This document shows, one piece after another, positions 1 to 64,000 of a stretch of 64,000 bases of DNA; the first letter of the stretch is position 1, and each line of letters opens with the position of its first letter. The translations under genes were made by a program, and so were the position numbers. Origin of the DNA: an uncultured virus (IMG/VR IMGVR_UViG_3300009503_000024) (Duplodnaviria; Heunggongvirae; Uroviricota; Caudoviricetes); IMG/VR virus record IMGVR_UViG_3300009503_000024; one strand, given 5' to 3'. A model generated the notes under the pieces. It was not told the origin of the DNA and did not search any database. It worked only from the letters and a program-made list of their open reading frames with translations.

Positions 1-291
1 ATACTCTAAAATTTCTTTTAAATACATTGGAAAAAAATTTTTAGGAAACTTTATTTCTATTTTATAATATTCATTTATAGTTAAATTAGGAATTTTTACA
101 CTATCAACTTTTATAAAAGTATTTTTAAACTTCTTATTTTCACTTTCCTCGTTTAATTGCATTTCTTGTTTTAATATTGTCATATAAGTATCTCTATCAT
201 TAAGCCTAGCTGCGTCTTTTCGCAACTTTTTTAATATTTTAAATTTTTGTGTTTCTGCTTCTAAATTTTTTTCTTTAATTATATTTTCCAT
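1..291 (-). CDS. Hypothetical protein, runs off the left window edge
   Basis: ATG at 291 with GGAG RBS; frame open to position 1 (MENIIKEKNLEAETQKF...PMYLKEILEY); not in ORF track. Confidence 0.6.
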   Translation of the reverse strand, partial: MENIIKEKNLEAETQKFKILKKLRKDAARLNDRDTYMTILKQEMQLNEESENKKFKNTFIKVDSVKIPNLTINEYYKIEIKFPKNFFPMYLKEILEY

Positions 292-294
292 TTT

Positions 295-633
295 TTATCT
301 CCAAAATATAATTGTTATTTGAATATTAAATATAATTATAATTAATTCATTTTTATCTAATGTTAATTCAAAATTTATATTAAATAATTTAATTTGAAAA
401 AATGTTATAAATTTATAATAAACTCTATTAGTATAATATTCCCATTCATTTATAACATATGGGCTATAATTTAAAATTTTTAAAAAATAAAAACTAAAAT
501 TAAATATAGTAATTAGCAAAGCTTTTTCGTGAAAATCAAAACTTATCTTTAATAAAATAATTTCAAATAAATAAATACAAACAAAATTAATTGAATTTAA
601 ACAATTTTCCATTTTTCCTATTTTTATTTTCAT
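295..633 (-). CDS. Hypothetical protein
   Basis: ORF with AAGGAG RBS, tightly packed with neighbours. Confidence 0.55.
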   Translation of the reverse strand: MKIKIGKMENCLNSINFVCIYLFEIILLKISFDFHEKALLITIFNFSFYFLKILNYSPYVINEWEYYTNRVYYKFITFFQIKLFNINFELTLDKNELIIIIFNIQITIIFWR

Positions 634-647
634 TTTATCTCCTTTCT

Positions 648-995
648 TTATTCTTTTATTTTATTTGTCGCTAATTTGTAAATTAGAAGTATATCTGGAA
701 TTGAAATACTACTAAATAAATGGCTCGCATGAGGAATTATTTTTTCTTTAATAAACAAAAATTCCTCCTTATCTTCTATTTCTTCTGTATCATATCCTAT
801 ATCAACTGATTCCAAAATATCTTCTATCTTCTCTGAATCCTTTTTTTCAACATAAAGATATAAAATAGAATCCATATTATAATGATCTTCATTATCATCT
901 ATCACATAATCATATTTAATTTTTTTGGCATCAAATATTACTTGTAAACTATTTCTAAATTTATTTAATGAAAAACCATTTAAAATAAAAATCAT
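648..995 (-). CDS. Hypothetical protein, paralog of 1341-1694
   Basis: MIFILNGFSLNKFRNSLQVIFD vs MIFILFDFSLSQFEKTLKIIFD, similar length, same RBS context. Confidence 0.75.
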   Translation of the reverse strand: MIFILNGFSLNKFRNSLQVIFDAKKIKYDYVIDDNEDHYNMDSILYLYVEKKDSEKIEDILESVDIGYDTEEIEDKEEFLFIKEKIIPHASHLFSSISIPDILLIYKLATNKIKE

Positions 996-1012
996 TTTAC
1001 ACCTCCTTATAT

Positions 1013-1339
1013 TTACTTAATATTTTCTAAAATTTGCTCAATCGCCACTGCTTCTGGTGAAAATTGATAAATTAAGAAAAATCTTATAAATAACACAAAA
1101 AGTATAAAAGACAATACCGATACGAACAAAGACGCAAAACTCAATTCCTCATCCTTTTTTTTATAATTTTTATATATAGAAAATAAACCAATAATTATAA
1201 AAATAAAAAATATAACTGACAAACCTAAATAAAATTTTGCTTCAACATTAACTTTAATCAAAAATGCATTGTAAATTTTATCAACCGTTACTCCAAGCCT
1301 ATTTGCTAATTCTTGTAAAACTTCTGTTAATTTATCCAT
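1013..1339 (-). CDS. Small two-TM membrane protein
   Basis: Two hydrophobic stretches; start moved to MDKLTE behind GGAGGTGTAAAATG. Confidence 0.7.
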   Translation of the reverse strand: MDKLTEVLQELANRLGVTVDKIYNAFLIKVNVEAKFYLGLSVIFFIFIIIGLFSIYKNYKKKDEELSFASLFVSVLSFILFVLFIRFFLIYQFSPEAVAIEQILENIK

Positions 1340-1340
1340 T

Positions 1341-1694
1341 TTACACCTCCGTGCCATTTTCTTTTTCTTTTGCCAACCTATAAACTTTTATAATATTCAA
1401 AACATTTTCTGGTTTTAAAAAATAATTTATCTTTGCATTAATTTTACTTTTTAAAAATTTAAATTCATTTATATTTATTTTTTCTACTGTTTTATATAAA
1501 ATTTTCATTGCTGTTAAAATCTCTATAGTTTCTTGTATATAATCGTCATAAACATAAATATAAAGAGTAGGATATTTATAATCCAAATCCCACTCTCGCA
1601 TAAAACAATCATATTTAAAATTTCTTAAATCAAAAATTATTTTTAAAGTTTTTTCAAATTGACTCAATGAAAAATCAAATAATATAAAAATCAT
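1341..1694 (-). CDS. Hypothetical protein, paralog of 648-995
   Basis: Sequence similarity as above. Confidence 0.75.
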   Translation of the reverse strand: MIFILFDFSLSQFEKTLKIIFDLRNFKYDCFMREWDLDYKYPTLYIYVYDDYIQETIEILTAMKILYKTVEKININEFKFLKSKINAKINYFLKPENVLNIIKVYRLAKEKENGTEV

Positions 1695-1975
1695 TTTACA
1701 CCTCCTGATGTTCTGTAAATATGTATTTCGGGCATTTTAGGCGGTGTATCTGTAAAAAACGCTGCTAATGGACAATGATAGATATCGGCTAATTTTTTTA
1801 TTTGTGGCAAAGTAAATAAGGCAACGCCTTTTTCTATTGCTTTTATTTTTTCCGTAGTAATTTTAAGTTTCTTTGCTACTTCCTCAATAGTGTAGCCAGA
1901 AGTTTCCCGAAGCGCTTTAAGCACTTTTGGATTAAGATTAGGTGAAAATCGTTTTTTACTTTTTATGTTTTTCAT
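1691..1975 (-). CDS. XRE/Cro-family HTH protein
   Basis: LKALRETSGYTIEEVAKKLKITTEKIKAIEKG...LKKLADIYHCPLAAFF; start set at MKNIKS after GGAGG. Confidence 0.85.
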   Translation of the reverse strand: MKNIKSKKRFSPNLNPKVLKALRETSGYTIEEVAKKLKITTEKIKAIEKGVALFTLPQIKKLADIYHCPLAAFFTDTPPKMPEIHIYRTSGGVK

Positions 1976-2007
1976 TTTCCGCCTCCGTGTTTTAATTATT
2001 AAAATAT

Positions 2008-2586
2008 TTAATAACCCCAATCTTGTAAAATTTTTCCTACAAATTTATTTATATTATTTATCGCTTTCCTATTCCAAATAAAACTTTTATCATCAACTTT
2101 AATTACAAATTTATATAATTCTTTTTCTTTTAGCATATCATAAGGTAATTGAATTTTAAGCATAACTACTGGTTCATTATAAACTTTTATAATATCTGTA
2201 TAATAATTAGTTGGTGGGACATATATACTATAAACCATTTCTTTATTATTTTTTTGATCTTTATAATGTAAATAAATCATTAATCTTCTATATTTTAATC
2301 CTAATTCTTGTATTGCTCTATAAGAGCATATAAAATATGATTTTATATGCCCAATACTAGAATCTGCATCTATATATAAAGCTGGGAAAGAAGTATACCC
2401 TACTGCTACACTACATAAAAAACTATAATCAGGACATAAAACATATAAATTAGGTGCTTCACCAAATTGCTCACATTTACCAAAAATAAAACTTACTAAT
2501 AAAACAAAAAACAAAACAATTACAAACTTTCTAATTTTCTTCATCATTTCATACCTCCTATATGTTTTTTCCATTCTTTCATACAA
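2008..2586 (-). CDS. Exported or membrane-anchored hypothetical protein
   Basis: MMKKIRKFVIVLFFVLLVSFIFG signal-like segment; true start probably downstream of 2586. Confidence 0.6.
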   Translation of the reverse strand: MYERMEKTYRRYEMMKKIRKFVIVLFFVLLVSFIFGKCEQFGEAPNLYVLCPDYSFLCSVAVGYTSFPALYIDADSSIGHIKSYFICSYRAIQELGLKYRRLMIYLHYKDQKNNKEMVYSIYVPPTNYYTDIIKVYNEPVVMLKIQLPYDMLKEKELYKFVIKVDDKSFIWNRKAINNINKFVGKILQDWGY

Positions 2587-2852
2587 CTATCTGTATATAT
2601 AAAAGGATAGCATATAAATGCTATCCCTAAAAATCCAGTTATAAATGATATTAGAAAACCTAATGCTTTTAAAGCAGATTCTAACCCCACTATAAAACTA
2701 TTAAAAAGATCGCAATTTGGAAATCCCCAAACATAACTACAATTCCAAAACCCTATCACAATACTCCCAATAACTATTGAAATAATCAATAAAACAAACC
2801 CTTTTACTACATACATCAATTGATAAATACCAAAACTAACTTTGCTTTTCAT
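2544..2852 (-). CDS. Two-TM membrane protein
   Basis: Two long hydrophobic segments. Confidence 0.65.
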   Translation of the reverse strand: MKSKVSFGIYQLMYVVKGFVLLIISIVIGSIVIGFWNCSYVWGFPNCDLFNSFIVGLESALKALGFLISFITGFLGIAFICYPFIYTDSCMKEWKKHIGGMK

Positions 2853-2861
2853 TTTCTGCTC

Positions 2862-3170
2862 CTATTCACATAATTTTCTTAATTTTTTAACAAATATTTT
2901 TTTAATTATATCTTTATTTTTTAAATAATTTTCTAAATCTTTACAATAATTAATTAACAAATTTCCATTGACCATTATTCTCATTTCAATCCAATACTTT
3001 CTATATTTAGAAAATTTATATGATTTACCAGAAAAACTTTTACGTGGTTTAAAAAACAAAACTAATACATATTTTCTTAATTCAAAACTATCTAATTTAA
3101 AAGAATATAATAAAAGCATTTTAAACATCTTTATTTTTTGTATTAAATTAAATACATCATCTATTTCCAT
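2862..3170 (-). CDS. Hypothetical protein
   Basis: ORF with GAGG RBS. Confidence 0.6.
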   Translation of the reverse strand: MEIDDVFNLIQKIKMFKMLLLYSFKLDSFELRKYVLVLFFKPRKSFSGKSYKFSKYRKYWIEMRIMVNGNLLINYCKDLENYLKNKDIIKKIFVKKLRKLCE

Positions 3171-3179
3171 TTTAACCTC

Positions 3180-3458
3180 TTAATTATATTTTTTATTTAT
3201 TGTATTATTGTTTATTATATCTTTATTTATATTATCGATTATTGCATCTGCTACATCTGAAACTAAAATTTTAACTATTTCGTTCTTACTTTTCGCTGTT
3301 AATACTTTTGTATATACTAATATATCAAATATATAATTTATTATAAAAAATAGCGCTTCTGGATTTTCTTTAATTTCTTCCGCAAAAAGATTATTAAATT
3401 TTTTTATAACCTTCAAAAAAAGTTTATCATTTGTATCTATTTTTATTTTTTTAATCAT
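3180..3458 (-). CDS. Hypothetical protein
   Basis: ORF with GAGG RBS. Confidence 0.6.
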   Translation of the reverse strand: MIKKIKIDTNDKLFLKVIKKFNNLFAEEIKENPEALFFIINYIFDILVYTKVLTAKSKNEIVKILVSDVADAIIDNINKDIINNNTINKKYN

Positions 3459-3473
3459 TGCTTCCTCTTTTTA

Positions 3474-3845
3474 TTATTTTATATCAATAATTTCTTTTTC
3501 TTCAATTTCTTCTATTGTTTCATTATTTTTATTAGTCTTCTTAATAATTATATTTTTAAATTTATTATTTTTATATCTAAAAAATAAGTTAGCTAATTTT
3601 TTTAATTTTTCTAATGGATATTTAGTCATAGAAACAATATTTTCGCTATTTACTTCATATTTAATAACTTCTAATATTTCAATGTCCTTCCCTGAATCCA
3701 TAGTAATTACAAGTTTTAATGCATCGTCACCATCAACTTTTTGTTTATATAATACCATAGATTCAACTTTATTTAAATCTAAATAAAAAATTTTATTATT
3801 ACTATTATATCTTGCTATCATTTTTTTCCACCTTCCCATATACAA
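3474..3845 (-). CDS. Hypothetical protein
   Basis: ORF coupled to ligase stop; likely start at MIARYN. Confidence 0.6.
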   Translation of the reverse strand: MYMGRWKKMIARYNSNNKIFYLDLNKVESMVLYKQKVDGDDALKLVITMDSGKDIEILEVIKYEVNSENIVSMTKYPLEKLKKLANLFFRYKNNKFKNIIIKKTNKNNETIEEIEEKEIIDIK

Positions 3846-4726
3846 TCTTTTGGATCTTTATCATCTCTAAACATTAAAAAGCTAGGGTGTCTTATAGCAC
3901 CTGATTTAAAAACTTCAAACCCATGAATTTCAACAACCGTTCCTTTATATTTATCTTTATTTTTAGAAATTTCTTTTCTTATTTCATCTGTCATAGATCC
4001 AACTCTTACTTTTTCTACTAATTTACCATTTTCATATAAACCACAAACTATATGTTTTATCCAACCTTTAGAACCATATTTTTCAGAATTTGAATCTTCA
4101 TACCCCATTATCACATAATCCATACTAACTAACTTTTTTATTTTATACCATAGTTTTGATTTACCGCCAAAATTATAACTTTTATCTGCTAAATCTTTTA
4201 CTACTAAACCTTCACCACCTTTTTTTACTATTTCATCAAACCAATCTTTAACTTTTTTATTAAAATTATTAACACCGTCTGAAACTAAATATGGGGCAAC
4301 TGTTATATATTCAGGATCTAATGGTGCACAAAATAAATCAAGAATTTTTTTTCTATCTAATAAATTTTTATCAACTAAATCTTTCCCAGCTAAACGTGTA
4401 ATATCAAATACATCAACTTTACTATGTCCATATTTTTTTTGATATTCAGTCCCCGTTTGAGTACTAAATGCTAATTCCCCATTTATTACAGCATCTTCCA
4501 ACTTTAAATTTTTTTCTAAATACAACCGTAATGATTCTAATTGCTCATTATTCTTTTCTTTCATATTCCGCGATATCAATTTTAAATTAGCAAATTTATC
4601 AAATACTAATTGTATATAAATCCCATCATACTTCTGCTCTACTAAATATGATGATTTTTTAAAATCAAATTTCATTATATCTCTTGGATCTATTGTTCCA
4701 GCACATCCTTGATAATAATTTTTCAT
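3818..4726 (-). CDS. lig: ATP-dependent DNA ligase
   Basis: Motif I EQKYDG, NGEL, EGLVVK, WYKIK, C-terminal OB fold with IRHPSF..FRDDK. Confidence 0.93.
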   Translation of the reverse strand: MKNYYQGCAGTIDPRDIMKFDFKKSSYLVEQKYDGIYIQLVFDKFANLKLISRNMKEKNNEQLESLRLYLEKNLKLEDAVINGELAFSTQTGTEYQKKYGHSKVDVFDITRLAGKDLVDKNLLDRKKILDLFCAPLDPEYITVAPYLVSDGVNNFNKKVKDWFDEIVKKGGEGLVVKDLADKSYNFGGKSKLWYKIKKLVSMDYVIMGYEDSNSEKYGSKGWIKHIVCGLYENGKLVEKVRVGSMTDEIRKEISKNKDKYKGTVVEIHGFEVFKSGAIRHPSFLMFRDDKDPKDCIWEGGKK

Positions 4727-4768
4727 TTTAAATCACCTTTTAATTTTAATTTTTAAATATCTTTTAAT

Positions 4769-4800
4769 ATTTTAAAACAAAATAAAACAAAAAATTTCTA
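4769..4800 (-). promoter_or_regulatory. Promoter-like motif TAGAAA-N20-TAAAAT (class 2)
   Basis: Same 20-nt spacing at 6511-6542, 7959-7990, 34461-34492. Confidence 0.55.
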
Positions 4801-4801
4801 T

Positions 4802-5920
4802 TTATTCTAAAATTTCAATATCTTTTATATATTCATTATTCAAATCATTTCCATTATCATCAATCTTTGTCAATTGTTCTTCTTGTTTTTTATAATAAAC
4901 TATTTTAGTTTCTTCTTCTATTTTTGCAAGTAATTCTTTATTATTTTTTAAAATTTCTTTCGTTTTATTTTCACCAATACCAAGTTTATTATTATTATAA
5001 TAAAAAGTATTACCTTCTTTTATAATAACCCCAACTGATAAAGCTGCTTCGAATATAGCGGAAATTTTTCTAATTCCTCTTCCAAAAATAATCTCAAAGT
5101 AAGCTTCCCTCATTGGAGCAGAAGCTTTATTCTTTACAACCTTAACTTTAACTTTATTTCCAATATGAATACCATTATTATCTTTAATAGCTTCTACTTT
5201 TTTTACCTCCATTCTTATAGTTGAATAAAATTTTAATGCTTTACCGCCTGGAGTATCTTCTGGTTTACCATAACCACCATTAAAAGTTGCTCTAAGTTGA
5301 TTAATAAATATTACTACAGTTTTAGATTTTGCAATAAATCCATTAACATCTCTTAATGTTTGGCTCATAAGTCTTGCTTGTAATGCCATATGCTGATCAC
5401 CAACTTCACCATCAATTTCTTGTTGAGGAGCTAATGCTGCTAAAGAATCAATAACAATAACCCCTATTTTGTTAGATTTAACTAAATCTTTCATTATTCC
5501 TAATCCTTGCTCAGCTGAAATTGGTTGTGAAAACAATAAATTTGCAACATCAATCCCAATATTTTTAGCATATTCAAGACTCATAGAATTTTCTACGTCT
5601 ATATAAGCTGCTTTACCACCCATTTTTTGACATTGTTTTACTATACTTAAAGCTAATGTTGATTTACCAGACGCTTCTGCCCCAAATATTTCTATTACTC
5701 TTCCTTTAGGAATACCACCAACACCTAAAGCTAAATCAAGAGATAACGCCCCAGTAGGAATACATTCTTCATTAATATTTTTAATATCTCCTAATTTTAT
5801 AAGACTTCCTTCTCCATATTTTTTATTAATAGCATTTATAATATCATCTATATTCTCTTCGTTAATTTTATTTTTATTTTTTTCTAATCTTTCTTCTTTA
5901 ACTTTTCTTTTATTTTTCAT
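4802..5920 (-). CDS. recA: RecA recombinase
   Basis: IPTGALSLDLALGVGGIPKGR, GAEASGKS, VIDSLAAL, QARLMSQ, INQLR, TPGGKALKFY. Confidence 0.98.
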   Translation of the reverse strand: MKNKRKVKEERLEKNKNKINEENIDDIINAINKKYGEGSLIKLGDIKNINEECIPTGALSLDLALGVGGIPKGRVIEIFGAEASGKSTLALSIVKQCQKMGGKAAYIDVENSMSLEYAKNIGIDVANLLFSQPISAEQGLGIMKDLVKSNKIGVIVIDSLAALAPQQEIDGEVGDQHMALQARLMSQTLRDVNGFIAKSKTVVIFINQLRATFNGGYGKPEDTPGGKALKFYSTIRMEVKKVEAIKDNNGIHIGNKVKVKVVKNKASAPMREAYFEIIFGRGIRKISAIFEAALSVGVIIKEGNTFYYNNNKLGIGENKTKEILKNNKELLAKIEEETKIVYYKKQEEQLTKIDDNGNDLNNEYIKDIEILE

Positions 5921-5938
5921 TGTTTCCTCCTTTATAAA

Positions 5939-6005
5939 AGAGCAGCGAAATTTTAATTAAATTAGTGGTAAATTGAGGTATTTTGGCGGGATATTTCGCT
6001 GCTCT
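5939..6005 (-). other. 13-bp inverted repeat with 41-nt loop immediately upstream of recA RBS
   Basis: agagcagcgaaat (5939-5951) / atttcgctgctct (5993-6005). Confidence 0.7.
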
Positions 6006-6013
6006 CAAGTTTA

Positions 6014-6463
6014 TTAAAAATTATCTTCTGATATATTATTTGTATCAAAAGCAGACAAATATTTTTCTACTTCTACAACTTCCCAATCCGATCCTAATTT
6101 TCCACCATTTGATATTTTGCATATAGAATAAACTTTTTCATATTTTATATCACAACTGCCTGCAGTTTCACTAAAAGCACCTCCCCAATGTATACCTATC
6201 AAAAAATATTTACCATCTGATTTAAATTCAAATATTTTATTACCTTTCTTATTTATTCGATAATCTCCTCTATATATTTCTAAAGATTTTGCATCATAAA
6301 ATTTCTTCACCTTTTCAACTAATTCTTCATTAAGTTTTCTATATTGATAGTCACTATCACTATCAGTATAGTTATCGTATACAATAATCAAATCTGGGTC
6401 ATATTTCCCGTATTGACGAGAAAGAAATTTTCCATTTCCTAATTCAATTTTTTCTAGTCTCAT
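6014..6463 (-). CDS. Hypothetical protein
   Basis: ORF with GGAGG RBS and own promoter-like motif. Confidence 0.75.
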   Translation of the reverse strand: MRLEKIELGNGKFLSRQYGKYDPDLIIVYDNYTDSDSDYQYRKLNEELVEKVKKFYDAKSLEIYRGDYRINKKGNKIFEFKSDGKYFLIGIHWGGAFSETAGSCDIKYEKVYSICKISNGGKLGSDWEVVEVEKYLSAFDTNNISEDNF

Positions 6464-6510
6464 TTTTACCTCCTTTTTAATTTCTAATTTTTAATTTTCT
6501 TAATTTTAAT

Positions 6511-6542
6511 ATTATAAAAATAATAAAACACAAAAATTTCTA
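6511..6542 (-). promoter_or_regulatory. Promoter-like motif TAGAAA-N20-TATAAT (class 2)
   Basis: Intergenic, repeated motif with conserved spacing. Confidence 0.6.
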
Positions 6543-6547
6543 TATAT

Positions 6548-7207
6548 TTAATTTATTCTTTCAAGATTTCTTTTAAAATATTTTTTTATATTAACTCCTT
6601 TAATTAGTAAATCATTAACATCTTTACAACCTGGATAATTTATTTTTATTTTAAAAATTTCTATTGTATCTTTCAAATGTTTATTTACTTTTAATAAATT
6701 ATCTCCTGCTTCATCACCATCACACACAAGATATATTCTATCAAAATATCTATATATTATTTCTTGCTGTATATCAGACATTTTATTACCAATTACAGCA
6801 ATAGCATTTTTTAATCCGGCTTGATGTAAACTCATAGTATCTATTTGCCCTTCTGTTATAAAAACTTTTCTATTATAATACTTATCTAATACTCTATTTA
6901 AATTAAAAAACATTCTACTTTTTTCATATATATATTTAAAATTATGGGAACCAACATATTTCATATGACCATTATTTTCTATTGATCTACAAAAAAATGC
7001 TACTATTCTATTCCTTAAATCATAAAAAGGAATAGTAATAGAATTTCTTACTTTTGGAGTATTAAAAATTTCTTCATTTTTTATAAAACCAAGACCAAAA
7101 GTTTTTATTGTATTTAAATTTAACCCTCTATTTTTTAAATAATCCATACTTTCTTTAGTATGGTTTAATACCAAAAAATCTTGAATTTTTTGATACTCTT
7201 TTATCAT
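6548..7207 (-). CDS. dnaG: DnaG-type primase catalytic core/TOPRIM, no zinc-binding domain
   Basis: YLKNRGL, FGLGF, ITIPFYD, KY, ITEGQIDTMS, CDGDEAG, KDVND. Confidence 0.88.
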   Translation of the reverse strand: MIKEYQKIQDFLVLNHTKESMDYLKNRGLNLNTIKTFGLGFIKNEEIFNTPKVRNSITIPFYDLRNRIVAFFCRSIENNGHMKYVGSHNFKYIYEKSRMFFNLNRVLDKYYNRKVFITEGQIDTMSLHQAGLKNAIAVIGNKMSDIQQEIIYRYFDRIYLVCDGDEAGDNLLKVNKHLKDTIEIFKIKINYPGCKDVNDLLIKGVNIKKYFKRNLERIN

Positions 7208-7431
7208 TTTTCATCCACTTTTATTAAATCAAATTTTTTATCTTTATCAAAATTGCATTTAATTTTAGCACCATATAAAGTTATATTTATATTATCGTTT
7301 TTACATTCTTGACAACGCCAAACAGGATTTTCTTCATAAATGATTCCTGGAGTTTTATGTTTTAAAACAATAACTTGCTCACCACCATCAGTTAAAAGAT
7401 TAAAATATTTACCACAAAATTTACATTCCAT
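7204..7431 (-). CDS. Small zinc-ribbon protein
   Basis: CKFC...CQEC. Confidence 0.6.
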   Translation of the reverse strand: MECKFCGKYFNLLTDGGEQVIVLKHKTPGIIYEENPVWRCQECKNDNINITLYGAKIKCNFDKDKKFDLIKVDEK

Positions 7432-7747
7432 AATGCACCTCCAATATTTTTTTTAATTTTTCTTCTGAATAATTCCCTTCATAATACATCAAATAATTAT
7501 TTTTAACTATAATCATTGTAGGAAATGCTTTAATACCAATATTTTTTAAACTTTTTGCATCATTAATATTATTAACATTTATAATAGTAAATCTTAACTT
7601 TCTATCATTTAAAAATCTTACAATTTTATTTATAAAATCGCAGCAAGGTTTACAACCTTGCAAAGTAAAAATAACTATATCATTATTTTTAACTAACTCA
7701 TCAAAATTAATCATATGTCTAAATCCAATATAGGAATATAATAGCAT
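7421..7747 (-). CDS. Thioredoxin/glutaredoxin-like protein
   Basis: FTLQGCKPC active site, GIKAFPT cis-Pro motif; start probably at MINFDE. Confidence 0.85.
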   Translation of the reverse strand: MLLYSYIGFRHMINFDELVKNNDIVIFTLQGCKPCCDFINKIVRFLNDRKLRFTIINVNNINDAKSLKNIGIKAFPTMIIVKNNYLMYYEGNYSEEKLKKILEVHYGM

Positions 7748-7938
7748 CTAACATAAGATGGTTTTGCATCTATATATATTCTATTATCTATACCACCTTC
7801 AATGATTAAAAACCTCATTTTATTTTTATTTAAACTACTATTACCTTCATAGCGCACAATTACTTCCCCTTGATACTTATGTATTATTTTATAATACTTA
7901 CCAATTTCTAATTCTTTCTTTCTAATCATTTTTACCAC
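7711..7938 (-). CDS. Hypothetical protein
   Basis: ORF with GAGGTGG RBS. Confidence 0.6.
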   Translation of the reverse strand: MVKMIRKKELEIGKYYKIIHKYQGEVIVRYEGNSSLNKNKMRFLIIEGGIDNRIYIDAKPSYVRCYYIPILDLDI

Positions 7939-7958
7939 CTCTTAATTTTAATTTGTTA

Positions 7959-7990
7959 ATTATAAAAGCAAACAATAAAAGATTTTTCTA
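7959..7990 (-). promoter_or_regulatory. Promoter-like motif TAGAAA-N20-TATAAT (class 2)
   Basis: Repeated motif with conserved spacing. Confidence 0.6.
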
Positions 7991-8446
7991 TTTATTCCAA
8001 AAAAAATATTCTTTTATATCTTCATCTAATGGTAAACCCTTTGCTTCATAAAGCCATACTTTTAAATAACTTTCTTTTTCATTATTATATTCTAATCTCA
8101 AAGTTCTTTCAATTATATTTTTATCATTATCTATAATACCAGAATCTTGAAAAGCATCGTTTAACAATTTATAAAGATTATTTGTATCTCTGCCTTTTTT
8201 CATATTAACTGGTATCATTTCAAGGATTACTGTTTTATCTTTAAATTTAGGACATTTATTTTGCATCGCTTGAACCTTTATTTCCATCATCAAAACATCT
8301 TTAGCTTCTTTTGCTTTATTATTCATATAAAACACAACTTTACCATTTCTATATGCTGAATTATATAAAGAATTTACTGAAGGTGGTATAGACAATTTAA
8401 AAAAATATTTTTTTATTAAATCTTTATTATTTTGTTTCAATTCCAA
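7988..8446 (-). CDS. rusA: RusA-family Holliday junction resolvase
   Basis: PPSVNSLY; RDTNNLYKLLNDAFQDSGIIDND.NI catalytic pattern. Confidence 0.88.
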   Translation of the reverse strand: MELKQNNKDLIKKYFFKLSIPPSVNSLYNSAYRNGKVVFYMNNKAKEAKDVLMMEIKVQAMQNKCPKFKDKTVILEMIPVNMKKGRDTNNLYKLLNDAFQDSGIIDNDKNIIERTLRLEYNNEKESYLKVWLYEAKGLPLDEDIKEYFFWNK

Positions 8447-8448
8447 TT

Positions 8449-9543
8449 TTAAATTCCCTTCTTTCCTTGCATAATTTTTTTCAATAAATCACTATCAAAT
8501 TTTATTTCGGGATAAGCAAGTTTTAATACAGGAATATTTATTTTATTATCCTCCATTAATTTTAAAACTTGTTCTATTGTTTCACTATCAATATTTAATT
8601 TTTTTACTAATTCATCTTTTAAATCAGATGATTTTATTTTACCTCTTTCTATAATTTCTTCAATTTTCTTTTCTATATCAGCTGGCCATGGTTTGTTGGT
8701 CTCAACACCAATACCTCTATCATCAATAAAAGCAATAGATGAATAAGGCTTTATATTTGTTATTTCATCATAAGGTATATTATATTTATCTAAATAATCT
8801 TTTATCATTTTATATGCTTTTTTATCATAACTAATTCTAGCACTAAAAATAATTATTGAATAACCCTTTTCTTTTAATCTACGTATTATTTCAACATTCT
8901 CTTTTATAGGTTCACCAATTATATCATATCTTCCTTCGTGTCTTGCTATTGTTCCATCTAAATCAATAGCAATTTCTTTTTTTCTATTACTTACAACATT
9001 ATTACATTTTTGACAAGATTCATTTTTAATTAATGTTCCATCAGTATCAGAATGAGCTTCACAATCCATCCCTTCTTCGTATTTTACAACTCTATTTCTA
9101 CCCCAATCTTTAGCACAATACAAAGCCTTATCCGCTTCTTTAAAAATATCATCTATTTTTTTATTTTTATCATATTCTGTATAACCTATAGAAACAGTTA
9201 TATTACCTTCAATGTTAGGAATTTTTATTTTACTTATTTCTTCCTTAACCATATTCAAATAATTTTCAACATTATCTTTTTCAGGTATTAAAATAACAAA
9301 CTCTTCTCCACCCCATCTATATGTTAGTAAATTTTTATCTAAATATTTTGCTATTGTTTTTAAAACCTCATCCCCAACATCATGCCCATATGTATCATTT
9401 ATCTTTTTAAAATGGTCTATATCTATTACCCCAAAATATGCTGGTTTTACTTTTTTAACAGTTTCATCAAAAGCATTCCTATTCCATAAACCCGTTAAAT
9501 TGTCTTTATAAGCTAATTTTTTTAATTTATCTACATTAGTCAT
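8449..9543 (-). CDS. GGDEF diguanylate cyclase fused to HAD-superfamily domain
   Basis: DNLTGLWNR, DIDHFKKINDTYGHDVGD, RWGGEEF, TVSIG, ADKALYCAK..GRN; then IAIDLDGTI, IIFSAR, KP, FIDDR. Confidence 0.93.
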   Translation of the reverse strand: MTNVDKLKKLAYKDNLTGLWNRNAFDETVKKVKPAYFGVIDIDHFKKINDTYGHDVGDEVLKTIAKYLDKNLLTYRWGGEEFVILIPEKDNVENYLNMVKEEISKIKIPNIEGNITVSIGYTEYDKNKKIDDIFKEADKALYCAKDWGRNRVVKYEEGMDCEAHSDTDGTLIKNESCQKCNNVVSNRKKEIAIDLDGTIARHEGRYDIIGEPIKENVEIIRRLKEKGYSIIIFSARISYDKKAYKMIKDYLDKYNIPYDEITNIKPYSSIAFIDDRGIGVETNKPWPADIEKKIEEIIERGKIKSSDLKDELVKKLNIDSETIEQVLKLMEDNKINIPVLKLAYPEIKFDSDLLKKIMQGKKGI

Positions 9544-9544
9544 A

Positions 9545-10363
9545 TTATGCTTTCATAAGAACCCATTCCTGGGCATCTTCATCCCAAACCCATTTTTGCC
9601 CCGTAGGTGGTGGAGTTGTAGGTTTAGGTTTAGATACTTTACCTTCAATTTCTGCATAAATTTTTGGATATTCATCTATATTAATATCTAGCTGCGCTAT
9701 CAATTTATCATACTCAACATCATTTATTTTATTAAAAATAAAATTTTTAGTCAAAACTTCAAAAGCATCTTTTTTAAAATTTTTATAATACTCTGATGCT
9801 TTAAATTCTTTTTCATAATCAACAGGTTTTTCTGCTAATTCCTGACTAGTAATAAATAAATCAACATAATGACTATACAAATTTTTTAATTCTTTTTTTA
9901 ACGAACCTTCCGCTTTTGGTGAAGATGATATATCAGCATCATACAATATTTCAATAGCTTTTCTTAACTTTTCCTTATTTATTTTTATTCCTTGCATATT
10001 CTTTTCTTCTATACTTTCAATATAACCTTCAGCAATTTCAATAAGTTCCGCAACTTCTTTATCAATTACTATTTTTTCATCTTTTTCATCCATTTTTTTA
10101 CCTCCATATAAATTATTATCATAATCAAAATTAACATTTATACTACTATATTTATCTAAACCTTGAAATATCATCATAAGTTCAGATTTTATATCAATAC
10201 ACCATTTTCTAAATTCTTCAGATTCATAAGTTTCTTTATCAACAATAAAAAAAATTGTATTCCAATCATCAGAAATTTCTGTTTTATATTGTTTTTTAAA
10301 AAATTTCTTTTTAAATGATTCTGTTATTACTTTTATTATTTCTTCTATTATTTCTTCATCCAT
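9545..10363 (-). CDS. Hypothetical acidic protein with internal second start (10093)
   Basis: Pro/Thr linker and WVWDEDAQEW tail; two near-identical GGAGGTAn-ATGGATGAA start contexts. Confidence 0.75.
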   Translation of the reverse strand: MDEEIIEEIIKVITESFKKKFFKKQYKTEISDDWNTIFFIVDKETYESEEFRKWCIDIKSELMMIFQGLDKYSSINVNFDYDNNLYGGKKMDEKDEKIVIDKEVAELIEIAEGYIESIEEKNMQGIKINKEKLRKAIEILYDADISSSPKAEGSLKKELKNLYSHYVDLFITSQELAEKPVDYEKEFKASEYYKNFKKDAFEVLTKNFIFNKINDVEYDKLIAQLDINIDEYPKIYAEIEGKVSKPKPTTPPPTGQKWVWDEDAQEWVLMKA

Positions 10364-10390
10364 TTTTTACCTCCTATTTATAATATATAT

Positions 10391-10408
10391 AAATATAAAA
10401 AAATAACT
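10391..10408 (-). promoter_or_regulatory. Late-type promoter-like motif AGTTATTTTT-N3-TATTT (class 3)
   Basis: Same motif at 11362, 44869, 58666, 62924, each just upstream of a gene start. Confidence 0.65.
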
Positions 10409-10416
10409 TAAGTAAA

Positions 10417-10468
10417 ATTGGGCTATTGCAACTATCGAATCGATTCAAATTCGTTTCAATAGCCCAAT
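10417..10468 (-). terminator. Long hairpin, probable terminator or processing site
   Basis: attgggctattg / caatagcccaat 12-bp arms, inner cgaat/attcg pairing, T-rich tail on minus strand. Confidence 0.6.
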
Positions 10469-10481
10469 CATTGTTCTATAA

Positions 10482-10763
10482 TCATTTTACATTTTTTAAA
10501 TTTTGAGGTTCAAAATTCTCATCTATTGGGTTATCTAAACTGAAAACCCCAAACTGATTCTTACAATAAGGACATAGTAATAATGTCCTCCTACTTTTTG
10601 AATCAATCTTTATTGCTTCATTCCAACTAACCCAAACATCACCATCAGCATCACTACAGTTTTTACATCTAAATAATTTCTTATCTTTATAATCTTCTAT
10701 TGTCGCCTGTTTCTTTTTCTTTTCTGGCTTTTCATCATCAAGAATATTTACCATTCTAATCAC
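10482..10763 (-). CDS. Zinc-ribbon protein
   Basis: CKNC...CPYC. Confidence 0.7.
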   Translation of the reverse strand: MIRMVNILDDEKPEKKKKQATIEDYKDKKLFRCKNCSDADGDVWVSWNEAIKIDSKSRRTLLLCPYCKNQFGVFSLDNPIDENFEPQNLKNVK

Positions 10764-10804
10764 CTCCTTTTCATATTCTTAAAATCAATCATTTTATTCA
10801 CTGT

Positions 10805-11341
10805 TTAATATAATTTTATTTTCTTAATATCTTCAATTCCATACCCCAAAGTAGCCAACTCTTGCAATAAAATTCGATTTATTTCTTCATTAGAAAGTTC
10901 TTTAATTTCATTTTTATATTTACGATACATTCTTTCGTAAATATCTTGTATCTTTTCTTTTTCTTCATCTAATATTTTTATTTGTTTTGAAGGTGGTTCA
11001 TATCTATCTGGATCTCTACCTTGAGGTACCAGATTATACCTATTACCACGGCCAACATTCGTTTGACTTCTACTTGTTTCTGGCAATTGTAAATATAATG
11101 CTTTTATTTCATCCTTTGAAACTAAATTCCAACTGCCATTTATTTTAATCCAAAACCCACTTAAACCTTCTTTTGCAGCAATTTTTTCAGTTATTCTGGC
11201 AACCACATCTCTTAAATCTCTTTTTCTAAAAAACGGATATTTATTATATATATCATCAACTGTTGAATTAATATTAAAATTATTTTTTTTCAATCTAGAA
11301 ACTATATATTTTTCCAAAGGACTATTTTCAAAAAACATCAT
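10805..11341 (-). CDS. Hypothetical protein
   Basis: ORF with AGGAG RBS behind class 3 motif. Confidence 0.7.
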   Translation of the reverse strand: MMFFENSPLEKYIVSRLKKNNFNINSTVDDIYNKYPFFRKRDLRDVVARITEKIAAKEGLSGFWIKINGSWNLVSKDEIKALYLQLPETSRSQTNVGRGNRYNLVPQGRDPDRYEPPSKQIKILDEEKEKIQDIYERMYRKYKNEIKELSNEEINRILLQELATLGYGIEDIKKIKLY

Positions 11342-11361
11342 GTTTAACTCCTTTTTTATAA

Positions 11362-11379
11362 AAATATATAAAAATAACT
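11362..11379 (-). promoter_or_regulatory. Late-type promoter-like motif (class 3)
   Basis: AGTTATTTTT-ATA-TATTT. Confidence 0.6.
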
Positions 11380-11782
11380 ATTGTTGTTTTTTCTTTGGAT
11401 TCCTATCATAATACTTATAATAATAATAATCTCCACCATAATATATTGCTATCTCTCTATAAACTAAATCACCTTTTGTGGTAAGAATATGCTGACGTTT
11501 TAACAATGGCAAATTATAATAATCTATACCATATTTAGTAATTAAACCATTTTCAAAGAGCCTTTTATGTATATTTAAAAATTCTTTATCAGTTATTTTT
11601 CTATTTATATTTTTAATCCAATAAAATTGTTCATAAAGTTTATGCGGTTTATTATCTCCATAAAACCCTAAAATCAAAACAAATTTATTTAGATTTATCA
11701 TGCAACATCTCCTCCATATTATATATTTTAAAAATTTCTTCAAAATCTTTATATATTTTATCAGCTGTTTTTTCATCAACAT
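11378..11782 (-). CDS. Hypothetical protein
   Basis: True start probably MINLNK after GGAGG inside upstream gene. Confidence 0.55.
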   Translation of the reverse strand: MLMKKQLIKYIKILKKFLKYIIWRRCCMINLNKFVLILGFYGDNKPHKLYEQFYWIKNINRKITDKEFLNIHKRLFENGLITKYGIDYYNLPLLKRQHILTTKGDLVYREIAIYYGGDYYYYKYYDRNPKKKQQ

Positions 11783-12359
11783 ATTTCGAAATTACACCTT
11801 TAATTAATATAAATAATAAACCAAGTCTTTCTTCTACAATTTTATCTAAACGCGAACTTTCTTCTAATTCAAGTTGTAATTTTATTTCTTTTTCAATTAT
11901 TGTATGCATTTCTTTTGTATAATTTATAATTAAAGCTTCTAAATATGGATCTATTACTTCACCTTGTTGCGTTTCAATCATTTTAATTCTTTCTATTATT
12001 TTGTTTTTAAAAAAATCAAGAACAGCTGCTCTATTTCTTACATTTATAGATAAAGATTTATCTTGCGTTTTATCTTGCATCTGGCTTACAGTATCTGGAA
12101 CATGAGTTGGCAAATAAACTGTTGGCAATTCATCCAAAGTAGGAGCATTTATTTCTTTCTTTTTAATTTCAATATATTCTGCTAATTCTTTTTTCGTAAA
12201 TTTAATTTTCCCCTTAAATCTTTGTTTTATCATATTATAAATATCTTTAGTAGGAATTTGTTGATTATTTTTTAACATTGTTTTTATTATTTGTTCAACA
12301 TCAATTAATATTGTAGGAGGTAATAAATAAATATTACTTAATGCCATTCTTTCCTCCAA
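11685..12359 (-). CDS. Hypothetical helical protein
   Basis: Long ORF with typical codon pattern, GGAGG RBS before MALSN. Confidence 0.7.
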   Translation of the reverse strand: MEERMALSNIYLLPPTILIDVEQIIKTMLKNNQQIPTKDIYNMIKQRFKGKIKFTKKELAEYIEIKKKEINAPTLDELPTVYLPTHVPDTVSQMQDKTQDKSLSINVRNRAAVLDFFKNKIIERIKMIETQQGEVIDPYLEALIINYTKEMHTIIEKEIKLQLELEESSRLDKIVEERLGLLFILIKGVISKYVDEKTADKIYKDFEEIFKIYNMEEMLHDKSK

Positions 12360-13080
12360 ATACTAAAGATTTTATTTTTTTAATTATACGTATTTTTTCT
12401 AAAAAAATATATGTTGACGAAGTTTTTAATAATAAACTTATTGCTTTATTAGATAATCCTAATAAAAATAAAGCAAGTATTATCAATTGATTTTTTGTCA
12501 TATATTTAAAATAATCTTCTATATTAAAATTTTTAATTTTTTGCTTTATAACATAATCTTCATACTGTTCTAAACTTATAATTTTTTCTTTAATATAATT
12601 TTCATACTGTTCTAAACTTTCATTTTCATCTTTATTTTTAATATATAAATTATATTCATTTTTTTCAATAAATTTGTTATCAATATATGGTATATCTCTA
12701 TAATTAAACTCAAAATAATCTCTTTTTTTAACTATAAAAAATTTATCAAAAACTTTATCTCTTTCTTCATTTCTTTTAAAATAAAAAATATTTTTTCCAA
12801 TTTTTAATAAATATCTTTTTCTTAATCTATAAAACTCACAATTATATCCAGACAAACATTTTTTAACTTCTAAATCTTGTTTTATTTCATTATTTTTAAA
12901 TTTTTTAATATTAATAGTACCTATAAAATTTACATAATATTGTTTATTAAAATCTTCTATAAATTTTTCAGTTACAAAATATTCATCATAAATTGTATAC
13001 TTAATTTTTTTTGATTTTAACATTAAAATACAGCAACGCAAATTATATTTATTGTTAGAAGAATAAACGTATCCAATCAT
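12334..13080 (-). CDS. Protein with C-terminal sigma region 4/LuxR-like HTH
   Basis: MTKNQLIILALFLLGLSNKAISLLLKTSSTYIFLEKIRIIKKIK. Confidence 0.5.
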   Translation of the reverse strand: MIGYVYSSNNKYNLRCCILMLKSKKIKYTIYDEYFVTEKFIEDFNKQYYVNFIGTINIKKFKNNEIKQDLEVKKCLSGYNCEFYRLRKRYLLKIGKNIFYFKRNEERDKVFDKFFIVKKRDYFEFNYRDIPYIDNKFIEKNEYNLYIKNKDENESLEQYENYIKEKIISLEQYEDYVIKQKIKNFNIEDYFKYMTKNQLIILALFLLGLSNKAISLLLKTSSTYIFLEKIRIIKKIKSLVFGGKNGIK

Positions 13081-13085
13081 TCTAT

Positions 13086-13319
13086 TTATTTTTTATACTT
13101 TAGCTTTTGAAGTTGTAAATATGTCATAGCTACAACACCTTCTTTATAACGTTGAAAAATAGGACGTAAAAACGGAGGTAAAGAAAACCACATTATTATG
13201 TCATTTTTAACTTGCAAATAATAAGAATCAAAAGACATAATATTTTTAAAATGTTTCTTCCAAATTTCTTTTGCTTTCTTATATACTTTCTTTTCATCTA
13301 CATATTGCGCCATAAACAA
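13086..13319 (-). CDS. Hypothetical protein
   Basis: First gene behind a sigma70-type promoter. Confidence 0.6.
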   Translation of the reverse strand: MFMAQYVDEKKVYKKAKEIWKKHFKNIMSFDSYYLQVKNDIIMWFSLPPFLRPIFQRYKEGVVAMTYLQLQKLKYKK

Positions 13320-13344
13320 ACCTCTAATACTTTAAATTTATTTA

Positions 13345-13373
13345 ATTATATTACAAAATTATATTTTTGTAAA
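13345..13373 (-). promoter_or_regulatory. Host sigma70-type promoter TTTACA-N17-TATAAT (class 1)
   Basis: Near-consensus -35/-10 with 17-nt spacer, intergenic. Confidence 0.75.
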
Positions 13374-13380
13374 CTAAAAA

Positions 13381-14049
13381 TTATTCTATATTTAATCTTT
13401 TTTGCCAAGGAACTTTTTTTATGTATTTAACAAAATCTGTTTCCTGAATAGATTTCTTAAATTCAGACATTTTTATTTTACAATTTTTTTCATTTAACAA
13501 TTTATTATCTAATGCAACCTGAAATGGAAAATCGTCGCGCTGTATTTCTTTTATAGATAGCGTAAGACCTAAATTTCCTAAAATAAGCTTATTATTATTA
13601 TCTATTATTAATTTATCTATTGCTGCTCTTAATTCTTCTTTAACATCTGTTAATGCTTCTATTTTTGCTCCTATCGCAATATAAGTATTATATAATTTAT
13701 CTGGAGTTTTAGTTTCTAATACATAATCTTTAACTAATGCTTCTTGAAATTCTTTACAATTAACTCTATTTTTACAATTCATACATTGCCCCGAAATAAC
13801 CCGTGTTTTTGGAATTTCAAATTTATTCTTTATAGTCATTGTTTTTATATAATCGATATCCACAAATTCTATTTCTAAAATTGCCTCACTATATTTTTCT
13901 AATATTTTATTTACTTCAATTTGTTGCCATATATAAATTTTATAAAAATTCCCAGACAAATCTTTACATTTTATTTTATTTTTTTCAATTTCAACTTCAA
14001 CTTTTTCAACATCACTATCATAATCAATACAATATTTTTTAAAAATCAT
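13381..14049 (-). CDS. Hypothetical protein with Cas4/PD-(D/E)XK-like Cys cluster
   Basis: GQCMNCKNRVNC; nuclease active site not recognised. Confidence 0.4.
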   Translation of the reverse strand: MIFKKYCIDYDSDVEKVEVEIEKNKIKCKDLSGNFYKIYIWQQIEVNKILEKYSEAILEIEFVDIDYIKTMTIKNKFEIPKTRVISGQCMNCKNRVNCKEFQEALVKDYVLETKTPDKLYNTYIAIGAKIEALTDVKEELRAAIDKLIIDNNNKLILGNLGLTLSIKEIQRDDFPFQVALDNKLLNEKNCKIKMSEFKKSIQETDFVKYIKKVPWQKRLNIE

Positions 14050-14059
14050 ATATTCCTCC

Positions 14060-14233
14060 TTAATTTTTAATTAAAACTTCTTCAATCCAAAATTTTTCAT
14101 TTTTATCTTCTTTTTCTTTTATTTTTTTTAACATATCTTGCGCTTGTTTTAAATCAGTAAAAATTTTTTCTATCCAAGGAAAATAATCACCATCTGAATT
14201 AGCATACATAATAACCCAACCTATTTTTTGCAT
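14060..14233 (-). CDS. Small hypothetical protein (57 aa)
   Basis: MQKIGWVIMYANSDGDYFPW..., GAGGA RBS, fills gap after groES; not in ORF track. Confidence 0.6.
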   Translation of the reverse strand: MQKIGWVIMYANSDGDYFPWIEKIFTDLKQAQDMLKKIKEKEDKNEKFWIEEVLIKN

Positions 14234-14234
14234 T

Positions 14235-14528
14235 TTATTCCTCCTCTATTATAGCTAATATATCACTTTCATCAACGACAAGCAAAGTATCGTCATCAGT
14301 AAAAATTGAACCACCATAAAGCGTTACTAAAACCCTATCTCCTTCTTTTACTTCAAAAGTTCTTTTTTTGCCATCTTGATGTTGGCCTGAGCCAACTTTT
14401 ACAACTGTTGCTTTTCTTGGTGAATTATCAGAAATAGTACCAGGTAAAATTATACCTTTTTTATTTACTTCTACCGCCTCATCTAATTTTATTATTATAT
14501 TCCTACCTAATGGTCTATACATAATCAA
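14235..14528 (-). CDS. groES: Co-chaperonin GroES
   Basis: RPLGRNIII, GIILP mobile loop, VVKVGSG, VKEGDRVL, ESDILAII. Confidence 0.95.
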   Translation of the reverse strand: MIMYRPLGRNIIIKLDEAVEVNKKGIILPGTISDNSPRKATVVKVGSGQHQDGKKRTFEVKEGDRVLVTLYGGSIFTDDDTLLVVDESDILAIIEEE

Positions 14529-16348
14529 ACCTCCTTTCTAATAGATGATATATTATTATTTTTCTCAACAATAATCACATTATTAAAATACTTTTTTACA
14601 TCACTATTATGCGATATTACAAATATTGTTTTATTTTTTTCTTCTAAAAGTTTTATAATTTCATTTATTTTATCAATATTATTTTTATCTAATGCATCAA
14701 ATGCTTCATCAAAAATCATAAAATTTATTGTATCATTATTTACTAATTCAAATAAATCATTCAAAGCAATTTGAAATATAATTTCTAAAATACGCCTTTC
14801 ACCCGTTGATAATTCATCTATATCAAAAATTTCATCATTCCTTATTATTTGTATATTCATAAGATTACGCTTTTCAGTAAAATCAAGCAATATTTTTATT
14901 ATCATATCATCAAAAATCTTTACAACCATATCATTAATTTTTACTTCTAAAAATGAAGTAATTTTTTGAATAATAAATTGTTTCAACCCATCTTTACTAA
15001 AAATTTTTTTAATTTCTTCTAACTCTGTTTTTTCTTTATCAATCTTTAATTTTTCTTTTTTTATTTCTACCAATTTTTTTTCAAGTTCTTTATTTGTTTC
15101 ATACATTTGTTTTAATTGCCCATACCTTATTTTTAAATTTTGAATATCAACTAAAGACACTTTACAATTTTTATATTTTAAATAAGATTTATATTTTTCT
15201 TCTAATTCATTAAATTCTATTTCTTTTTTCTTATAATTTTCTTTAATAATATTAAATTCAGCTTTCTTTTCTTTATAAGCAAGTAAATCTTCATCTTGTT
15301 GTTCTTTTTTAGTTTTTTCTATTTCATAATGTTTTTTTATATTAACAAGAGATTCATTTAATTCATTTATTTGTTTTATAGAATCATTTATAATATTTTT
15401 ATAATTATTTTTAATTTTTTCTTTATTTATAAGTTTTGTCCCGCATAATGGACATTCGTCTGTATTACCTAATTTTTCAAGCTTTTCTTTAAATTCATTT
15501 TTCTTTTCTTCTAATCCTTTTATTTTTTGTTTATACTCAGCAATTTCATTTTGTATATTTGTTAAATCAATTTCTTTTATATCTTTTACCCTTTTAGCTA
15601 ATTCTTTACCTTCTACTAATAATTTTTCATACTTCTTTTTTAAATCTTTTAAATCTATTTCATATTTTTCTTTTAAATTCTCATATTCGTTTAGTTTTAA
15701 TAATCCTTTTTCATACTCTAAATATTTTTCCAGTTTATTTTGCGTTTCTTCATATTCTTTTTCTATTTTATCTTTATCTATTAATCTATTTTCTAAATCA
15801 TTTATGAGTAAATCAAAATTCTTTTTTTCTAACTCATATAAATCATTCTTAACATTTTCATAAATTTTATCAATAATATCATTTTTAGTTAAACTTATAA
15901 GTAAATCTTTTTTATCATTATCATTTAAAACAAAAAAATTATTTTTAGGTGTTAAAGTTGTTATAAGTTTAAACAATTCATAATTTATCTTATTTGAAAC
16001 AAATTCATTAAGTTCTTTCTTTTTACCAACAATTTTTTTATTATCTTCATACATTTCTAACAAATTTTCACCATTAACAGAACGTCCTCTAACTATTTTC
16101 TTATTATCAAAATTTATAATTACTTTACTATTTCCTTTGTGGTCAGTTGATATATCAGTTTGACCACGTAAAGTTTTTCCATATAAACCATAGAATATAA
16201 TATCTATTATCGAAGATTTCCCGGCACCATTACTTTTTTCAAAAGAATCAGAAACCCTCCCTAATACTAAATAAACCTTATTATCAAAATCTAACTCAAA
16301 ATTTTTATATCTAAATACATTATTCGCAATTATATTTTTAATTTGCAT
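14525..16348 (-). CDS. sbcC: SbcC/Rad50/gp46-like SMC ATPase
   Basis: SNGAGKSS, coiled coil with CPLCG hook, LSTGE signature, FDEAFDALD, ISH. Confidence 0.93.
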   Translation of the reverse strand: MQIKNIIANNVFRYKNFELDFDNKVYLVLGRVSDSFEKSNGAGKSSIIDIIFYGLYGKTLRGQTDISTDHKGNSKVIINFDNKKIVRGRSVNGENLLEMYEDNKKIVGKKKELNEFVSNKINYELFKLITTLTPKNNFFVLNDNDKKDLLISLTKNDIIDKIYENVKNDLYELEKKNFDLLINDLENRLIDKDKIEKEYEETQNKLEKYLEYEKGLLKLNEYENLKEKYEIDLKDLKKKYEKLLVEGKELAKRVKDIKEIDLTNIQNEIAEYKQKIKGLEEKKNEFKEKLEKLGNTDECPLCGTKLINKEKIKNNYKNIINDSIKQINELNESLVNIKKHYEIEKTKKEQQDEDLLAYKEKKAEFNIIKENYKKKEIEFNELEEKYKSYLKYKNCKVSLVDIQNLKIRYGQLKQMYETNKELEKKLVEIKKEKLKIDKEKTELEEIKKIFSKDGLKQFIIQKITSFLEVKINDMVVKIFDDMIIKILLDFTEKRNLMNIQIIRNDEIFDIDELSTGERRILEIIFQIALNDLFELVNNDTINFMIFDEAFDALDKNNIDKINEIIKLLEEKNKTIFVISHNSDVKKYFNNVIIVEKNNNISSIRKEV

Positions 16349-16358
16349 TTTATTCTCC

Positions 16359-16937
16359 CTATTTATTAATTTTTATCTCTTCTATTGTTCTATTATAAAT
16401 ACTATCTAACATTCTTATAAAAATATTTACTTTATTTATAAGATAATTAGCATCATTATCTATATAATTAATATCAGGAATTTTATTATATTCCAACCAA
16501 GTTTTTTCATCTATATCGTTTGGAATATCAAATAAATTTTTAATTTGAAAATAACCTAAACCATCATAATTTTTTATAAAATATGTTTTTTTGTCATTAT
16601 CTGTCTGAATTTTTATATCAAAAATTTCACAAATATAATTTGTCGCCCAATAATATTTTGAAGCTTCTATATTTGTTGGAATATATAATCTATAAGTTCC
16701 AGTATTTAACTGAAAACATATTTTATAATCTTCTCGCGCAAAAATATAATTCAATTTTTTTATTTTATCTATTGTTTGCAAAACAAATGGTCTATTCTTA
16801 TTAATATCAATTGCTTTATCCAACAATTTATTAAATTCTACAATAGTAAATACACCATTTTTTAAATATTTATCATATTCATTTTGTTTCTCAAAAGCCA
16901 TTTTTGCCCATTCAATTGGGTTTAATTTAATTTTCAT
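16359..16937 (-). CDS. Hypothetical protein
   Basis: Coupled ORF between sbcD and sbcC. Confidence 0.7.
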   Translation of the reverse strand: MKIKLNPIEWAKMAFEKQNEYDKYLKNGVFTIVEFNKLLDKAIDINKNRPFVLQTIDKIKKLNYIFAREDYKICFQLNTGTYRLYIPTNIEASKYYWATNYICEIFDIKIQTDNDKKTYFIKNYDGLGYFQIKNLFDIPNDIDEKTWLEYNKIPDINYIDNDANYLINKVNIFIRMLDSIYNRTIEEIKINK

Positions 16938-17656
16938 TTATTTACCTCCTCTTTTATTATTTCTTCTTGCTGCTTTAATTGTAATGCCATATTTTCAACA
17001 TCCCCGTTATACCAACATATTTCTATATCAACTACTTTTATCAAACGTAATTTTTTATTTATCATATTTTTCCAATTTTCTAAAAGAGACTCACATATAC
17101 CAAAACGACTTATAGAAAAGATATAAAATTCCCAGTCTCCAATTTTTTCTTTACTTATTCTATAAATTCCAGTTGGAAAATTTCTTTTAAAACTTTTTTC
17201 TACTTTTTCTAATGCCTTTTCAATTCTTTGATTGGATTCTAATTTTTTTAATCTCCCAAAATCATCCATTTCTAGTCTTACTTCTTCAACATTTAACTCA
17301 ATTATTTTATATAAATTTTTTAATTGCTCTAAATTAACAACATTAATAAAACCATTTGTTATAAGAAAAGTCCACAATGGATTATCAATATCTTTTTTTA
17401 GATTATTTTTTAGTAAATTAAAAACTTTTAAAGCAGTTAAATTATCATCCTCTTCAATTTTATAAATTTTAAAATCATTTTTTTGTAAAATTTCATCAAC
17501 AAGGCTACTACATTTATTATGCAAATATAAAATAAAACCCCTTGTTTTAGGTGGAATTATTTCTTCATATTCAATCAAATTTTGATAAAAAGTCCTTAAC
17601 AAATTTTTATAATTAATATATTCGTTTAATTGTTTAGCTTCTGCTATATAAATCAT
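16934..17656 (-). CDS. Hypothetical protein
   Basis: Coupled ORF between sbcD and sbcC. Confidence 0.7.
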   Translation of the reverse strand: MIYIAEAKQLNEYINYKNLLRTFYQNLIEYEEIIPPKTRGFILYLHNKCSSLVDEILQKNDFKIYKIEEDDNLTALKVFNLLKNNLKKDIDNPLWTFLITNGFINVVNLEQLKNLYKIIELNVEEVRLEMDDFGRLKKLESNQRIEKALEKVEKSFKRNFPTGIYRISKEKIGDWEFYIFSISRFGICESLLENWKNMINKKLRLIKVVDIEICWYNGDVENMALQLKQQEEIIKEEVNK

Positions 17657-17657
17657 T

Positions 17658-18581
17658 TTAAACTTCCTCCTCTATATATTTATAAATTTTTTCTTTTAAA
17701 TATTCTTTTTTTATTATTTTTAAATATTCATATACTATATTTTTAAAATCCATATTAAAATCAATTTCTTTTTTTTCAATTTTTTGACCTTCAATAACAA
17801 ATTCTATTCCTAAATATTCTTTTATTTTATTCATATAAACATGTTTTTCTTTTAAATCTTTTAAATTTATAATTAAATATGTATTACTATTTATATCATT
17901 TTTATCTATTTCTTCTGGGCTATTTAAAACAATTTTTTTAATTTCATAATTAAAATTTATAAATTCTTCATTACCATTATCAAGTACTAATACCCCAAAT
18001 TCATAACCTAATTCAGATAAATTTGTTGGTGCTACTGAACCTACATAAGTTATATTATTTACTTTTTGTCTCTTATGAATATGACCTAAATAAACTTTAC
18101 AATCTTTATTTACTATATTACTTATTTTAGATTCAATTGTATGATTATTTATACTATAATTTCCAATATCAAAATGACCAAAAATATATTTTGTTTTTGC
18201 TTCTATTAAATTTGTTTTTATTTTTTCGATATCTCTATTATAAGCAATAAGCGTTATATCATTTACATTTATCATATTATCTACAATTATAACATCTTTC
18301 GTAATAGGTTCTATTTGTTGTAATGAATGTCCATTTATATCAATATCATGATTCCCTAAAATTATATACGCATTTTTTAATTCTTTTAAAAACAAACTAA
18401 ATAATTTTCTATCATAATTATTAGGGTAGGGATCTTTAAAAATATCACCTAAAATAATAGTTATATCACATTTTACACTTAATTTAATTATTTTATCTTT
18501 AACTACTTCAAAAAAATCATATACTTTTTTTGAACCAATCTTTGAATCTAAATGTAAATCACCAATAACTAAAATTTTCAT
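17658..18581 (-). CDS. sbcD: SbcD/Mre11/gp47-like metallophosphoesterase nuclease
   Basis: GDLH, GDIF, GNHD, GH, LGHIH, YVGS. Confidence 0.92.
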   Translation of the reverse strand: MKILVIGDLHLDSKIGSKKVYDFFEVVKDKIIKLSVKCDITIILGDIFKDPYPNNYDRKLFSLFLKELKNAYIILGNHDIDINGHSLQQIEPITKDVIIVDNMINVNDITLIAYNRDIEKIKTNLIEAKTKYIFGHFDIGNYSINNHTIESKISNIVNKDCKVYLGHIHKRQKVNNITYVGSVAPTNLSELGYEFGVLVLDNGNEEFINFNYEIKKIVLNSPEEIDKNDINSNTYLIINLKDLKEKHVYMNKIKEYLGIEFVIEGQKIEKKEIDFNMDFKNIVYEYLKIIKKEYLKEKIYKYIEEEV

Positions 18582-18808
18582 TCTTCACCTTTTTCATCTA
18601 CTTTATTTCTTACACCTTTAATTTCTTCAATTGTTTTTCCTATTTTATCAACAACTGATTTAATTATTGGTTCAATTTCTTTATACTTTTTTACTTCATT
18701 TATATCACCTATAATTTCTATACCTATTTTTTTAGAATTAAAATTACCTAAATTAAAAGTTCGCTCTAAAACTATTCTAACTGCAATTTCATTATTTCTA
18801 TTATCCAT
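18578..18808 (-). CDS. Small hypothetical protein
   Basis: RTFNLGNFNS motif; GGAGG RBS. Confidence 0.7.
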   Translation of the reverse strand: MDNRNNEIAVRIVLERTFNLGNFNSKKIGIEIIGDINEVKKYKEIEPIIKSVVDKIGKTIEEIKGVRNKVDEKGEE

Positions 18809-18968
18809 TATTTCCTCCCTTTTTTAATTTTTTTAATATCTCATTCTTTAATAATTTAATATCTTCATATTTTTTTATTTCACTTATATCGCCAAAAATT
18901 TCAATTTTAATTTTTTTAAAATCAAATTTCTTTTCATAAATTATTTTAATTTCAACATTTGGATACAT
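18801..18968 (-). CDS. Small protein (55 aa), tandem paralog of 18578-18808
   Basis: KKIKIEIFGDISEIKKYEDI vs KKIGIEIIGDINEVKKYKEI; not in ORF track. Confidence 0.65.
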   Translation of the reverse strand: MYPNVEIKIIYEKKFDFKKIKIEIFGDISEIKKYEDIKLLKNEILKKLKKGGNNG

Positions 18969-18987
18969 TACTATTCACCTAAAATAA

Positions 18988-19023
18988 TAAGAGAATATGC
19001 AGTATATACTGCATATTCTCTTA
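18988..19023. terminator. Perfect 36-bp palindrome after SSB-like gene
   Basis: taagagaatatgcagtatatactgcatattctctta. Confidence 0.65.
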
Positions 19024-19028
19024 ACAAA

Positions 19029-19589
19029 CTAAAATTCATCCTCTTCATCTTCAAATTCAACATCTTTCTTTTTAAACTTTTCATCTTCATCTTCATCAAT
19101 ATTCTCATCATTTTCCTTTTTAGGATTTTCATCTTCTTCATCAATATCTTTAGCATTTTTAGTTTTAAATAAATTTTCTTCATCATTCTCAATATCTTCA
19201 CTCTCTTCGTCCTCTTTAACTTTTGTTTTCTTTAATGACAACACATTATCTATCTTATACGTTATATTCCCGTCGTCATCAGTTTTGTTAGAAACAACTA
19301 TCCTACACTTCTTACCAACTTGTTCTTCAACAACTACAGTTTCATCAACATCAAACCCCCTACCATTTAATGCTGTTAACCATTTATATAACTTATTGCC
19401 AACTTGTAAATCTTTACCCACTAAACCAGTAATACTCATACCTTCATATTCGCCTTCTTCCAAAATAAGAAACTTAAATTTTAAATATGGACCATATTTA
19501 CCTTCCGCTTCATCAATACTTACTAACTTAGCTAAATATACCCCTTCTTCAACCGTTTTCTTTTCTTTTACTCTTAATTTAATTGACAT
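19029..19589 (-). CDS. Single-stranded DNA-binding protein-like (OB-like core, acidic tail)
   Basis: EEGVYLAKLV...LKFKFLILEEGEYEG...GKKCRIVV; long D/E tail ending DEF. Confidence 0.7.
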   Translation of the reverse strand: MSIKLRVKEKKTVEEGVYLAKLVSIDEAEGKYGPYLKFKFLILEEGEYEGMSITGLVGKDLQVGNKLYKWLTALNGRGFDVDETVVVEEQVGKKCRIVVSNKTDDDGNITYKIDNVLSLKKTKVKEDEESEDIENDEENLFKTKNAKDIDEEDENPKKENDENIDEDEDEKFKKKDVEFEDEEDEF

Positions 19590-20176
19590 TATTTTTCACC
19601 TCCTTTCAACCAAATTTTATTTAAATCTAAAATATATTTATTATTTAAAATAAGTTTATCATTATTCTTTTCTACTTTAATTTTATAACTATAAAAATTT
19701 ATTAATTTACTATTTCCATATGATATTTTGCCTTTATAATTTCTAGTTTGTGAAACTATTATTGCATTTATCTTCTTCTTTTGTATAACATCATAAAATT
19801 TTTCTATTATTTTTTTATCATCAATTTTCACCGCAGTAATACTATCAATTATTACATAATCTATAGGCATTTCTTTTATAAAATCTATTATCAACCATAA
19901 TTCACTTACATTAGTAATATAAAGATCCATTTTATTTTTTTTAAAAATATCAGTAAGAATATTCAAATAATTAAAATCCAATATTTCAGAAGCAACAAAT
20001 AAACAATTTTTATTTATATTTTTTTTCATAATATAAAAACATAAAGAAGTTTTACCGCTATATGGTTCCCCATATATATTTAATATTTCCCCTTCTTTTA
20101 AAACAATTCCATTTATAATCCTTAATGTTTTTTTAGGTTTACTAATAATGTTTAAAAAATTCATTTTTAACCTCAA
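19589..20176 (-). CDS. RecA/RadB-like P-loop ATPase
   Basis: GEPYSGKT, VIIDSI, VSQTR. Confidence 0.75.
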   Translation of the reverse strand: MRLKMNFLNIISKPKKTLRIINGIVLKEGEILNIYGEPYSGKTSLCFYIMKKNINKNCLFVASEILDFNYLNILTDIFKKNKMDLYITNVSELWLIIDFIKEMPIDYVIIDSITAVKIDDKKIIEKFYDVIQKKKINAIIVSQTRNYKGKISYGNSKLINFYSYKIKVEKNNDKLILNNKYILDLNKIWLKGGEK

Positions 20177-20177
20177 T

Positions 20178-20405
20178 TTAATTTAAATTAAATAAATTAT
20201 ATGCATTTTGCCGTATAGTATCTCTTCTTCTCTTACTTTTTATATTATACTTTGCAATCACTAACTCAGCATATACTTCAGCAAAAAAAGCAACAAAATT
20301 ATTCAAATCTATCTTTCTATCTATTTCGAATCTCATATTATTTTTTTCAAAAAATAACTTTTTTCCTTTATCTGCTAAAATAATCTTAATTTTCTTTTTA
20401 TCCAT
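20178..20405 (-). CDS. Hypothetical protein
   Basis: ORF with AGGTG RBS. Confidence 0.6.
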   Translation of the reverse strand: MDKKKIKIILADKGKKLFFEKNNMRFEIDRKIDLNNFVAFFAEVYAELVIAKYNIKSKRRRDTIRQNAYNLFNLN

Positions 20406-20418
20406 TTTAAATCACCTT

Positions 20419-23010
20419 TTATTTATTTAAAAAATTATAAATTTTTTTATTTTCTATATTACCAAAAGCATTTTTAAAAAAATCATAATTATAAAGTATT
20501 TCTAAAATATTTTTTCTAACTTTACATCTTTTTAAAAAATCATCAACATTTTTAAAAGGTTTATTTTTTATAATTTCATTTATACTTTTATCACCTATAC
20601 CTTTTAATATTTTACAACCCGGAATAATATTTTTATTTTCATCTAATACAAAATCATAACTAATTTCATTTATATTATAATCTTTTATAGGTATATTATG
20701 TTTATAACAATCGTCTATTGTTTTTTGTAAAATATCTTCATCTTGTTCAACATTTAATACGGCCATATTAAAATATTTTCTATAATAAGTTTTTAAATAA
20801 GCCATTTGATAAGATATCATTGCATAAGCAGTTGCATGTGTTTTATTAAATGTATAACCAATCATACTTTCTAATTCTTTTAGAGCTTCATCAACATCTT
20901 CTTTATTATTACGCGCATAACATTTATCATAATATTTTGCAATAATATTACTAAAACCATTAGCTTCTATTTCTCTTCTTAAATTTTCAGCTTCACCATA
21001 ATTTAATCCAATTAAATCTGATAAAATTTTTATCGTCTGCTCTTGATATAAAAGCAAACCATAAGTTTCTTCAAGATGTGGTTTAAGCAATTTTGGTATA
21101 TAATATTCATTACCAAATTTTCTTTCAATATATTTTATATGATAATTCATAGATTTAGAAACAGGTCGATTTAAAGCATTTAATTCAATAAGATTTTTAA
21201 ATGTGGACGGCATTGATTCTTTACATAATTCCTTAAAAGAATAAGTTTTAAATTGAAATATATTATCTGTATCTGCTTCTTGAAACAATTTATAAACATT
21301 TTTATCTTTTAAATCTAATTTATTTATATCTATAATTTTATTTTCATATTTTCTAATATAATTTAATGTAGCTTGAATTATATCTAAAGAATCTAACCCC
21401 AGAATATCTATTTTTAAAAATTTTTTCTTACTTAAAGTAGATCCATCAATTCCTGATATTATTTCATTATAAAGCCTATTTACAGGAATATAGTTATATA
21501 ATGGTTTATCTGTTATAACAATTCCCGCTGCGTGTTTTGAAAACTGTCTTATATTTCCAACTAATCGCTTAGAAATTTTTAAATACTTACCATATTTAAT
21601 TTCTAATTCGTTTTCCTTTTGCATATCAAATAATTTTGTAGCTTCATTTGCTTCTTTAAATGAAATATTATATACACGCATAACATCTTTAAGGGCAAAT
21701 TTATCTGATAATTTTACATAATTACCAATATGTGATATATTTTCAACTCCATATTTTTTAATATATTCTAAAACTTCTCCTCGTCTTGCTTGTTGAAAAT
21801 CAACATCTATATCTGGACATTTTGCTCTTGATGGATTTACAAATCTATCAAACATTAAATCAAATTTTAATGGATCTATAGTTGTAATACCTAACAAATA
21901 AACTATTAAACTAGCTCCGGCAGAACCTCTACCACAACCAACTTCTATACCTACAGATTTTGCCCAATTTACTATATCTTTAACAATCCAAAAGTATTCT
22001 AAAAACCCAAACTTTTTCACTATTTTATACTCATAATTAAGACGCTCTTTATATTTATCAATTTGATCTGCTGGACATTTTTCATATAATGCTTTCTTTA
22101 ACTCATCTTTAAATTTTTCTTCATTAAACTCAATCTTAGGAAATACATATTTATCTGGATATATTTTATATTTTTCAATTTTTTGATCTATTTCAATTGT
22201 ATTATCTAAATATTTTTCAACTATTTTAGTTTCAAAAATTCTACTTATTATAGTTTTAACTTCATCATAACTTTTTAAATATAAATCTCTATCTTTAAAT
22301 ACCCATCCTTTACCTTTTTTAATATCTTCTATTGTAATTTTATTAGAAACATTATGCATTATATCTTGTAATTCATTATCTTCTTTACTTAAATAATGAG
22401 TATCAATGCTTATAATACTTTTAATTTTAAGTTTTTTAGCTAAATCTCTCATTGCAACCCAAATAGGTCCATAATAATCAATTCTTTCTAAAGCAATATA
22501 TTCAAAATAAAAATCATCTTTAAACATATCTTTTAATTTTAAAGCATATTGTTCCGCTTTATTTATATCTTTATTTATAATATGAGACGCTATTATACCA
22601 CTAGAGCAAGCAGAGCACACAATAACATTCCCAATCATTTCTTTTAAATCTTCCCAATCTATTCTTGGTTTATAATAAAAACCTTCTGACGACGCTTTAT
22701 ATTGAGCTTTTAATAAACTTTTATAACCTTCATAATTTTTTGCTAATAAAATTATATGGTAATATTTAGATTTTTCATTTTTTATACTTTTATTATCTGT
22801 AAAATAAGCTTCAACACCTAATATTGGTTTTATATTTAATTCTTCACAAGAATCATAAAAATCAAATACCCCTGACATAGTGCCGTGATCTGTAATTGCA
22901 TAACTAGTCATTCCTAATTCTTTAGCTCGTTCTACATACTTCCTTGGCCAATAAAGACCATCTAATAAACTAAACGTTGTATGATTATGCAAGCTAACAT
23001 AATTATTCAT
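20419..23010 (-). CDS. dnaE: DNA polymerase III alpha subunit (family C), C-terminally short
   Basis: PHP: LHNHTTFSLLDG, ITDHG; GRGSAGAS; PDIDVDF; HAAGIVI; KIDILGL; YTFNKTHATAY. Confidence 0.97.
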   Translation of the reverse strand: MNNYVSLHNHTTFSLLDGLYWPRKYVERAKELGMTSYAITDHGTMSGVFDFYDSCEELNIKPILGVEAYFTDNKSIKNEKSKYYHIILLAKNYEGYKSLLKAQYKASSEGFYYKPRIDWEDLKEMIGNVIVCSACSSGIIASHIINKDINKAEQYALKLKDMFKDDFYFEYIALERIDYYGPIWVAMRDLAKKLKIKSIISIDTHYLSKEDNELQDIMHNVSNKITIEDIKKGKGWVFKDRDLYLKSYDEVKTIISRIFETKIVEKYLDNTIEIDQKIEKYKIYPDKYVFPKIEFNEEKFKDELKKALYEKCPADQIDKYKERLNYEYKIVKKFGFLEYFWIVKDIVNWAKSVGIEVGCGRGSAGASLIVYLLGITTIDPLKFDLMFDRFVNPSRAKCPDIDVDFQQARRGEVLEYIKKYGVENISHIGNYVKLSDKFALKDVMRVYNISFKEANEATKLFDMQKENELEIKYGKYLKISKRLVGNIRQFSKHAAGIVITDKPLYNYIPVNRLYNEIISGIDGSTLSKKKFLKIDILGLDSLDIIQATLNYIRKYENKIIDINKLDLKDKNVYKLFQEADTDNIFQFKTYSFKELCKESMPSTFKNLIELNALNRPVSKSMNYHIKYIERKFGNEYYIPKLLKPHLEETYGLLLYQEQTIKILSDLIGLNYGEAENLRREIEANGFSNIIAKYYDKCYARNNKEDVDEALKELESMIGYTFNKTHATAYAMISYQMAYLKTYYRKYFNMAVLNVEQDEDILQKTIDDCYKHNIPIKDYNINEISYDFVLDENKNIIPGCKILKGIGDKSINEIIKNKPFKNVDDFLKRCKVRKNILEILYNYDFFKNAFGNIENKKIYNFLNK

Positions 23011-23646
23011 TTAATAACCTCTTTTTTGCCTGTCATAATTCTCTTTATTTTTAGCAACATATAATTTATAAAAAAATTCTTTTGTAATCTTATATTGTTT
23101 ACATATATTAAAAAAATATTTCATAATAATTTCTATTATAATTTTAACTTTTTCTTTATCAAAATCATAATCACTATAAGTTTTCCAATATTTATATGGT
23201 AAATAGTCTAAAATTTGACCCCATTTTATTGATATTTCTCCAATTATTTTTTTATAATCTATTATTTTCATATCTTCATTCCAATAAAAATCTAAATTAT
23301 TAAAATCGTTTTCTCTATAACCTAAATATAAAATCATATTCATTAAAAAATGCCAAGCATCAATTAATTCAAATTGTAATTCTATTAAATCTTCATTATT
23401 TTTTATATTATAAGTTCTTTGGTCAAACTCCCAAATTTCAGCAATAAAACAATTAAAATGATATAATGATTCTTTTACCCTTTCTTTATTAGGATAATCT
23501 GGAGTAATAGAACCTCTCTTTTCATTATAAAACTTTTGTAATTCATATTGCATTTTTAGCATAATCCCCAATGCATTTTCATCATACTTTACTTCATTAG
23601 TTTTGTTTAACAAAAAAAAACATTTATTCTCTGGATTTTTACTCAT
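23011..23646 (-). CDS. All-alpha dimeric dUTPase/dCTPase (T4 gp56-like family)
   Basis: ELQFELIDAWHFLMNM, PYKYWK, YVAKNKENYDRQKRGY. Confidence 0.88.
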   Translation of the reverse strand: MSKNPENKCFFLLNKTNEVKYDENALGIMLKMQYELQKFYNEKRGSITPDYPNKERVKESLYHFNCFIAEIWEFDQRTYNIKNNEDLIELQFELIDAWHFLMNMILYLGYRENDFNNLDFYWNEDMKIIDYKKIIGEISIKWGQILDYLPYKYWKTYSDYDFDKEKVKIIIEIIMKYFFNICKQYKITKEFFYKLYVAKNKENYDRQKRGY

Positions 23647-23673
23647 TTTTACCTCCTAATTTTTATTTAATTT

Positions 23674-24213
23674 TTATTCCATTTTTACATCTATTAAAGT
23701 TCCTAACTCTTTCTGTAATTGCATCAACGATATTTTACGTGAACTCTTATCATCCATCTCATCAACTACTTTAATATATGTATCTATAATTCTTAAAATA
23801 TTTTTTATTTTTATCTTTTTCTTTTCAAAATATTTTACGTAATCTTCAATACTATTATTACGTAATATATTATTAACATAACTTTGCTTCTCTGCTACAT
23901 TTTTAAAATCATTACTCCCTCTTATTTTGTTAAATTCTTCATCATATAATTCATCATATGCATCTTTACAATCCAAATAACATAATTCACATAATGTTTC
24001 TTCTGCTAATGCTTTTACTTTAACTCTCCCTAAACGAGCTTGCAACTCTTGTATATTATCCAATATATTATGTAATTCAGATAGAGATCTTACATCGGGG
24101 TTAAATCTTTGAATTATTAAAATTTTATCTACCTCTTTTAATTCTTTTTTTATCTGTTCATATTCACTTTTTTGATTAAATTTTTCTTTTATTTTACTAC
24201 AATCTTTTACCAT
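23674..24213 (-). CDS. Helical/coiled-coil hypothetical protein
   Basis: Heptad-rich ORF in replication block. Confidence 0.65.
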   Translation of the reverse strand: MVKDCSKIKEKFNQKSEYEQIKKELKEVDKILIIQRFNPDVRSLSELHNILDNIQELQARLGRVKVKALAEETLCELCYLDCKDAYDELYDEEFNKIRGSNDFKNVAEKQSYVNNILRNNSIEDYVKYFEKKKIKIKNILRIIDTYIKVVDEMDDKSSRKISLMQLQKELGTLIDVKME

Positions 24214-24532
24214 TTATCCTCACATTCTCCCTCTTAACATATTCTTTATTTTTCGCATCATATATTAAAAAATTTACTTTACCAACATTTTCATAAAATA
24301 TCAAAGCAGCAATAGTATTTATAACATTATTACCACCAAGAAGTAAATAATCTTTATCAGAAGGATTTGTTTCTTTTATTTTATTCTCAATATCATAACT
24401 AAGTCTATCTGTTGAAAAGATATTTACATTTCCTTCTGTTAAAATAATCAAATCATAATTATAATCTTTTTTTAATTTTTCAAGAGCCTCACTCATATGA
24501 GGCCCATAATTTACAATATATATTTTTCTCAT
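24197..24532 (-). CDS. Hypothetical protein
   Basis: ORF with GGAGG RBS. Confidence 0.7.
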   Translation of the reverse strand: MRKIYIVNYGPHMSEALEKLKKDYNYDLIILTEGNVNIFSTDRLSYDIENKIKETNPSDKDYLLLGGNNVINTIAALIFYENVGKVNFLIYDAKNKEYVKRENVRINGKRL

Positions 24533-24542
24533 AATTTCCTCC

Positions 24543-25274
24543 TTATATAGATTTTATAAACTCTACAAAATGATTAATATCAATTTTATCCACATAAGAT
24601 ACATACCAATCTCTATTAACCTCCTCTCCATTAAATAAATTTTTATTTGAAAAAATCCTTCCGTCCTTCATGATTTGTATATTATAACCATTCTTTTTCA
24701 AACGATAATATGATTTACGTTCAATACAGAACGGTTTTATTAAATTTAATAAATTATTCAATTTTGTCTTATTAATTTTACTTCTTTTAATTTTCCTATC
24801 TCGGATTTTCATATTTATAATACGACTCACAACTGGTTCCGAAATACCAGTTATTTCACTTATTTGCCTTTGTTTGTATCCCATTTCAAACATTTTAACA
24901 ATCTTTTCAACTTCTTTATTTTTCTTTGCCATCCTTGCGATGACTTTTTCCAAGTCAATTGAATCTACAGATAATTCAATTGACTTATCTATAGCTCCAA
25001 ACACTTCATCAACTCCAATTTTATCATCATCTAAACCACAAATCTCATCTAAAGACTCGAAGTTATGGTTCTTTTTTAAAGAATTTAACCAAGCCCATTT
25101 TATCGCTTGGTTAATATAACTATTATTAATATTTTGCATTTTATTTTTATTTATATTTTCAATGACTTTCATCAATCCTTCCTGAACATTATCTTCGCCA
25201 TATCTATAAATCAAATAATTTTTATTTTTATTATAATATTCTTTTATTTTTTCATTTATATTTATATTTATCAT
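24543..25274 (-). CDS. Sigma-factor-like transcription protein
   Basis: Region 2-like EDNVQEGLMKV...YINQAIKWAWLNSLKK; region 4-like GYKQRQISEITGISEPVVSRII. Confidence 0.7.
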   Translation of the reverse strand: MINININEKIKEYYNKNKNYLIYRYGEDNVQEGLMKVIENINKNKMQNINNSYINQAIKWAWLNSLKKNHNFESLDEICGLDDDKIGVDEVFGAIDKSIELSVDSIDLEKVIARMAKKNKEVEKIVKMFEMGYKQRQISEITGISEPVVSRIINMKIRDRKIKRSKINKTKLNNLLNLIKPFCIERKSYYRLKKNGYNIQIMKDGRIFSNKNLFNGEEVNRDWYVSYVDKIDINHFVEFIKSI

Positions 25275-25301
25275 TTTTTTTTCCTCCTTTAATTTTTACT
25301 T

Positions 25302-25805
25302 TTAATTTTCATTAAAAATTCTTTTAATAATTTTCATTGCTTCATCTTCACCTCCTTTTTCATCTTTTACCCACCATCTGAGATTTTTAAACCATTTATT
25401 ATAAGCAGCTAATTTTTTAGCTGCGTGTTTTCTATTTATCTCCCCTATTTCTCCATCTTGGATAGGTTGAAGATAATAATAACCCCCATATGGAGGAACT
25501 TTTATATTTTTATCCTCCATATTACTATTCCGGGGGTTATAAACCCCCGGATCATTATCCCCATAATATATGCCTGATGGCATATATTTTATTTCACAAA
25601 CTTTACATGTTGAAAGGTGAGCTCTTTCGACGTCAAATACTAACCCCTCTTCTGTAAAAAGAGGGTACTCAACAATTATATCCGGTACAGAAGCGATTAC
25701 TTCTTTCTCGCCGGCTTCATACAACTCCCTTAATAATTTTTGTTTTAAAATTTCATCTTCTATATATTTCTTTCTTATTACTTTATACTTTTTCATTTTC
25801 ATCAT
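25302..25805 (-). CDS. Hypothetical protein, probable early gene
   Basis: Directly behind sigma70-type promoter; visibly GC-richer. Confidence 0.75.
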   Translation of the reverse strand: MMKMKKYKVIRKKYIEDEILKQKLLRELYEAGEKEVIASVPDIIVEYPLFTEEGLVFDVERAHLSTCKVCEIKYMPSGIYYGDNDPGVYNPRNSNMEDKNIKVPPYGGYYYLQPIQDGEIGEINRKHAAKKLAAYNKWFKNLRWWVKDEKGGEDEAMKIIKRIFNEN

Positions 25806-25850
25806 TCCTCCTTTCTAATTTTTAATTTCTAATTTTTAATTTCTAATATA

Positions 25851-25879
25851 ATTATAACATATTTTTTTCTACTTGTAAA
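25851..25879 (-). promoter_or_regulatory. Host sigma70-type promoter TTTACA-N17-TATAAT with extended -10 TG (class 1)
   Basis: TTTACA agtagaaaaaaatatgt TATAAT. Confidence 0.8.
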
Positions 25880-25948
25880 CGGAAAAATTCACTTTAGTTT
25901 CACAATATGAAACTAATTTTTATTTAAATAGCACATTTATATTATATT

Positions 25949-26140
25949 TTATAAATCTAATAATTTTTTTATTTTTTTTTCATTAAATCTAATCACTTTA
26001 TTTTTATAAAAAACCCTCCCATCATACCAAATACGCATAGAATTATTATTTTTATCTTTTATTGTAATATATCTATTATGAATAGTATCTATTTTAATAT
26101 TATATTTTTTTAAAAATACTTCCAAAAAGTCTCTAAACAT
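25949..26140 (-). CDS. Small hypothetical protein
   Basis: Short ORF, weak RBS. Confidence 0.4.
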   Translation of the reverse strand: MFRDFLEVFLKKYNIKIDTIHNRYITIKDKNNNSMRIWYDGRVFYKNKVIRFNEKKIKKLLDL

Positions 26141-26150
26141 ATAAATTTAA

Positions 26151-26184
26151 AAGAGATAGATAGATTTTATTCTATCTATCTCTT
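26151..26184 (-). terminator. Intrinsic terminator-like hairpin
   Basis: aagagatagataga-6 nt-tctatctatctctt, right after gene ending 26190. Confidence 0.7.
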
Positions 26185-26189
26185 CAGCT

Positions 26190-26738
26190 TTATTCTTTAT
26201 AACCAATTTTACCATATAAATCTTTTATATGGTATCTAACACAATTCTTATAAATGGTATTAGGTTCGATACCATTTATTTTTGTTTTAGCAAGAACCAT
26301 TGCATCTGGATAAAGATTGCATTTAACACCATCGACACTAAATGCAACAGATTTACTTCTAAGTTTTGCATCTCCTATGTTTTTCCCGATCCAATCCCTC
26401 ATTTTTGCATAAAGCTTTTGCTCTTCAACTTTTTCGACTTTTTCAGCTTTTTCAACCTTTTCATTTTTAGTTTCTTTTTGAGTCATAACACTTTCCTCCT
26501 TTTCTCCAATAGTTTCTTTTAAAACTATTGTATTTGGAATTTTTACCATAACAATTTCTCCTGTATTTTTATCATTTACTAACCCAAAAACTTCAATTAC
26601 CCCATTCACCTCCTTTTTTTTATCAATTTTTACAACCGTACCCTTTGGACTCATATATGTCTTACCAACTACAACATCAACACCTAATACTTCTCCTTCT
26701 TTCAAATCTTTTCTTAAGCTTTCTAAATCTTCCGTCAT
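26190..26738 (-). CDS. Hypothetical protein
   Basis: Strong AAGGAGG RBS; EKV repeat linker. Confidence 0.8.
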   Translation of the reverse strand: MTEDLESLRKDLKEGEVLGVDVVVGKTYMSPKGTVVKIDKKKEVNGVIEVFGLVNDKNTGEIVMVKIPNTIVLKETIGEKEESVMTQKETKNEKVEKAEKVEKVEEQKLYAKMRDWIGKNIGDAKLRSKSVAFSVDGVKCNLYPDAMVLAKTKINGIEPNTIYKNCVRYHIKDLYGKIGYKE

Positions 26739-26761
26739 AATTAAACCTCCTTTCTAACTTT

Positions 26762-27868
26762 TTATTTATTCAAAAACTTTATTTCGCTATAATTTCTACT
26801 TATCTCTTCAACTACTTCAAAAGCGCGCTTTATAGCTTGATCCATATTATAATATTTATAATCACCAAGTCTACCACAAAATATAATATTTGGAAAATAG
26901 CATTTAGCAAAATCCAAATAAATACTATATAAATCAATATTTTTCTTAGTTAAAACTGGATAACATTTAATATATTTGTTTAATTTTGGCACCTCACAAA
27001 TTTTTACTTTATTTTTTATTTTTAAATTATATAACTTAGCATAATCAACATATCTAGTATAAATAGGATGCAATGGTAAATTCAATATCTTAAAATTATA
27101 TTCTTCACTATTTATTCTATCAAATTTTAAACCTATATAATCTAAATCACCCAAAATATTATTAAAAAAAGTATCAATACTACCAGTATAAATTATCATA
27201 TCTCTCTTATATTTTTTAAAATAATCATAAAAAGTAAACTTATTATTATATATTTTTATACCTTTTGCCATATTTTTAAAAATATTACAATAACCATATT
27301 TGGGTAATCCTTGATATTTATCTTGAAAATAATTTTTATTATTAAATGTATGAAAAGCGCTAACTCTATTAAAAATTATAGGTTTTAATTCTTCAAAATA
27401 ATTCCCCCATTGCTTTTCACTATATTTTCTATAAACTTCTTCATATATTTTTATTCCTAATTTAAAGGTTTTTTTATCATTTGTTAATTCATTTAAAGAA
27501 ACTAATTTATTAATACCATATTTTTTTAATAAATAATTTGATATTTTTTTACCATAAAAATCATCAATATTTTTAAGATTAAGTGGCAAATAAAAATAAC
27601 CACTATAAGTTTTAATAGCAATTTTGTGTTTAATTTCTATAAATTCACCAAATTTTCGTATATAATCCCAAATTTCTTTATTATTTGTATGAAACAAATG
27701 AGGCCCATAAAGATGAACATAAGTCTTTATTTCACTATCATATTTATCAGCACAATTACCACCTATTATATCTCTCTCTTCAAACATAACTAAATCTTTA
27801 AAATTTAATCTATTTAATCTTTCAGCTATAGTTAAACCTGTTAAACCTGCACCAACAATAATAATCAT
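26762..27868 (-). CDS. glf: UDP-galactopyranose mutase
   Basis: GAGLTG FAD motif, IGGNC.D, HLYGPHLFHT, YSEKQWG, YF.DKYQGLP..GY, YTG.ID, GRLGDYKYYNMDQAI. Confidence 0.95.
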   Translation of the reverse strand: MIIIVGAGLTGLTIAERLNRLNFKDLVMFEERDIIGGNCADKYDSEIKTYVHLYGPHLFHTNNKEIWDYIRKFGEFIEIKHKIAIKTYSGYFYLPLNLKNIDDFYGKKISNYLLKKYGINKLVSLNELTNDKKTFKLGIKIYEEVYRKYSEKQWGNYFEELKPIIFNRVSAFHTFNNKNYFQDKYQGLPKYGYCNIFKNMAKGIKIYNNKFTFYDYFKKYKRDMIIYTGSIDTFFNNILGDLDYIGLKFDRINSEEYNFKILNLPLHPIYTRYVDYAKLYNLKIKNKVKICEVPKLNKYIKCYPVLTKKNIDLYSIYLDFAKCYFPNIIFCGRLGDYKYYNMDQAIKRAFEVVEEISRNYSEIKFLNK

Positions 27869-27869
27869 A

Positions 27870-28928
27870 TTAAAACTCCTTTATATAAGATTTATAATAA
27901 TTTATATCTTTTAATTTTTTATAATCTTCACTTTCTTTTATTCTTTTTAAAATTACATTATACATATTAATTTTCTTCTTTATATCTTCATTACTATCAA
28001 TTAACAAATATTCTTTTATAATTTTAAAAAAATCTTTATATACATTAAAAGCTTTTTCCCAATTACATTTTTTCATAATTAAAGGTATACAATCCAACGC
28101 CAAAGCTTCAAAAAACCTTATAGATGAAAACTCATTAACATCATAAGATGGAATAATTAAAGTAAATTTAGCTATTTTAAGTCTTTCATAATATTTATTA
28201 TAATTAATATAATTATTTTCTTTTGTATATTTATTTTTCAAATATATCTCTTTATTAGTTAAATTTATAGATTTTATAAAACTATCTATATATTTTCTTT
28301 CTTTTGTTAAAACTGTATAACCCAAAACAAAATCTATTATTTTATTCAAATTATTATTAACATTATAAAAATAACCATATTCAATAAAAGGGAAATATTT
28401 TGTATTAATTTCATTAGAACTATAAAAAAAATAATTTTGTATATGCGAATACAAATTTTTATATTGTAATTCTTGTGGGTCATAAATAATTTGTTTTATA
28501 TTTTTATCTTTAAATTTTTCTAAAACGCGCAAAGTAATAAATATTCTGCGATAAAATTCCTTAACAATATTTATATTATTTTTTAAAATAAAATCATTTT
28601 CTTTTAAAGACTTCAAATATAACTTTTTTATTTCTTGTTCATTTCCCCTATGTAATTTTTCACTTAATGGCGTATATAATATCACTAATTCATCAAAATT
28701 ATACTCATTTAATTTACTATCAATTTTTTTATAAAAAAGATCCCATGCCTCTAATTTTTCTTTAAATTCTAAAGGAGTAATATTAACATTATTTATATAT
28801 TTATATTGTTTTTCATTATCAATAAGAATTTTATATTTAATATCACCTAATTCTAATATTTTTAATGCATTATTTACTCTTAATCTTTCTCTTAAATTAT
28901 TTACTAAAAAACTTATCAATAGCCTCAT
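27870..28928 (-). CDS. GT-B fold glycosyltransferase-like protein
   Basis: C-terminal AKFTLIIPSYD..EFSSIRFFEALALDCIPL donor-binding pattern; soluble. Confidence 0.7.
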   Translation of the reverse strand: MRLLISFLVNNLRERLRVNNALKILELGDIKYKILIDNEKQYKYINNVNITPLEFKEKLEAWDLFYKKIDSKLNEYNFDELVILYTPLSEKLHRGNEQEIKKLYLKSLKENDFILKNNINIVKEFYRRIFITLRVLEKFKDKNIKQIIYDPQELQYKNLYSHIQNYFFYSSNEINTKYFPFIEYGYFYNVNNNLNKIIDFVLGYTVLTKERKYIDSFIKSINLTNKEIYLKNKYTKENNYINYNKYYERLKIAKFTLIIPSYDVNEFSSIRFFEALALDCIPLIMKKCNWEKAFNVYKDFFKIIKEYLLIDSNEDIKKKINMYNVILKRIKESEDYKKLKDINYYKSYIKEF

Positions 28929-29394
28929 CTATATTTCTCCCTTTATTATATATTAATATTTTATTCATAATTTTTGATTTTTTATAAAATTCTGAAAACA
29001 TTTTTCTTTCAACAATCAAATTTTGTTTATAATATAAACCATCTCTTGCTTTTATTCTCTTTTGAGCAACTCTAGCATCTAAATCTATTAATACAAGCAT
29101 TACTAAATTAATATTTTCACCAAAAATTACTCTTTCAACATAATTCAAATCTAATTCTATATTTCTTAAAGTTCTTGAATAAACAACTTCAGATATATGA
29201 TACCTATCAAAAATCATATTTTTATCTTTATTTAATTCAAAATTTTGTTTTAACACTGATAATTTATCTATAACATTTAATTTTTGAAATTCATTCATAT
29301 CAATTCTTGGAGCTAATACATATTTACCTTTTTCTAAAACTTTATTTATAAACGTAGTTTTACCAGCTCCATCTATACCTTCTACAATAATCAT
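28897..29394 (-). CDS. Thymidylate-kinase-like dNMP kinase
   Basis: IIVEGIDGAGKTT, IFDRYHISEVVY, KRIKARD. Confidence 0.9.
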   Translation of the reverse strand: MIIVEGIDGAGKTTFINKVLEKGKYVLAPRIDMNEFQKLNVIDKLSVLKQNFELNKDKNMIFDRYHISEVVYSRTLRNIELDLNYVERVIFGENINLVMLVLIDLDARVAQKRIKARDGLYYKQNLIVERKMFSEFYKKSKIMNKILIYNKGRNIDEAIDKFFSK

Positions 29395-29942
29395 AAATCA
29401 ATCCTCTTTTTAAATTCTTTTATTTTATTAAAAAAATCATCCATTAAATCTTTTCTATATCCATTTCTAACAATATACCCTGGATGATATAAAAAACAAA
29501 GTTTAACTTTTCCATCAATATAATTATTTTGCATTATATCTAATATAGTATTTTTTGCTATAGAACCAAGACAAATTATAGCTTCCAAATTTTTCATATT
29601 TTGTATCTCTCTTACCAAAAATTTATTTTTACAATTTTCAATATATTTTTTATTAACATTTTTAACACAACATTTTATAACATTAACTAAATAAAAATCA
29701 TTTATGGTTAACCCTAACAAATTAACCATATTATCTAAAATTACTTCACCTCTTTTTTTATCTTCTTTTTTAGCAAAAAAATTAAATGGCACAATATCTT
29801 CGTTTTTTATTGTATTATCAACTGGAGCTGGACTTTGCGCTACTATTAAAACCTTAGCATTTATATTACCAATATCGTCCGCTTTCTTTTCATTAATACC
29901 ACAAATATCACATCTAAAAATTTCTTCTTTCCACTTACTCAT
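29391..29942 (-). CDS. Uracil-DNA glycosylase-like protein (family 4-like, Fe-S)
   Basis: CDIC, VAQSP, YLVNVIKC, ENC, IICLG..A, LYHPGY. Confidence 0.82.
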   Translation of the reverse strand: MSKWKEEIFRCDICGINEKKADDIGNINAKVLIVAQSPAPVDNTIKNEDIVPFNFFAKKEDKKRGEVILDNMVNLLGLTINDFYLVNVIKCCVKNVNKKYIENCKNKFLVREIQNMKNLEAIICLGSIAKNTILDIMQNNYIDGKVKLCFLYHPGYIVRNGYRKDLMDDFFNKIKEFKKRIDL

Positions 29943-30931
29943 TTAATCAACCTCTTAAATTCTTCAAAATTTTTAAATTCATTCTTGTGATGTTTATGAT
30001 AAAAAACACTATTTTTTAAATAATATATCTCACAATTAAAATAAATAAATTCAAACATAGAAGTATGTATTACGTCATCTGGATCACACATATAAAATAT
30101 AACAGGTCTATATTTTAAAATATTATAATATGATTGTCTATCATTTGAAACCTTTACATTTGGTATTTTAGTATCTATAGCTACATTATTAGGAGCTGTA
30201 TATAATATTGTATAATTTCTGAACCTTTTACTCTTTTCTAAAACTCTATATACTTCTTTAACTTTATAATATTTATCTGATTGTCTAAATGGCACAAAAA
30301 TTATATTTTTAAACTTATTAACCGCAGGAACTACATCTATTAAATCAAAACTAAAAATATTATTATCTATTACAGACTTCGGAAAAAGTAAATGTTGATT
30401 TAAAGTGCTAACAACCATTTTATATTTTTTATGCAATTCCATATCTAATTTCCGAAAACCATCTAAAAAATATAATTTTGTTTTTATAGTATCAGTTACG
30501 ATAGCCCAATAAATTACATCTATATTTTTAAAACCTATAGTTCCTATAATGTTAGGTGTAAATACAATTAAATCAAATCTTTTCTTTGTAAGTATATCTT
30601 TAACAAATTTTATCCATTTATGATTTTTCCTTGTTTCATAAGCATTTGTTGCATAGCAATCAGTTTCTATAATATTAACTTTAACTTTACTTTTATTTAA
30701 TTCTCTTTCTAAAAATTCTTTATTTTTATTATTTTTAGGTATAGTTAAATAAACTTCCCCCGATTTCATTAATTTTATTTTTGTTATAACTGCATTAAGA
30801 TTTCCATCAGCGGATAAATTATATACATTACTACCATATTCGCGCATTGAAACCATAGGTATTAATAAAACTCTCTTACCATCCATTTCTTTTTCTAGAT
30901 AAGAATATAAATTTAATTTATAATCACTCAT
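29939..30931 (-). CDS. Putative second glycosyltransferase-like protein
   Basis: ~330 aa alternating beta/alpha pattern, IFVPFRQSD and HTSMFEFIY..C segments in GT-B-like positions; mainly context-based. Confidence 0.4.
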   Translation of the reverse strand: MSDYKLNLYSYLEKEMDGKRVLLIPMVSMREYGSNVYNLSADGNLNAVITKIKLMKSGEVYLTIPKNNKNKEFLERELNKSKVKVNIIETDCYATNAYETRKNHKWIKFVKDILTKKRFDLIVFTPNIIGTIGFKNIDVIYWAIVTDTIKTKLYFLDGFRKLDMELHKKYKMVVSTLNQHLLFPKSVIDNNIFSFDLIDVVPAVNKFKNIIFVPFRQSDKYYKVKEVYRVLEKSKRFRNYTILYTAPNNVAIDTKIPNVKVSNDRQSYYNILKYRPVIFYMCDPDDVIHTSMFEFIYFNCEIYYLKNSVFYHKHHKNEFKNFEEFKRLIK

Positions 30932-31383
30932 TTTATTAACTCCAATTCTATTTTTGCTTCTTTTAATAAAGAAGTACCTAATTCATCAGAATATTTTTCA
31001 ATATAAAAAACTTTTTTGATTCCAGCGTTTATTATAGCTTTAGCGCAAAAGCTACAAGGGCTATAATATGTATATAAATCGGCTCCTTCGGTTGCAATAC
31101 CATGATATGCTGCTTGAACTATAGCATTTAATTCTGCGTGAGCCCCTACACAATATTCTAAATTAAAACCACTTTTATCTTTATTACGTATACAATAACC
31201 TATTTCCAAACAATTTTTTACACCCCTTGGGGCTCCATTATAACCAGTAGAAATTATATGTCCATTTTTAACTAATATAGCACTAACTTTACGACGCAAA
31301 CACGTACTTCTTTTCGCTATTACCTTCATTACTTCTATAAACATTTCTTGTTTAGAAATTCTATTCTCCATATTTAAACTCAA
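30928..31383 (-). CDS. dCMP deaminase family protein
   Basis: RSTCLRRKV, TGYNG, HAELNAI, SPCSFC. Confidence 0.93.
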   Translation of the reverse strand: MSLNMENRISKQEMFIEVMKVIAKRSTCLRRKVSAILVKNGHIISTGYNGAPRGVKNCLEIGYCIRNKDKSGFNLEYCVGAHAELNAIVQAAYHGIATEGADLYTYYSPCSFCAKAIINAGIKKVFYIEKYSDELGTSLLKEAKIELELIK

Positions 31384-32452
31384 CTTTCTTTTCCATTAAA
31401 ATATTTTTTGCTATCTGATTACACATATTACAATGTATACTACATCTGTTTTCACAATCATAATTAACTAATCCATCTGATTTAAAAAGTTCTCGTTCAA
31501 ACATTTTTAAATCTTCATATTTTATTTGTTTTAAAATATTAGGGACAAATTTATTTTCTTTATTATTACCTATATTTTCTAAATGAAACCATAAATCTGC
31601 AAAAGAATAATCGTTTTCTATCCCATCAATAATATCCATATAAATTTTAGCAACATTAACTATAAAATTAGTACTTGCTGTTCTACCAGTAATTTTAAAT
31701 CTATCATAACCAATATCTGTATAATAATGTATCCATTGTGGTAATATAAATCTAGTTTTAAGCCATTCACCAAAATCTGTATTCCTAGCTTGTATACAAT
31801 CTCTCATTGGATAATTATTAAATAATTTACTTTCTTCAACTGTTTTAATATTTTGATGATTTAAATAACACATTATTCTGTTTGGACATTGAAACAAACA
31901 AAATTCATTTACCATTAATTCTAATTCTAAATTAAGAAAAGTTTTTCTAAATTTTATTAAAAAATCAAAATCTCTATTTTTCATTAAACTCATACATACT
32001 TTTTTTATCTTAGGATAACGTTGTAATAATAACTGCATCTTATAAATAGATTCTATATGATAAATAGTTGAAAGTTCTATATCTATATCTAAATCTGAAT
32101 TTTGTAAAATTTCGAGTAAAAATGTTGAAGAAACTGTTATTTTTTTTATTTTATAAATTTTCAAAAATTCTATAAAATTATCCTTATCAAATTTAGTTTT
32201 ATCTATATTCAACCCATTCATAGTAAAATTTAATATTATATTATTATCTTCCATTAGTTGTTTTATATTATTAAAATGTTCTAAAGATTTTTCTGGAAGC
32301 CTATATAATGGTCTTGCAGTATATTCTGCAAAAGTAGAAGAAACATTCCCAAACATTTCAACAATTTTTGATTTATTATAATACTTATTAAATTCTATCA
32401 CTTTTTCTATAAGATCTTTTTCAAAATTATTACCTATCATTAATTTTATCAT
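31361..32452 (-). CDS. Peptidase U32-family Fe-S protein (probable O2-independent hydroxylase)
   Basis: ELSTIYHI, LELMVNEFCLFQCPNRIMC, further Cys, GYDRFKITGR. Confidence 0.82.
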   Translation of the reverse strand: MIKLMIGNNFEKDLIEKVIEFNKYYNKSKIVEMFGNVSSTFAEYTARPLYRLPEKSLEHFNNIKQLMEDNNIILNFTMNGLNIDKTKFDKDNFIEFLKIYKIKKITVSSTFLLEILQNSDLDIDIELSTIYHIESIYKMQLLLQRYPKIKKVCMSLMKNRDFDFLIKFRKTFLNLELELMVNEFCLFQCPNRIMCYLNHQNIKTVEESKLFNNYPMRDCIQARNTDFGEWLKTRFILPQWIHYYTDIGYDRFKITGRTASTNFIVNVAKIYMDIIDGIENDYSFADLWFHLENIGNNKENKFVPNILKQIKYEDLKMFERELFKSDGLVNYDCENRCSIHCNMCNQIAKNILMEKKVEFKYGE

Positions 32453-32931
32453 TTTATAAACTCCAATAAATTTTGATATATCTTTAAAATTAACAAATTA
32501 TTTTCAGCATTCATATCAATTGTTTGCATAATATTAAAAAATTTTTTTCTTTTAATTTTATCACTCCAAATAATATTTACAATGTTTCTTAATTCTTTAT
32601 TAAGTTCCCTATAAACTCTTAAATCATTTTTAATATTTTCTTTATTATAAAAAATTTGTTCAGAAAAATTTCTATATAAAAACATTACAGCTTTTTCAAA
32701 ATCTAAATTTTCCATCTTTTTTACTATTTCAATAGAATCAAATAACTTATGACATCCAAAACAATACCCTGTATTAGTTTCTTCATACAATCGAGCTGAA
32801 GGAGTTTTTTCTTCGTGAAAAGGACACAAAATATAACGTTTACTAATTTTAATATCATAGTATTTTATAACTTCAATTAAAGAAATCTTTTTTACATAAT
32901 CAATTAATAATTTATTAATCATTTTAAGCAA
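32449..32931 (-). CDS. Stand-alone CHC2 zinc-finger (DnaG N-terminal domain) protein
   Basis: LCPFHEEKTPS...YCFGC...DSIEIVKKMENLDFEKAV. Confidence 0.88.
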   Translation of the reverse strand: MLKMINKLLIDYVKKISLIEVIKYYDIKISKRYILCPFHEEKTPSARLYEETNTGYCFGCHKLFDSIEIVKKMENLDFEKAVMFLYRNFSEQIFYNKENIKNDLRVYRELNKELRNIVNIIWSDKIKRKKFFNIMQTIDMNAENNLLILKIYQNLLEFIK

Positions 32932-32933
32932 TC

Positions 32934-33278
32934 CTACTCTAATATTGGTATTTCTTTAGGCTTTTCGGGTTTATATTTTATATTATTCCCTGTTAAAAAA
33001 TTAAGAGCCTCAGCAATATTTTTATACAAATCATCTTCTGTAAAATTAACAAGCACTTTAAAATTACTATTTACTTTTGTTAAATAAGCCTTTATTTGCT
33101 TATCTGAATACCAAACTTCAACAACATTTCTCACTGAAATTTGTAAATATAAAGTTATAATATCTTTTTTCAATAAAAACATAGCTTCTCTACAAGCTTT
33201 TTTAAATTTTGCATCAGATTTAAGATATGCTATATTTTCTTTAATTTCAAATGCTTTTAAATTATCCATCATTACCAC
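32934..33278 (-). CDS. Hypothetical protein
   Basis: Coupled ORF. Confidence 0.65.
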   Translation of the reverse strand: MVMMDNLKAFEIKENIAYLKSDAKFKKACREAMFLLKKDIITLYLQISVRNVVEVWYSDKQIKAYLTKVNSNFKVLVNFTEDDLYKNIAEALNFLTGNNIKYKPEKPKEIPILE

Positions 33279-34155
33279 CTATTTCATCAAGATACTTATA
33301 AAAAGAATTACATTTATATTTTTTAATTAAAATATCTGGCTCAATTGTTTTTTCTATTTTACTATAATTTTCTTTTGGCACAATTCTTAACCTTAATAAA
33401 TTCATATTATTTAATATATTATTATATTCATTTTCTATAACTTTAACATCCTTTATTCTATAACAATTAAGTTCAAAAATAAAATTATCTAAAAGAATTT
33501 TTAAATCACTTTCATTTAAAATTTGTTTTTCATTATAAAAATATTTTTCAACTAGTTCTTCTTTTTTACGTATTCCTTTTATACCAATTATATTATCTGA
33601 TGCATCACCTTCTAAAGCCCATAACATTATAAAATTTTTTGGATTAACTTTATACTTTGGTTTTTCTAAATTATAAATAATTTTTTTAGAAGCATTATAA
33701 ATACTTATATTTTCATTTAACATTTGCTGCATATCATCATCACTAGAAACTATCATAGTTTTTTCACCTTTTAAATGCCTCAACCAAGCTATTGTTGCCA
33801 TCATATCATCCGCTTCATATTCTACAACCTTATAATTAACAACAAAACTTGTTAAAAATTGTTTACAATCATTCAATTGTTCATAAAAATTATCTGACAT
33901 TTTTATTCTATTCGCTTTATAATTTTTATCCTCTGAAATTCTTTTAGAACTTTTACTTTCCCATATTACAATAACTTTACCCATTTTTCTATAAGATAAA
34001 ACACTTCTAATAGTTCCAAAAAATGCAGCAACATCTTCTCCTATAAAATTTTTCATTTTAAAATAATTTTTATAAAATTCATTCATTCCATCTACTACAA
34101 TAGTAATATTAGGAACATCTTTAATGTTTTTATTATTAACTTTAAGTTTTATCAT
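33262..34155 (-). CDS. 5'-3' exonuclease/flap endonuclease (PolI N-terminal, T4 RNase H-like)
   Basis: VVDGMN, YKANR, EADD, SSDDDMQQ, GDASDNIIGIKG. Confidence 0.92.
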   Translation of the reverse strand: MIKLKVNNKNIKDVPNITIVVDGMNEFYKNYFKMKNFIGEDVAAFFGTIRSVLSYRKMGKVIVIWESKSSKRISEDKNYKANRIKMSDNFYEQLNDCKQFLTSFVVNYKVVEYEADDMMATIAWLRHLKGEKTMIVSSDDDMQQMLNENISIYNASKKIIYNLEKPKYKVNPKNFIMLWALEGDASDNIIGIKGIRKKEELVEKYFYNEKQILNESDLKILLDNFIFELNCYRIKDVKVIENEYNNILNNMNLLRLRIVPKENYSKIEKTIEPDILIKKYKCNSFYKYLDEIGGNDG

Positions 34156-34171
34156 TTAATAAACACCAAAA

Positions 34172-34438
34172 TCATTTTTCATCATAAATTACTTTACCAT
34201 TTTTATCATACTCTAATCCAGTTTCATCTTTATCATTTTCTTCAGGACACATAGGAATCCAACCTAACTTAGCATTTTCTAACCAACCACAAACTATTAC
34301 ACCATTATCAAATTTTAATTTCCCACAACAATTATCACAAATTTCACCTTCATCTTCATTTATACAATACTCAAAACCTATTAATTTTCTTATAACTCCT
34401 TTAACTTTATAATTTCTACCAATTTGATAATAATACAT
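34172..34438 (-). CDS. Small Cys-rich hypothetical protein
   Basis: ORF with AAGGAG RBS. Confidence 0.6.
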   Translation of the reverse strand: MYYYQIGRNYKVKGVIRKLIGFEYCINEDEGEICDNCCGKLKFDNGVIVCGWLENAKLGWIPMCPEENDKDETGLEYDKNGKVIYDEK

Positions 34439-34460
34439 AGTTAATATCTCCTTTCTTTAT

Positions 34461-34492
34461 AATATAAAATAAAATATTAAAAAAATTTTCTT
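34461..34492 (-). promoter_or_regulatory. Promoter-like motif AAGAAA-N20-TATATT (class 2 variant)
   Basis: One mismatch in each box, same spacing. Confidence 0.45.
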
Positions 34493-34493
34493 T

Positions 34494-35765
34494 TTAAATA
34501 TCTTCATAAGTTTCATTATTTTTACTTTTAATATCTATATCAAAAGTATCTTTAATTAAATTTATCGAAAAATCAACCAAAAATTTAATAGTAATATTAC
34601 TCATTCCTTCTCTATTTTTTATTATAGTTATATCTAAAATTTTATCCACAATTTTACCGCGTTTTATATAAGCAACAAAATCAGCATTATGAGCTATTTG
34701 ATCTGAATAGCCAATATGTTCTAATCCAACATTGTTAGCTTCTATCATTTTTCTATTAGCTTGAGCTGCTGTTATCATTATTACATTTTCTCTTTTTGCT
34801 ATATTTTTCAAAGCTTTAGCTATTTCCCCATATTCCTCATCTCTTTGTAAATTCCTTCCAGTAGATATTAAAGTCAAATAATCTATAACAACAAAATCAA
34901 GTTTATATCTCTTTTTAAATTCTTTTATTTTATTTTCAATAAAATCTAAAGATGTTCTACCAGTATGAGCAACAATATAAAGTGGATACTGTTCTTTTTT
35001 AATCTCGTTTAAAATATTTTTATATAATTCTTTATCTATTCTAGCATATTTTATATCTTCTGAATTAATACCACCAAATCTAGAATCATAAATTCTTTCC
35101 ATTTGTTCAATATACATTTCTAAACTAAAAAACATACCAGTATATCTTTGAACTGCTAAATTATATGCAAAATTAAAAAGAACTCTTGTTTTACCTATAC
35201 CTGCTCTACCAAAAAATAAATACAACTCTTTTTTATTAAGACCTCCCGTAATTCTATCAAATTCTTTAAAACCAGAAGAAATTCCAAATTGATAACCACC
35301 TTCTATTTTAGAAAATCTTTCATCTACAGATTCCCATACAAAACGCTCTTTCACATCATTCGTAGTTTCAATATTATTAACAATTTTCGATATTTTATCG
35401 TGTATATCAATAATATTCAAATTTTCATAATCTACAGTCTCTAAAATTTGCGAAAATTTTTCTTTAACATATATATTCTTAATTTGATCTACTAAAAATA
35501 CATAATTTTCCGCAGGTTCTATTTTACTAAATTTTTGAAATAATACAACAAATTCAGCATATTCTGGTATTTTTTTAATATATCGCTCATATTCATCTAT
35601 ATTAGGTATCTTATTATAATTTTTATAAAATAGTATAATAGTTTTTACAAACTTTTTTAACTTTTTATCAATAAAATAAATTATATAATTATTATTAATA
35701 AAATGTCTAATATACTCTTCTTTAAAAAGATATGAAATTAATTTTTCGTGTAAATCCATAAGCAC
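34494..35765 (-). CDS. dnaB: Replicative DNA helicase, DnaB family
   Basis: GISSGF..FD..TGG, GRAGIGKT, FSLEM, VIDYL, AQANR, KNREG. Confidence 0.95.
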   Translation of the reverse strand: MLMDLHEKLISYLFKEEYIRHFINNNYIIYFIDKKLKKFVKTIILFYKNYNKIPNIDEYERYIKKIPEYAEFVVLFQKFSKIEPAENYVFLVDQIKNIYVKEKFSQILETVDYENLNIIDIHDKISKIVNNIETTNDVKERFVWESVDERFSKIEGGYQFGISSGFKEFDRITGGLNKKELYLFFGRAGIGKTRVLFNFAYNLAVQRYTGMFFSLEMYIEQMERIYDSRFGGINSEDIKYARIDKELYKNILNEIKKEQYPLYIVAHTGRTSLDFIENKIKEFKKRYKLDFVVIDYLTLISTGRNLQRDEEYGEIAKALKNIAKRENVIMITAAQANRKMIEANNVGLEHIGYSDQIAHNADFVAYIKRGKIVDKILDITIIKNREGMSNITIKFLVDFSINLIKDTFDIDIKSKNNETYEDI

Positions 35766-36329
35766 CTATTTTAATTTTATATCTACAGAATCAACTTCTA
35801 TTTCTGTAAAATCTTCATCAAAAGATATTATATCAGTTTTTCCAAGAAAAATTGTTTCTTTATTATTATCTATACGTTTAGTTAAATATGTTTTATAATT
35901 TAAATCTGAATTTTTCTTAAAAATATCTTCAAATATAATAACGTCTGCTTTACTTAAAGAAATTATATCTTCAGAAGTTATTATTTGTTTACTATCTATA
36001 TATTTAACTAATTTACCTTCTTTAATTCTTTCTTTACCAATTTTATAAGCAACTAATTTTATATATTTATTTTCACCTAATAAAACAAGAAAATTTTTAT
36101 AAGTTTTTAATTGATTTATTAAAACTTGACTCATAGAAAAATTTACATCATATCTTTTAGGAACATCCATTATTAAATTCAATATAATTTCTAGAGAGCA
36201 TTCACACATTTCCCCAGTTTCTATATTTACACCATTAGAACATTTTTTACACCCTTCCCAAGATTTTATACTATTATATTTAGCAATAATATCATCCGTT
36301 GCAAATAATTCAACTATTTCATATTTCAT
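35766..36329 (-). CDS. Degenerate DnaC/DnaI-like helicase loader
   Basis: CKKC..G...CEC zinc site, VPKRY, ADVIIFEDI, RIDNNKETI; no intact Walker A; adjacent to dnaB. Confidence 0.55.
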   Translation of the reverse strand: MKYEIVELFATDDIIAKYNSIKSWEGCKKCSNGVNIETGEMCECSLEIILNLIMDVPKRYDVNFSMSQVLINQLKTYKNFLVLLGENKYIKLVAYKIGKERIKEGKLVKYIDSKQIITSEDIISLSKADVIIFEDIFKKNSDLNYKTYLTKRIDNNKETIFLGKTDIISFDEDFTEIEVDSVDIKLK

Positions 36330-37204
36330 TTCAACGCCTCTTTAATTTGCTTTTTTGTATATTCATATAAAAAATACTCCTTTTTATGTTTAGTTTTTTC
36401 CAATAATTCTTGTATCGTCATATTATATTCCTTACCCAATATTTCAAACAAAATTATTTTCCCTTTAATATTTTTACTTTGTTTATACCTTTCTAACAAT
36501 TTTTCATAAACTTTTTTATCATATATTTTATAAAATTTTAAACATAAATCTTTTTCTATTTGTTTAAACGAATCAAACAATTTTAAATTCATTAAATATC
36601 TAATTTTTTTAGATTCAATAGAAGATATAGAAGTATCTAAATGCGTCCATATAGCATCAATATCTTTTAAACCTTTCACAAAAAGTAAATAATTTTGCAA
36701 AACTTTATCACTAAACAAAAAATCTATATAAATTGGTTCACCTTTATGGTTCCCAAAATTTACACATCTTTTTATGTAATTCTTTATATGTAAATCTTTA
36801 AAACCATTAATATAAAATTCATCCATTAATTTCCTAAATTTTTTAAAATAATTAAATTTATTATTTATAACGTAAGAAACTCCAAGTTTATTTTCATATT
36901 CACGTATAAAAAAATTCAATAAAACTTGCGGCGTAACGTGCTCTTCCTTCTTTTGCTTTTGTAATTCTATTTGATGTATCTTTATATTACTATATACTTC
37001 AATATCATCTATTTTATATTTTTTATTTTCTTAACATTTTTCATAATATTTTAAACTAATACCATTAAATACAAATTCAGAATTTCTTATTTTTATTGTT
37101 TTACCATAAAAATATTTATATTTACTTATAGATAGCAGCACATTACAAATATCCGTATCTGTTATACATTTTAATTTATTATCTTTTTCAAGAAATATTA
37201 TCAA
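36326..37204 (-). CDS. Hypothetical replication protein interrupted by one in-frame TAA (37031-37033)
   Basis: TTG start at 37204 with AGGAG; 57 codons, TAA, then same frame open to 36326 (track ORF 36326-36919). Confidence 0.55.
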
Positions 37205-37210
37205 ATCAAA

Positions 37211-38641
37211 TCACTCCTTAAACAAATCGTTTATTTCAACTATCCTTACATCAAACTCTGGTTCTGTTTTATAAAGTTTTATTTTCTTTTTAGAATATCT
37301 CTGAAAATAATCTTTACCTTCTTGCGACAAAGTATTATAATCATAAAAATCAAAGACTTCAGGAATTTCTTTATTTTCTTTTATTCTTAAAATTCTACCG
37401 GCTTGCTGAAATGCATCTATTGCTGATTTTACAGCCCTTGCGTTTATTAAAACAGATAAATTAGGAACATCAACTCCTTCACCAAATAAAGTTGAAATTA
37501 CAATATTATATTCACCAGAATTCATCTTCTTTATTGTTTTTACTTTTTCATGAGCAGCATCTTTACCAGTAATTACTTTTATGTTTAAACCAATATCATC
37601 TATTGCTTCTATAGCTTCTAATATATAATCAATATGCTTTAACCGCAAAACTGATATAAGCACAATTTTGTTTTGTTTAGCTTTTTCATATGCAATTTTA
37701 GCTATTATTTCATTCCTTAATTTATTTTCTATTAACTGTTTATATAAAGCATTATATGACAACCTCTTATTTACTTTATTTGGAATTTTTATAAAATAAA
37801 TAATTGGTTTTGCTAAAAAGCCTTTCTTTATTAATTCTGATGCTGTTATAATTTTAATCTTAGGACCTATAAAAGCTTCTATCATCATATCATAACCATC
37901 TTCTCTATACGGCGTTGCAGAAAAACCAAACCGATAAAGAGTATTTGAAGCTTTTTTTGCTATATCCCCCAATTTATTAGCACTAACGTGGTGAACTTCA
38001 TCAAAAATTATAACTTTAACTTTTCTAATTATAGGTTCAAATTCTCTTTTCATTAATGATTGAAAAGTTCCTATTGTTATATAATTTTTTTCATTATATT
38101 TTTTAACTCCACTACCGATTATATTTATTTCTGATTGTTTAAAATTAAGTCTTTTAATAAGTTTATCTTCAAGTTGTCCTAAAAGCGCTGTTCTATTTAC
38201 AACTATTAAAGAAGATACATTTATATCTGCAACAAGTTTTATAAATATTTCTGTTTTTCCTGCACCAGTAGGCGCTTGAATTATCCCCCTCTTTTTACGT
38301 TTACAAATATCAATAATTTCTTTCTGATAATCCCTTAATTCAATACCTTCTAATTTAATATCATTAACTTCTATTTGCTCTCCATAATTTTTTATTATTT
38401 CATATTCAATTTTTTCTTTTTTAAAAAATATTAAAACTCTTTTTAAAAGCCCTGTATAAGTCATTACTACTGGATATTTTTTTAACAAATGAATACTTCC
38501 ATCCCATCTATTATTTTGATATGCATCAGTAAAAAAATACCCAGCAGGTTTAAATGACAAAATTGCATCAAGAGCATTAATAAAATCATCATTTAACCCA
38601 TAAATCTTCGTAAATATTTGATCTACATATAACTTTATCAC
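37211..38641 (-). CDS. Superfamily 2 helicase (UvsW-like)
   Basis: LRDYQ, APTGAGKT, DEVHH, SATPYRED, EGVDVP, QQAGRILR. Confidence 0.93.
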   Translation of the reverse strand: MIKLYVDQIFTKIYGLNDDFINALDAILSFKPAGYFFTDAYQNNRWDGSIHLLKKYPVVMTYTGLLKRVLIFFKKEKIEYEIIKNYGEQIEVNDIKLEGIELRDYQKEIIDICKRKKRGIIQAPTGAGKTEIFIKLVADINVSSLIVVNRTALLGQLEDKLIKRLNFKQSEINIIGSGVKKYNEKNYITIGTFQSLMKREFEPIIRKVKVIIFDEVHHVSANKLGDIAKKASNTLYRFGFSATPYREDGYDMMIEAFIGPKIKIITASELIKKGFLAKPIIYFIKIPNKVNKRLSYNALYKQLIENKLRNEIIAKIAYEKAKQNKIVLISVLRLKHIDYILEAIEAIDDIGLNIKVITGKDAAHEKVKTIKKMNSGEYNIVISTLFGEGVDVPNLSVLINARAVKSAIDAFQQAGRILRIKENKEIPEVFDFYDYNTLSQEGKDYFQRYSKKKIKLYKTEPEFDVRIVEINDLFKE

Positions 38642-38705
38642 AATTAATCTCCTATTTACAAAAATAGTTTAATTTTTAAGAAAAAAAAATTTATTAAATT
38701 TTTTT

Positions 38706-38936
38706 CTACTTACCTTCAAAATATTTTTCTATTATATCAATCATAACAATAGCTTCGTCTTCAGATAATGTTATCCCTTTGCCGGGTAATTCTTTACCAT
38801 CTTTTTTATACCAAGTTCTAATATCTATTTTAGGTTTAGAATCTCCCCATTTAATAATACTTACTTCTTTACTATTTTCAAAATCTGAAATTTTACCTAA
38901 AACTTTAATTTTTTCAAATTTTATTTCTTTATTCAT
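38706..38936 (-). CDS. PC4/YdbC-like ssDNA-binding protein
   Basis: W..KPKIDIRTWY....PGKGITL. Confidence 0.85.
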   Translation of the reverse strand: MNKEIKFEKIKVLGKISDFENSKEVSIIKWGDSKPKIDIRTWYKKDGKELPGKGITLSEDEAIVMIDIIEKYFEGK

Positions 38937-39027
38937 TTTAACTCCTTTTTTATTTAAAAAAAATTTGATAATTTTAAATTTCTATATTTCATTTTTGCTC
39001 TCAGTTTTATATTTTAATATTAATTCT

Positions 39028-39139
39028 CAGTATATCAGCATATCAGTATATCAGCATATCAGTATATTAATATACCAGTATACCAGTATATCAGCATATC
39101 AGCATATCAGTATATTAATATACCAGTATACCAGTATAT
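39028..39139. repeat. Array of fourteen 8-bp units (CAG[T/C]ATA[T/C]), putative origin iterons
   Basis: cagtatat/cagcatat/cagtatac with two taatatac variants; a 40-bp block recurs at 48-bp period; in the largest non-coding gap. Confidence 0.85.
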
Positions 39140-39411
39140 TAATAATTATTATATACTTGCGATTTTATATACTAGTATTATCCTCGTATTTAATATCCGA
39201 GTTATTATTATTTAATTTTAAGTAAAATCTCTTTAATAGAAATAAACAATAAATAATAAATACTGCGCGCGCGCATTTTCGCGCAAATTCTAATTTTCTA
39301 AAAATATTTAGTAAATAAACTATTTTGACTAAAGTTTTATAATAATTATCCTAATAATGACCTACCACAATATATGCAGGGATTAGCCAGGGGACGCCTG
39401 TTAAATTATTT

Positions 39412-39708
39412 TTACTTAGTATATATAATTTCATAATACAATGGTTTTGATATTCTGGACACACTTTTCTCAAACATTTCAACATTAAGCATTTCTTCTC
39501 TAGAAACAAATAATTGAAAAACTCTACTTTCTTTAGAAAATTTTATTTTATATTTTTTAAAATACTTCTTAGCATTTTTTTGAATATATTTATCCCACGG
39601 TATTATTTTACTTTCATCTACTTTTACATCATTTATTTGTATTATATAATTTCCAGCTTTCAAAAATTTTCGGCCCCAAGCATCTGTTATAACCGAAATT
39701 TGTTTCAT
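39412..39708 (-). CDS. Hypothetical protein
   Basis: ORF with GAGGTG RBS. Confidence 0.65.
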   Translation of the reverse strand: MKQISVITDAWGRKFLKAGNYIIQINDVKVDESKIIPWDKYIQKNAKKYFKKYKIKFSKESRVFQLFVSREEMLNVEMFEKSVSRISKPLYYEIIYTK

Positions 39709-39719
39709 AACAAATCACC

Positions 39720-40805
39720 TCATTCCAATAAAAAATTTCTTAACTTTTCAGGAGTTATAAAATTAACCGCTGCATCATAACCTTTTTGAGCAGTTGTAAT
39801 TGCTGTAAAATCAAGAGCATTTACTTCATTTTCAATTTTCATATCATCTTCAGAAGGATACCAATCTAAAATTTCTATTGAAGGATAAATATCGGGGTTT
39901 AACTTATGCAAAAGTTTATAATCTTCTATTTCATCCCAAGCAAATTCTTCAAAAATATGCATTATAACAGTTTCTAATCTTCCTGCAATATCACCTATAT
40001 TATGTGTTAATATTTTTTGTGGTATAGTATTAGGTGATGTACCGACTAATATAATTTTTGTTGCACCATATTTTATAGCAAGTTCAACTGGATTATTTCT
40101 TCCTACACCACCATCAACTCCCAACCTTTTTAAACTTTTAAATTCAAAATCTTCTGCTTCAAAAATTATTGGTATTGCACTTGTCAATAATGCCATTTTA
40201 TCAGCAGGAAAACCTGGGTTTTCTTTACTATTTATTACAACCATTTCACCATTTATTATATCCGTTGTTGTTAAAACTATTTCTGTTTTTAAATCACCTA
40301 ATTTTATACCATCAAAATGTTTTACAACTAATTTTTTTAATCCATCTTTATTTAAAATACAATTACCTTTATTATCTTTAAAAATTTGACTTGCCATACC
40401 AAGCCAATCACCTAAATTTTTAAATTGCAACATACCAGAATAAATATCTGAATTTAATAATATATTATTCCATATATTTGCCGCTTCTTCTAAATTATCT
40501 TTATATTTTGCGATTAATAATGTATTAAGCCCACCAACAGAAGTACCACAAATCATATCAACATATTTTAATACACCAATTTTATATAACCAATAAACGA
40601 AGAAAAATTGCCGTCTTCCCAACGAACCTCCGCCAGGTAAAACTAACGCAAGTTTTTCTTTATTTTTAATTCTAAAATTTTTATATTCTTCTAAAATTTG
40701 TATAAAATCTGGTGATGGTATTTGTTCAATAAGTTTAAAAGGTTGCGGGCGTTTGTCTTTGCCCCACGAAAACCATAAAAAATTAGGCATGTTTAGCCAC
40801 CTCAT
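39720..40805 (-). CDS. Patatin-like phospholipase
   Basis: LVLPGGGSLG oxyanion loop, GTSVG nucleophile, SAIP..F, VDGG..NNP; likely start at 40790 (MPNF). Confidence 0.92.
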   Translation of the reverse strand: MRWLNMPNFLWFSWGKDKRPQPFKLIEQIPSPDFIQILEEYKNFRIKNKEKLALVLPGGGSLGRRQFFFVYWLYKIGVLKYVDMICGTSVGGLNTLLIAKYKDNLEEAANIWNNILLNSDIYSGMLQFKNLGDWLGMASQIFKDNKGNCILNKDGLKKLVVKHFDGIKLGDLKTEIVLTTTDIINGEMVVINSKENPGFPADKMALLTSAIPIIFEAEDFEFKSLKRLGVDGGVGRNNPVELAIKYGATKIILVGTSPNTIPQKILTHNIGDIAGRLETVIMHIFEEFAWDEIEDYKLLHKLNPDIYPSIEILDWYPSEDDMKIENEVNALDFTAITTAQKGYDAAVNFITPEKLRNFLLE

Positions 40806-40938
40806 TATTTAATAATTTTAACTTTGTCTTTATATGTTTTTTTTGTTTAAACACTTCTTTTTTTAAGTTCAAAATTTCTATAAACAATTCTTCAAATTTT
40901 TTTTCTATAGTTTTTTCATCTTTTCTAATTTTTTTCAT
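40783..40938 (-). CDS. Small basic coiled-coil protein (51 aa)
   Basis: ATGA overlap with upstream gene; fills gap; not in ORF track. Confidence 0.45.
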   Translation of the reverse strand: MKKIRKDEKTIEKKFEELFIEILNLKKEVFKQKKHIKTKLKLLNNEVAKHA

Positions 40939-41372
40939 TTTATCCCTACTAAATTCATAACAAAATCAAAAATTTTTTCTTTACTAAAAAACACTGCAAG
41001 CAATATTGCTATCATTATTAAAATATATGCTAACCATTTTGAATTTTTAAAAAACGAAGTAATTAATTCAATAATTTTTTTCATAAAACCTGATTTCATC
41101 TCTTTATACATAACTCTCTCTTTATAATCTAATTGAACATTTAACATATTTATTGCTTTTTCTATATCCGTTATTATATCTTGTATTTTATTTATAGATT
41201 GTTTTAAATCACAAATATTATCTTTTATTAACTGTGTATCAGTTGTATTTTTAATAGCTGTATCTGATAAAATCTTTAACATATCTTTAAAATAAGATAG
41301 AGTTGTTGAAATATTACTTAAATTTTTATATAAATCAGCGATAATTTTAAAATCTTTATTTATTTTGCCCAT
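40935..41372 (-). CDS. Coiled-coil protein with C-terminal TM helix (holin-like position)
   Basis: Heptads then WLAYILIMIAILLAVFF. Confidence 0.55.
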   Translation of the reverse strand: MGKINKDFKIIADLYKNLSNISTTLSYFKDMLKILSDTAIKNTTDTQLIKDNICDLKQSINKIQDIITDIEKAINMLNVQLDYKERVMYKEMKSGFMKKIIELITSFFKNSKWLAYILIMIAILLAVFFSKEKIFDFVMNLVGIK

Positions 41373-41376
41373 TTAT

Positions 41377-41808
41377 CTACTCTCCTTTTTGATAAATTAT
41401 TGTTATAGGTATATAGTCTTCTGGTACATAATTAAAACTTAATGTCATATTATTATTTACAAAAATATAATCATTTAAATTTCCATAATGTTGATAAACC
41501 CCACTAACAAAAACAAAAAATGGAGTTGCTATATTAACTTTATATGATAAATCAAAAGTAGAACTAACACCATCTCCGCTAAATGTTTCAGTTATATAAT
41601 TCAATACACTAACTATAGCATCTATCTTATCTTTAATAGTAGGTGATAAAGCAGTATGGCTATAAGGTAATGTTTCAGCATTAATTCCTGATTCATCTCC
41701 ATTATCTATTCTTTTTATATTATTAACTTCTATACTCCCATCAATTATTTTATTACTATCTATACTATTATTTGTGTAATCTTTACTTCTTAATGCATCT
41801 CTTGACAT
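41377..41808 (-). CDS. Tail fibre-associated virion protein
   Basis: FSGDGVSSTFDL...VFVSGVYQ...DY...LSF..P beta domain, shared with 44120-44428. Confidence 0.6.
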   Translation of the reverse strand: MSRDALRSKDYTNNSIDSNKIIDGSIEVNNIKRIDNGDESGINAETLPYSHTALSPTIKDKIDAIVSVLNYITETFSGDGVSSTFDLSYKVNIATPFFVFVSGVYQHYGNLNDYIFVNNNMTLSFNYVPEDYIPITIIYQKGE

Positions 41809-41819
41809 ATTATTTCACC

Positions 41820-44108
41820 TCACTCTGCTTTTCTTTTTAATATTACTATACCAAAAATTGGTAAAGAATCAGGGTTCGCTCCACTTTGCGACATTTTATC
41901 AGTTTCAATATGAATAAATAAAGAATTTCCACCAACATATATATCTTTAATATAAATTACGCTTCTCTCTCCAGTATCAGTACTCATAATTTCATAACAA
42001 TGCGAAAAATTAGCCCATACAAAATCATATTTAGATCTATCAAATTCAAAATATTGCCCGTATCTGCTTATTTGATTAATATAGACTAAATAAGATAAAA
42101 TAAATTTAACTTCTAAATTTGATATATCAGTATTTACATTTATTCCACGACTAATAAAATTATTATCATCAAAACTATTATTGCCTAATTTATTTACTTT
42201 TAATAATTCACTATTATAAGACATATAATTTAATATTCTTTCTAAACTCATATTATATATTTGAGTTCTTTTTTCATTTGCTGCATAATTTTTATCTAAA
42301 TATATTTCAGAAGCTGTAAAATTATATAATAATTCTTTTTGGTAAAAAGTGCCAGTCATTACTTGTAAATCATCTAATAACATATAATCAGAGGGTCCAA
42401 AAGAACCGTAAAATTCAAAATCTATAAATGCTATTTGGTCATTAGTTATAAAAAAATCTAAAACATAAGTTCTCAATTGATTGCTATTAAACGGATAAAT
42501 AGAATAACCAGCAGCTCCATCACTTGGCGTTACTTTTACATAACAATTTGAACTAAAACTAACCATCGATGTAAAACTAAAAAATGCCGTCGCACCTATA
42601 CGACCATTCTTTATCTTTAATCTCAATTTTCTACCATTTGCTAAATTATATAATTTTAATACTTTATCAGATCCATAATTTATAACACTTAAACTACTAC
42701 CTGTATAATAAGTTGTATCAATACAATTATTATATTCATAAGTATCTGTTTGATATAATCCATATTTAAAATTTCCATTAGGAATTAAATTTTTATTTGT
42801 TATAACACTATGATTATTTTTATCAATATATAAATTATCTATATTTATATTTCCTATATCTGAAAGTAAATATATTAGTGTTCCATTAGGCGTCCCAGCA
42901 TAATTTTCAGTCACTCTTAATTCTTTTATACCCCCACTATTCTTCCAATAAACTTGCCCTATTCTAATTATATTTTCATCAGATATATTTTGAGATTTTT
43001 TATAAGTTAAAAAAGTATCAGTTGAGTTTTCTAATGTCAAATAAATATAATACCACCCTTCGGAGTCATCAGAAGTAAAATAAACTTTAATTTTACCATC
43101 AACATCTTTAAAACGAGTATCACCCCAATAATATATTTTACCATTATAAAATATTGGATAAGTAGGATAAAGTTCATAACTTTCCCCATATACATAATTT
43201 TCTGTTGTTGAATTATATATTTTTGCTGCATTTCTTAATAAAAATCCAGGATTAAATTCTATATTTCTTAAAAACCCATTTTTTAAAATATTTTGTTTAT
43301 TTAAAGTATTTATATCTAAAGCGTTTATATTATGTGCATCTAATTTATGGGGATTTTTAGCTGATAAAATACCATCACCTAAAGCATTTATATGGTCTTG
43401 TAAAGTAAGTTGTTTATCTGGTTCCGTTGATGAATAATCATACCATTGTGTTGGTGTTGAAGTATTAGGAAATATTCTTACATTTTTTTGGAAAATACCA
43501 CCTTTTAGCATTCCAAGATAAAAAGGTGAAATTGATCCCGAATAATCATATGTTTGTGTATCATTATTTACAATAACTTTACCAATATATAAACCAGTTG
43601 GATGTGAATATGCTGTTGGATCTAAATCAGAAATAACAATTTCATAACCATTACTTTTTATAGGTTTATGAATACTACCATCATAATCAATTCTTTGAAT
43701 TGTATTATTGGTTATTTCTCTATATGCTATCCAAATATATTTTGTATATGGTTGTGGTAAATTATTTGTATTTATTGGTATATTTATATTACCTGAATTT
43801 TGTGTTGTATTTGTATTTTGCCAAATTTCATCTTTTATAATTCTAATTAAATTACCTGCTTTATCTAATCCCATTATTATAGAATTAGAAGTTGGTATAT
43901 TAATATAATCAATGCCTCTACTTCCTTGCGTAAATTGAGGTAAAATAATACTAAAATTAAACCCAGTTTCAGCAGATGAAGCTTCAAAAAACCCAGCGGA
44001 CCATTGACCTTTCAATAAATTCTTTATCTGTTCATCTATTTTTAATATAGCTAAATTCATATCACCACTTGTGACATCTTGTTTATTAAAAAACTCAAAA
44101 CGTTCCAT
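41820..44108 (-). CDS. Tail fibre/receptor-binding protein
   Basis: DHIN...NPH fibre motif, NLIPNGNF carbohydrate-binding-like domain start, position after baseplate. Confidence 0.7.
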   Translation of the reverse strand: MERFEFFNKQDVTSGDMNLAILKIDEQIKNLLKGQWSAGFFEASSAETGFNFSIILPQFTQGSRGIDYINIPTSNSIIMGLDKAGNLIRIIKDEIWQNTNTTQNSGNINIPINTNNLPQPYTKYIWIAYREITNNTIQRIDYDGSIHKPIKSNGYEIVISDLDPTAYSHPTGLYIGKVIVNNDTQTYDYSGSISPFYLGMLKGGIFQKNVRIFPNTSTPTQWYDYSSTEPDKQLTLQDHINALGDGILSAKNPHKLDAHNINALDINTLNKQNILKNGFLRNIEFNPGFLLRNAAKIYNSTTENYVYGESYELYPTYPIFYNGKIYYWGDTRFKDVDGKIKVYFTSDDSEGWYYIYLTLENSTDTFLTYKKSQNISDENIIRIGQVYWKNSGGIKELRVTENYAGTPNGTLIYLLSDIGNINIDNLYIDKNNHSVITNKNLIPNGNFKYGLYQTDTYEYNNCIDTTYYTGSSLSVINYGSDKVLKLYNLANGRKLRLKIKNGRIGATAFFSFTSMVSFSSNCYVKVTPSDGAAGYSIYPFNSNQLRTYVLDFFITNDQIAFIDFEFYGSFGPSDYMLLDDLQVMTGTFYQKELLYNFTASEIYLDKNYAANEKRTQIYNMSLERILNYMSYNSELLKVNKLGNNSFDDNNFISRGINVNTDISNLEVKFILSYLVYINQISRYGQYFEFDRSKYDFVWANFSHCYEIMSTDTGERSVIYIKDIYVGGNSLFIHIETDKMSQSGANPDSLPIFGIVILKRKAE

Positions 44109-44119
44109 ATAAATCCTCC

Positions 44120-44428
44120 TTAATATGCAATTCTATAATCTACTAATAATGTTGCACCAATTTCTGGCGCATCCATGTTTAAAACAAATTGATTCGAGCC
44201 AATTTCTGTATAATCTTCATTAGGTATAAGTCTTAATTTATCTAAATAAACTCTTAATGAACCAGGCATAAAATTATCAGGAGTTGTAAAAGTTGTTTTA
44301 GTCCCATCTATTTGTGATGTAAGATTTTCGTTCCATTTATCTTGAAATTCTATTCTTTGAAAATTTTGATTTATTTCTTCTGCTAATGCATAAGAATTTG
44401 GTGAAAAATTATATTTTAAATTAGACAT
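44120..44428 (-). CDS. Tail fibre-associated virion protein
   Basis: AEEINQNF, IDGTKTTF...SLRVYL...DYTE...LLVDY. Confidence 0.6.
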   Translation of the reverse strand: MSNLKYNFSPNSYALAEEINQNFQRIEFQDKWNENLTSQIDGTKTTFTTPDNFMPGSLRVYLDKLRLIPNEDYTEIGSNQFVLNMDAPEIGATLLVDYRIAY

Positions 44429-44440
44429 ATTATAACCTCC

Positions 44441-44839
44441 TTATTTCCATAATTTTTGGTTCCATTTACCTTGGTTCCAAATAAGATAATTATCAACTTC
44501 TAATGATTCTCCACTACCTATAATCCCATAACTTATCGCACAAGGTCCTATACCAATATTATTTTCAGCACATACTTTATAAAAATAATTTTTATTACTT
44601 GCACTAAAATCTATAAAACATACATCTTTATCACTAAACTCATCTTCTGTTATTATTTTACCTAAATATTGCCAACTATCACTTTTTAATGAAGGATTTA
44701 AAGTTTTATAAATATAATAAGCAATAACTTTAGTATATTTATTATCTAAATCTTTTATAACTTTATTCCATACAATTACAGTATAATTTGGAGTAAAGTT
44801 TATAAAAAGATTCTCTGGTGCTTTTGGTCTTTCAGCCAT
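44441..44839 (-). CDS. Fibronectin type III-like virion protein
   Basis: PKAPENL...W...YYIYK...YFYKVCAEN..GIGP. Confidence 0.7.
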   Translation of the reverse strand: MAERPKAPENLFINFTPNYTVIVWNKVIKDLDNKYTKVIAYYIYKTLNPSLKSDSWQYLGKIITEDEFSDKDVCFIDFSASNKNYFYKVCAENNIGIGPCAISYGIIGSGESLEVDNYLIWNQGKWNQKLWK

Positions 44840-44868
44840 ACTTAACTCCTTACAAAATGTTATTTAAT

Positions 44869-44886
44869 AAATACAAAAAAATAACT
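44869..44886 (-). promoter_or_regulatory. Late-type promoter-like motif (class 3)
   Basis: AGTTATTTTT-TTG-TATTT-ATTAAATA. Confidence 0.65.
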
Positions 44887-45789
44887 TTATTGATATATAA
44901 TCTCAATTTTTAAATTTGCTGGGCTTATTTTATAAATTAAATTATTTAATATTTGTTTTTCTGCTTCGCCATAAGTCCAGTTTATTACTTTTACAATAAA
45001 ACAATTTAATTTAAATCTTTTATCCATTAAAATTATTTTCTTACTTTTATACGATGGCGGTATAGTATTATTATCATCTATATAATAAGATGGAAATCTT
45101 GCCCACCATAAATCATTAGCAGAAGGTTTAGGGTATATATCCGTATCTCTCAATATCCACCCATCAAATTCTCTATAATAACAAATAATAGGTTCTTGCA
45201 TTGTAAAAGATTTTACTAATTGCTTAAGTCCATATTCTAATGCTGCATTCATAAAACTTCTCACTACCCCTAAACAATTTGTTAAATCACCTAGTATTAT
45301 TCGTCTATAATCTACAGATTTAAAAGAACCTTGCTCAAAATCAAAAAACCAACCCCATTTTTTATAAATTAATTCATATTGCAAATAATCAAAATATAAA
45401 TTTCCAAACATTTTAAAAATTTCAATATCATCATAATTAAGTTCTTTTGCTAAAACAAGAAAAAATGCCACATAATTTAAAGATATAAAATATTCATCCG
45501 TTATTAAATTATTATTTATATAAGTTTGTATTCTAAATTTACCATATGGCGGTTTAAATTTATAATATATAGATTTATCTGGTAAAATTTTTTTTGTCGT
45601 TGCTAATTTACCATCAATATAAATATCTACATTAGTTTTATCTGGATAGTTATTATAAAATTCAATAAAAGTTATTTCATCAATATATGGAATTATATTA
45701 GCATCTTTATTATAAACTATACCATCTGGTAATTTTGATAATAAATTTTCTAGTATTGTATTTTTACCATCATAATAAAATTTACCCAT
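44887..45789 (-). CDS. Baseplate wedge-associated protein
   Basis: Follows baseplate J; WGWFF...YRRII...C-terminal ISPAN pattern. Confidence 0.55.
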   Translation of the reverse strand: MGKFYYDGKNTILENLLSKLPDGIVYNKDANIIPYIDEITFIEFYNNYPDKTNVDIYIDGKLATTKKILPDKSIYYKFKPPYGKFRIQTYINNNLITDEYFISLNYVAFFLVLAKELNYDDIEIFKMFGNLYFDYLQYELIYKKWGWFFDFEQGSFKSVDYRRIILGDLTNCLGVVRSFMNAALEYGLKQLVKSFTMQEPIICYYREFDGWILRDTDIYPKPSANDLWWARFPSYYIDDNNTIPPSYKSKKIILMDKRFKLNCFIVKVINWTYGEAEKQILNNLIYKISPANLKIEIIYQ

Positions 45790-45796
45790 TTTAACC

Positions 45797-47287
45797 TCAT
45801 ACTGTTGTTATATTTAATGTTCCTAATCTCATATATTCTATTACAGAAACTGTTATAGATACATTTAAATTAGTTCCACCGTCTAAATCAAAAATACCAT
45901 CAGTCCAATCAACATAATCTACACCATCAATATTTTCAACAACATTTGTAATATCTGATTGAGATATCTTCGCTTTTAATAAAGTTGAATTTACAAAATT
46001 AGCAATTGCTGTTCTAATTTTATTTATTGTTATAGTAGAATCAAAACCTATTTTTATATTTACTTTAAAACTAATATCTAAATTTCTTTGTTTTGCTTTT
46101 TTTATTAAAATAGTTATATCAGCAGGGTATATAGAACCATCGGTGCTACCCAAAATTTTATTTTGCGGTAAATTTAAAAAATTTTGTATATCTTCACATA
46201 TTTTAAAATATTTATATTTAACATTAAAAGGTGGAGTTAAAGCTAAATTCGTTATATAAACTAAACTAGGTTCAAATTTAGAATTATCTAAAACTGAACT
46301 TTGTGATTTTACAAATACATAATTAATAGGAGAAATTCCTATTATTTCTTCTGAACCATCAAAAAAAACAGGTTCTTTATTTAATAAAAATGCTGGATAA
46401 TTAGAATAAATAGTATTAAATTGTGTATATTGTTCATTAACTAATATAGGGTCAGATTCTTCTAAAACATAAACATCAACTTTACCACCTATACCTTCAT
46501 CGCGTATCATTAAAGGGTTATTTGTATCAACAACATATATATCTTTTATAGATGGAAAATTAGCCAAAATCAAATTTTTTAACCCGTCTTCAGTTGCAGT
46601 ATTTATTCCTGATAATTTTGATTTTATTCTACTAATAAAAGCTTCATCTGTTTCTATATCAAGACCGTTAGTTATATTATCTTTATTAAGAACGTAATTT
46701 ATCCCAGATATTTGATTAACTAATATATTAATTGTATAAGAAGCAGTATTACCAATAGAACCGCTAACAGTTGCTATAACTGGGGCTTTTATTAAATATA
46801 AATTTTCATCAGGATCATAATAATCAGTACCAGAAGCATACATTATAACAGATTCTGTTGTTTTATATGTTTTCCCATCGAGGGTTTTTACTTCTGTCCC
46901 AGCCGGTATTGTTATATCAAAAGACGGCGCATCAAATCTACCAAAATAAACATATCCAGTTGCAAATGTTGCCATGTTTCTTGTCATATCATAATCAGCA
47001 GCTTTTTTATCAATAAAATCAGAAATATCAGCTAAAACTTGTGAAGGCGTTTTGTTTTGAACTTCTGCAATTTTAGAAATAGTATTACTATCGTTTTTAA
47101 TAGCTAAAATATCAATAAACGTTTGAAGAGCTTTATTATAATCTAATAATATTCTATTTTTATCTATTATATATGCTTGTGGTGTTAGAAAAATATCATT
47201 GACTACGCTTCCTGGATTAAGTGATAAATCACGCCTTATTGAAAGTAATTTTGCTTTTAAATCTTTATATACATCTTCAACACTCAT
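45797..47287 (-). CDS. Baseplate J-like wedge protein
   Basis: ATGYVYF, IPAGT, G..GN, GLDIETDEAFISR, GKVDVYV, IDGVDYV. Confidence 0.9.
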   Translation of the reverse strand: MSVEDVYKDLKAKLLSIRRDLSLNPGSVVNDIFLTPQAYIIDKNRILLDYNKALQTFIDILAIKNDSNTISKIAEVQNKTPSQVLADISDFIDKKAADYDMTRNMATFATGYVYFGRFDAPSFDITIPAGTEVKTLDGKTYKTTESVIMYASGTDYYDPDENLYLIKAPVIATVSGSIGNTASYTINILVNQISGINYVLNKDNITNGLDIETDEAFISRIKSKLSGINTATEDGLKNLILANFPSIKDIYVVDTNNPLMIRDEGIGGKVDVYVLEESDPILVNEQYTQFNTIYSNYPAFLLNKEPVFFDGSEEIIGISPINYVFVKSQSSVLDNSKFEPSLVYITNLALTPPFNVKYKYFKICEDIQNFLNLPQNKILGSTDGSIYPADITILIKKAKQRNLDISFKVNIKIGFDSTITINKIRTAIANFVNSTLLKAKISQSDITNVVENIDGVDYVDWTDGIFDLDGGTNLNVSITVSVIEYMRLGTLNITTV

Positions 47288-47299
47288 TTTTTTCCCTCC

Positions 47300-47701
47300 T
47301 TAAACAGTCAAAGTAAGCATTTTTCCATTCGTTAAAAGTATTTTTAAAGTTATATTATAATAATTCGCGCCACTGCTAACTTCAATACCAATTATTTCTT
47401 TTAAATTTATATTATTATTTACATTAGCCATTTTAATATATTCTAATGCATATATTAATTCGCGTTTAAAAGCATCTTCAAATCCTGAAGTTTTTCGTGT
47501 ATTTATAATTTGTGCTAAATTTGTACCGTAATTTTTAAATAAAAAATGAGATCCTTTAATAGTTAACATTATTTTTACTATATCTTGCGCTAATTTTTGC
47601 TCATTTTCTATAAGTTTAATATCGTGATTTTCAATAACTAAATCATTAAAATCCGCATAATACTGTTTTGAAATAGATTGTAATAAACTCAAATCTTTCA
47701 T
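47300..47701 (-). CDS. Baseplate gpW/gp25-like protein
   Basis: LAQDIVKIMLTIKGS....NYGT.L. Confidence 0.75.
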   Translation of the reverse strand: MKDLSLLQSISKQYYADFNDLVIENHDIKLIENEQKLAQDIVKIMLTIKGSHFLFKNYGTNLAQIINTRKTSGFEDAFKRELIYALEYIKMANVNNNINLKEIIGIEVSSGANYYNITLKILLTNGKMLTLTV

Positions 47702-48189
47702 GTTTTTTGTATCTCCTGTAGCGCAATTATATATTTGTTTATTAATTCTATATCTGTCGATATATTATCATATTGCTGTTTTAAAAATACAATTTTATAA
47801 CTAACTATATATTGTCTATATTCTAATTCTGAAACTCTTGAATAATAAATATTCCATTGATTCGCACAAATGGAATATATTGTTGATTCAATACCTCTTA
47901 ATTTTTTTAATGTATCTATTGATTTTAAATCACTTATTTGTTTATCAAGTATATTTTTAATATAATTTGTATTATCAATTAATTTTTGAATTTTTGCTTG
48001 ATTTTGTCTAGCTATTTCTTTAATATTCTCTAAATTTTGTATTATTTGAGATATTTGAGATTTACTTAAATTACAATTATTTTTAAAATTTTGTATTTGT
48101 GTTTTATCATATTTTGTCTCATAACTTTCATTTTCAGCATAATTATCTATTCCTGAAGTAATATTAGCAATATCAAAAAATTTTTGCAT
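47698..48189 (-). CDS. Coiled-coil virion protein
   Basis: Within baseplate operon. Confidence 0.55.
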   Translation of the reverse strand: MQKFFDIANITSGIDNYAENESYETKYDKTQIQNFKNNCNLSKSQISQIIQNLENIKEIARQNQAKIQKLIDNTNYIKNILDKQISDLKSIDTLKKLRGIESTIYSICANQWNIYYSRVSELEYRQYIVSYKIVFLKQQYDNISTDIELINKYIIALQEIQKT

Positions 48190-48191
48190 AA

Positions 48192-48881
48192 TTAACCCTC
48201 CGCCTTACATTTACTACTGCCTTTTATAATAGATCCAGTCACAGGACATATTGGATACGTGCCATTTGGACCACTTGTAATTATATCACCATAAAATTGA
48301 TTGCCAATTTTAATACTATTACCCTTAATTGTTATATTACCTTGTTTATCAATTAAAATAATAGCATTTCCATCCGCCATATCAACTTTAATGTTTTCAT
48401 CCATTATTGCTATCGTATAATATTTATTTTTATCATCTTGCTTTTGTAAAATAATTTCTTTATCAATAGTAAAACTTATATTATCATAAGAATTTATTTT
48501 AAATTGTTTTAATTTTGCTATAAAACCTTCCATATTTAATTCAAATTCATTTAACATTGAAGAATCTACAAATTTTATAGTTCCATTATTATCCAAATAA
48601 ATATACTGTCCATAAATTCCTTGAATTTGTAATTCACCACTTTTTAAAAAATAATCACCAATTCGTTTAGTTTTATCATCTTTAATTTGCCAAATTTTTA
48701 CTATTTTAAAAATTTTATCAGATAAATTTAAATATAATACTATATCCCCAATTAATGGCATACTTTGAAAATGTATATGATTTTCTAATGATATATCATA
48801 AACAGTAAAATTATAAAGATCTTTTATTTTTATTTTATTATTTGCTTCATTTATTGCTATTATAGTTGCTAATCTAAACAT
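48192..48881 (-). CDS. Baseplate spike (gpV-like)
   Basis: MP.IGD.V OB motif, beta-helix-like repeats, C-terminal CPVTG. Confidence 0.65.
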   Translation of the reverse strand: MFRLATIIAINEANNKIKIKDLYNFTVYDISLENHIHFQSMPLIGDIVLYLNLSDKIFKIVKIWQIKDDKTKRIGDYFLKSGELQIQGIYGQYIYLDNNGTIKFVDSSMLNEFELNMEGFIAKLKQFKINSYDNISFTIDKEIILQKQDDKNKYYTIAIMDENIKVDMADGNAIILIDKQGNITIKGNSIKIGNQFYGDIITSGPNGTYPICPVTGSIIKGSSKCKAEG

Positions 48882-48887
48882 TGTTAA

Positions 48888-51719
48888 TCACCCTAACAAT
48901 TCTTTATTTATATTAATATAATCAGTATCATTTACTTCTAAATGAAATATTACACCTTTATAATCAAAAGGTTTTATATTTAAGTCATTTTCAAAAACTT
49001 TAAAACTAACATTATTTGTATAAACAACTCTATCAAAAAATATTCTAAATGTATTTAAAATAAAATTATAAAAATCTTGTGTATATATAACCTGATTTTT
49101 TATTATACCATTTTCAATAGCTAGAAAATTAGAGTTAAGATATAAAATTGAAGCTGAGTTTTGTGTTTTAGACTTTGGATCAGAATTTAAATCTATTGTT
49201 TGATTTGGTTGAGGGAATACGATATCAATCGCTCTTCCTTCTTCATGTGCTTTAAGTAAATTTGATTTTACCCCATTTTTCTCTAACTCTTTCTTACTTT
49301 GAATCATCAAAATATTACCAATTAAAAAATCAAAATTTACTATAAATTGCGGGTGTATATAAAAATAACCTTCACTATCTAAAACAAAATCATTCCATTT
49401 TTTTCTATATTTAAAATCTCTAAAATAATTATACGTTTGCTCAATATTATAAAATTTATTTTTTTTACCATTTATTGCAAAAATATTATTATATTGATCG
49501 TTTGAACTACTAGAAATTTTATTAGGTTTCAAATTATTATTATAATCTTGTAAATAAATAGGAAAAATATTTTTTAAATAAGTATCACATTCAACAATTC
49601 TATTAAACAATTTTTGCGACATTTGCGGAAAATCAATAGCTTTAAAACTAGTTTTCATACTCCATATAGATAAATTATCGGTGCCAGAATAAAGCATATA
49701 CTTAAAATTATGATACGTTACACTAATTTTATTTAATTGCTTTTTATATTGTTCGTATAATTTAGATATATTTTTAGGTATAAATGAATAAAAAGGATTA
49801 TATAAATTTAAATATAATGGTTCAGTAAATTCTATAAAAACATTATATCCAGAATTAGTTGTTATTTGTTTTTTAATTTTAAAATATCGCTGAAATTTAA
49901 CTTTAAAATCTCTAACAGCGAGACAATTATCTATAATTGCTACATTTGTATCTGTTTCTTTTGTTGATTTTTGTAATTCTTCTATTTTTTTAGCAGAATT
50001 TATAACTTTATTATCAATATAAGTAAGCTCTATAAAATCTAGTATAGTTGGGAATACTTTAAAAGCCGGAATGGTAATTGTAGAGTTAAGATTAATTTTT
50101 CTATAAAAAGAATCTAAAAAATCTTTTTTTATTTTTAAAAATTTATTTTTATCAATTTCTCTTGTTTTAATCTTTTCAAAAACACCATATCTATTATATA
50201 TAGATGCTAAATCTTCTATATTTTCTTGTGAAGGTTTAACATCAATAACATTTCTCAAATAAGAAAAAACTAAAGTTGTATCAGGATATTCATCATAATT
50301 TATTTTACGAGTATAGCTTATTAAATACCCAACCATATTATATTTTTCAATATAATACAATCTACCTATTTGAAATCTATTTGGATCATTAGGTGAAAAT
50401 TTTACTTTTATAGTTAAATTTCTAGTTATACTATTTTCTATTACATTTGTTATTGTGGCTAAAGTTGTTGCTAAATTTTCGGTTATTGCATTTGGGTTTG
50501 TATATGGTTGTTCGTTTCTAAACCCAAATTTTAATAAACCTTTAATATCAATATAAAAAGAAGGCAACCATTCAATTTCACCAACATACGGCCATATAAA
50601 CCTTGCATCTGACCTTGTCTTTATTTCTTTATTATCATATTCAAAATCTTCATAATAAATTTCATCTTCTGCAATATAATTCGGGTGTCCCTTTTTTAAT
50701 TTCCATACTTCATTTTCTAATTCTAACATATCAAAAGGTAAATAATTATATAAAGGTGGTCTTATTACCAATCTCCCGTCTAAATCTATAAAAAAGTTAT
50801 ACATAGAATTTTTTATATCAGAAAAAATAGCAGCAATATTTTTAAATGTAGGAATAAATAATTCAAAACTATTAGCAATAATTTCATTATAAACTTTATG
50901 CTCACCGTGTTCTATTTCTGCCCATATAAAAGATTCATTATCTTCATATTGCTCAAAATATAATTGTAAAACCTTAAGATATGTAAAAATAGTATTAAAA
51001 GATTTCAATTCATTAAAAATTTTATAATCAAATTCATATATTATTTTATTTGATTTATTTTCGTATTTTTTAATAGCATAAAAATAACCCGGGTTTTTAT
51101 TATCACCTGCATATATTTCATGTATTATTTGAAATAAATTTTTATTATTAAATCTATCTTGAAATAATGGTATATCTATTTTAATTGCATCCATACCTTT
51201 AACACCATATTCAGCCAATGACCAATTAGTTGCTATATTTGTAATAGTATATAAATATCCTATATTACCTATAGTTGCACTTTGAATTCTAAATTCACCA
51301 TATGATTGAGTAGTAGTTTTATAAATAACAAAACCTATAAATATAATTTTATCATTTTCTTTTATTACTATTAAATCATTTTCTTTTATATCAATTTTAT
51401 AATCTTCTTTGAATTCTATTGTCGTAGTAGATTCAATTTTATTTAAAGTAATATTAATTGTATAAGAATTTATGTATTGAGTTAGATCGATAGGCGGTTC
51501 GAGAGAAAAAGTTCGGTTAGTAATTACTTTTAAATATTGTTCAAGAAATTCCGCATATTTTTTACTATATTCTTGTCTAGATAATTTTATAAGATTACGC
51601 CAAAACATTTCTTCTCTACTATCTTCATAATCAAAAAAATTATAATTTAAAACTTTATTTACTATATCATCTTCATTTGGAAATAACGCAATTCTATATA
51701 ATTTGATATCAAATTTCAT
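48888..51719 (-). CDS. Baseplate hub with C-terminal M15-like metallopeptidase motif
   Basis: FFIDLDGRLVIRPPLYN hub motif; HEEGRAIDI...FHLEV. Confidence 0.6.
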   Translation of the reverse strand: MKFDIKLYRIALFPNEDDIVNKVLNYNFFDYEDSREEMFWRNLIKLSRQEYSKKYAEFLEQYLKVITNRTFSLEPPIDLTQYINSYTINITLNKIESTTTIEFKEDYKIDIKENDLIVIKENDKIIFIGFVIYKTTTQSYGEFRIQSATIGNIGYLYTITNIATNWSLAEYGVKGMDAIKIDIPLFQDRFNNKNLFQIIHEIYAGDNKNPGYFYAIKKYENKSNKIIYEFDYKIFNELKSFNTIFTYLKVLQLYFEQYEDNESFIWAEIEHGEHKVYNEIIANSFELFIPTFKNIAAIFSDIKNSMYNFFIDLDGRLVIRPPLYNYLPFDMLELENEVWKLKKGHPNYIAEDEIYYEDFEYDNKEIKTRSDARFIWPYVGEIEWLPSFYIDIKGLLKFGFRNEQPYTNPNAITENLATTLATITNVIENSITRNLTIKVKFSPNDPNRFQIGRLYYIEKYNMVGYLISYTRKINYDEYPDTTLVFSYLRNVIDVKPSQENIEDLASIYNRYGVFEKIKTREIDKNKFLKIKKDFLDSFYRKINLNSTITIPAFKVFPTILDFIELTYIDNKVINSAKKIEELQKSTKETDTNVAIIDNCLAVRDFKVKFQRYFKIKKQITTNSGYNVFIEFTEPLYLNLYNPFYSFIPKNISKLYEQYKKQLNKISVTYHNFKYMLYSGTDNLSIWSMKTSFKAIDFPQMSQKLFNRIVECDTYLKNIFPIYLQDYNNNLKPNKISSSSNDQYNNIFAINGKKNKFYNIEQTYNYFRDFKYRKKWNDFVLDSEGYFYIHPQFIVNFDFLIGNILMIQSKKELEKNGVKSNLLKAHEEGRAIDIVFPQPNQTIDLNSDPKSKTQNSASILYLNSNFLAIENGIIKNQVIYTQDFYNFILNTFRIFFDRVVYTNNVSFKVFENDLNIKPFDYKGVIFHLEVNDTDYININKELLG

Positions 51720-52237
51720 TGTTTGACCCCAAACAAATCATTTAAAAATCCTTCTATTCCTTCATCTTTATAAACTAATGTTATAGGCTTGCCTAAAAAA
51801 GTAAGTTCATAATCCACCATCCCTATTTTATTATCACTTTCACTAAAAGTAAAACTAGTTATTACACCTTCAAAATAATCTACGCCAATTGGACAATTTA
51901 AAATTTTAAGTCTTATTTTATAACGTCCTATTTCAAAATCTTGACTTTCAAAAAATTTATCAACATAAAATTTATATAATTTTTTTATATTTTCATCAAA
52001 ATTTAACATTGGTGATAAAATAAGAAAGGGGTTTACATAAGAATCACCTTTTATTATAAAATTTATTAAAGAACTATACCATTGTAATGTATCAGCTTTT
52101 TTTAATCCACTAAAACTTGCGCCACTAGGTTTCACATCATACGCTATTGATTTAATAAACAATTTTAATTTATTAACAACTTCATTTGTATCAGTATCAT
52201 ATATTTCTATTATTATATCTCTATCTTTTAATAACAT
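51716..52237 (-). CDS. Tail/baseplate protein (tube initiator-like)
   Basis: FEGVITSFTFSES.....DYELTF; follows tape measure. Confidence 0.55.
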   Translation of the reverse strand: MLLKDRDIIIEIYDTDTNEVVNKLKLFIKSIAYDVKPSGASFSGLKKADTLQWYSSLINFIIKGDSYVNPFLILSPMLNFDENIKKLYKFYVDKFFESQDFEIGRYKIRLKILNCPIGVDYFEGVITSFTFSESDNKIGMVDYELTFLGKPITLVYKDEGIEGFLNDLFGVKQ

Positions 52238-52251
52238 AAATTAATCTCCTT

Positions 52252-54024
52252 TTATGCATTAACCATAATTTTTGTCATAGTTGGTGTATTAATATCATTT
52301 ATTAATTTTTGCCCTGATATTGCATTTAATAATTGCATTGTTTCTCTTTTTTCTCTTTCACCAACTTTTGCAATTATCATAAGATAAGATACTATTTTAG
52401 CTAGAATAGAAAATAAAGTAGTGCTTAAACGCATAATTGTATCCAATAATCTTGCTTGTGGATCTTTTATTGCAACATATTCAGCTCCTAAACGAGCAAT
52501 TTGTTCTGTCAATCCTTGTTGCTTTAATGCTTCAACTAAATTTTCATAATTTTTTATATTAGATGTATCAATTTTTAAAATAGCTTTTGATATTTCAACA
52601 CCCATTGCACCCAAATTACGAAATTCAGGTAAAGCAAAAGCTAACCCTACTGCTCTTTTTTCAGGTGTAGTTCCTAATTGTGATGCTAATTCTTGTGAAT
52701 ATCTTATAAATGCTGTAAAAGGACCAGTTCGTAATGCTTCCATATATTTATCTAATACATCACCGGGGCCACGCATTATAGCCATATATTTTATTATATC
52801 AAATTGACTTACAAGTTTTCCTAATGCTTCATATGTAGCAATTATTTCTTGAGGGTTTTTAGTTGCTTCTTTTATCAATTGACCAAATTTAATCATAGGA
52901 TCTATTGATTGTCTTATATCTTGACCAGTCATAAAAGCTCTTTGCCCGATTTCAACCATAAATTTTAACAATGGATCTGCGCCAATTTGTAATGACGAAC
53001 CAGCAATATATAAAGCACTAAAAATTTCATTAGATTGAATTTCAATATTAGTTCTAAATAAAGTCATCATTTCTAACATTTCTTTAAAAGCATCGTCAGT
53101 TCCAAAAATCGCAGATGCTAAATATTTTGTATGTAGCATATTACTTATAGCAGCTTTTCTTATATTATTTTGCGCTTCTATCATTGTTAAACCAGCATTT
53201 TGTTGAGCCATAGCCATTTGAGTTAATCCTAAACCACCAGCTTCAATAAATTTATTAAAAGTTTCTTGTGATTCTGATAAAGTCATATATGCTTGCGCTT
53301 GTCTCATTAATTCTAATCTAAAATTAGATGCTTCACCAATAGTTTCTACAAACCCACGTCCTATATAACCACCGGTTCTTAACATTAATTGCTGTTGCTT
53401 TTCAAAAGATTCAGCATAAGTATCTAAAATAAGAGAAATAGTTGCTAACACGCCAGCAAATATACCAGCATTAGAAATAATTTTAGTTAAAGTATCAGAT
53501 ACTTTTGAACTAGTACCAAAAGTAGATTGAACAAATTCTTTAAGAGTTGATTGTAATTTTTCACCACGAGCCATCATCATTGCAATAAAACCTTTTTCGG
53601 ACGCTTCCATTATTTTAATTTTACTTTTTTCCATTTCTAATTCAAATTCATTCTTTCTTATATGAGCTTTAAGTAATGCATCATCAAATTCTTTACTTTT
53701 CCCTAACATTTCTTTTAATTGTTTTAATCTTTCAACATAAGCTTTTCTTTCTTCATATGTCATACTTTCAACAAAACTTTCATTTTCACTTAAAAATACT
53801 TCAAAATTTTTACGTAAATCTTGTGTAAATATTTCTGTTGAAAGCCCCATTTTATTAAGTGCATCAACAAGAGTGTTCGATTCTTCACCAGAAACTTTTG
53901 CTGCTTTACCAAACTCTACTAACGCATTAACTATTGTCTTAATATCACCAATATTTTCTTTTAAAGCAGCTGTTAATTGTGTTTTATACGTTAGTTCTTC
54001 TGGCGTAGGTTTATCTGGCATCAT
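52252..54024 (-). CDS. Tape measure protein (short, 590 aa)
   Basis: Ala/Met/Gln-rich helical protein with hydrophobic segments, downstream of tail chaperone. Confidence 0.75.
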   Translation of the reverse strand: MMPDKPTPEELTYKTQLTAALKENIGDIKTIVNALVEFGKAAKVSGEESNTLVDALNKMGLSTEIFTQDLRKNFEVFLSENESFVESMTYEERKAYVERLKQLKEMLGKSKEFDDALLKAHIRKNEFELEMEKSKIKIMEASEKGFIAMMMARGEKLQSTLKEFVQSTFGTSSKVSDTLTKIISNAGIFAGVLATISLILDTYAESFEKQQQLMLRTGGYIGRGFVETIGEASNFRLELMRQAQAYMTLSESQETFNKFIEAGGLGLTQMAMAQQNAGLTMIEAQNNIRKAAISNMLHTKYLASAIFGTDDAFKEMLEMMTLFRTNIEIQSNEIFSALYIAGSSLQIGADPLLKFMVEIGQRAFMTGQDIRQSIDPMIKFGQLIKEATKNPQEIIATYEALGKLVSQFDIIKYMAIMRGPGDVLDKYMEALRTGPFTAFIRYSQELASQLGTTPEKRAVGLAFALPEFRNLGAMGVEISKAILKIDTSNIKNYENLVEALKQQGLTEQIARLGAEYVAIKDPQARLLDTIMRLSTTLFSILAKIVSYLMIIAKVGEREKRETMQLLNAISGQKLINDINTPTMTKIMVNA

Positions 54025-54256
54025 TCATCTCCTTAATAGAATCCAATAATTCACCTAAATCTTTTATACCCGTACTTATTGTATTAACACCTTCTATTCT
54101 TTCTAAACTTTTTTGTTCTAATTCAGCATCTTCTTTTATATTATCTAAAATCCAATTTATTTGAAAATCAGTTAATTTTTTGAAGTTTTCATCACTTGGC
54201 AAAATATGTAAAGTTTTACATATTGCCCATAAAGCTCTACTATAATTCTTTTCTAT
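54011..54256 (-). CDS. Tail assembly chaperone -1 frameshift extension (gpGT-like)
   Basis: -1 frame open from A14 run: IEKNYSRALWAICKTLHILPSDENF...; no own ATG/RBS. Confidence 0.75.
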   Translation of the reverse strand: MEKNYSRALWAICKTLHILPSDENFKKLTDFQINWILDNIKEDAELEQKSLERIEGVNTISTGIKDLGELLDSIKEMNDAR

Positions 54257-54681
54257 TTTTTTTTTTTTTCGAACTTATCATAAATTGAAATATTATATTT
54301 ATCATATTCTAAATGTAATGCTTTTAAAACATGTTCTGGTAATGATTTTAATACTTCTTCAAGTTTTAATTTATCATCTATTGCTATTTCTTTTTTATCG
54401 TCTATTGTAATTTTAACAATAGCAAAAGCTAATCTTAATGGTCTAATAGCATCGTTATAAAGTGGTATATTTGTATAATCTATACCTCTTTCTAACATAA
54501 TTTTATTAATTTTTGCTAAATCATCTGAATTTAAACATTTCATAACAATTTTAATTTCATGACCTTCATTTTTAATCGTTACCGGAAATGTATCTTCACC
54601 CACAATAAGATTTTTCAATTCCGAAAGTCCAAGCACTTCATTCGTTTCATTTTTAATTTCCATTTTTTCTCCTCCTTTCAA
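54253..54681 (-). CDS. Tail assembly chaperone (gpG-like)
   Basis: Between tube genes and tape measure; ends GAA AAA AAA AAA AAA TAG. Confidence 0.8.
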   Translation of the reverse strand: MKGGEKMEIKNETNEVLGLSELKNLIVGEDTFPVTIKNEGHEIKIVMKCLNSDDLAKINKIMLERGIDYTNIPLYNDAIRPLRLAFAIVKITIDDKKEIAIDDKLKLEEVLKSLPEHVLKALHLEYDKYNISIYDKFEKKKK

Positions 54682-55307
54682 AGTTTTATATTAATATTAT
54701 CAATAATAAAATTAGAAACAGCTACACTTGTTTTATAAAAACTTTGTGTAAACTCTAAAGCTTCTGAAATATCAATATTATCATCTTTATTAATCATAGC
54801 ACCAACAGTAACGCTTAAATCTTTCGTTACCAAACAATTATCCGAACTTAAATCTAATGTTATCTTTTCATCATTAAACCAACAATCTAACCATAATGTT
54901 GTATCTTTAATTTTATTTTCAGGAGTTATTGTTGTTTCTTGTATAATAAACGGAAAAAATTGTTTTATAAACCCATTTTTTTCTACTTGTATATATTTAT
55001 CTAATTCATTATTATTTTTATAAAAAACAACTTTATCTAAACTCAAATCATATGATAATTGAACTGGCACATTTTGATATACTTCAAATTTTCCCATTTT
55101 ACGTCTTGATTCAATTGTTTTTGTTATAGTTTTTGCAACTTTAGTTATACCAGCAATTAAATTATCATATTGAATTGATGTAAATAATGTTCCTAAAAAA
55201 GCATCACTATTAGGTATTTGCGGATAAATAAAAGCCTTAAAACTATGCGATTGCACAAGTTCAGCTTTAGTATAAGGAATTTTAATTTTATCATTTACCA
55301 TATTCAA
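54678..55307 (-). CDS. Tail tube-like protein 2
   Basis: Distant similarity to 55328-55852 (WF motif, Q..P.II); position. Confidence 0.55.
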   Translation of the reverse strand: MNMVNDKIKIPYTKAELVQSHSFKAFIYPQIPNSDAFLGTLFTSIQYDNLIAGITKVAKTITKTIESRRKMGKFEVYQNVPVQLSYDLSLDKVVFYKNNNELDKYIQVEKNGFIKQFFPFIIQETTITPENKIKDTTLWLDCWFNDEKITLDLSSDNCLVTKDLSVTVGAMINKDDNIDISEALEFTQSFYKTSVAVSNFIIDNINIKL

Positions 55308-55327
55308 CTCTATAATTTTTATAAAAT

Positions 55328-55852
55328 TTATTTTTCGCCTGGAATAACAATTGAAGCTTTTGCATTAACATCATAAGCAATAAGCATATCATCTGGATCT
55401 GCTTCAAAATTAAGAACGTTATTTTGAAACCATACACCAGCGAATGTAAGAACTTTTTTTGGTAATGTCCCCGGTGCTTTTAAAACTGCTTGAATTATTG
55501 CTGGTTTATCTTGATACATAATATCAGTTGGATCCCAACCAAATTGCTCTTGAAAAGTATTTCTATAAAATACTATTACATTAAATTTAAGTTCATAATC
55601 ACCTAAACTTGGATAAGTTTCTTTTATCTTACCATTTTCATTTTCTCCAAATACTCTATAATATTTAATATCTCTTCTATTATTTGTATAAGAAAACTCT
55701 GATACACCACCAATTTCTTTTAATGGCGTTGTTAAAATTTCTGCTGCACTAAGCTCTTTTGTCCCATCATAAATTGCACCATATAAAGCAATATACGGTT
55801 TTAATCTATTTTTCGTTTCTGGAATTGTAATTGTTTTTTTAGGTTCAACCAT
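55328..55852 (-). CDS. Tail tube protein
   Basis: Directly downstream of sheath; size and beta-rich pattern. Confidence 0.7.
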   Translation of the reverse strand: MVEPKKTITIPETKNRLKPYIALYGAIYDGTKELSAAEILTTPLKEIGGVSEFSYTNNRRDIKYYRVFGENENGKIKETYPSLGDYELKFNVIVFYRNTFQEQFGWDPTDIMYQDKPAIIQAVLKAPGTLPKKVLTFAGVWFQNNVLNFEADPDDMLIAYDVNAKASIVIPGEK

Positions 55853-55875
55853 TTTGTATTACCTCCTATTTTATT

Positions 55876-57753
55876 TTATATATGCGCACCAAATTGCACA
55901 TATACCCAGTTTATATCAAAAGTTGGTTTAAACTCAAAAGATATATTTAATTGTCTTGGATCATTACCATCAAAACCAATAGATAAATTTCTATAAGACG
56001 CAATTTCAGTTAAATCAACTTTATTATTAAGTATCATTCTTACTAACGAATCTGCTCTAGCTATTGCTATATCAAGAGCTCTTGTATTAACTAACGCATT
56101 TTGTAATATATTTCTTAATGATTTTTTTATTGAATCTTTTTGCTTAACAACTTTTAATTCTACTTTAATAATATCAGTTGAATTTGTTGATAAAAAATGA
56201 ATTATTTTATAATCAACACCTTGCTTTTCAATTAAAATACCACCATTTTGACCTATCAATCTTTCTTCATAGTTATTATAATTATTATAAATCATTTTAA
56301 ACCCTTGAACAGATTTACCAGATATAGGTTCACCTGCATCATAATTTGGATTGCAAATTATACCACTTATCGCAGCTGCAATATATTCAGCACCATAAAT
56401 ATTATCATCATCATCAGACGCATATAAATTTGTTATTACTCCAATTCTTTCATCATTTATACCATTAAGTAATTCAATTATATTTTGCGTTTTAAGATTT
56501 ACTTTTACACCAAATAAAGCCATTCTTTCTTCATTACTAGCTGTTGAATTTACATCAAATAAATAATTTTTAATATAACTAAGTAAAGATTCATTTTTAT
56601 CGAAAGAATAAAGTGGAACTAAACACCAGCCTTGAATCCCATCAACTTTATTTTTTGTTTTTTCAATTGCACCACGCCAATTATTATCATCAACTATATC
56701 ATCTGGTACTTGTGAAATAACAAACGCTTGCGCTCCATTTAAATTAGCAAAATAAGCTGCGTTTGAAGTTTGATAATAACCAATATCTGTTATTTTATAA
56801 GTAGAAGTTGAATTTGGAATATTATCCCAAATTGGTGCTATTTTTAATTCAGTTTCTGACGTTACCTCAACAATAACTCTTATTTGACCTTTACCAATTC
56901 CATCTGTTATTTTAATATAATTTCCTGGGGCTACACCATTTGTTATAAAAGTAGCATTAGTATCAATAAACGTAGCTAGTAATTCACCAGATGGATTTGT
57001 TGCAGTAATACCCGTTGGAGTGATTTGTTCAAAAATAGTTTTTGGTAATCCTTTTGCACCTTGATCTGCATAAACATCTTCTAATCTTGTAAAATAAGTT
57101 TGTTTATATTCAGTTAATTTTTTAATTCTTTTATATGCTAATGTATAAGTTTTATTTGCATCTGGTTCTTTACTTTCAACTATCTGCCCTTGTATAAAAC
57201 CAAGAGTTGATAAAGCAGAACCACCTTCAATAACAATTTTATTTGCTGTAAGTTTTACATATCCAGAACCATTATCAGAAGCAATACCTGGAAATGTATT
57301 ATTAATATCACTAGCAATATTTACAACGGTTCTATTATTACCAGCAGTTAAAGTTATTGTTGCTGATATGCCATTTATATTTAATTTTATAGTATCATTA
57401 ACATTTTCAACTATATTAAAATTTTCTTTTGCTGTTCCAACTATTGATTGTGGAACATTCCAATCTATTTCCCATTTATTCTCAGTTCTTTTTAATTTAA
57501 AATCAACATTTTGTATATAAACAATGTTATTGCTATCAACTAAACTATGAATCAATATAACAATTTCATCATTATCACTTATCACATCAGTTCCATCAGC
57601 TGTATTACCTCTTGTCATAGTTTTAAATACATCAAGTTCTTTTCTACCAAGGCCAACAAATAAAGGCAAAAAATCACCACCACCAGTTAATGGGGCTGGT
57701 ACATCTGTAATCTTAAAATAAGTTCCTGGTTTTAAATAAAATGGTGCAAACAT
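55876..57753 (-). CDS. Contractile tail sheath protein
   Basis: N-terminal PGTY, AAAISG, C-terminal DPRQLNISFEFKPTFDINWVYV. Confidence 0.88.
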   Translation of the reverse strand: MFAPFYLKPGTYFKITDVPAPLTGGGDFLPLFVGLGRKELDVFKTMTRGNTADGTDVISDNDEIVILIHSLVDSNNIVYIQNVDFKLKRTENKWEIDWNVPQSIVGTAKENFNIVENVNDTIKLNINGISATITLTAGNNRTVVNIASDINNTFPGIASDNGSGYVKLTANKIVIEGGSALSTLGFIQGQIVESKEPDANKTYTLAYKRIKKLTEYKQTYFTRLEDVYADQGAKGLPKTIFEQITPTGITATNPSGELLATFIDTNATFITNGVAPGNYIKITDGIGKGQIRVIVEVTSETELKIAPIWDNIPNSTSTYKITDIGYYQTSNAAYFANLNGAQAFVISQVPDDIVDDNNWRGAIEKTKNKVDGIQGWCLVPLYSFDKNESLLSYIKNYLFDVNSTASNEERMALFGVKVNLKTQNIIELLNGINDERIGVITNLYASDDDDNIYGAEYIAAAISGIICNPNYDAGEPISGKSVQGFKMIYNNYNNYEERLIGQNGGILIEKQGVDYKIIHFLSTNSTDIIKVELKVVKQKDSIKKSLRNILQNALVNTRALDIAIARADSLVRMILNNKVDLTEIASYRNLSIGFDGNDPRQLNISFEFKPTFDINWVYVQFGAHI

Positions 57754-57757
57754 TTAT

Positions 57758-58012
57758 TTACCTCCTATGTTTTTTGTTTTTCTCTTCATCTAAAAAATTT
57801 AATTCATTATCTATATTAACTTTCTCATTTTTTTTGTTTTCTTTTTCAATATATTTTTCAACTTTAACAAATCCCTTTTCAGCAAGCTCTTTTATTTCCT
57901 TATCAGGATTTTCAACAATAATAAAACTCGATATTGTTTTATCTTTATAACTAATAATACCATTTATTAAATTTTTTACTAAATATTTCATTCTAACCTC
58001 CATAACTATCAA
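57758..58012 (-). CDS. Small hypothetical protein
   Basis: Likely start MKYLVKN after GGAGG. Confidence 0.6.
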   Translation of the reverse strand: MIVMEVRMKYLVKNLINGIISYKDKTISSFIIVENPDKEIKELAEKGFVKVEKYIEKENKKNEKVNIDNELNFLDEEKNKKHRR

Positions 58013-58637
58013 AATTTATATTTATTTTTTGTATTTTTTCTACTAAACTTGCAGGTATAAAATTAGTAAAATCACTTGTCACTTTTGTTGTTATTACATT
58101 TTTATAAATTCTACCTAAATCAGATTCTTCCATTGATTCACCACTTATTTTTAAAGTCGAATAAGCTAAATTTCTTTCTTGAAATTTTTCTCTAAATACA
58201 TATCGCATAAGTATTAAAACTATATCCGTAAGTTTTTCCATGTCTACTATATTTTGTGTATAAATAGCAATTTCAACATTCAATGTTAAAACACCACCAT
58301 ACATATAACCATTTTCATTTTGTTCTAAATTTTCAAATAATATTTCATCACTTATATAAGTAAAACTACCATCACCATCATTTGTGCTTACTACTATCAT
58401 TGGTAATTTCATTACTCTTTGAGGAAAATTTTTATATATTTGTATTTGACTATTTTGCATATTTGGATCATATCTAAATTCAGTTGGTATATTTTCATCA
58501 GCAAAAGCAGCTCTTAAAGCACTTACAAAAGCATTTTTAATACCATGTAAATAAAAATAATGTAAACCTAAAATTGTTTCAGGTTTTTTACCTGCTTGCT
58601 GTGGTGTTTCTAAAGTTTCTTTATTATCAATATACAT
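57993..58637 (-). CDS. Tail terminator/neck protein
   Basis: FPQR..KLPMIVV motif; position before sheath. Confidence 0.6.
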   Translation of the reverse strand: MYIDNKETLETPQQAGKKPETILGLHYFYLHGIKNAFVSALRAAFADENIPTEFRYDPNMQNSQIQIYKNFPQRVMKLPMIVVSTNDGDGSFTYISDEILFENLEQNENGYMYGGVLTLNVEIAIYTQNIVDMEKLTDIVLILMRYVFREKFQERNLAYSTLKISGESMEESDLGRIYKNVITTKVTSDFTNFIPASLVEKIQKININFDSYGG

Positions 58638-58665
58638 TTTCCACCTTTCATATTATTTATTTATT

Positions 58666-58683
58666 AAATAATAAAAAATAACT
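58666..58683 (-). promoter_or_regulatory. Late-type promoter-like motif (class 3)
   Basis: AGTTATTTTT-TAT-TATTT-AATAAATA. Confidence 0.7.
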
Positions 58684-58689
58684 ATGTCT

Positions 58690-58959
58690 TTATGGCAAAT
58701 ATGGACCAGATATAGGTATTACTGGTATAGGAATTCCATTAACAATAACTTGTCCTGCAATAATTTGAGTCATTTGCCATTGTGACCAAGTTAAATTTAT
58801 CGCTTCTGCTATAGCTTTTAATAATTTCTTTTGTTCATCAGTTAACTCTTGCGTATCTATAACATTTCCTTTATCATCATATGCTTTTTTAGTTAATCCA
58901 TTTGATATAAATGTTTGGACTAAATTATTTTGTATCATTTCAACTGTTGGTGCAGGCAT
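58690..58959 (-). CDS. Hypothetical virion protein
   Basis: Strong RBS, structural region. Confidence 0.65.
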   Translation of the reverse strand: MPAPTVEMIQNNLVQTFISNGLTKKAYDDKGNVIDTQELTDEQKKLLKAIAEAINLTWSQWQMTQIIAGQVIVNGIPIPVIPISGPYLP

Positions 58960-58973
58960 TATTTACCTCCTTT

Positions 58974-59336
58974 CTAATCTTGTTCAATATCATAATTTCT
59001 TCGTATTTTCTTCTTAAATTTACCTTGTTCAAATCTTCTTTTAAACCCAGCATATTTGTTATAAAACGTATGTGATATATCAGTTCTTGGCGGAAATTGG
59101 AAATTAACCTTTTCACCAACTCTTTCATCAGAACCTTTTATTTCTTTTTGATATAATTGTTTTAATTCTTTATCAAATTTTTTACCTAAATATTTGTATA
59201 AATTAGGTAAATCTAATTTTTTATCAATTGCATACATAACATCCTCTTTAGTAAATTCATTAGCAAAATTTTTATATACATTTTTTATATCACTTACATT
59301 ATTCAATAAATCTTTTATTGTAAATTTATTTTTCAT
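58974..59336 (-). CDS. Hypothetical protein
   Basis: ATGA-coupled ORF. Confidence 0.6.
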   Translation of the reverse strand: MKNKFTIKDLLNNVSDIKNVYKNFANEFTKEDVMYAIDKKLDLPNLYKYLGKKFDKELKQLYQKEIKGSDERVGEKVNFQFPPRTDISHTFYNKYAGFKRRFEQGKFKKKIRRNYDIEQD

Positions 59337-59521
59337 TTTAAATCATCTCCTATTTCAAAAGTTATTCTATCTTTAAATTCTTCTTGTTTTCCATTATTCC
59401 ATTGTTTTACAGATCTAAAATAACCTACTATTCTACTATAAACTTCACATTCTGTTCCTTTTATATTTTCTAATTCTTTTTCTAATTCTGCAATTCTTTT
59501 TAATGTTTCATATTTATCCAT
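59333..59521 (-). CDS. Stand-alone NrdD C-terminal glycyl-radical domain mini-protein
   Basis: CEVYSRIVGYFRSVKQWNNGKQEEFKDR. Confidence 0.85.
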   Translation of the reverse strand: MDKYETLKRIAELEKELENIKGTECEVYSRIVGYFRSVKQWNNGKQEEFKDRITFEIGDDLK

Positions 59522-59538
59522 TATAACTTCCTTTAATT

Positions 59539-60540
59539 TTAAAAGTTAATTCTATTAGTTTCATTATAACGTGGGTCATTAATTTGTTTTAATGCATTAT
59601 TAATTGTTTCTAATGAAACTATTCGTCTTATATCTGTTTCTGGTAAAATACTCATAGATATATCTTGTCTTGTTAAAATACTTCTAAAAGCGCCAGATAC
59701 CTGTACTTCATCAACAACATATTTATTGCCATCAAATTTTCTAATAATTAAATCACCAGTTCTTAAAATAGGTTCTGGTAAAGTCCAAGCATCATATGTT
59801 TGAGAAACTTTAAGCCCATAAACTACACCATCAAATTTTTTTGATGGTTTTTCATTAAACCTCAATAATACATTTATCGGTGGATAATAACCACCAACAA
59901 TACCAGTACCAAAACATAAAGAACATCTACTACGACCTCTAAAATCAGCATCAGCATCTGCTGTATTAGTGCATTTACAAGGAATACCTAGTGGATAATC
60001 ACTAGCCCATCTTCTCATATATACATAACATTCAATTCCACCATTTTGCAACATAAATTTAAAATCTGTTTGTATTCTCTTTAATACATCTTTCATTGTA
60101 TCTTCTATATTTCCTTGATCTGCTTCTGGAAAAACATAACTTGGTTCTATTGGACTTTTTTGCCCTTCAAAAAATAAACGTTCTTGTAATTTATAAACTG
60201 TTTGACCTTCTTCATTAATAAAAATTTCTATATCTTGCGTATTTTCTTTATTATTAATTATTTTACTAACCCAAAAATAAAATATAACATTTTGAGGAAA
60301 TATAGGTAATTTAAAATTAAATGAAGTTCCTGTTATAATTTGTTGATTAGCTTTATATTTCAATAGTGGAAATAAACTATAATAAACATTATAACCTTTT
60401 AAATATTTATCTGTTTCTGGTTCCCATTCAATATAAAATTCATCAAAAGCACCTTTATAAATACCACCATAAAGTGGATCGAATAATTGCTGTTGTTTAG
60501 CATCTGAAACTGTCGTTTTATCTAATTTTATAATTGCCAT
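59539..60540 (-). CDS. Head-tail/neck virion protein with FN3-like and zinc-binding parts
   Basis: W...KGYNVYYS; CKC...CSLCFGTGIVGGY. Confidence 0.55.
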   Translation of the reverse strand: MAIIKLDKTTVSDAKQQQLFDPLYGGIYKGAFDEFYIEWEPETDKYLKGYNVYYSLFPLLKYKANQQIITGTSFNFKLPIFPQNVIFYFWVSKIINNKENTQDIEIFINEEGQTVYKLQERLFFEGQKSPIEPSYVFPEADQGNIEDTMKDVLKRIQTDFKFMLQNGGIECYVYMRRWASDYPLGIPCKCTNTADADADFRGRSRCSLCFGTGIVGGYYPPINVLLRFNEKPSKKFDGVVYGLKVSQTYDAWTLPEPILRTGDLIIRKFDGNKYVVDEVQVSGAFRSILTRQDISMSILPETDIRRIVSLETINNALKQINDPRYNETNRINF

Positions 60541-60549
60541 TTTATCCTC

Positions 60550-60795
60550 TTATTTATTATCTTCTTTTTTATTATAAACATGATCGCCAATTACATTACC
60601 AGTTGCATAAGCAATAAATATTGCAACTATAGCTCCTACACAACTTATAAAAGCTTGCAACGCTAATGCTTCAGATAATTTGTAAAGACACCAAACTCCC
60701 ATAATCGCTATTATTAAAATACTAAATAAACAAGCAATAAATTTTTTTGAAGTCAAATTTTTTATTATATTATTTATTATTTCCATTTTTATCAC
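60550..60795 (-). CDS. Small two-TM protein, holin-like
   Basis: KNLTSKKF followed by two TM helices and charged tail. Confidence 0.6.
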   Translation of the reverse strand: MIKMEIINNIIKNLTSKKFIACLFSILIIAIMGVWCLYKLSEALALQAFISCVGAIVAIFIAYATGNVIGDHVYNKKEDNK

Positions 60796-61291
60796 CTACC
60801 AATTTATAATTATTATTATTTAATAATTCTTTTAATTTAAGTTCAGCATTAATTTTATAAAAAAATTCATATTTTTTATTTGCTGCATCTATTACATACC
60901 ATTTTTGTTTTGGTTTGTAAAAATAAAATTCTATTTTTTCTTTTTGAGACGTTTCATATATTTTTAACTCATCAATTTCGTTTTCATTAACACTACTTCT
61001 TAATTTAAATTTAGATTTTTTTATTCTTTTTTTACGTTTTTCTTCTTCATCTTTTAACCCTTGTTGTAATAAATTTATTGCTTCTTTAATTTTTTGATTT
61101 TGAACAAAAGGAGCTAATAAATTTATAATATTCTTAATAAAAGTATTATCGAGTATTTGCTCAACCCAACCAGCTTCTATTAAAACTTTTGCTGTTTGTA
61201 TTTTTTTCTTATAATTTTCATTATAAGTCATTAAATGCGCTTTTTCTATGTTTGCAATAATAAGTTTATATTTTTTTTTATCAAACTGCAT
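60770..61291 (-). CDS. Hypothetical protein
   Basis: ORF in structural region. Confidence 0.65.
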   Translation of the reverse strand: MQFDKKKYKLIIANIEKAHLMTYNENYKKKIQTAKVLIEAGWVEQILDNTFIKNIINLLAPFVQNQKIKEAINLLQQGLKDEEEKRKKRIKKSKFKLRSSVNENEIDELKIYETSQKEKIEFYFYKPKQKWYVIDAANKKYEFFYKINAELKLKELLNNNNYKLVGDKNGNNK

Positions 61292-61316
61292 AATAATTAC
61301 ACCTAATTAAAATTGT

Positions 61317-61820
61317 TTAGAAATTCCAACCAAAAGTAGCTCTAATAAATTGACCTAATTGAGATTGATAACGAGGACTTGCCAAAACAACTGTTCCTAT
61401 AGGTAAATTACGTTTTACTAATTTAATTTTTTCAATATAAATTTTATAAAAATTTTCATGCGCTGTACCTAATTTTCCAACTCTATCTAACGTTAAACTT
61501 AAACCATTATCACTATAAGAAAAATCATTCATAGTCCATTTCATTTGCATAAATAAATTTGTATACATCATTACACCATTTATTAAAATCGCATCAAGAG
61601 AACGCGGCCAAGTCTCTAATGTATAACCTGTAAACGGTGGATAAATATTGAAATCTTGTATTACTAATTCTACATATGCTAACGTTTTTTTGTCTCTTAT
61701 ATCTTTATCCTTTTCAACATCATAAAAAGGTTTTGGTAATACAGTATAAATTTTTTCTAATATTTCATAATATTTTTTATTTAATCCTGTATCTGGTTGA
61801 GTATTACTCTGTATTGTCAT
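61317..61820 (-). CDS. Probable head-tail adaptor protein
   Basis: DFN.YPP.T, FSYSDNGLSLTLDR; position. Confidence 0.5.
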   Translation of the reverse strand: MTIQSNTQPDTGLNKKYYEILEKIYTVLPKPFYDVEKDKDIRDKKTLAYVELVIQDFNIYPPFTGYTLETWPRSLDAILINGVMMYTNLFMQMKWTMNDFSYSDNGLSLTLDRVGKLGTAHENFYKIYIEKIKLVKRNLPIGTVVLASPRYQSQLGQFIRATFGWNF

Positions 61821-61829
61821 TTTTCACCT

Positions 61830-62204
61830 TTATACTAATTCATCACCTTGTATTATTTCTAATTTAACATCATTTTCAGGATCTTCATTAAATATAGAAA
61901 CAGAAGTTATAGCAGTCCCGGAAATAACTAACTGTCCATTAATAGTAATTAAATCATCAGAACCATTTACACTTATTTTTACTGGTCTATTTGTTATTAT
62001 TGCTAAATATTCTATTGTATCAGCAATTAGATTTAAAGTTTTTATAGTAGGAATAGGTGCCCCTTCTACCGCTTTATTAACATAATCAATATCATATCTT
62101 GTTTTTTTATAATAAAGTATAGGTTCTTTTTTCATATAACCAATTCTTACATTGTTATTATCATAAATTTCAATTTGTGTTGTCGATATTAATGTATCAG
62201 CCAT
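61830..62204 (-). CDS. Hypothetical beta-rich virion protein
   Basis: AAGGAG RBS, structural region. Confidence 0.65.
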   Translation of the reverse strand: MADTLISTTQIEIYDNNNVRIGYMKKEPILYYKKTRYDIDYVNKAVEGAPIPTIKTLNLIADTIEYLAIITNRPVKISVNGSDDLITINGQLVISGTAITSVSIFNEDPENDVKLEIIQGDELV

Positions 62205-62218
62205 AAATAATTCCTCCT

Positions 62219-62905
62219 TTATCTAACAATTTCACCAGATATAGAAACTGAATGATAACCAGTAGAACCATTTTCTAAAACAACTTTAAAAATAGAACCT
62301 GCTGGTATTGGTATTTTGGTTGTAAAAATTTGTCCACTCGTAGAATTAGAATTATAAGAATATCTTCTAACTATTGAACCATTTATATAAACTGCCACAT
62401 TTCCATTAACTTCACCGGTAACAATTATCTCTGTTAAATTTATTTGATTTGAAAAAGTTGTATTTACAATATTTCCACCTACTGAAGCAACATTAGTGCG
62501 CCACGAATTAAAATATAATTTCCCTTTATACATAAAACCATCTCTATCTACCATCGTTTGATTTATAACTGGTATTGCTGTTATTGTTAAATTTGCACTA
62601 GCATAAGGTACAGGACCATTTATTTCAACAGCACTTATATAATAAATAGTTGAAATATTACTTGAATCAAATTGAACAGTAGTTGTCACAGAATTAGCAT
62701 CAATTTTAGAATTAAGAAAATTTGTAATAAAAGCACTCTTACCATTTACTATAATTGAAAACGTTGTTCCACCACTACGCTGTCTTGGTATCGCAATAAC
62801 AGCTTTGTCTGAATAAACATCAACCAATCTTAAGTTAAAATCAGCTGAATAACTAAATGTAATACATGTTAAAAATATTAAACTTAAAATTAACTTTTTC
62901 ATCAA
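62219..62905 (-). CDS. Secreted beta-sandwich protein with signal peptide
   Basis: MKKLILSLIFLTCITFSYSA. Confidence 0.75.
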   Translation of the reverse strand: MMKKLILSLIFLTCITFSYSADFNLRLVDVYSDKAVIAIPRQRSGGTTFSIIVNGKSAFITNFLNSKIDANSVTTTVQFDSSNISTIYYISAVEINGPVPYASANLTITAIPVINQTMVDRDGFMYKGKLYFNSWRTNVASVGGNIVNTTFSNQINLTEIIVTGEVNGNVAVYINGSIVRRYSYNSNSTSGQIFTTKIPIPAGSIFKVVLENGSTGYHSVSISGEIVR

Positions 62906-62923
62906 AAACCTCCTTTATTTATT

Positions 62924-62941
62924 AAATATCTAAAAATAACT
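62924..62941 (-). promoter_or_regulatory. Late-type promoter-like motif (class 3)
   Basis: AGTTATTTTT-AGA-TATTT-AATAAATA, directly before AAGGAGG. Confidence 0.7.
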
Positions 62942-64000
62942 ATCTTATCCACCAAAACAATCTGTTTATTTCGTCAGAAGTTTGTTTTATTATTGTAGGA
63001 GTTATTGTAGGTGTAAAAGTTGGTGTAAAAGTTGGTGTAACGTCTATTCCACAATATTCATAACTTAATAAAGAACCATTATAAGAAGCAAGCCCTATAA
63101 CACCTTTAGAACCATCTTGCATTTGAACGGCAAATGCAATATAAGACCTATTATTACACTCTACCACACCACCACTATCACCAATTTGGTTCCAACCACC
63201 TGGAGCCCAATTGCTATAAGGTGGAGCCAAACTAATAGAATAATCATTATCAAATTGCCAATTAAATAAATCATAACTTCTTGTATGATGTATGGGTCCT
63301 GACCAACCTATTCCCAACCATTCATGGTAAAAATCACCAATTTTCTGTAAGTTCCTATTATGAGACCAAATATTGCACATATTTAAATTAAACATTATTT
63401 CTTGCAACGAAACTGGGCTGTAAGGATAAAAAGTATCTCCATTATCCGTTGACCTAAATATCCAAGAATAATAGTTAGGATACATACTGCAAGGTCCAAA
63501 ATTAGAAGATACTTGTAATTCTACAAGAGCAATCCATTCATTATTTCCAACTTTAACAATTCCTGGGTTATAATAACTTACATATTGACCCACATATAAA
63601 GAATAAGGTGCCATAGATGATAAACTTATAGCAGTAGCAGTTAATGAATAAGTATATCCATTATCATAACTATCTGCCCTATCTATATTTCCAGTAGCCC
63701 CATTTTTAAAATAAATTCGTGTTTTTCCATTTCCCATATAAACTTCCCCACAACTAACTGCTTTACTTATTCCTGCTACTCCATCTCCAACTATTACACC
63801 TTGCCTTGTCCAATTTCCGCCAGTAATTGGGTCTAATTGATTCGTTGTATATAAAACAATCCTATATTTTTGTAAAGGGTTATTTTCTTCAGAAACTAAT
63901 AAATGATATTTTTTATCAACAGGATGATAGGTTAAACAAGGTTCCGTTAAAAGCACTATATTTTCTGTTGCATTAGGAGTTAATATAGGACTTGGAACAG
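62940..64000 (-). CDS. Beta-propeller glycoside hydrolase/sialidase-like protein, 5' end outside window
   Basis: Asp-box-like SYDNGYTY, STDNGDTF, SYDLFNW; TPTFTPTFTPTITPT linker; frame open to window end. Confidence 0.65.
   Translation of the reverse strand, partial: VPSPILTPNATENIVLLTEPCLTYHPVDKKYHLLVSEENNPLQKYRIVLYTTNQLDPITGGNWTRQGVIVGDGVAGISKAVSCGEVYMGNGKTRIYFKNGATGNIDRADSYDNGYTYSLTATAISLSSMAPYSLYVGQYVSYYNPGIVKVGNNEWIALVELQVSSNFGPCSMYPNYYSWIFRSTDNGDTFYPYSPVSLQEIMFNLNMCNIWSHNRNLQKIGDFYHEWLGIGWSGPIHHTRSYDLFNWQFDNDYSISLAPPYSNWAPGGWNQIGDSGGVVECNNRSYIAFAVQMQDGSKGVIGLASYNGSLLSYEYCGIDVTPTFTPTFTPTITPTIIKQTSDEINRLFWWIR

Follow-up and report, generated by a model that had tools for sequence, protein, structure and literature searches.

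A GGDEF protein of a large uncultured myovirus with a clade-wide Cys/His tail and a HAD module: a possible short polyvalent cargo protein

The gene at positions 8449 to 9543 (minus strand) of the window, i.e., of the whole stretch of 64,000 nucleotides from an uncultured virus (IMG/VR record IMGVR_UViG_3300009503_000024) that was analyzed, encodes a protein of 364 amino acids. Judged by its domains and relatives, it is best read as a short member of the polyvalent cargo proteins of a large-myovirus family. The occurrence of a cyclase in a phage is already known. New are a Cys3His tail with a helix Cys that changes its position, and the lack of the I-site loop throughout the clade. The protein has the following features:

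8449–9543, minus strand: protein of 364 aa with GGDEF domain, Cys/His tail, HAD domain and helical tail (from the open reading frame, Pfam and composition)
9091–9513, minus strand: GGDEF domain, aa 11–151, with D41, N49, D58, GGEEF (78–82), K145 and R149 intact
9013–9117, minus strand: clade-specific Cys/His module (C143, C161, H164, C177), a putative zinc or redox site
8974–8997, minus strand: cyclase-HAD junction VVSNRKKE, which fits only the loose form [VIL]-x-[AS] of the putative head-protease motif
8644–8982, minus strand: capless HAD phosphatase-like domain, aa 188–300, of the BT0820/EcbF-BcbF/phrog_1238 type
8626–8640, minus strand: KIKSS just past the HAD domain, which fits [VI][KRE][AS]S, a putative head-protease site
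8452–8625, minus strand: C-terminal helical segment, aa 307–364, clearly shared with P0002 only

The Pfam profile PF00990 (GGDEF) matched aa 11–151 with an E value of 5.8e-35 over all 161 of its 161 positions. The score was 120.9 bits (cut-off 23.8), and TIGR00254 scored 123.4 bits (cut-off 37.4). Searches with NCBIfam and PHROGs were in line with the Pfam domain calls for the whole protein, and AlphaFold predicted the domain (aa 11–150) with a pLDDT above 90. An earlier interpretation of the letters alone (the sequence-only reading) had described a complete GGEEF site with guanine-binding N and D, and every motif that it quoted was indeed present, i.e., DIDHFKKIND at aa 41–50, GHDVGD at 53–58, GGEEF at 78–82, CEAH at 161–164, CQKC at 177–180 and DLDGT at 194–198. 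The domain thus has GG[DE]EF together with the full set of metal, guanine and phosphate residues, the roles of which we presume from PleD numbering. D58, which we take to be the equivalent of GacA position 347, is invariant in the aligned rows of the clade. Hypr enzymes, which are GGDEFs that form cGAMP, are described as having Ser or Thr and not Asp at this position (PMC6456294). The residues support the proposed assignment to c-di-GMP rather than hybrid cGAMP synthesis, and the active site of the diguanylate type appears to be intact.

The nine residues directly N-terminal of GGEEF are DKNLLTYRW, and thus the RxxD inhibitory site is absent, as had been stated. It was found in none of the 16 clade rows compared with 181 of 225 other GGDEF motifs in the proteins fetched; this site is common in GGDEF cyclases, but not required. 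In addition, the I-site loop of the clade is three to four residues shorter than that of cellular enzymes. The DNLT motif starts after only 13 residues, which leaves no room for a receiver, a PAS domain or a long coiled coil. The claim that a sensor domain is missing holds for the known Pfam sensors, but the Cys/His tail may have a regulatory function. It is established that GGDEF catalysis requires a dimer (see also PMC8085984), and a dimer prediction with zinc and GTP, which reached a score of 0.25 compared with a mark of 0.42, speaks neither for nor against a dimer. No domain that would obviously dimerise the 364-aa protein was recognised, so that a constitutive output is not given.

A search with the whole protein yielded nine matches of at least 177 bits, and the next match was at 129 bits. 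One of the relatives, P0001, differs from this protein by a single substitution. A profile of the tail matched P0121, P0123, P0128, P0138 and P0173 among 150 listed representatives, a DNA pattern of the tail led to four metagenome loci (L081–L084), all of which are syntenic blocks of large phages, and a HAD search contributed one further member, P0270. The clade was defined as 16 members, with the P0128 cluster counted once; a part of it was recruited via the Cys motif, but the first nine members and P0270 were not. Wherever the context is visible (five contigs), the clade is phage-borne. In the clade alignment A8, which omits the fragment P0138, the residues D41, D43, F45, K46, N49, D50, G53, H54, G57, D58, GGEE, K145, G148 and R149 show no variation across the 15 rows. 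The metal-, base- and phosphate-binding residues thus stay invariant while the members are 40–63% identical. A FastTree calculation with 88 GGDEF excerpts and 148 columns, which left out P0138, P0265 and P0266, united 14 of 15 members with a support of 0.933; P0173 clustered outside of this group with the GGDEF of L004, a locus of the relative G001 described below.

The most characteristic residues of the clade are found at the end of the cyclase domain. C161 is present in 16 of 16 members, and H164 and C177 are present in 15 (P0138 ends early). The last helix has a Cys in all 16 members, at position 143 in 13 of them and four residues earlier, at position 139, in P0008, P0173 and L081; both or neither were never seen. 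Such a shift by four residues is expected of a residue that is bound to one face of a helix. Among the other GGDEFs, the helix Cys was seen in 5 of 221 and the following CxxH in 1 of 221, and the second Cys of CQKC is variable across the clade. Members without a HAD domain have the Cys and His residues, too, and, thus, these belong to the cyclase and not to a linker. Two claims of the sequence-only reading have to be revised accordingly: the "Cys-rich linker" is a clade-wide module of the cyclase, and the description as an unregulated cyclase is doubtful, because the tail belongs to the cyclase throughout the clade and an obvious dimerising domain is missing. The location of three Cys and one His beside K145 and R149 suggests a putative zinc site.

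The structure of the tail was predicted with low pLDDT values of 51–55, with a beta-hairpin at aa 164–173. No PDB chain aligned past position 51 of the 71 positions of the tail profile, and an ESM Atlas search with aa 105–200 retrieved generic GGDEF clusters only. The exact tail pattern, which misses divergent members, had no match in GTDB genomes or in IMG/VR. A scan of IMG/VR with the A1 alignment gave mostly generic GGDEFs among the best 80 of 152 matches, with L004 among them. A search for longer proteins with aa 105–185 yielded none in 19 candidates, a weak blank since P0173 and P0270 exist. In DgcZ, zinc is sensed by a distinct CZB domain at the N-terminus, with a site of three His and one Cys, and not by a C-terminal tail. 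CZB had no Pfam match in the 364-aa protein at E values up to 0.1, and the tail is a different, unnamed motif. Literature searches retrieved nothing relevant on a Cys or zinc tail of a GGDEF. A thioredoxin-like gene (CKPC) is encoded at 7421–7747, two genes past RusA, and a CxxC gene of L083 (3554–3910) is similarly placed; the thioredoxin-like gene could bear on a redox control of the Cys tail.

The HAD domain that had been proposed from DLDGT was recovered as well. Pfam Hydrolase_3 matched aa 191–253 with an E value of 2e-5, and all four HAD motifs could be aligned without a cap insert (DLDGT 194–198, FSAR, NIKP 263–266, FIDDR 272–276); they are conserved in all four of the sequences aligned. 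The nearest PDB entries were 2OBB (E 5.7e-10) and 1XPJ (E 5.9e-9), and the scores stayed below the curated cut-offs (EcbF-BcbF, TIGR01689, 40.1 vs. 162 bits; BT0820, NF046079, 29.8 vs. 165 bits). HAD domains of this type are common in phages (160 records). The HAD domain directly follows the cyclase in 4 of the 16 clade members (P0001, P0002, P0003, P0270), it is located elsewhere in the same chain in P0173, which has the order GGDEF-ligase-HAD, and it is encoded by the gene next to the GGDEF gene in L083 and L084. In L081 the gene after the GGDEF gene is cut by the contig end, and the remaining members have no context. In L083 the next gene encodes a protein of 1549 aa with HAD, GNAT and Acb1-like 2H domains, while P0270 is a GGDEF-HAD-2H protein of 1638 aa and P0268 combines HAD and 2H; the Acb1 score was above the cut-off in L083 and P0268, but below it in P0270. 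P0267–P0269 have the HAD domain without a GGDEF in the chain. A HAD search of the relative G001 (76% complete) gave no match.

The combinations GGDEF-HAD, GGDEF-ligase-HAD, GGDEF-HAD-2H, HAD-GNAT-2H and ligase-mCpol-GGDEF-primpol are the mixtures of domains that characterize polyvalent proteins. Based on these arrangements the HAD domain is regarded as a separate module of phage polyvalent proteins, and the GGDEF-HAD fusion is one arrangement of shuffling modules and may be cut apart. Two further genes of the syntenic loci were observed. L082 (1496–3718) encodes within the block a second LigD-type ligase-primpol protein, with a copy of the promoter-like motif at its end, and its LigD-type ligase is fused to a GGDEF in P0173 and in G001. 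L083 (887–2398) contains a TROVE/Ro60 gene with tRNA-like sequence on its flanks, a module of the RNA-repair type.

The relative G001, a genome of 110 kb, shows such a protein among head genes. Its gene order is portal, head protease, capsid, two neck-region genes and sheath, and the neck-region genes are homologous to 61317–61820 and 59539–60540 of the window. Between them lie a gene for a ligase-mCpol-GGDEF-primpol protein of 1992 aa (L004:6719–12697) and a homologue of the tail motif of the acidic gene listed below. The 1992-aa protein contains mCpol (PF18182, E 1e-18) and GGDEF in one chain, together with a full LigD-type set of ligase, primpol and phosphoesterase and a sigma-70-like domain. 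Its GGDEF, which is related to that of the clade, lacks the helix Cys and shows only a C-x-H remnant. In the cultured phage Tunturi_5, a polyvalent gene with the domains ART-2H-GNAT (gp321) occupies this place.

In the window, the GGDEF gene is part of a block that consists of the following elements:

7988–8446, minus strand: RusA-like resolvase, the downstream end of the block here, in L082 and in L083
9545–10363, minus strand: acidic gene of 272 aa ending PKPTTPPP-G-KW-W, with homologues in the block in four loci and in the head-neck module of G001
10392–10408, minus strand: promoter-like motif AGTTATWT-N5-TATT, 29 nt ahead of the start at 10363
10482–10754, minus strand: conserved zinc-ribbon gene (domain match, cross-locus homologues)
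10805–11341, minus strand: conserved gene of 178 aa, with a second copy of the promoter-like motif ahead of it at 11363–11379

In all four loci the cyclase gene follows the same three genes (acidic KW protein, 178-aa protein, zinc ribbon). The sequence-only reading had the gene starting one nucleotide after 9545–10363; indeed, a single base separates the upstream stop codon from the ATG. The block is surrounded by genes of replication (RusA, primase, RecA, ligase) and is far from the structural module, a position that argues against a packaged cargo. A location with head genes is seen in G001, and here the gene has its promoter-like motif in common with two tail-module genes.

The motif AGTTATWT-N5-TATT, a pattern that was derived from these same sequences and chosen post hoc, occurs six times in the window compared with 0.46 expected copies (0 of 100 shuffles). 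Five copies are intergenic (62925–62941, 58667–58683, 44870–44886, 11363–11379 and 10392–10408), and they precede the starts at 62905, 58637 (just upstream of the sheath), 44839 (baseplate region), 11341 and 10363. The loci L083, L082, L081 and L084 have 2, 2, 2 and 1 copies, respectively, with fewer than 0.1 expected. A copy is directly upstream of the GGDEF gene in L083, one gene further up in L081 and L084, and three genes up in L082. In the window, a 12-bp inverted repeat (10417–10428/10457–10468) lies just ahead of the motif, and a hairpin just upstream of the motif before the GGDEF operon is found here, in L083 and in L084. The motif is absent from G001. The designation "late" is based on the copies that precede two tail-module genes.

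A late-type motif upstream of the operon had also been noted in the sequence-only reading. That a motif precedes 10363 was correct, but the sequence TATAAATA was rejected as evidence of a late promoter of the T4 type, as almost all of its 36 copies on the minus strand fall within genes, and it is the longer motif that is enriched. From the gene context, the proposal that the protein is made late and possibly packaged is plausible. In IMG/VR, the alignment of the 178-aa protein retrieved one false match in a transposase region, and the zinc-ribbon and neck queries gave no matches. A gene of 243 aa at 24543–25274 looks by eye like a divergent sigma-type gene, without a Pfam match at an E value of 0.001; its product is a candidate reader of the promoter-like motif.

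A short motif that might be the site of the head protease was found in the proteins of the block, where it recurs at the borders between domains. Of eleven patterns tried, [VI][KRE][AS]S, which was chosen after the sequences had been seen, occurred 20 times compared with 2.0 expected in 34 block proteins, 2 times compared with 1.8 expected in 52 controls, and not at all compared with 1.2 expected in 25 structural proteins. Three HAD carriers that were fetched later, and that are homologous to the discovery set, contained 5 copies vs. 0.53 expected (0 of 1000 shuffles), and 13 distant HAD carriers contained 1 vs. 1.07 expected. Close copies of the HAD domain finish with IKS, IKA, VKS, IEA or VEA right past the last helix. 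The loose form that is seen at the cyclase-HAD junction was not enriched (259 vs. 247 expected), and T4-type [VIL]-x-E sites were rejected, as their enrichment was not specific (block, 326 vs. 295; controls, 336 vs. 276). The head genes of this phage fall outside the window. In G001, the narrow motif was not enriched (2 vs. 1.1 in head and polyvalent proteins, 1 vs. 0.3 in protease and scaffold), and a motif broadened post hoc occurred 33 times vs. 7.8 expected in head and polyvalent proteins and 0 times in tail and control sets.

Strain contigs of run X3 differed from the gene in at least 11 codons. Among the differences listed (40 of 178), five were silent, four were changes at aa 176–186 and two were located elsewhere. 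The clustering at aa 176–186 fits the loose cyclase-HAD junction. In phage SPN3US, 42 head proteins are left uncut by the protease (PMC10052503), and, thus, the motif and packaging need not coincide. Reading these proteins as polyproteins is thus a lead worth following rather than a result. Should the repeated motif indeed be cut by the protease, it would provide a means of recognising packaged cargo in this uncultured phage family, and such "fusions" would be polyproteins and not coupled enzymes.

The best explanation, which we hold with moderate confidence, is that the protein would be made late, packaged into the head as cargo and used to increase the c-di-GMP level of the next host, the tail being a putative zinc site. 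The gene would be transcribed from AGTTATWT-N5-TATT and its product packed into the phage head, where the head protease might cut at [VI][KE][AS]; such a cut is certainly possible past the HAD domain and perhaps also between cyclase and HAD. After ejection into the next host, the cyclase would convert GTP to c-di-GMP without product feedback and thereby disturb the host nucleotide signalling as infection starts. The Cys3His tail, beside the phosphate-binding helix, would bind zinc or sense redox and stabilise or gate the enzyme, and the HAD domain would act separately as a nucleotide or RNA-end phosphatase. The company of 2H/Acb1-like, mCpol, GNAT and ligase domains makes a cargo acting in the next host more likely.

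An uncut, constitutive cyclase of two domains that acts late in the producing cell, with a functionally coupled HAD domain, is rather unlikely. Its c-di-GMP would shut down pili, motility or receptors, i.e., lead to superinfection exclusion or a lifestyle change, and the HAD domain might remove pyrophosphate or help the cyclase to oligomerise. The missing I-site, the junction with its loose motif match only and the fusion or adjacency of GGDEF and HAD in 7 of 16 members argue for such an enzyme. There is also a precedent, as PB1-like phages are described as raising c-di-GMP via the host cyclase YfiN, with superinfection exclusion suggested (PMC8085984). However, single proteins that lack a HAD domain make up at least 9 of the 16 members, the HAD domain occurs without a GGDEF in the same chain in P0267–P0269, and the 2H, GNAT, ligase and mCpol partners as well as the head-module position in G001 fit an injected cargo.

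It is improbable that the Cys and His residues have a structural role only, as a stabilising zinc site or a disulfide, and that a weak, undimerised enzyme serves as a GTP or nucleotide binder within the cargo. The catalytic residues are invariant at 40–63% identity, as expected for an active enzyme, and only an enzyme that forms product would be affected by the loss of the I-site. The short N-terminus of 13 residues before DNLT, without receiver, PAS domain or long coiled coil, would nevertheless fit a protein that does not reach the dimer required for catalysis, and the phage sequence is present in hot-spring runs, where stabilising sites would help.

Still more improbable is a metal- or redox-gated cyclase that is injected, that the Cys3His tail silences in the producer cell and in the head and sets free after ejection, and that, packed together with Acb1-like 2H nucleases (in G001 also with an mCpol cyclase), makes decoy cyclic dinucleotides by which guard effectors of the Panoptes type stay repressed, while the phage destroys the real immune signals. 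Panoptes is described as employing a decoy nucleotide of mCpol (PMC12657218), and a 2026 preprint states that GGDEFs may be similarly co-opted (PMC13640721). If true, this would be counter-counter-defence as well as a new mode of GGDEF regulation, and the phage-borne mCpol in G001 is of interest for a counter-defence against Panoptes. Apart from decoys, gating of the activity by the Cys3His tail would mean a kind of regulation that is new for this well-studied type of enzyme. Compared with the giants of 1,200–5,800 aa that usually contain such domains, the whole protein of 364 aa or a construct of residues 1–185 is far easier to test.

The window belongs to a large, AT-rich myovirus, as revealed by matches to tail sheath, baseplate wedge, DNA ligase, RecA, primase and RusA. 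Its sheath is 20–29% identical to the sheaths of Myrna, Finch, phage G and Tunturi_5 (14 records). The gene has a GC content of 0.250 and a GC3 of 0.112, and eleven other genes have values of 0.195–0.295 and 0.081–0.144, respectively. Two runs, both recorded as hot-spring metagenomes, contain the locus: a single contig of run X1 (possibly the source) covers 7000–12000, and a contig of run X2, from a separate study, covers 8231–11344 with one difference from the window. The concern of a misassembly, raised in the sequence-only reading, is thereby excluded, as the second contig bridges the gene and GC and GC3 are phage-like, and the gene is indeed phage-encoded, in line with its composition and four other syntenic phage contigs. 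The vast majority of GGDEF domains are cellular (of 8000 candidates that were scored, 7352 gave a match, and most of these were generic), but a host-derived gene or an assembly chimera is extremely unlikely, because contigs of both runs span the locus, which already refutes the assembly part, GC and GC3 resemble those of phage genes, four more phage contigs are syntenic, and the exact tail pattern has no match in GTDB species genomes.

The best named cellular matches pointed to Aquificota or Campylobacterota as host; this was rejected, as these matches are outside the clade and composition may drive the scores. Several other genes of the window were observed. A UDP-galactopyranose mutase, a glycosyltransferase-like gene and their neighbours (26762–30931), with homologues by eye in G001, are a possible cluster for DNA or surface glycosylation. 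The tail module ends with a gene for a patatin-like phospholipase (39720–40805, E 3e-20), and a U32 peptidase-like protein (31361–32452), a GroES co-chaperonin (14235–14528) and a dimeric dUTPase (23011–23646) are also present. Tandem repeats with a unit of about 14 nt (GCTGATATACTGAT-like, 38937–39100) lie in a gap of 475 nt that starts the replication arm, and are possibly an origin or a genome end.

Literature searches retrieved no experimental test of a virion-borne GGDEF and no phage GGDEF-HAD fusion ("HAD" also matches the English word). Phage-encoded GGDEFs like the one described here include, by GenBank annotation, Bacillus phage G gp350, SP-15 SP15_150 and proteins of YuA-like phages and Bordetella phages LK3/CN1. 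Standalone phage cyclases are mentioned in PMC10333796 and PMC8471281, and in the accessible part of the phage G paper gp350 appears as an annotation only (PMC12484599). Gp350 and the SP-15 protein were the top BFVD fold matches, but they have hydrophobic N-termini, stop right past the GRN motif, lack a Cys tail and HAD domain, and fall outside the clade.

The cellular enzymes PleD, WspR, DgcZ and DgcB share the fold and all catalytic motifs with the GGDEF domain described here, whereas the N-terminal input domain and the RxxD of canonical cellular cyclases are absent from it. The HAD domain has motifs I–IV and the size in common with 2OBB, 1XPJ, the phrog_1238 HADs and the phosphatase domain of Pnkp (4XRP). 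In contrast to the BT0820 and EcbF-BcbF HADs, its scores are far below the cut-offs and it is a module of polyproteins. HAD phosphatases of jumbo phages are linked in one paper to RNA repair (PMC7824862).

The closest known systems are the polyvalent proteins of phages and prophages described by Iyer 2017 (PMC5512222), who reported GGDEF domains in them, predicted packaging and proposed an interference with host nucleotide responses; an example is WP_004096050.1 of Acetonema longum. The words "haloacid" and "phosphatase" are absent from the main text of that article, and its supplements may list a GGDEF-HAD architecture. As in these proteins, the GGDEF is combined here with other, unrelated types of enzyme (2H, GNAT, ligase, primpol). 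The protein described here differs from them in its small size, with two enzymes only, and its clade differs in the Cys3His tail, the shorter loop at the I-site and the capless HAD domain as the usual neighbour.

Follow-up and report, generated by a model that had tools for sequence, protein, structure and literature searches.

The T4 glucosyl-hydroxymethylcytosine pathway comprises the gp42 hydroxymethylase, the gp1 kinase, the gp56 dCTPase, the cd deaminase, and the alpha- and beta-glucosyltransferases. In Escherichia coli, the U32 enzymes TrhP and RlhA account for the prephenate-dependent, O2-independent C5 hydroxylation of U34 of tRNA and C2501 of 23S rRNA, respectively. Reportedly, E162, C170, and C177 are essential residues of TrhP, its product is ho5U, hydroxylation by the U32 family extends to U as well as C, the characterised nucleic-acid members all act on RNA, the substrates of TrhP and RlhA are RNA polymers, and direct catalysis by either is not demonstrated (PMC6599085). 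Glycosylated 5-hydroxycytosine has been reported in Escherichia phage RB69, Acinetobacter phage DLP3, and Rhizobium phage RL38J1, encoded by gp45-gp55, gp76-gp83, and gp214-216 plus the gp84 Glf, respectively (Lee et al., NAR 2026; PMC13326640). According to this report, 5-hydroxy-dCMP synthesis in RB69 and DLP3 is carried out by a thymidylate-synthase homologue that depends on flavin and O2, RB69 gp48 is sufficient for 5-hydroxy-dC formation in E. coli, the RB69 U32 protein gp50 is labelled merely 'sugar or heterocycle reductase', and RB69-type phages combine arabinose genes with U32. In RL38J1, galactose is the base-proximal sugar on 5-hydroxycytosine, with UDP-galactofuranose from the phage Glf as the proposed donor; the first-pass annotation of the present locus, which stated that no galactofuranose-modified DNA base had been described, is thus outdated on this point. 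In the same study, single transferases had no activity on 5-hydroxycytosine DNA, and the function assigned to the first transferase of RB69 type is a proposal only (PMC13326640).

We analyzed a stretch of 64,000 nt (the window) from a 97,853-nt contig of an uncultured virus with a G+C content of ~22%; 3.5 kb were recovered beyond the window, and about 34 kb lie outside view. A mechanical ORF list reproduced the annotated coordinates of a run of seven minus-strand genes at 26762..32452, transcribed in the order U32, dCMP deaminase, 330-aa glycosyltransferase, UDG-like protein, kinase, 352-aa glycosyltransferase, and Glf (Table 1). Adjacent ORFs overlap by 4 to 32 nt, the sole exception being a 1-nt gap ahead of Glf. 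Pfam placed DnaB, FEN, and a primase Zn-ribbon upstream of the cluster and a dUTPase_2-family protein and DnaE downstream. A terminator scan detected no minus-strand terminator-like site between 26190 and 37500. No transmembrane segment was evident in any of the seven proteins (highest 19-residue Kyte-Doolittle mean, 1.57), and no flippase, Gtr, or lipid-carrier families were found among the window ORFs scanned with Pfam. The earlier description of a co-directional, soluble gene set inside a replication block, with no flippase or Gtr genes, thus holds.

Table 1. Features of the gene cluster and its flanks (positions in the window)
Feature	Coordinates	Strand	Remarks
dUTPase_2-family all-alpha NTP pyrophosphatase	23011..23646	-	PF08761 E 1.5e-9; candidate excluder of canonical dNTP
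Inverted repeat, 14-bp perfect	26151..26184	.	After last gene of run; possible operon end (terminator scan)
182-aa protein, family not recognised	26190..26738	-	Tied to UDG-like gene via fusion in a relative
UDP-galactopyranose mutase (Glf), 368 aa	26762..27868	-	PF03275 (GLF) E 2e-34; NAD_binding_8 domain
Second glycosyltransferase, GT47/GT-B-like, 352 aa	27870..28928	-	Sub-cut-off Pfam matches
Thymidylate-kinase-like nucleotide kinase, 165 aa	28897..29394	-	PF02223 (Thymidylate_kin) E 5e-11; phrog_761 E 4e-18
UDG-superfamily protein, family-4-like, 183 aa	29391..29942	-	PF03167 E 9e-15; deviant motif A
GT-B glycosyltransferase, 330 aa	29939..30931	-	RB69 gp46:47 / DLP3 gp79 / RL38J1 gp215 family; proposed base-proximal transferase
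dCMP deaminase, 151 aa	30928..31383	-	PF00383 (dCMP_cyt_deam_1) E 8e-22; phrog_174 E 4e-45
U32-family Fe-S protein, 363 aa	31361..32452	-	Putative hydroxylase acting at C5 of dCMP (or dUMP) without O2

We consider it somewhat probable that this cluster is a variant of phage glycosyl-5-hydroxycytosine DNA hypermodification in which the U32 protein serves as the hydroxylase, with cytosine favoured over uracil as the modified base. All steps of this pathway, including the base, the sugar, and the step order, are ones that we infer. The U32 protein would hydroxylate a deoxypyrimidine monophosphate (most likely dCMP) at C5; this reaction would need no O2 and, by analogy with TrhP/RlhA, would depend on prephenate. 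The kinase would then phosphorylate the modified nucleotide, and the phage DnaE polymerase would incorporate it, while the dUTPase_2-family pyrophosphatase, together with the deaminase, would deplete the canonical nucleotide and supply dTMP synthesis by the host. The RB69-type GT-B transferase would add the first sugar to the 5-hydroxyl and the GT47-like transferase the second, with Glf converting host UDP-galactopyranose to UDP-galactofuranose as the donor for one of the two; the UDG-like protein would probably provide replication hygiene by removing uracil or deaminated 5-hydroxycytosine.

The U32 protein matched Peptidase_U32 (PF01136) at 37.1 bits (Pfam cut-off, 22.4) over 40 residues, with no C-terminal U32_C domain detected by Pfam, and phrog_5757 at E 2e-51. 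Its AlphaFold2 model (pLDDT 91.9) had the U32 structure 5d88 as the best Foldseek match, and hhalign related it to E. coli TrhP/UbiU/UbiV/RlhA with 97.7% probability (E 2.5e-12), a remote similarity. The essential TrhP residues E162, C170, and C177 have E178, C185, and C195 as their aligned counterparts, and among 45 phage homologues these positions retain Glu in 38, Cys in 45, and Cys in 45, respectively. Two further cysteines are conserved (C189 in 43/45, C219 in 45/45), and an extra C-terminal Cys cluster occurs in some members only. Homologues with ~33% identity were found in 222 phage records, including the RB69-type cluster gene. The phage protein shares with the E. coli enzymes the U32 TIM-barrel fold, the Glu and Cys required for hydroxylation, and the expected O2-free C5 hydroxylation of pyrimidines; instead of RNA, it would act on a free deoxynucleotide (or DNA). 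By this analogy we infer that it would act as an O2-independent dNMP C5-hydroxylase.

The 330-aa transferase belongs to no Pfam family but matched phrog_3891 (E 3e-24), and tblastn found relatives in 342 phage records; RB69 ORF046 and an Acinetobacter-phage gene beside a thymidylate-synthase homologue are among them. Its N-terminus aligned with RL38J1 gp215, the 'galactosyltransferase 1' of the published report (PMC13326640), at a pairwise E of 3e-6. The AlphaFold2 model (pLDDT 91.6) has a GT-B fold, and the top Foldseek matches were UDP-sugar glycosyltransferases, including the phage HY126 glycosyltransferase and MshA 3c4q, in agreement with its tentative annotation as a glycosyltransferase. 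The 352-aa transferase gave matches below the Pfam cut-off to Exostosin_GT47 (E 7e-6) and Glyco_trans_1_2 (E 3e-5). Glf is, as judged from its sequence, a full-length UDP-galactopyranose mutase: it aligns over its entire length to solved mutases (best 3hdq, E 5e-50) and matched TIGR00031 at E 1e-73 and 248 bits, below the NCBIfam equivalog cut-off of 304.

The kinase has the P-loop GIDGAGKTT and 33-36% identity to the kinase adjoining the transferase in the T4-like loci L007 and L015 (gp45 position). Both zinc motifs, HAE and PCxxC, are present in the deaminase. The UDG-like protein aligned to Thermotoga maritima TM0511 (E 1.5e-4); AQSPA replaces GEGPG and HPG replaces HPS. Locus L006 encodes such a domain as a fusion with DnaE. 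Both the UDG-like gene and the deaminase gene may serve replication and nucleotide hygiene rather than being pathway steps, which qualifies the first-pass reading of the whole operon as a pathway. Its core is supported: the U32 protein, the 330-aa transferase, and the kinase are homologous to genes of the published RB69-type clusters, and the cluster looks like one for glycosylation of a 5-hydroxypyrimidine in DNA.

By tblastn (E<=1e-4), module genes were located at distances of up to 10 kb from U32 relatives in 59 viral loci. The 330-aa transferase was the most frequent neighbour (25 loci), followed by the deaminase (17), the kinase (12), the UDG-like gene (11), Glf (3), and the 352-aa transferase (2); the grouping is not a chance one. 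Glf adjoins U32 in L021, L030, and L057, and homologues of the 352-aa transferase do so in L021 and L028. In L021 and L028, a dUTPase_2-family gene immediately precedes the kinase/transferase/U32 module, and in L001 and L002 one neighbours DnaE. T4-like loci such as L007 have the order U32, thymidylate-synthase homologue, transferase, kinase; in the window, the deaminase occupies the slot that the synthase homologue holds there.

No thymidylate-synthase homologue was detected among the Pfam-scanned window ORFs, and RL38J1 gp216 gave 0 tblastn matches to the window at E<=10. A complete relative, G002 (99.7 kb; terminal repeats, CheckV 100%), is collinear, with 61 of the 95 window ORFs matched in order. 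It has no PF00303 (ThyA) or PF02511 (ThyX) match, no other hydroxylase by Pfam in its first 35 kb, and no dioxygenase or monooxygenase by Pfam in the part missing from the window; for the ~34 kb of contig outside view, where a thymidylate-synthase homologue could sit, G002 serves only as a proxy. PF00303 was matched in 21 of the 50 U32-bearing viral records scanned (50/59). Of 18 records with a completeness of 90% or more, eight lacked it; six of these eight carry the transferase family, and four of the six lack both ThyA and ThyX. Weak ThyX-like matches were obtained for G018 and G019, which have no ThyA match.

The window resembles RB69, DLP3, and RL38J1 in its candidate first transferase and thymidylate-kinase-like kinase, both of them homologous, in having a further GT-B transferase and its own gene for sugar-nucleotide supply (Glf, shared with RL38J1), in the placement within the replication module, and in a U32 homologue (shared with RB69). 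It differs in that no thymidylate-synthase-type 5-hydroxy-dCMP synthase was detected and in the added UDG-like and GT47-like genes; its genome uses DnaE as the polymerase type and shows no relationship to Straboviridae or Pootjesviridae, and its modification is a predicted one. With T4 it shares the logic of modifying a dNMP, using a dedicated kinase, excluding the canonical dNTP, balancing pools through a dCMP deaminase, and then glycosylating. In contrast to T4, the hydroxyl would sit directly on C5 instead of on a hydroxymethyl group, and the modifying-enzyme family, the transferases, and the sugar are different. What is new relative to the published systems is the putative hydroxylase, an iron-sulfur U32 protein apparently replacing the O2-requiring enzyme of RB69.

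The same pathway could act on uracil or thymine, with the deaminase supplying dUMP, U32 forming 5-hydroxy-dUMP, and the kinase phosphorylating it to replace thymidine before glycosylation. The deaminase is directly beside U32 in the window and several loci (kinase, deaminase, and U32 are contiguous in L006, L008, and L009), the kinase is thymidylate-kinase-like, neither the window nor G002 yielded a phage thymidylate synthase, UDG-like and dUTPase-family genes accompany the module, and U32 enzymes accept U as well as C (PMC6599085). We nevertheless regard this as unlikely: the systems of known product with this transferase family (RB69, DLP3, and RL38J1) all modify cytosine, their clusters contain the same kinase family, L021 pairs the module with a deaminase and a ThyX-like gene, suggesting normal dTMP synthesis there, and at this G+C content replacing T would entail glycosylation of nearly 40% of all bases. 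It is distinctly unlikely that U32 is an accessory protein (e.g., a reductase or cofactor-related) and that the hydroxyl comes from an unrecognised enzyme or a thymidylate-synthase homologue elsewhere in the genome. The sufficiency of RB69 gp48 and the reductase label of gp50 would fit such a role, as would the part of the contig outside view and the 18 loci with a thymidylate-synthase homologue within ~7 kb of U32, several directly adjacent, where U32 could be its helper. Against it stand the near-complete records retaining the transferase without PF00303, the collinear G002, the conserved catalytic residues of the RNA hydroxylases, and the persistence of U32 beside base-modification genes across different sugar pathways: arabinose genes in RB69-type phages, Glf in the window, L021, L030, and L057, and an NDP-sugar epimerase/dehydratase in G002. 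Comparative genomics supports the role of U32 as a putative C5 hydroxylase; in RB69 and DLP3, the hydroxyl originates from the thymidylate-synthase homologue.

It appears improbable that both transferases and Glf decorate a non-DNA target (for instance, a virion protein or a glycan on the host surface), with U32, the deaminase, the UDG-like protein, and the kinase as chance neighbours. Glf is also present, with no known DNA role, in prophages of Streptococcus and in many further phages, the 352-aa transferase weakly resembles GT47 polysaccharide enzymes and had just 3 relatives in a search of 5.8 billion proteins, and G002 has neither gene. However, the neighbours of the 330-aa transferase family were in every case U32, thymidylate-synthase homologues, and the kinase within replication modules of phages, the family was matched in 0 of 14 control genomes, transmembrane segments and flippase or lipid-carrier genes were not detected, Glf recurs beside U32, and RL38J1 joins Glf with galactosylated 5-hydroxycytosine (PMC13326640). 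Highly improbable is a U32 protein that hydroxylates host or phage tRNA or rRNA like TrhP/RlhA and has no part in DNA modification; the RNA specificity of the characterised enzymes and a faint NCBIfam match to TrhP (E 0.008) point that way, whereas Pfam detected no U32_C domain and conserved synteny links U32 to the transferase, the kinase, and thymidylate-synthase homologues across phage families.

For the favoured DNA-modifying pathway, the host oxygen pattern was counted in support of an O2-independent U32 enzyme: 57 Acinetobacter records have the transferase, while Acinetobacter is outside the ten commonest names (each with at least 3 records) of the 222 U32 records, no U32 was found in RL38J1, and both the window and G002 encode the glycyl-radical motif of an anaerobic ribonucleotide reductase in stand-alone form. 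Counting against the favoured reading, Escherichia phage records with the transferase numbered 176 versus 137 with U32, leaving ~39 that carry the transferase without U32. Finally, the 182-aa protein had no match in Pfam, PHROG, or Atlas and shares 28% identity with the C-terminal half of a 408-aa UDG-like fusion ORF in L002.

The ORF list of the window bears out the gene arrangement reported in the first-pass annotation: the seven genes of the run overlap by 4-32 nt or abut, hydropathy gave no stretch of transmembrane strength in any of their products, and the run lies inside the replication block, flanked by primase Zn-ribbon, FEN, and DnaB genes on one side and by dUTPase_2 and DnaE genes on the other. 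The inverted repeat comes after one extra gene past the run. The window has a G+C content of ~22%, carries nearly all of its long ORFs on the minus strand, and belongs to a contractile-tailed phage encoding baseplate J, sheath-initiator, DnaE-type polymerase, DnaB, RecA, SbcCD, and ligase proteins as assigned by Pfam. A blastn search of the cluster against phage genomes returned a single 56-nt match and nothing else. Four short metagenome contigs retrieved by an exact-match scan extend the start of the window by 3.5 kb, adding a GH108 endolysin and small ORFs. The two parts of the primase are encoded 25 kb apart, the GGDEF-HAD fusion (E 6e-35 for the GGDEF domain) is located in the phage replication region and is only partly covered by its match in the complete collinear relative G002, and the patatin-like phospholipase gene sits between the replication and tail modules.

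Coordinates of features in the window and in related viral loci
Record	Position	Strand	Feature
Window	6548-7207	-	Toprim/DnaG catalytic core of split primase
Window	8449-9543	-	GGDEF diguanylate-cyclase-type domain fused to HAD phosphatase domain
Window	23011-23646		dUTPase_2-family protein
Window	26151-26184		14-bp inverted repeat
Window	26190-26738		182-aa ORF
Window	26762-32452	-	Seven-gene run, in transcription order: U32, deaminase, 330-aa transferase, UDG-like, kinase, 352-aa transferase, Glf
Window	27870-28928	-	Second transferase (352 aa)
Window	29939-30931	-	First transferase (330 aa)
Window	32449-32931	-	CHC2 zinc-ribbon of split primase
Window	39720-40805	-	Patatin-like phospholipase
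Window	59333-59521	-	62-aa stand-alone ORF, C-terminal glycyl-radical motif of NrdD
L071 (part of G002)	16800-19301		833-aa ORF split by intein with HNH endonuclease
L072 (part of G002)	13246-14319		NDP-sugar epimerase/dehydratase, standing in place of Glf
L001 (138.9-kb viral contig)	2341-9750		Core of deaminase, kinase, UDG-like protein, and U32, with radical SAM/SPASM enzyme and AdoMet decarboxylase
L002 (viral locus)	12756-13982		UDG-like protein, Lys/Glu-rich linker, homologue of the window 182-aa ORF
L006 (viral locus)	3488-6655		UDG-like domain at the C-terminus of DnaE, single 1056-aa frame
L030 (viral locus)	7575-16284		DXD glycosyltransferase, kinase, first transferase, U32, TET-associated-glycosyltransferase-like protein, dUTPase; further on, Glf
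L057 (viral locus)	4803-11119		GT2, NrdG, NrdD, gene without assigned family, Glf, DUF7695, U32

The U32 protein matched PF01136 with 37.1 bits against a gathering cut-off of 22.4, the match spanning residues 243-282 only, and phrog_5757 of the PHROGs collection with an E-value of 2e-51. Its structural model (pLDDT 91.9) adopts a TIM-barrel fold, with the U32 protein Mk0906 (5d88) as the best Foldseek match (E 1e-6, target-normalised TM-score 0.72); phmmer against PDB sequences gave no meaningful match. Alignment of the U32 profile with the E. coli proteins TrhP, UbiU, UbiV, and RlhA by hhalign (97.7% probability, E 2.5e-12, 221 columns) placed E178, C185, and C195 of the window protein opposite E162, C170, and C177 of TrhP. 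These residues are kept in 38, 45, and 45 of the 45 phage homologues, respectively, and three more cysteines are conserved (C189 in 43, C219 in 45, and C153 in 41 of 45). The three TrhP residues and their RlhA equivalents are essential, and formation of ho5U via TrhP requires prephenate but not O2, TrhO being the O2-dependent alternative (Sakai et al., 2019; PMC6599085). Since that paper, in the text available, did not show direct catalysis by TrhP or RlhA, the analogy of the phage U32 is with a genetically defined function. Whereas TrhP has a C-terminal Peptidase_U32_C domain, the window protein showed no PF16325 match, PF01136 being its sole Pfam family. Homologues of the window U32, with ~33% identity over ~97% of its length, occur in 222 phage records, the ten commonest names among them all being T4-like phages of Enterobacterales; the U32 of G002 is 59% identical.

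According to the available text of Lee et al. (NAR, 2026; PMC13326640), cytosine in phages RB69 and DLP3 is replaced by arabinosylated 5-hydroxycytosine, and 5-hydroxy-dCMP is made by a flavin-binding thymidylate-synthase homologue that takes its oxygen from O2, as established by 18O2 labelling. A D169N signature predicts synthase homologues of this activity, and RL38J1 DNA carries galactose and then glucose on 5-hydroxycytosine, with UDP-galactofuranose from the phage Glf as the proposed donor. In the same text, the RB69 U32 protein gp50 is mentioned in Table 1 only, as a 'sugar or heterocycle reductase', the discussion refers to two further pyrimidine hydroxylation routes in tRNA biology that are unrelated to the synthase, and the first-transferase role of gp46:47 and gp79 is proposed but undemonstrated, with the first sugar being added to the nucleotide or to DNA left open. 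The RL38J1 result makes the first-pass statement that no Galf-modified DNA base had been described out of date; the galactofuranosyl-5-hydroxypyrimidine pathway proposed there is partly supported by homology to the RB69/DLP3/RL38J1 genes, and its Galf-DNA idea is no longer new. Our literature search, which did not cover He et al. on phage HY126, found no paper assigning DNA-precursor hydroxylation to a phage U32, and a term search of the text of Thomas et al. (2018; PMC6024577) found neither U32 nor peptidase.

Two components are common to the window and the RB69/DLP3/RL38J1 type, namely a candidate first transferase of the gp46:47/gp79/gp215 family and a thymidylate-kinase-like kinase next to a transferase. 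The 330-aa protein belongs to no Pfam family and matches phrog_3891 (E 3e-24); tblastn found it in 342 phage records, RB69 ORF046 and 57 Acinetobacter records among them, and its match in phage Acj9 adjoins a gene annotated as thymidylate synthase. Its N-terminus matches RL38J1 gp215 (E 3e-6, pairwise) with the common motif SMRxY...DGN. Designated 'galactosyltransferase 1' (PMC13326640), gp215 sits between gp216 (synthase) and gp214 (kinase). The model of the 330-aa protein, built from an alignment of 22 family members (pLDDT 91.6), has a GT-B fold, and its Foldseek matches are UDP-sugar transferases, the phage HY126 glycosyltransferase, and MshA (3c4q), which is also listed for RB69 gp46:47 (PMC13326640); the family profile had no match among PDB sequences. 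The 352-aa protein gave sub-threshold Pfam matches to GT47 and GT-B families and likewise none among PDB sequences. Fold similarity was rejected as a test of DNA versus glycan acceptors because similarity to generic GT-B enzymes is also seen for the published DNA arabinosyltransferases (PMC13326640). The window kinase is thymidylate-kinase-like, with a P-loop and matches to PF02223 and phrog_761; it shares 33-36% identity with the kinase encoded after the transferase in two T4-like loci (L007 and L015) and matches RL38J1 gp214 at the P-loop only (E 0.012).

In contrast to the RB69/DLP3/RL38J1 type, no D169N synthase homologue was found in the 64 kb of the window, in the added 3.5 kb, or in G002. 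Neither PF00303 (ThyA) nor ThyX members occurred among the Pfam-scanned ORFs of the window, which covers 64 kb of a 97,853-nt contig, or of the 3.5-kb extension, and RL38J1 gp216 as a tblastn query had 0 matches in the window, also at E<=10; with this query, such a homologue was detected close to U32 in 18 further loci. Between window positions 3474 and 62905, G002 (99,665 nt, terminal repeats, CheckV 100%) runs collinear with the window, and 61 of 95 window ORFs have an ordered match in it; it is the best proxy for the ~34 kb of the contig that lie outside the window. Its whole record has no PF00303 or PF02511 (ThyX) match. The first 35 kb of G002, the counterpart of the contig part outside the window, comprise head genes, an intein-bearing ORF, and the NDP-sugar epimerase/dehydratase gene, with no recognisable oxygenase by Pfam.

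A profile of 45 U32 homologues identified 59 viral loci, for 50 of which the entire record was searched. PF00303 is present in 21 of these 50 records; among the 18 that are at least 90% complete, it is present in 10 and absent in 8. Six of the latter eight contain phrog_3891, the family of the first transferase. Four of these (G021, G022, G025, and G045) have neither ThyA nor ThyX, and the other two (G018 and G019) gave weak ThyX-like matches; the module genes are contiguous in these ~41-49-kb genomes. The gene order in viral locus L021 is dUTPase_2, kinase, transferase, U32, GT47-like transferase, and DnaE, with the deaminase and Glf further on. On a quick U32 tree, records with and without the thymidylate-synthase homologue are interleaved (6 changes of the ThyA label), and the window pairs with G002 at an SH-aLRT support of 100%. 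Judged from gene content, the U32-only, apparently O2-independent route is a putative variant of the known system.

Acinetobacter, represented by 57 records of the first-transferase family, is outside the ten commonest names (each with at least three records) of the 222 U32 records, and RL38J1 is without a U32. The small subunit of the O2-dependent class I ribonucleotide reductase was detected in 7 of the 50 U32-bearing records, all of them T4-like with ThyA. Anaerobic NrdD matches were found in 10 of the 50 and also in L057, directly beside Glf and U32. The stand-alone glycyl-radical ORF of the window shares 63% identity with a G002 ORF of 68 aa that matches positions 532-562 of PF13597. The window ORF may provide the host NrdD with a 'spare part', and it hints at an anaerobic host. 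The Acinetobacter, ribonucleotide-reductase, and glycyl-radical patterns fit an O2-free or back-up role of U32. Public runs containing window sequence are labelled hot springs metagenome (run X1 is possibly the source, and run X2 has 0.94 of the window words; runs with a share below 0.2 were left uncounted). These patterns and this label are hints of an anaerobic host, no proof.

We tentatively propose, with somewhat less than even confidence, that the phage U32 is the first enzyme of its family with DNA precursors as substrates. As a C5-hydroxylase of dCMP (or dUMP) that depends on prephenate and needs no O2, it would stand in for the flavin/O2-dependent synthase-type enzyme in anaerobic or hot, oxygen-poor habitats and serve as a back-up in enterobacterial T4-like phages, a duality like that of TrhO and TrhP; in the phage studied here, the 5-hydroxyl would bear galactofuranose from the phage Glf. 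A role of the U32 protein in making sugars was rejected as the principal interpretation, given that the sugar genes accompanying U32 differ from case to case. Modification of uracil rather than cytosine would accord with the adjacency of the deaminase and U32 genes in many loci, with the thymidylate-kinase-like module kinase, and with uridine as the TrhP substrate, but we consider it unlikely. Cytosine is favoured, because all three systems characterised so far that contain this transferase and kinase family modify cytosine, and because normal dTMP synthesis also seems possible in L021. Should U32 indeed be the hydroxylase, 5-hydroxypyrimidine DNA could be made without oxygen. This would explain how phages of anaerobes and of gut or hot-spring hosts come to have restriction- and CRISPR-resistant DNA of this kind, provide a function for the U32 gene, so far unexplained, of therapeutic phage candidates of the RB69 type, and extend U32 chemistry beyond RNA and quinones to deoxynucleotides.

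The dCMP deaminase matched PF00383 with 77.5 bits and has the zinc motifs HAELNA (HAE) and SPCSFC (PCxxC). Family 4 uracil-DNA glycosylases are characterised by motif A GE(A/G)PG, motif B HPS, and four Fe-S cysteines. Compared with T. maritima TM0511, the UDG-like protein has AQSPA for GEGPG and HPG for HPS and keeps Cys11, Cys14, Cys90, and Cys103; it scored 51.8 bits against TIGR00758, with a cut-off of 125.3, and its relatives mostly have AQxPG at motif A. The fusion to DnaE in L006 links the UDG-like domain to the replisome, and we read the protein as a putative replisome-linked hygiene factor. The closest relative, in L002, has it fused to a counterpart of the window 182-aa ORF, for which an ESM Atlas search gave no usable match. 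The dUTPase_2-family protein, assigned by Pfam, is a possible candidate for the role of a dCTP-pyrophosphatase; by tblastn it had no match in 50,697 phage records, and this search gave no link to T4-type dCTPases.

The Glf protein, a full-length UDP-galactopyranose mutase, scored 119.5 bits with PF03275 (cut-off 26.3) and also matched PF13450, has the N-terminal FAD-binding Rossmann motif GAGLTG, and aligns from residue 3 to residue 352 with the D. radiodurans mutase 3hdq (E 5e-50); its score against the NCBIfam equivalog TIGR00031 (248.2 bits, E 1e-73) is under the trusted cut-off of 303.75. The survey for glf co-occurring with U32 that the first-pass annotation had called for located Glf near U32 in L021, L030, and L057, and RL38J1 has a Glf too. 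G002 has neither Glf nor the GT47-like transferase, encoding instead the NDP-sugar epimerase/dehydratase and a protein distantly related to the first transferase. A distant relative of that transferase is also present in L001, the gene set of which suggests that its decoration is of another kind, without sugar or mixed. Because the sugar genes differ among the window, G002, L001, and L030, we distinguish a conserved core of U32, kinase, and first transferase from variable tailoring genes. One conserved core with variable sugar cassettes, comprising Glf and the GT47-like transferase in the window, the epimerase/dehydratase in its closest relative, and radical-SAM or TAGT-like genes elsewhere, would imply a DNA glycodiversity wider than the three characterised cases. 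Glf homologues were found in 88 phage records, including 19 of Aeromonas phages (T4-like among those listed), 26 named 'Bacteriophage sp.', and others of Rhizobium and Agrobacterium phages; the 'Bacteriophage sp.' records listed are from human fecal samples.
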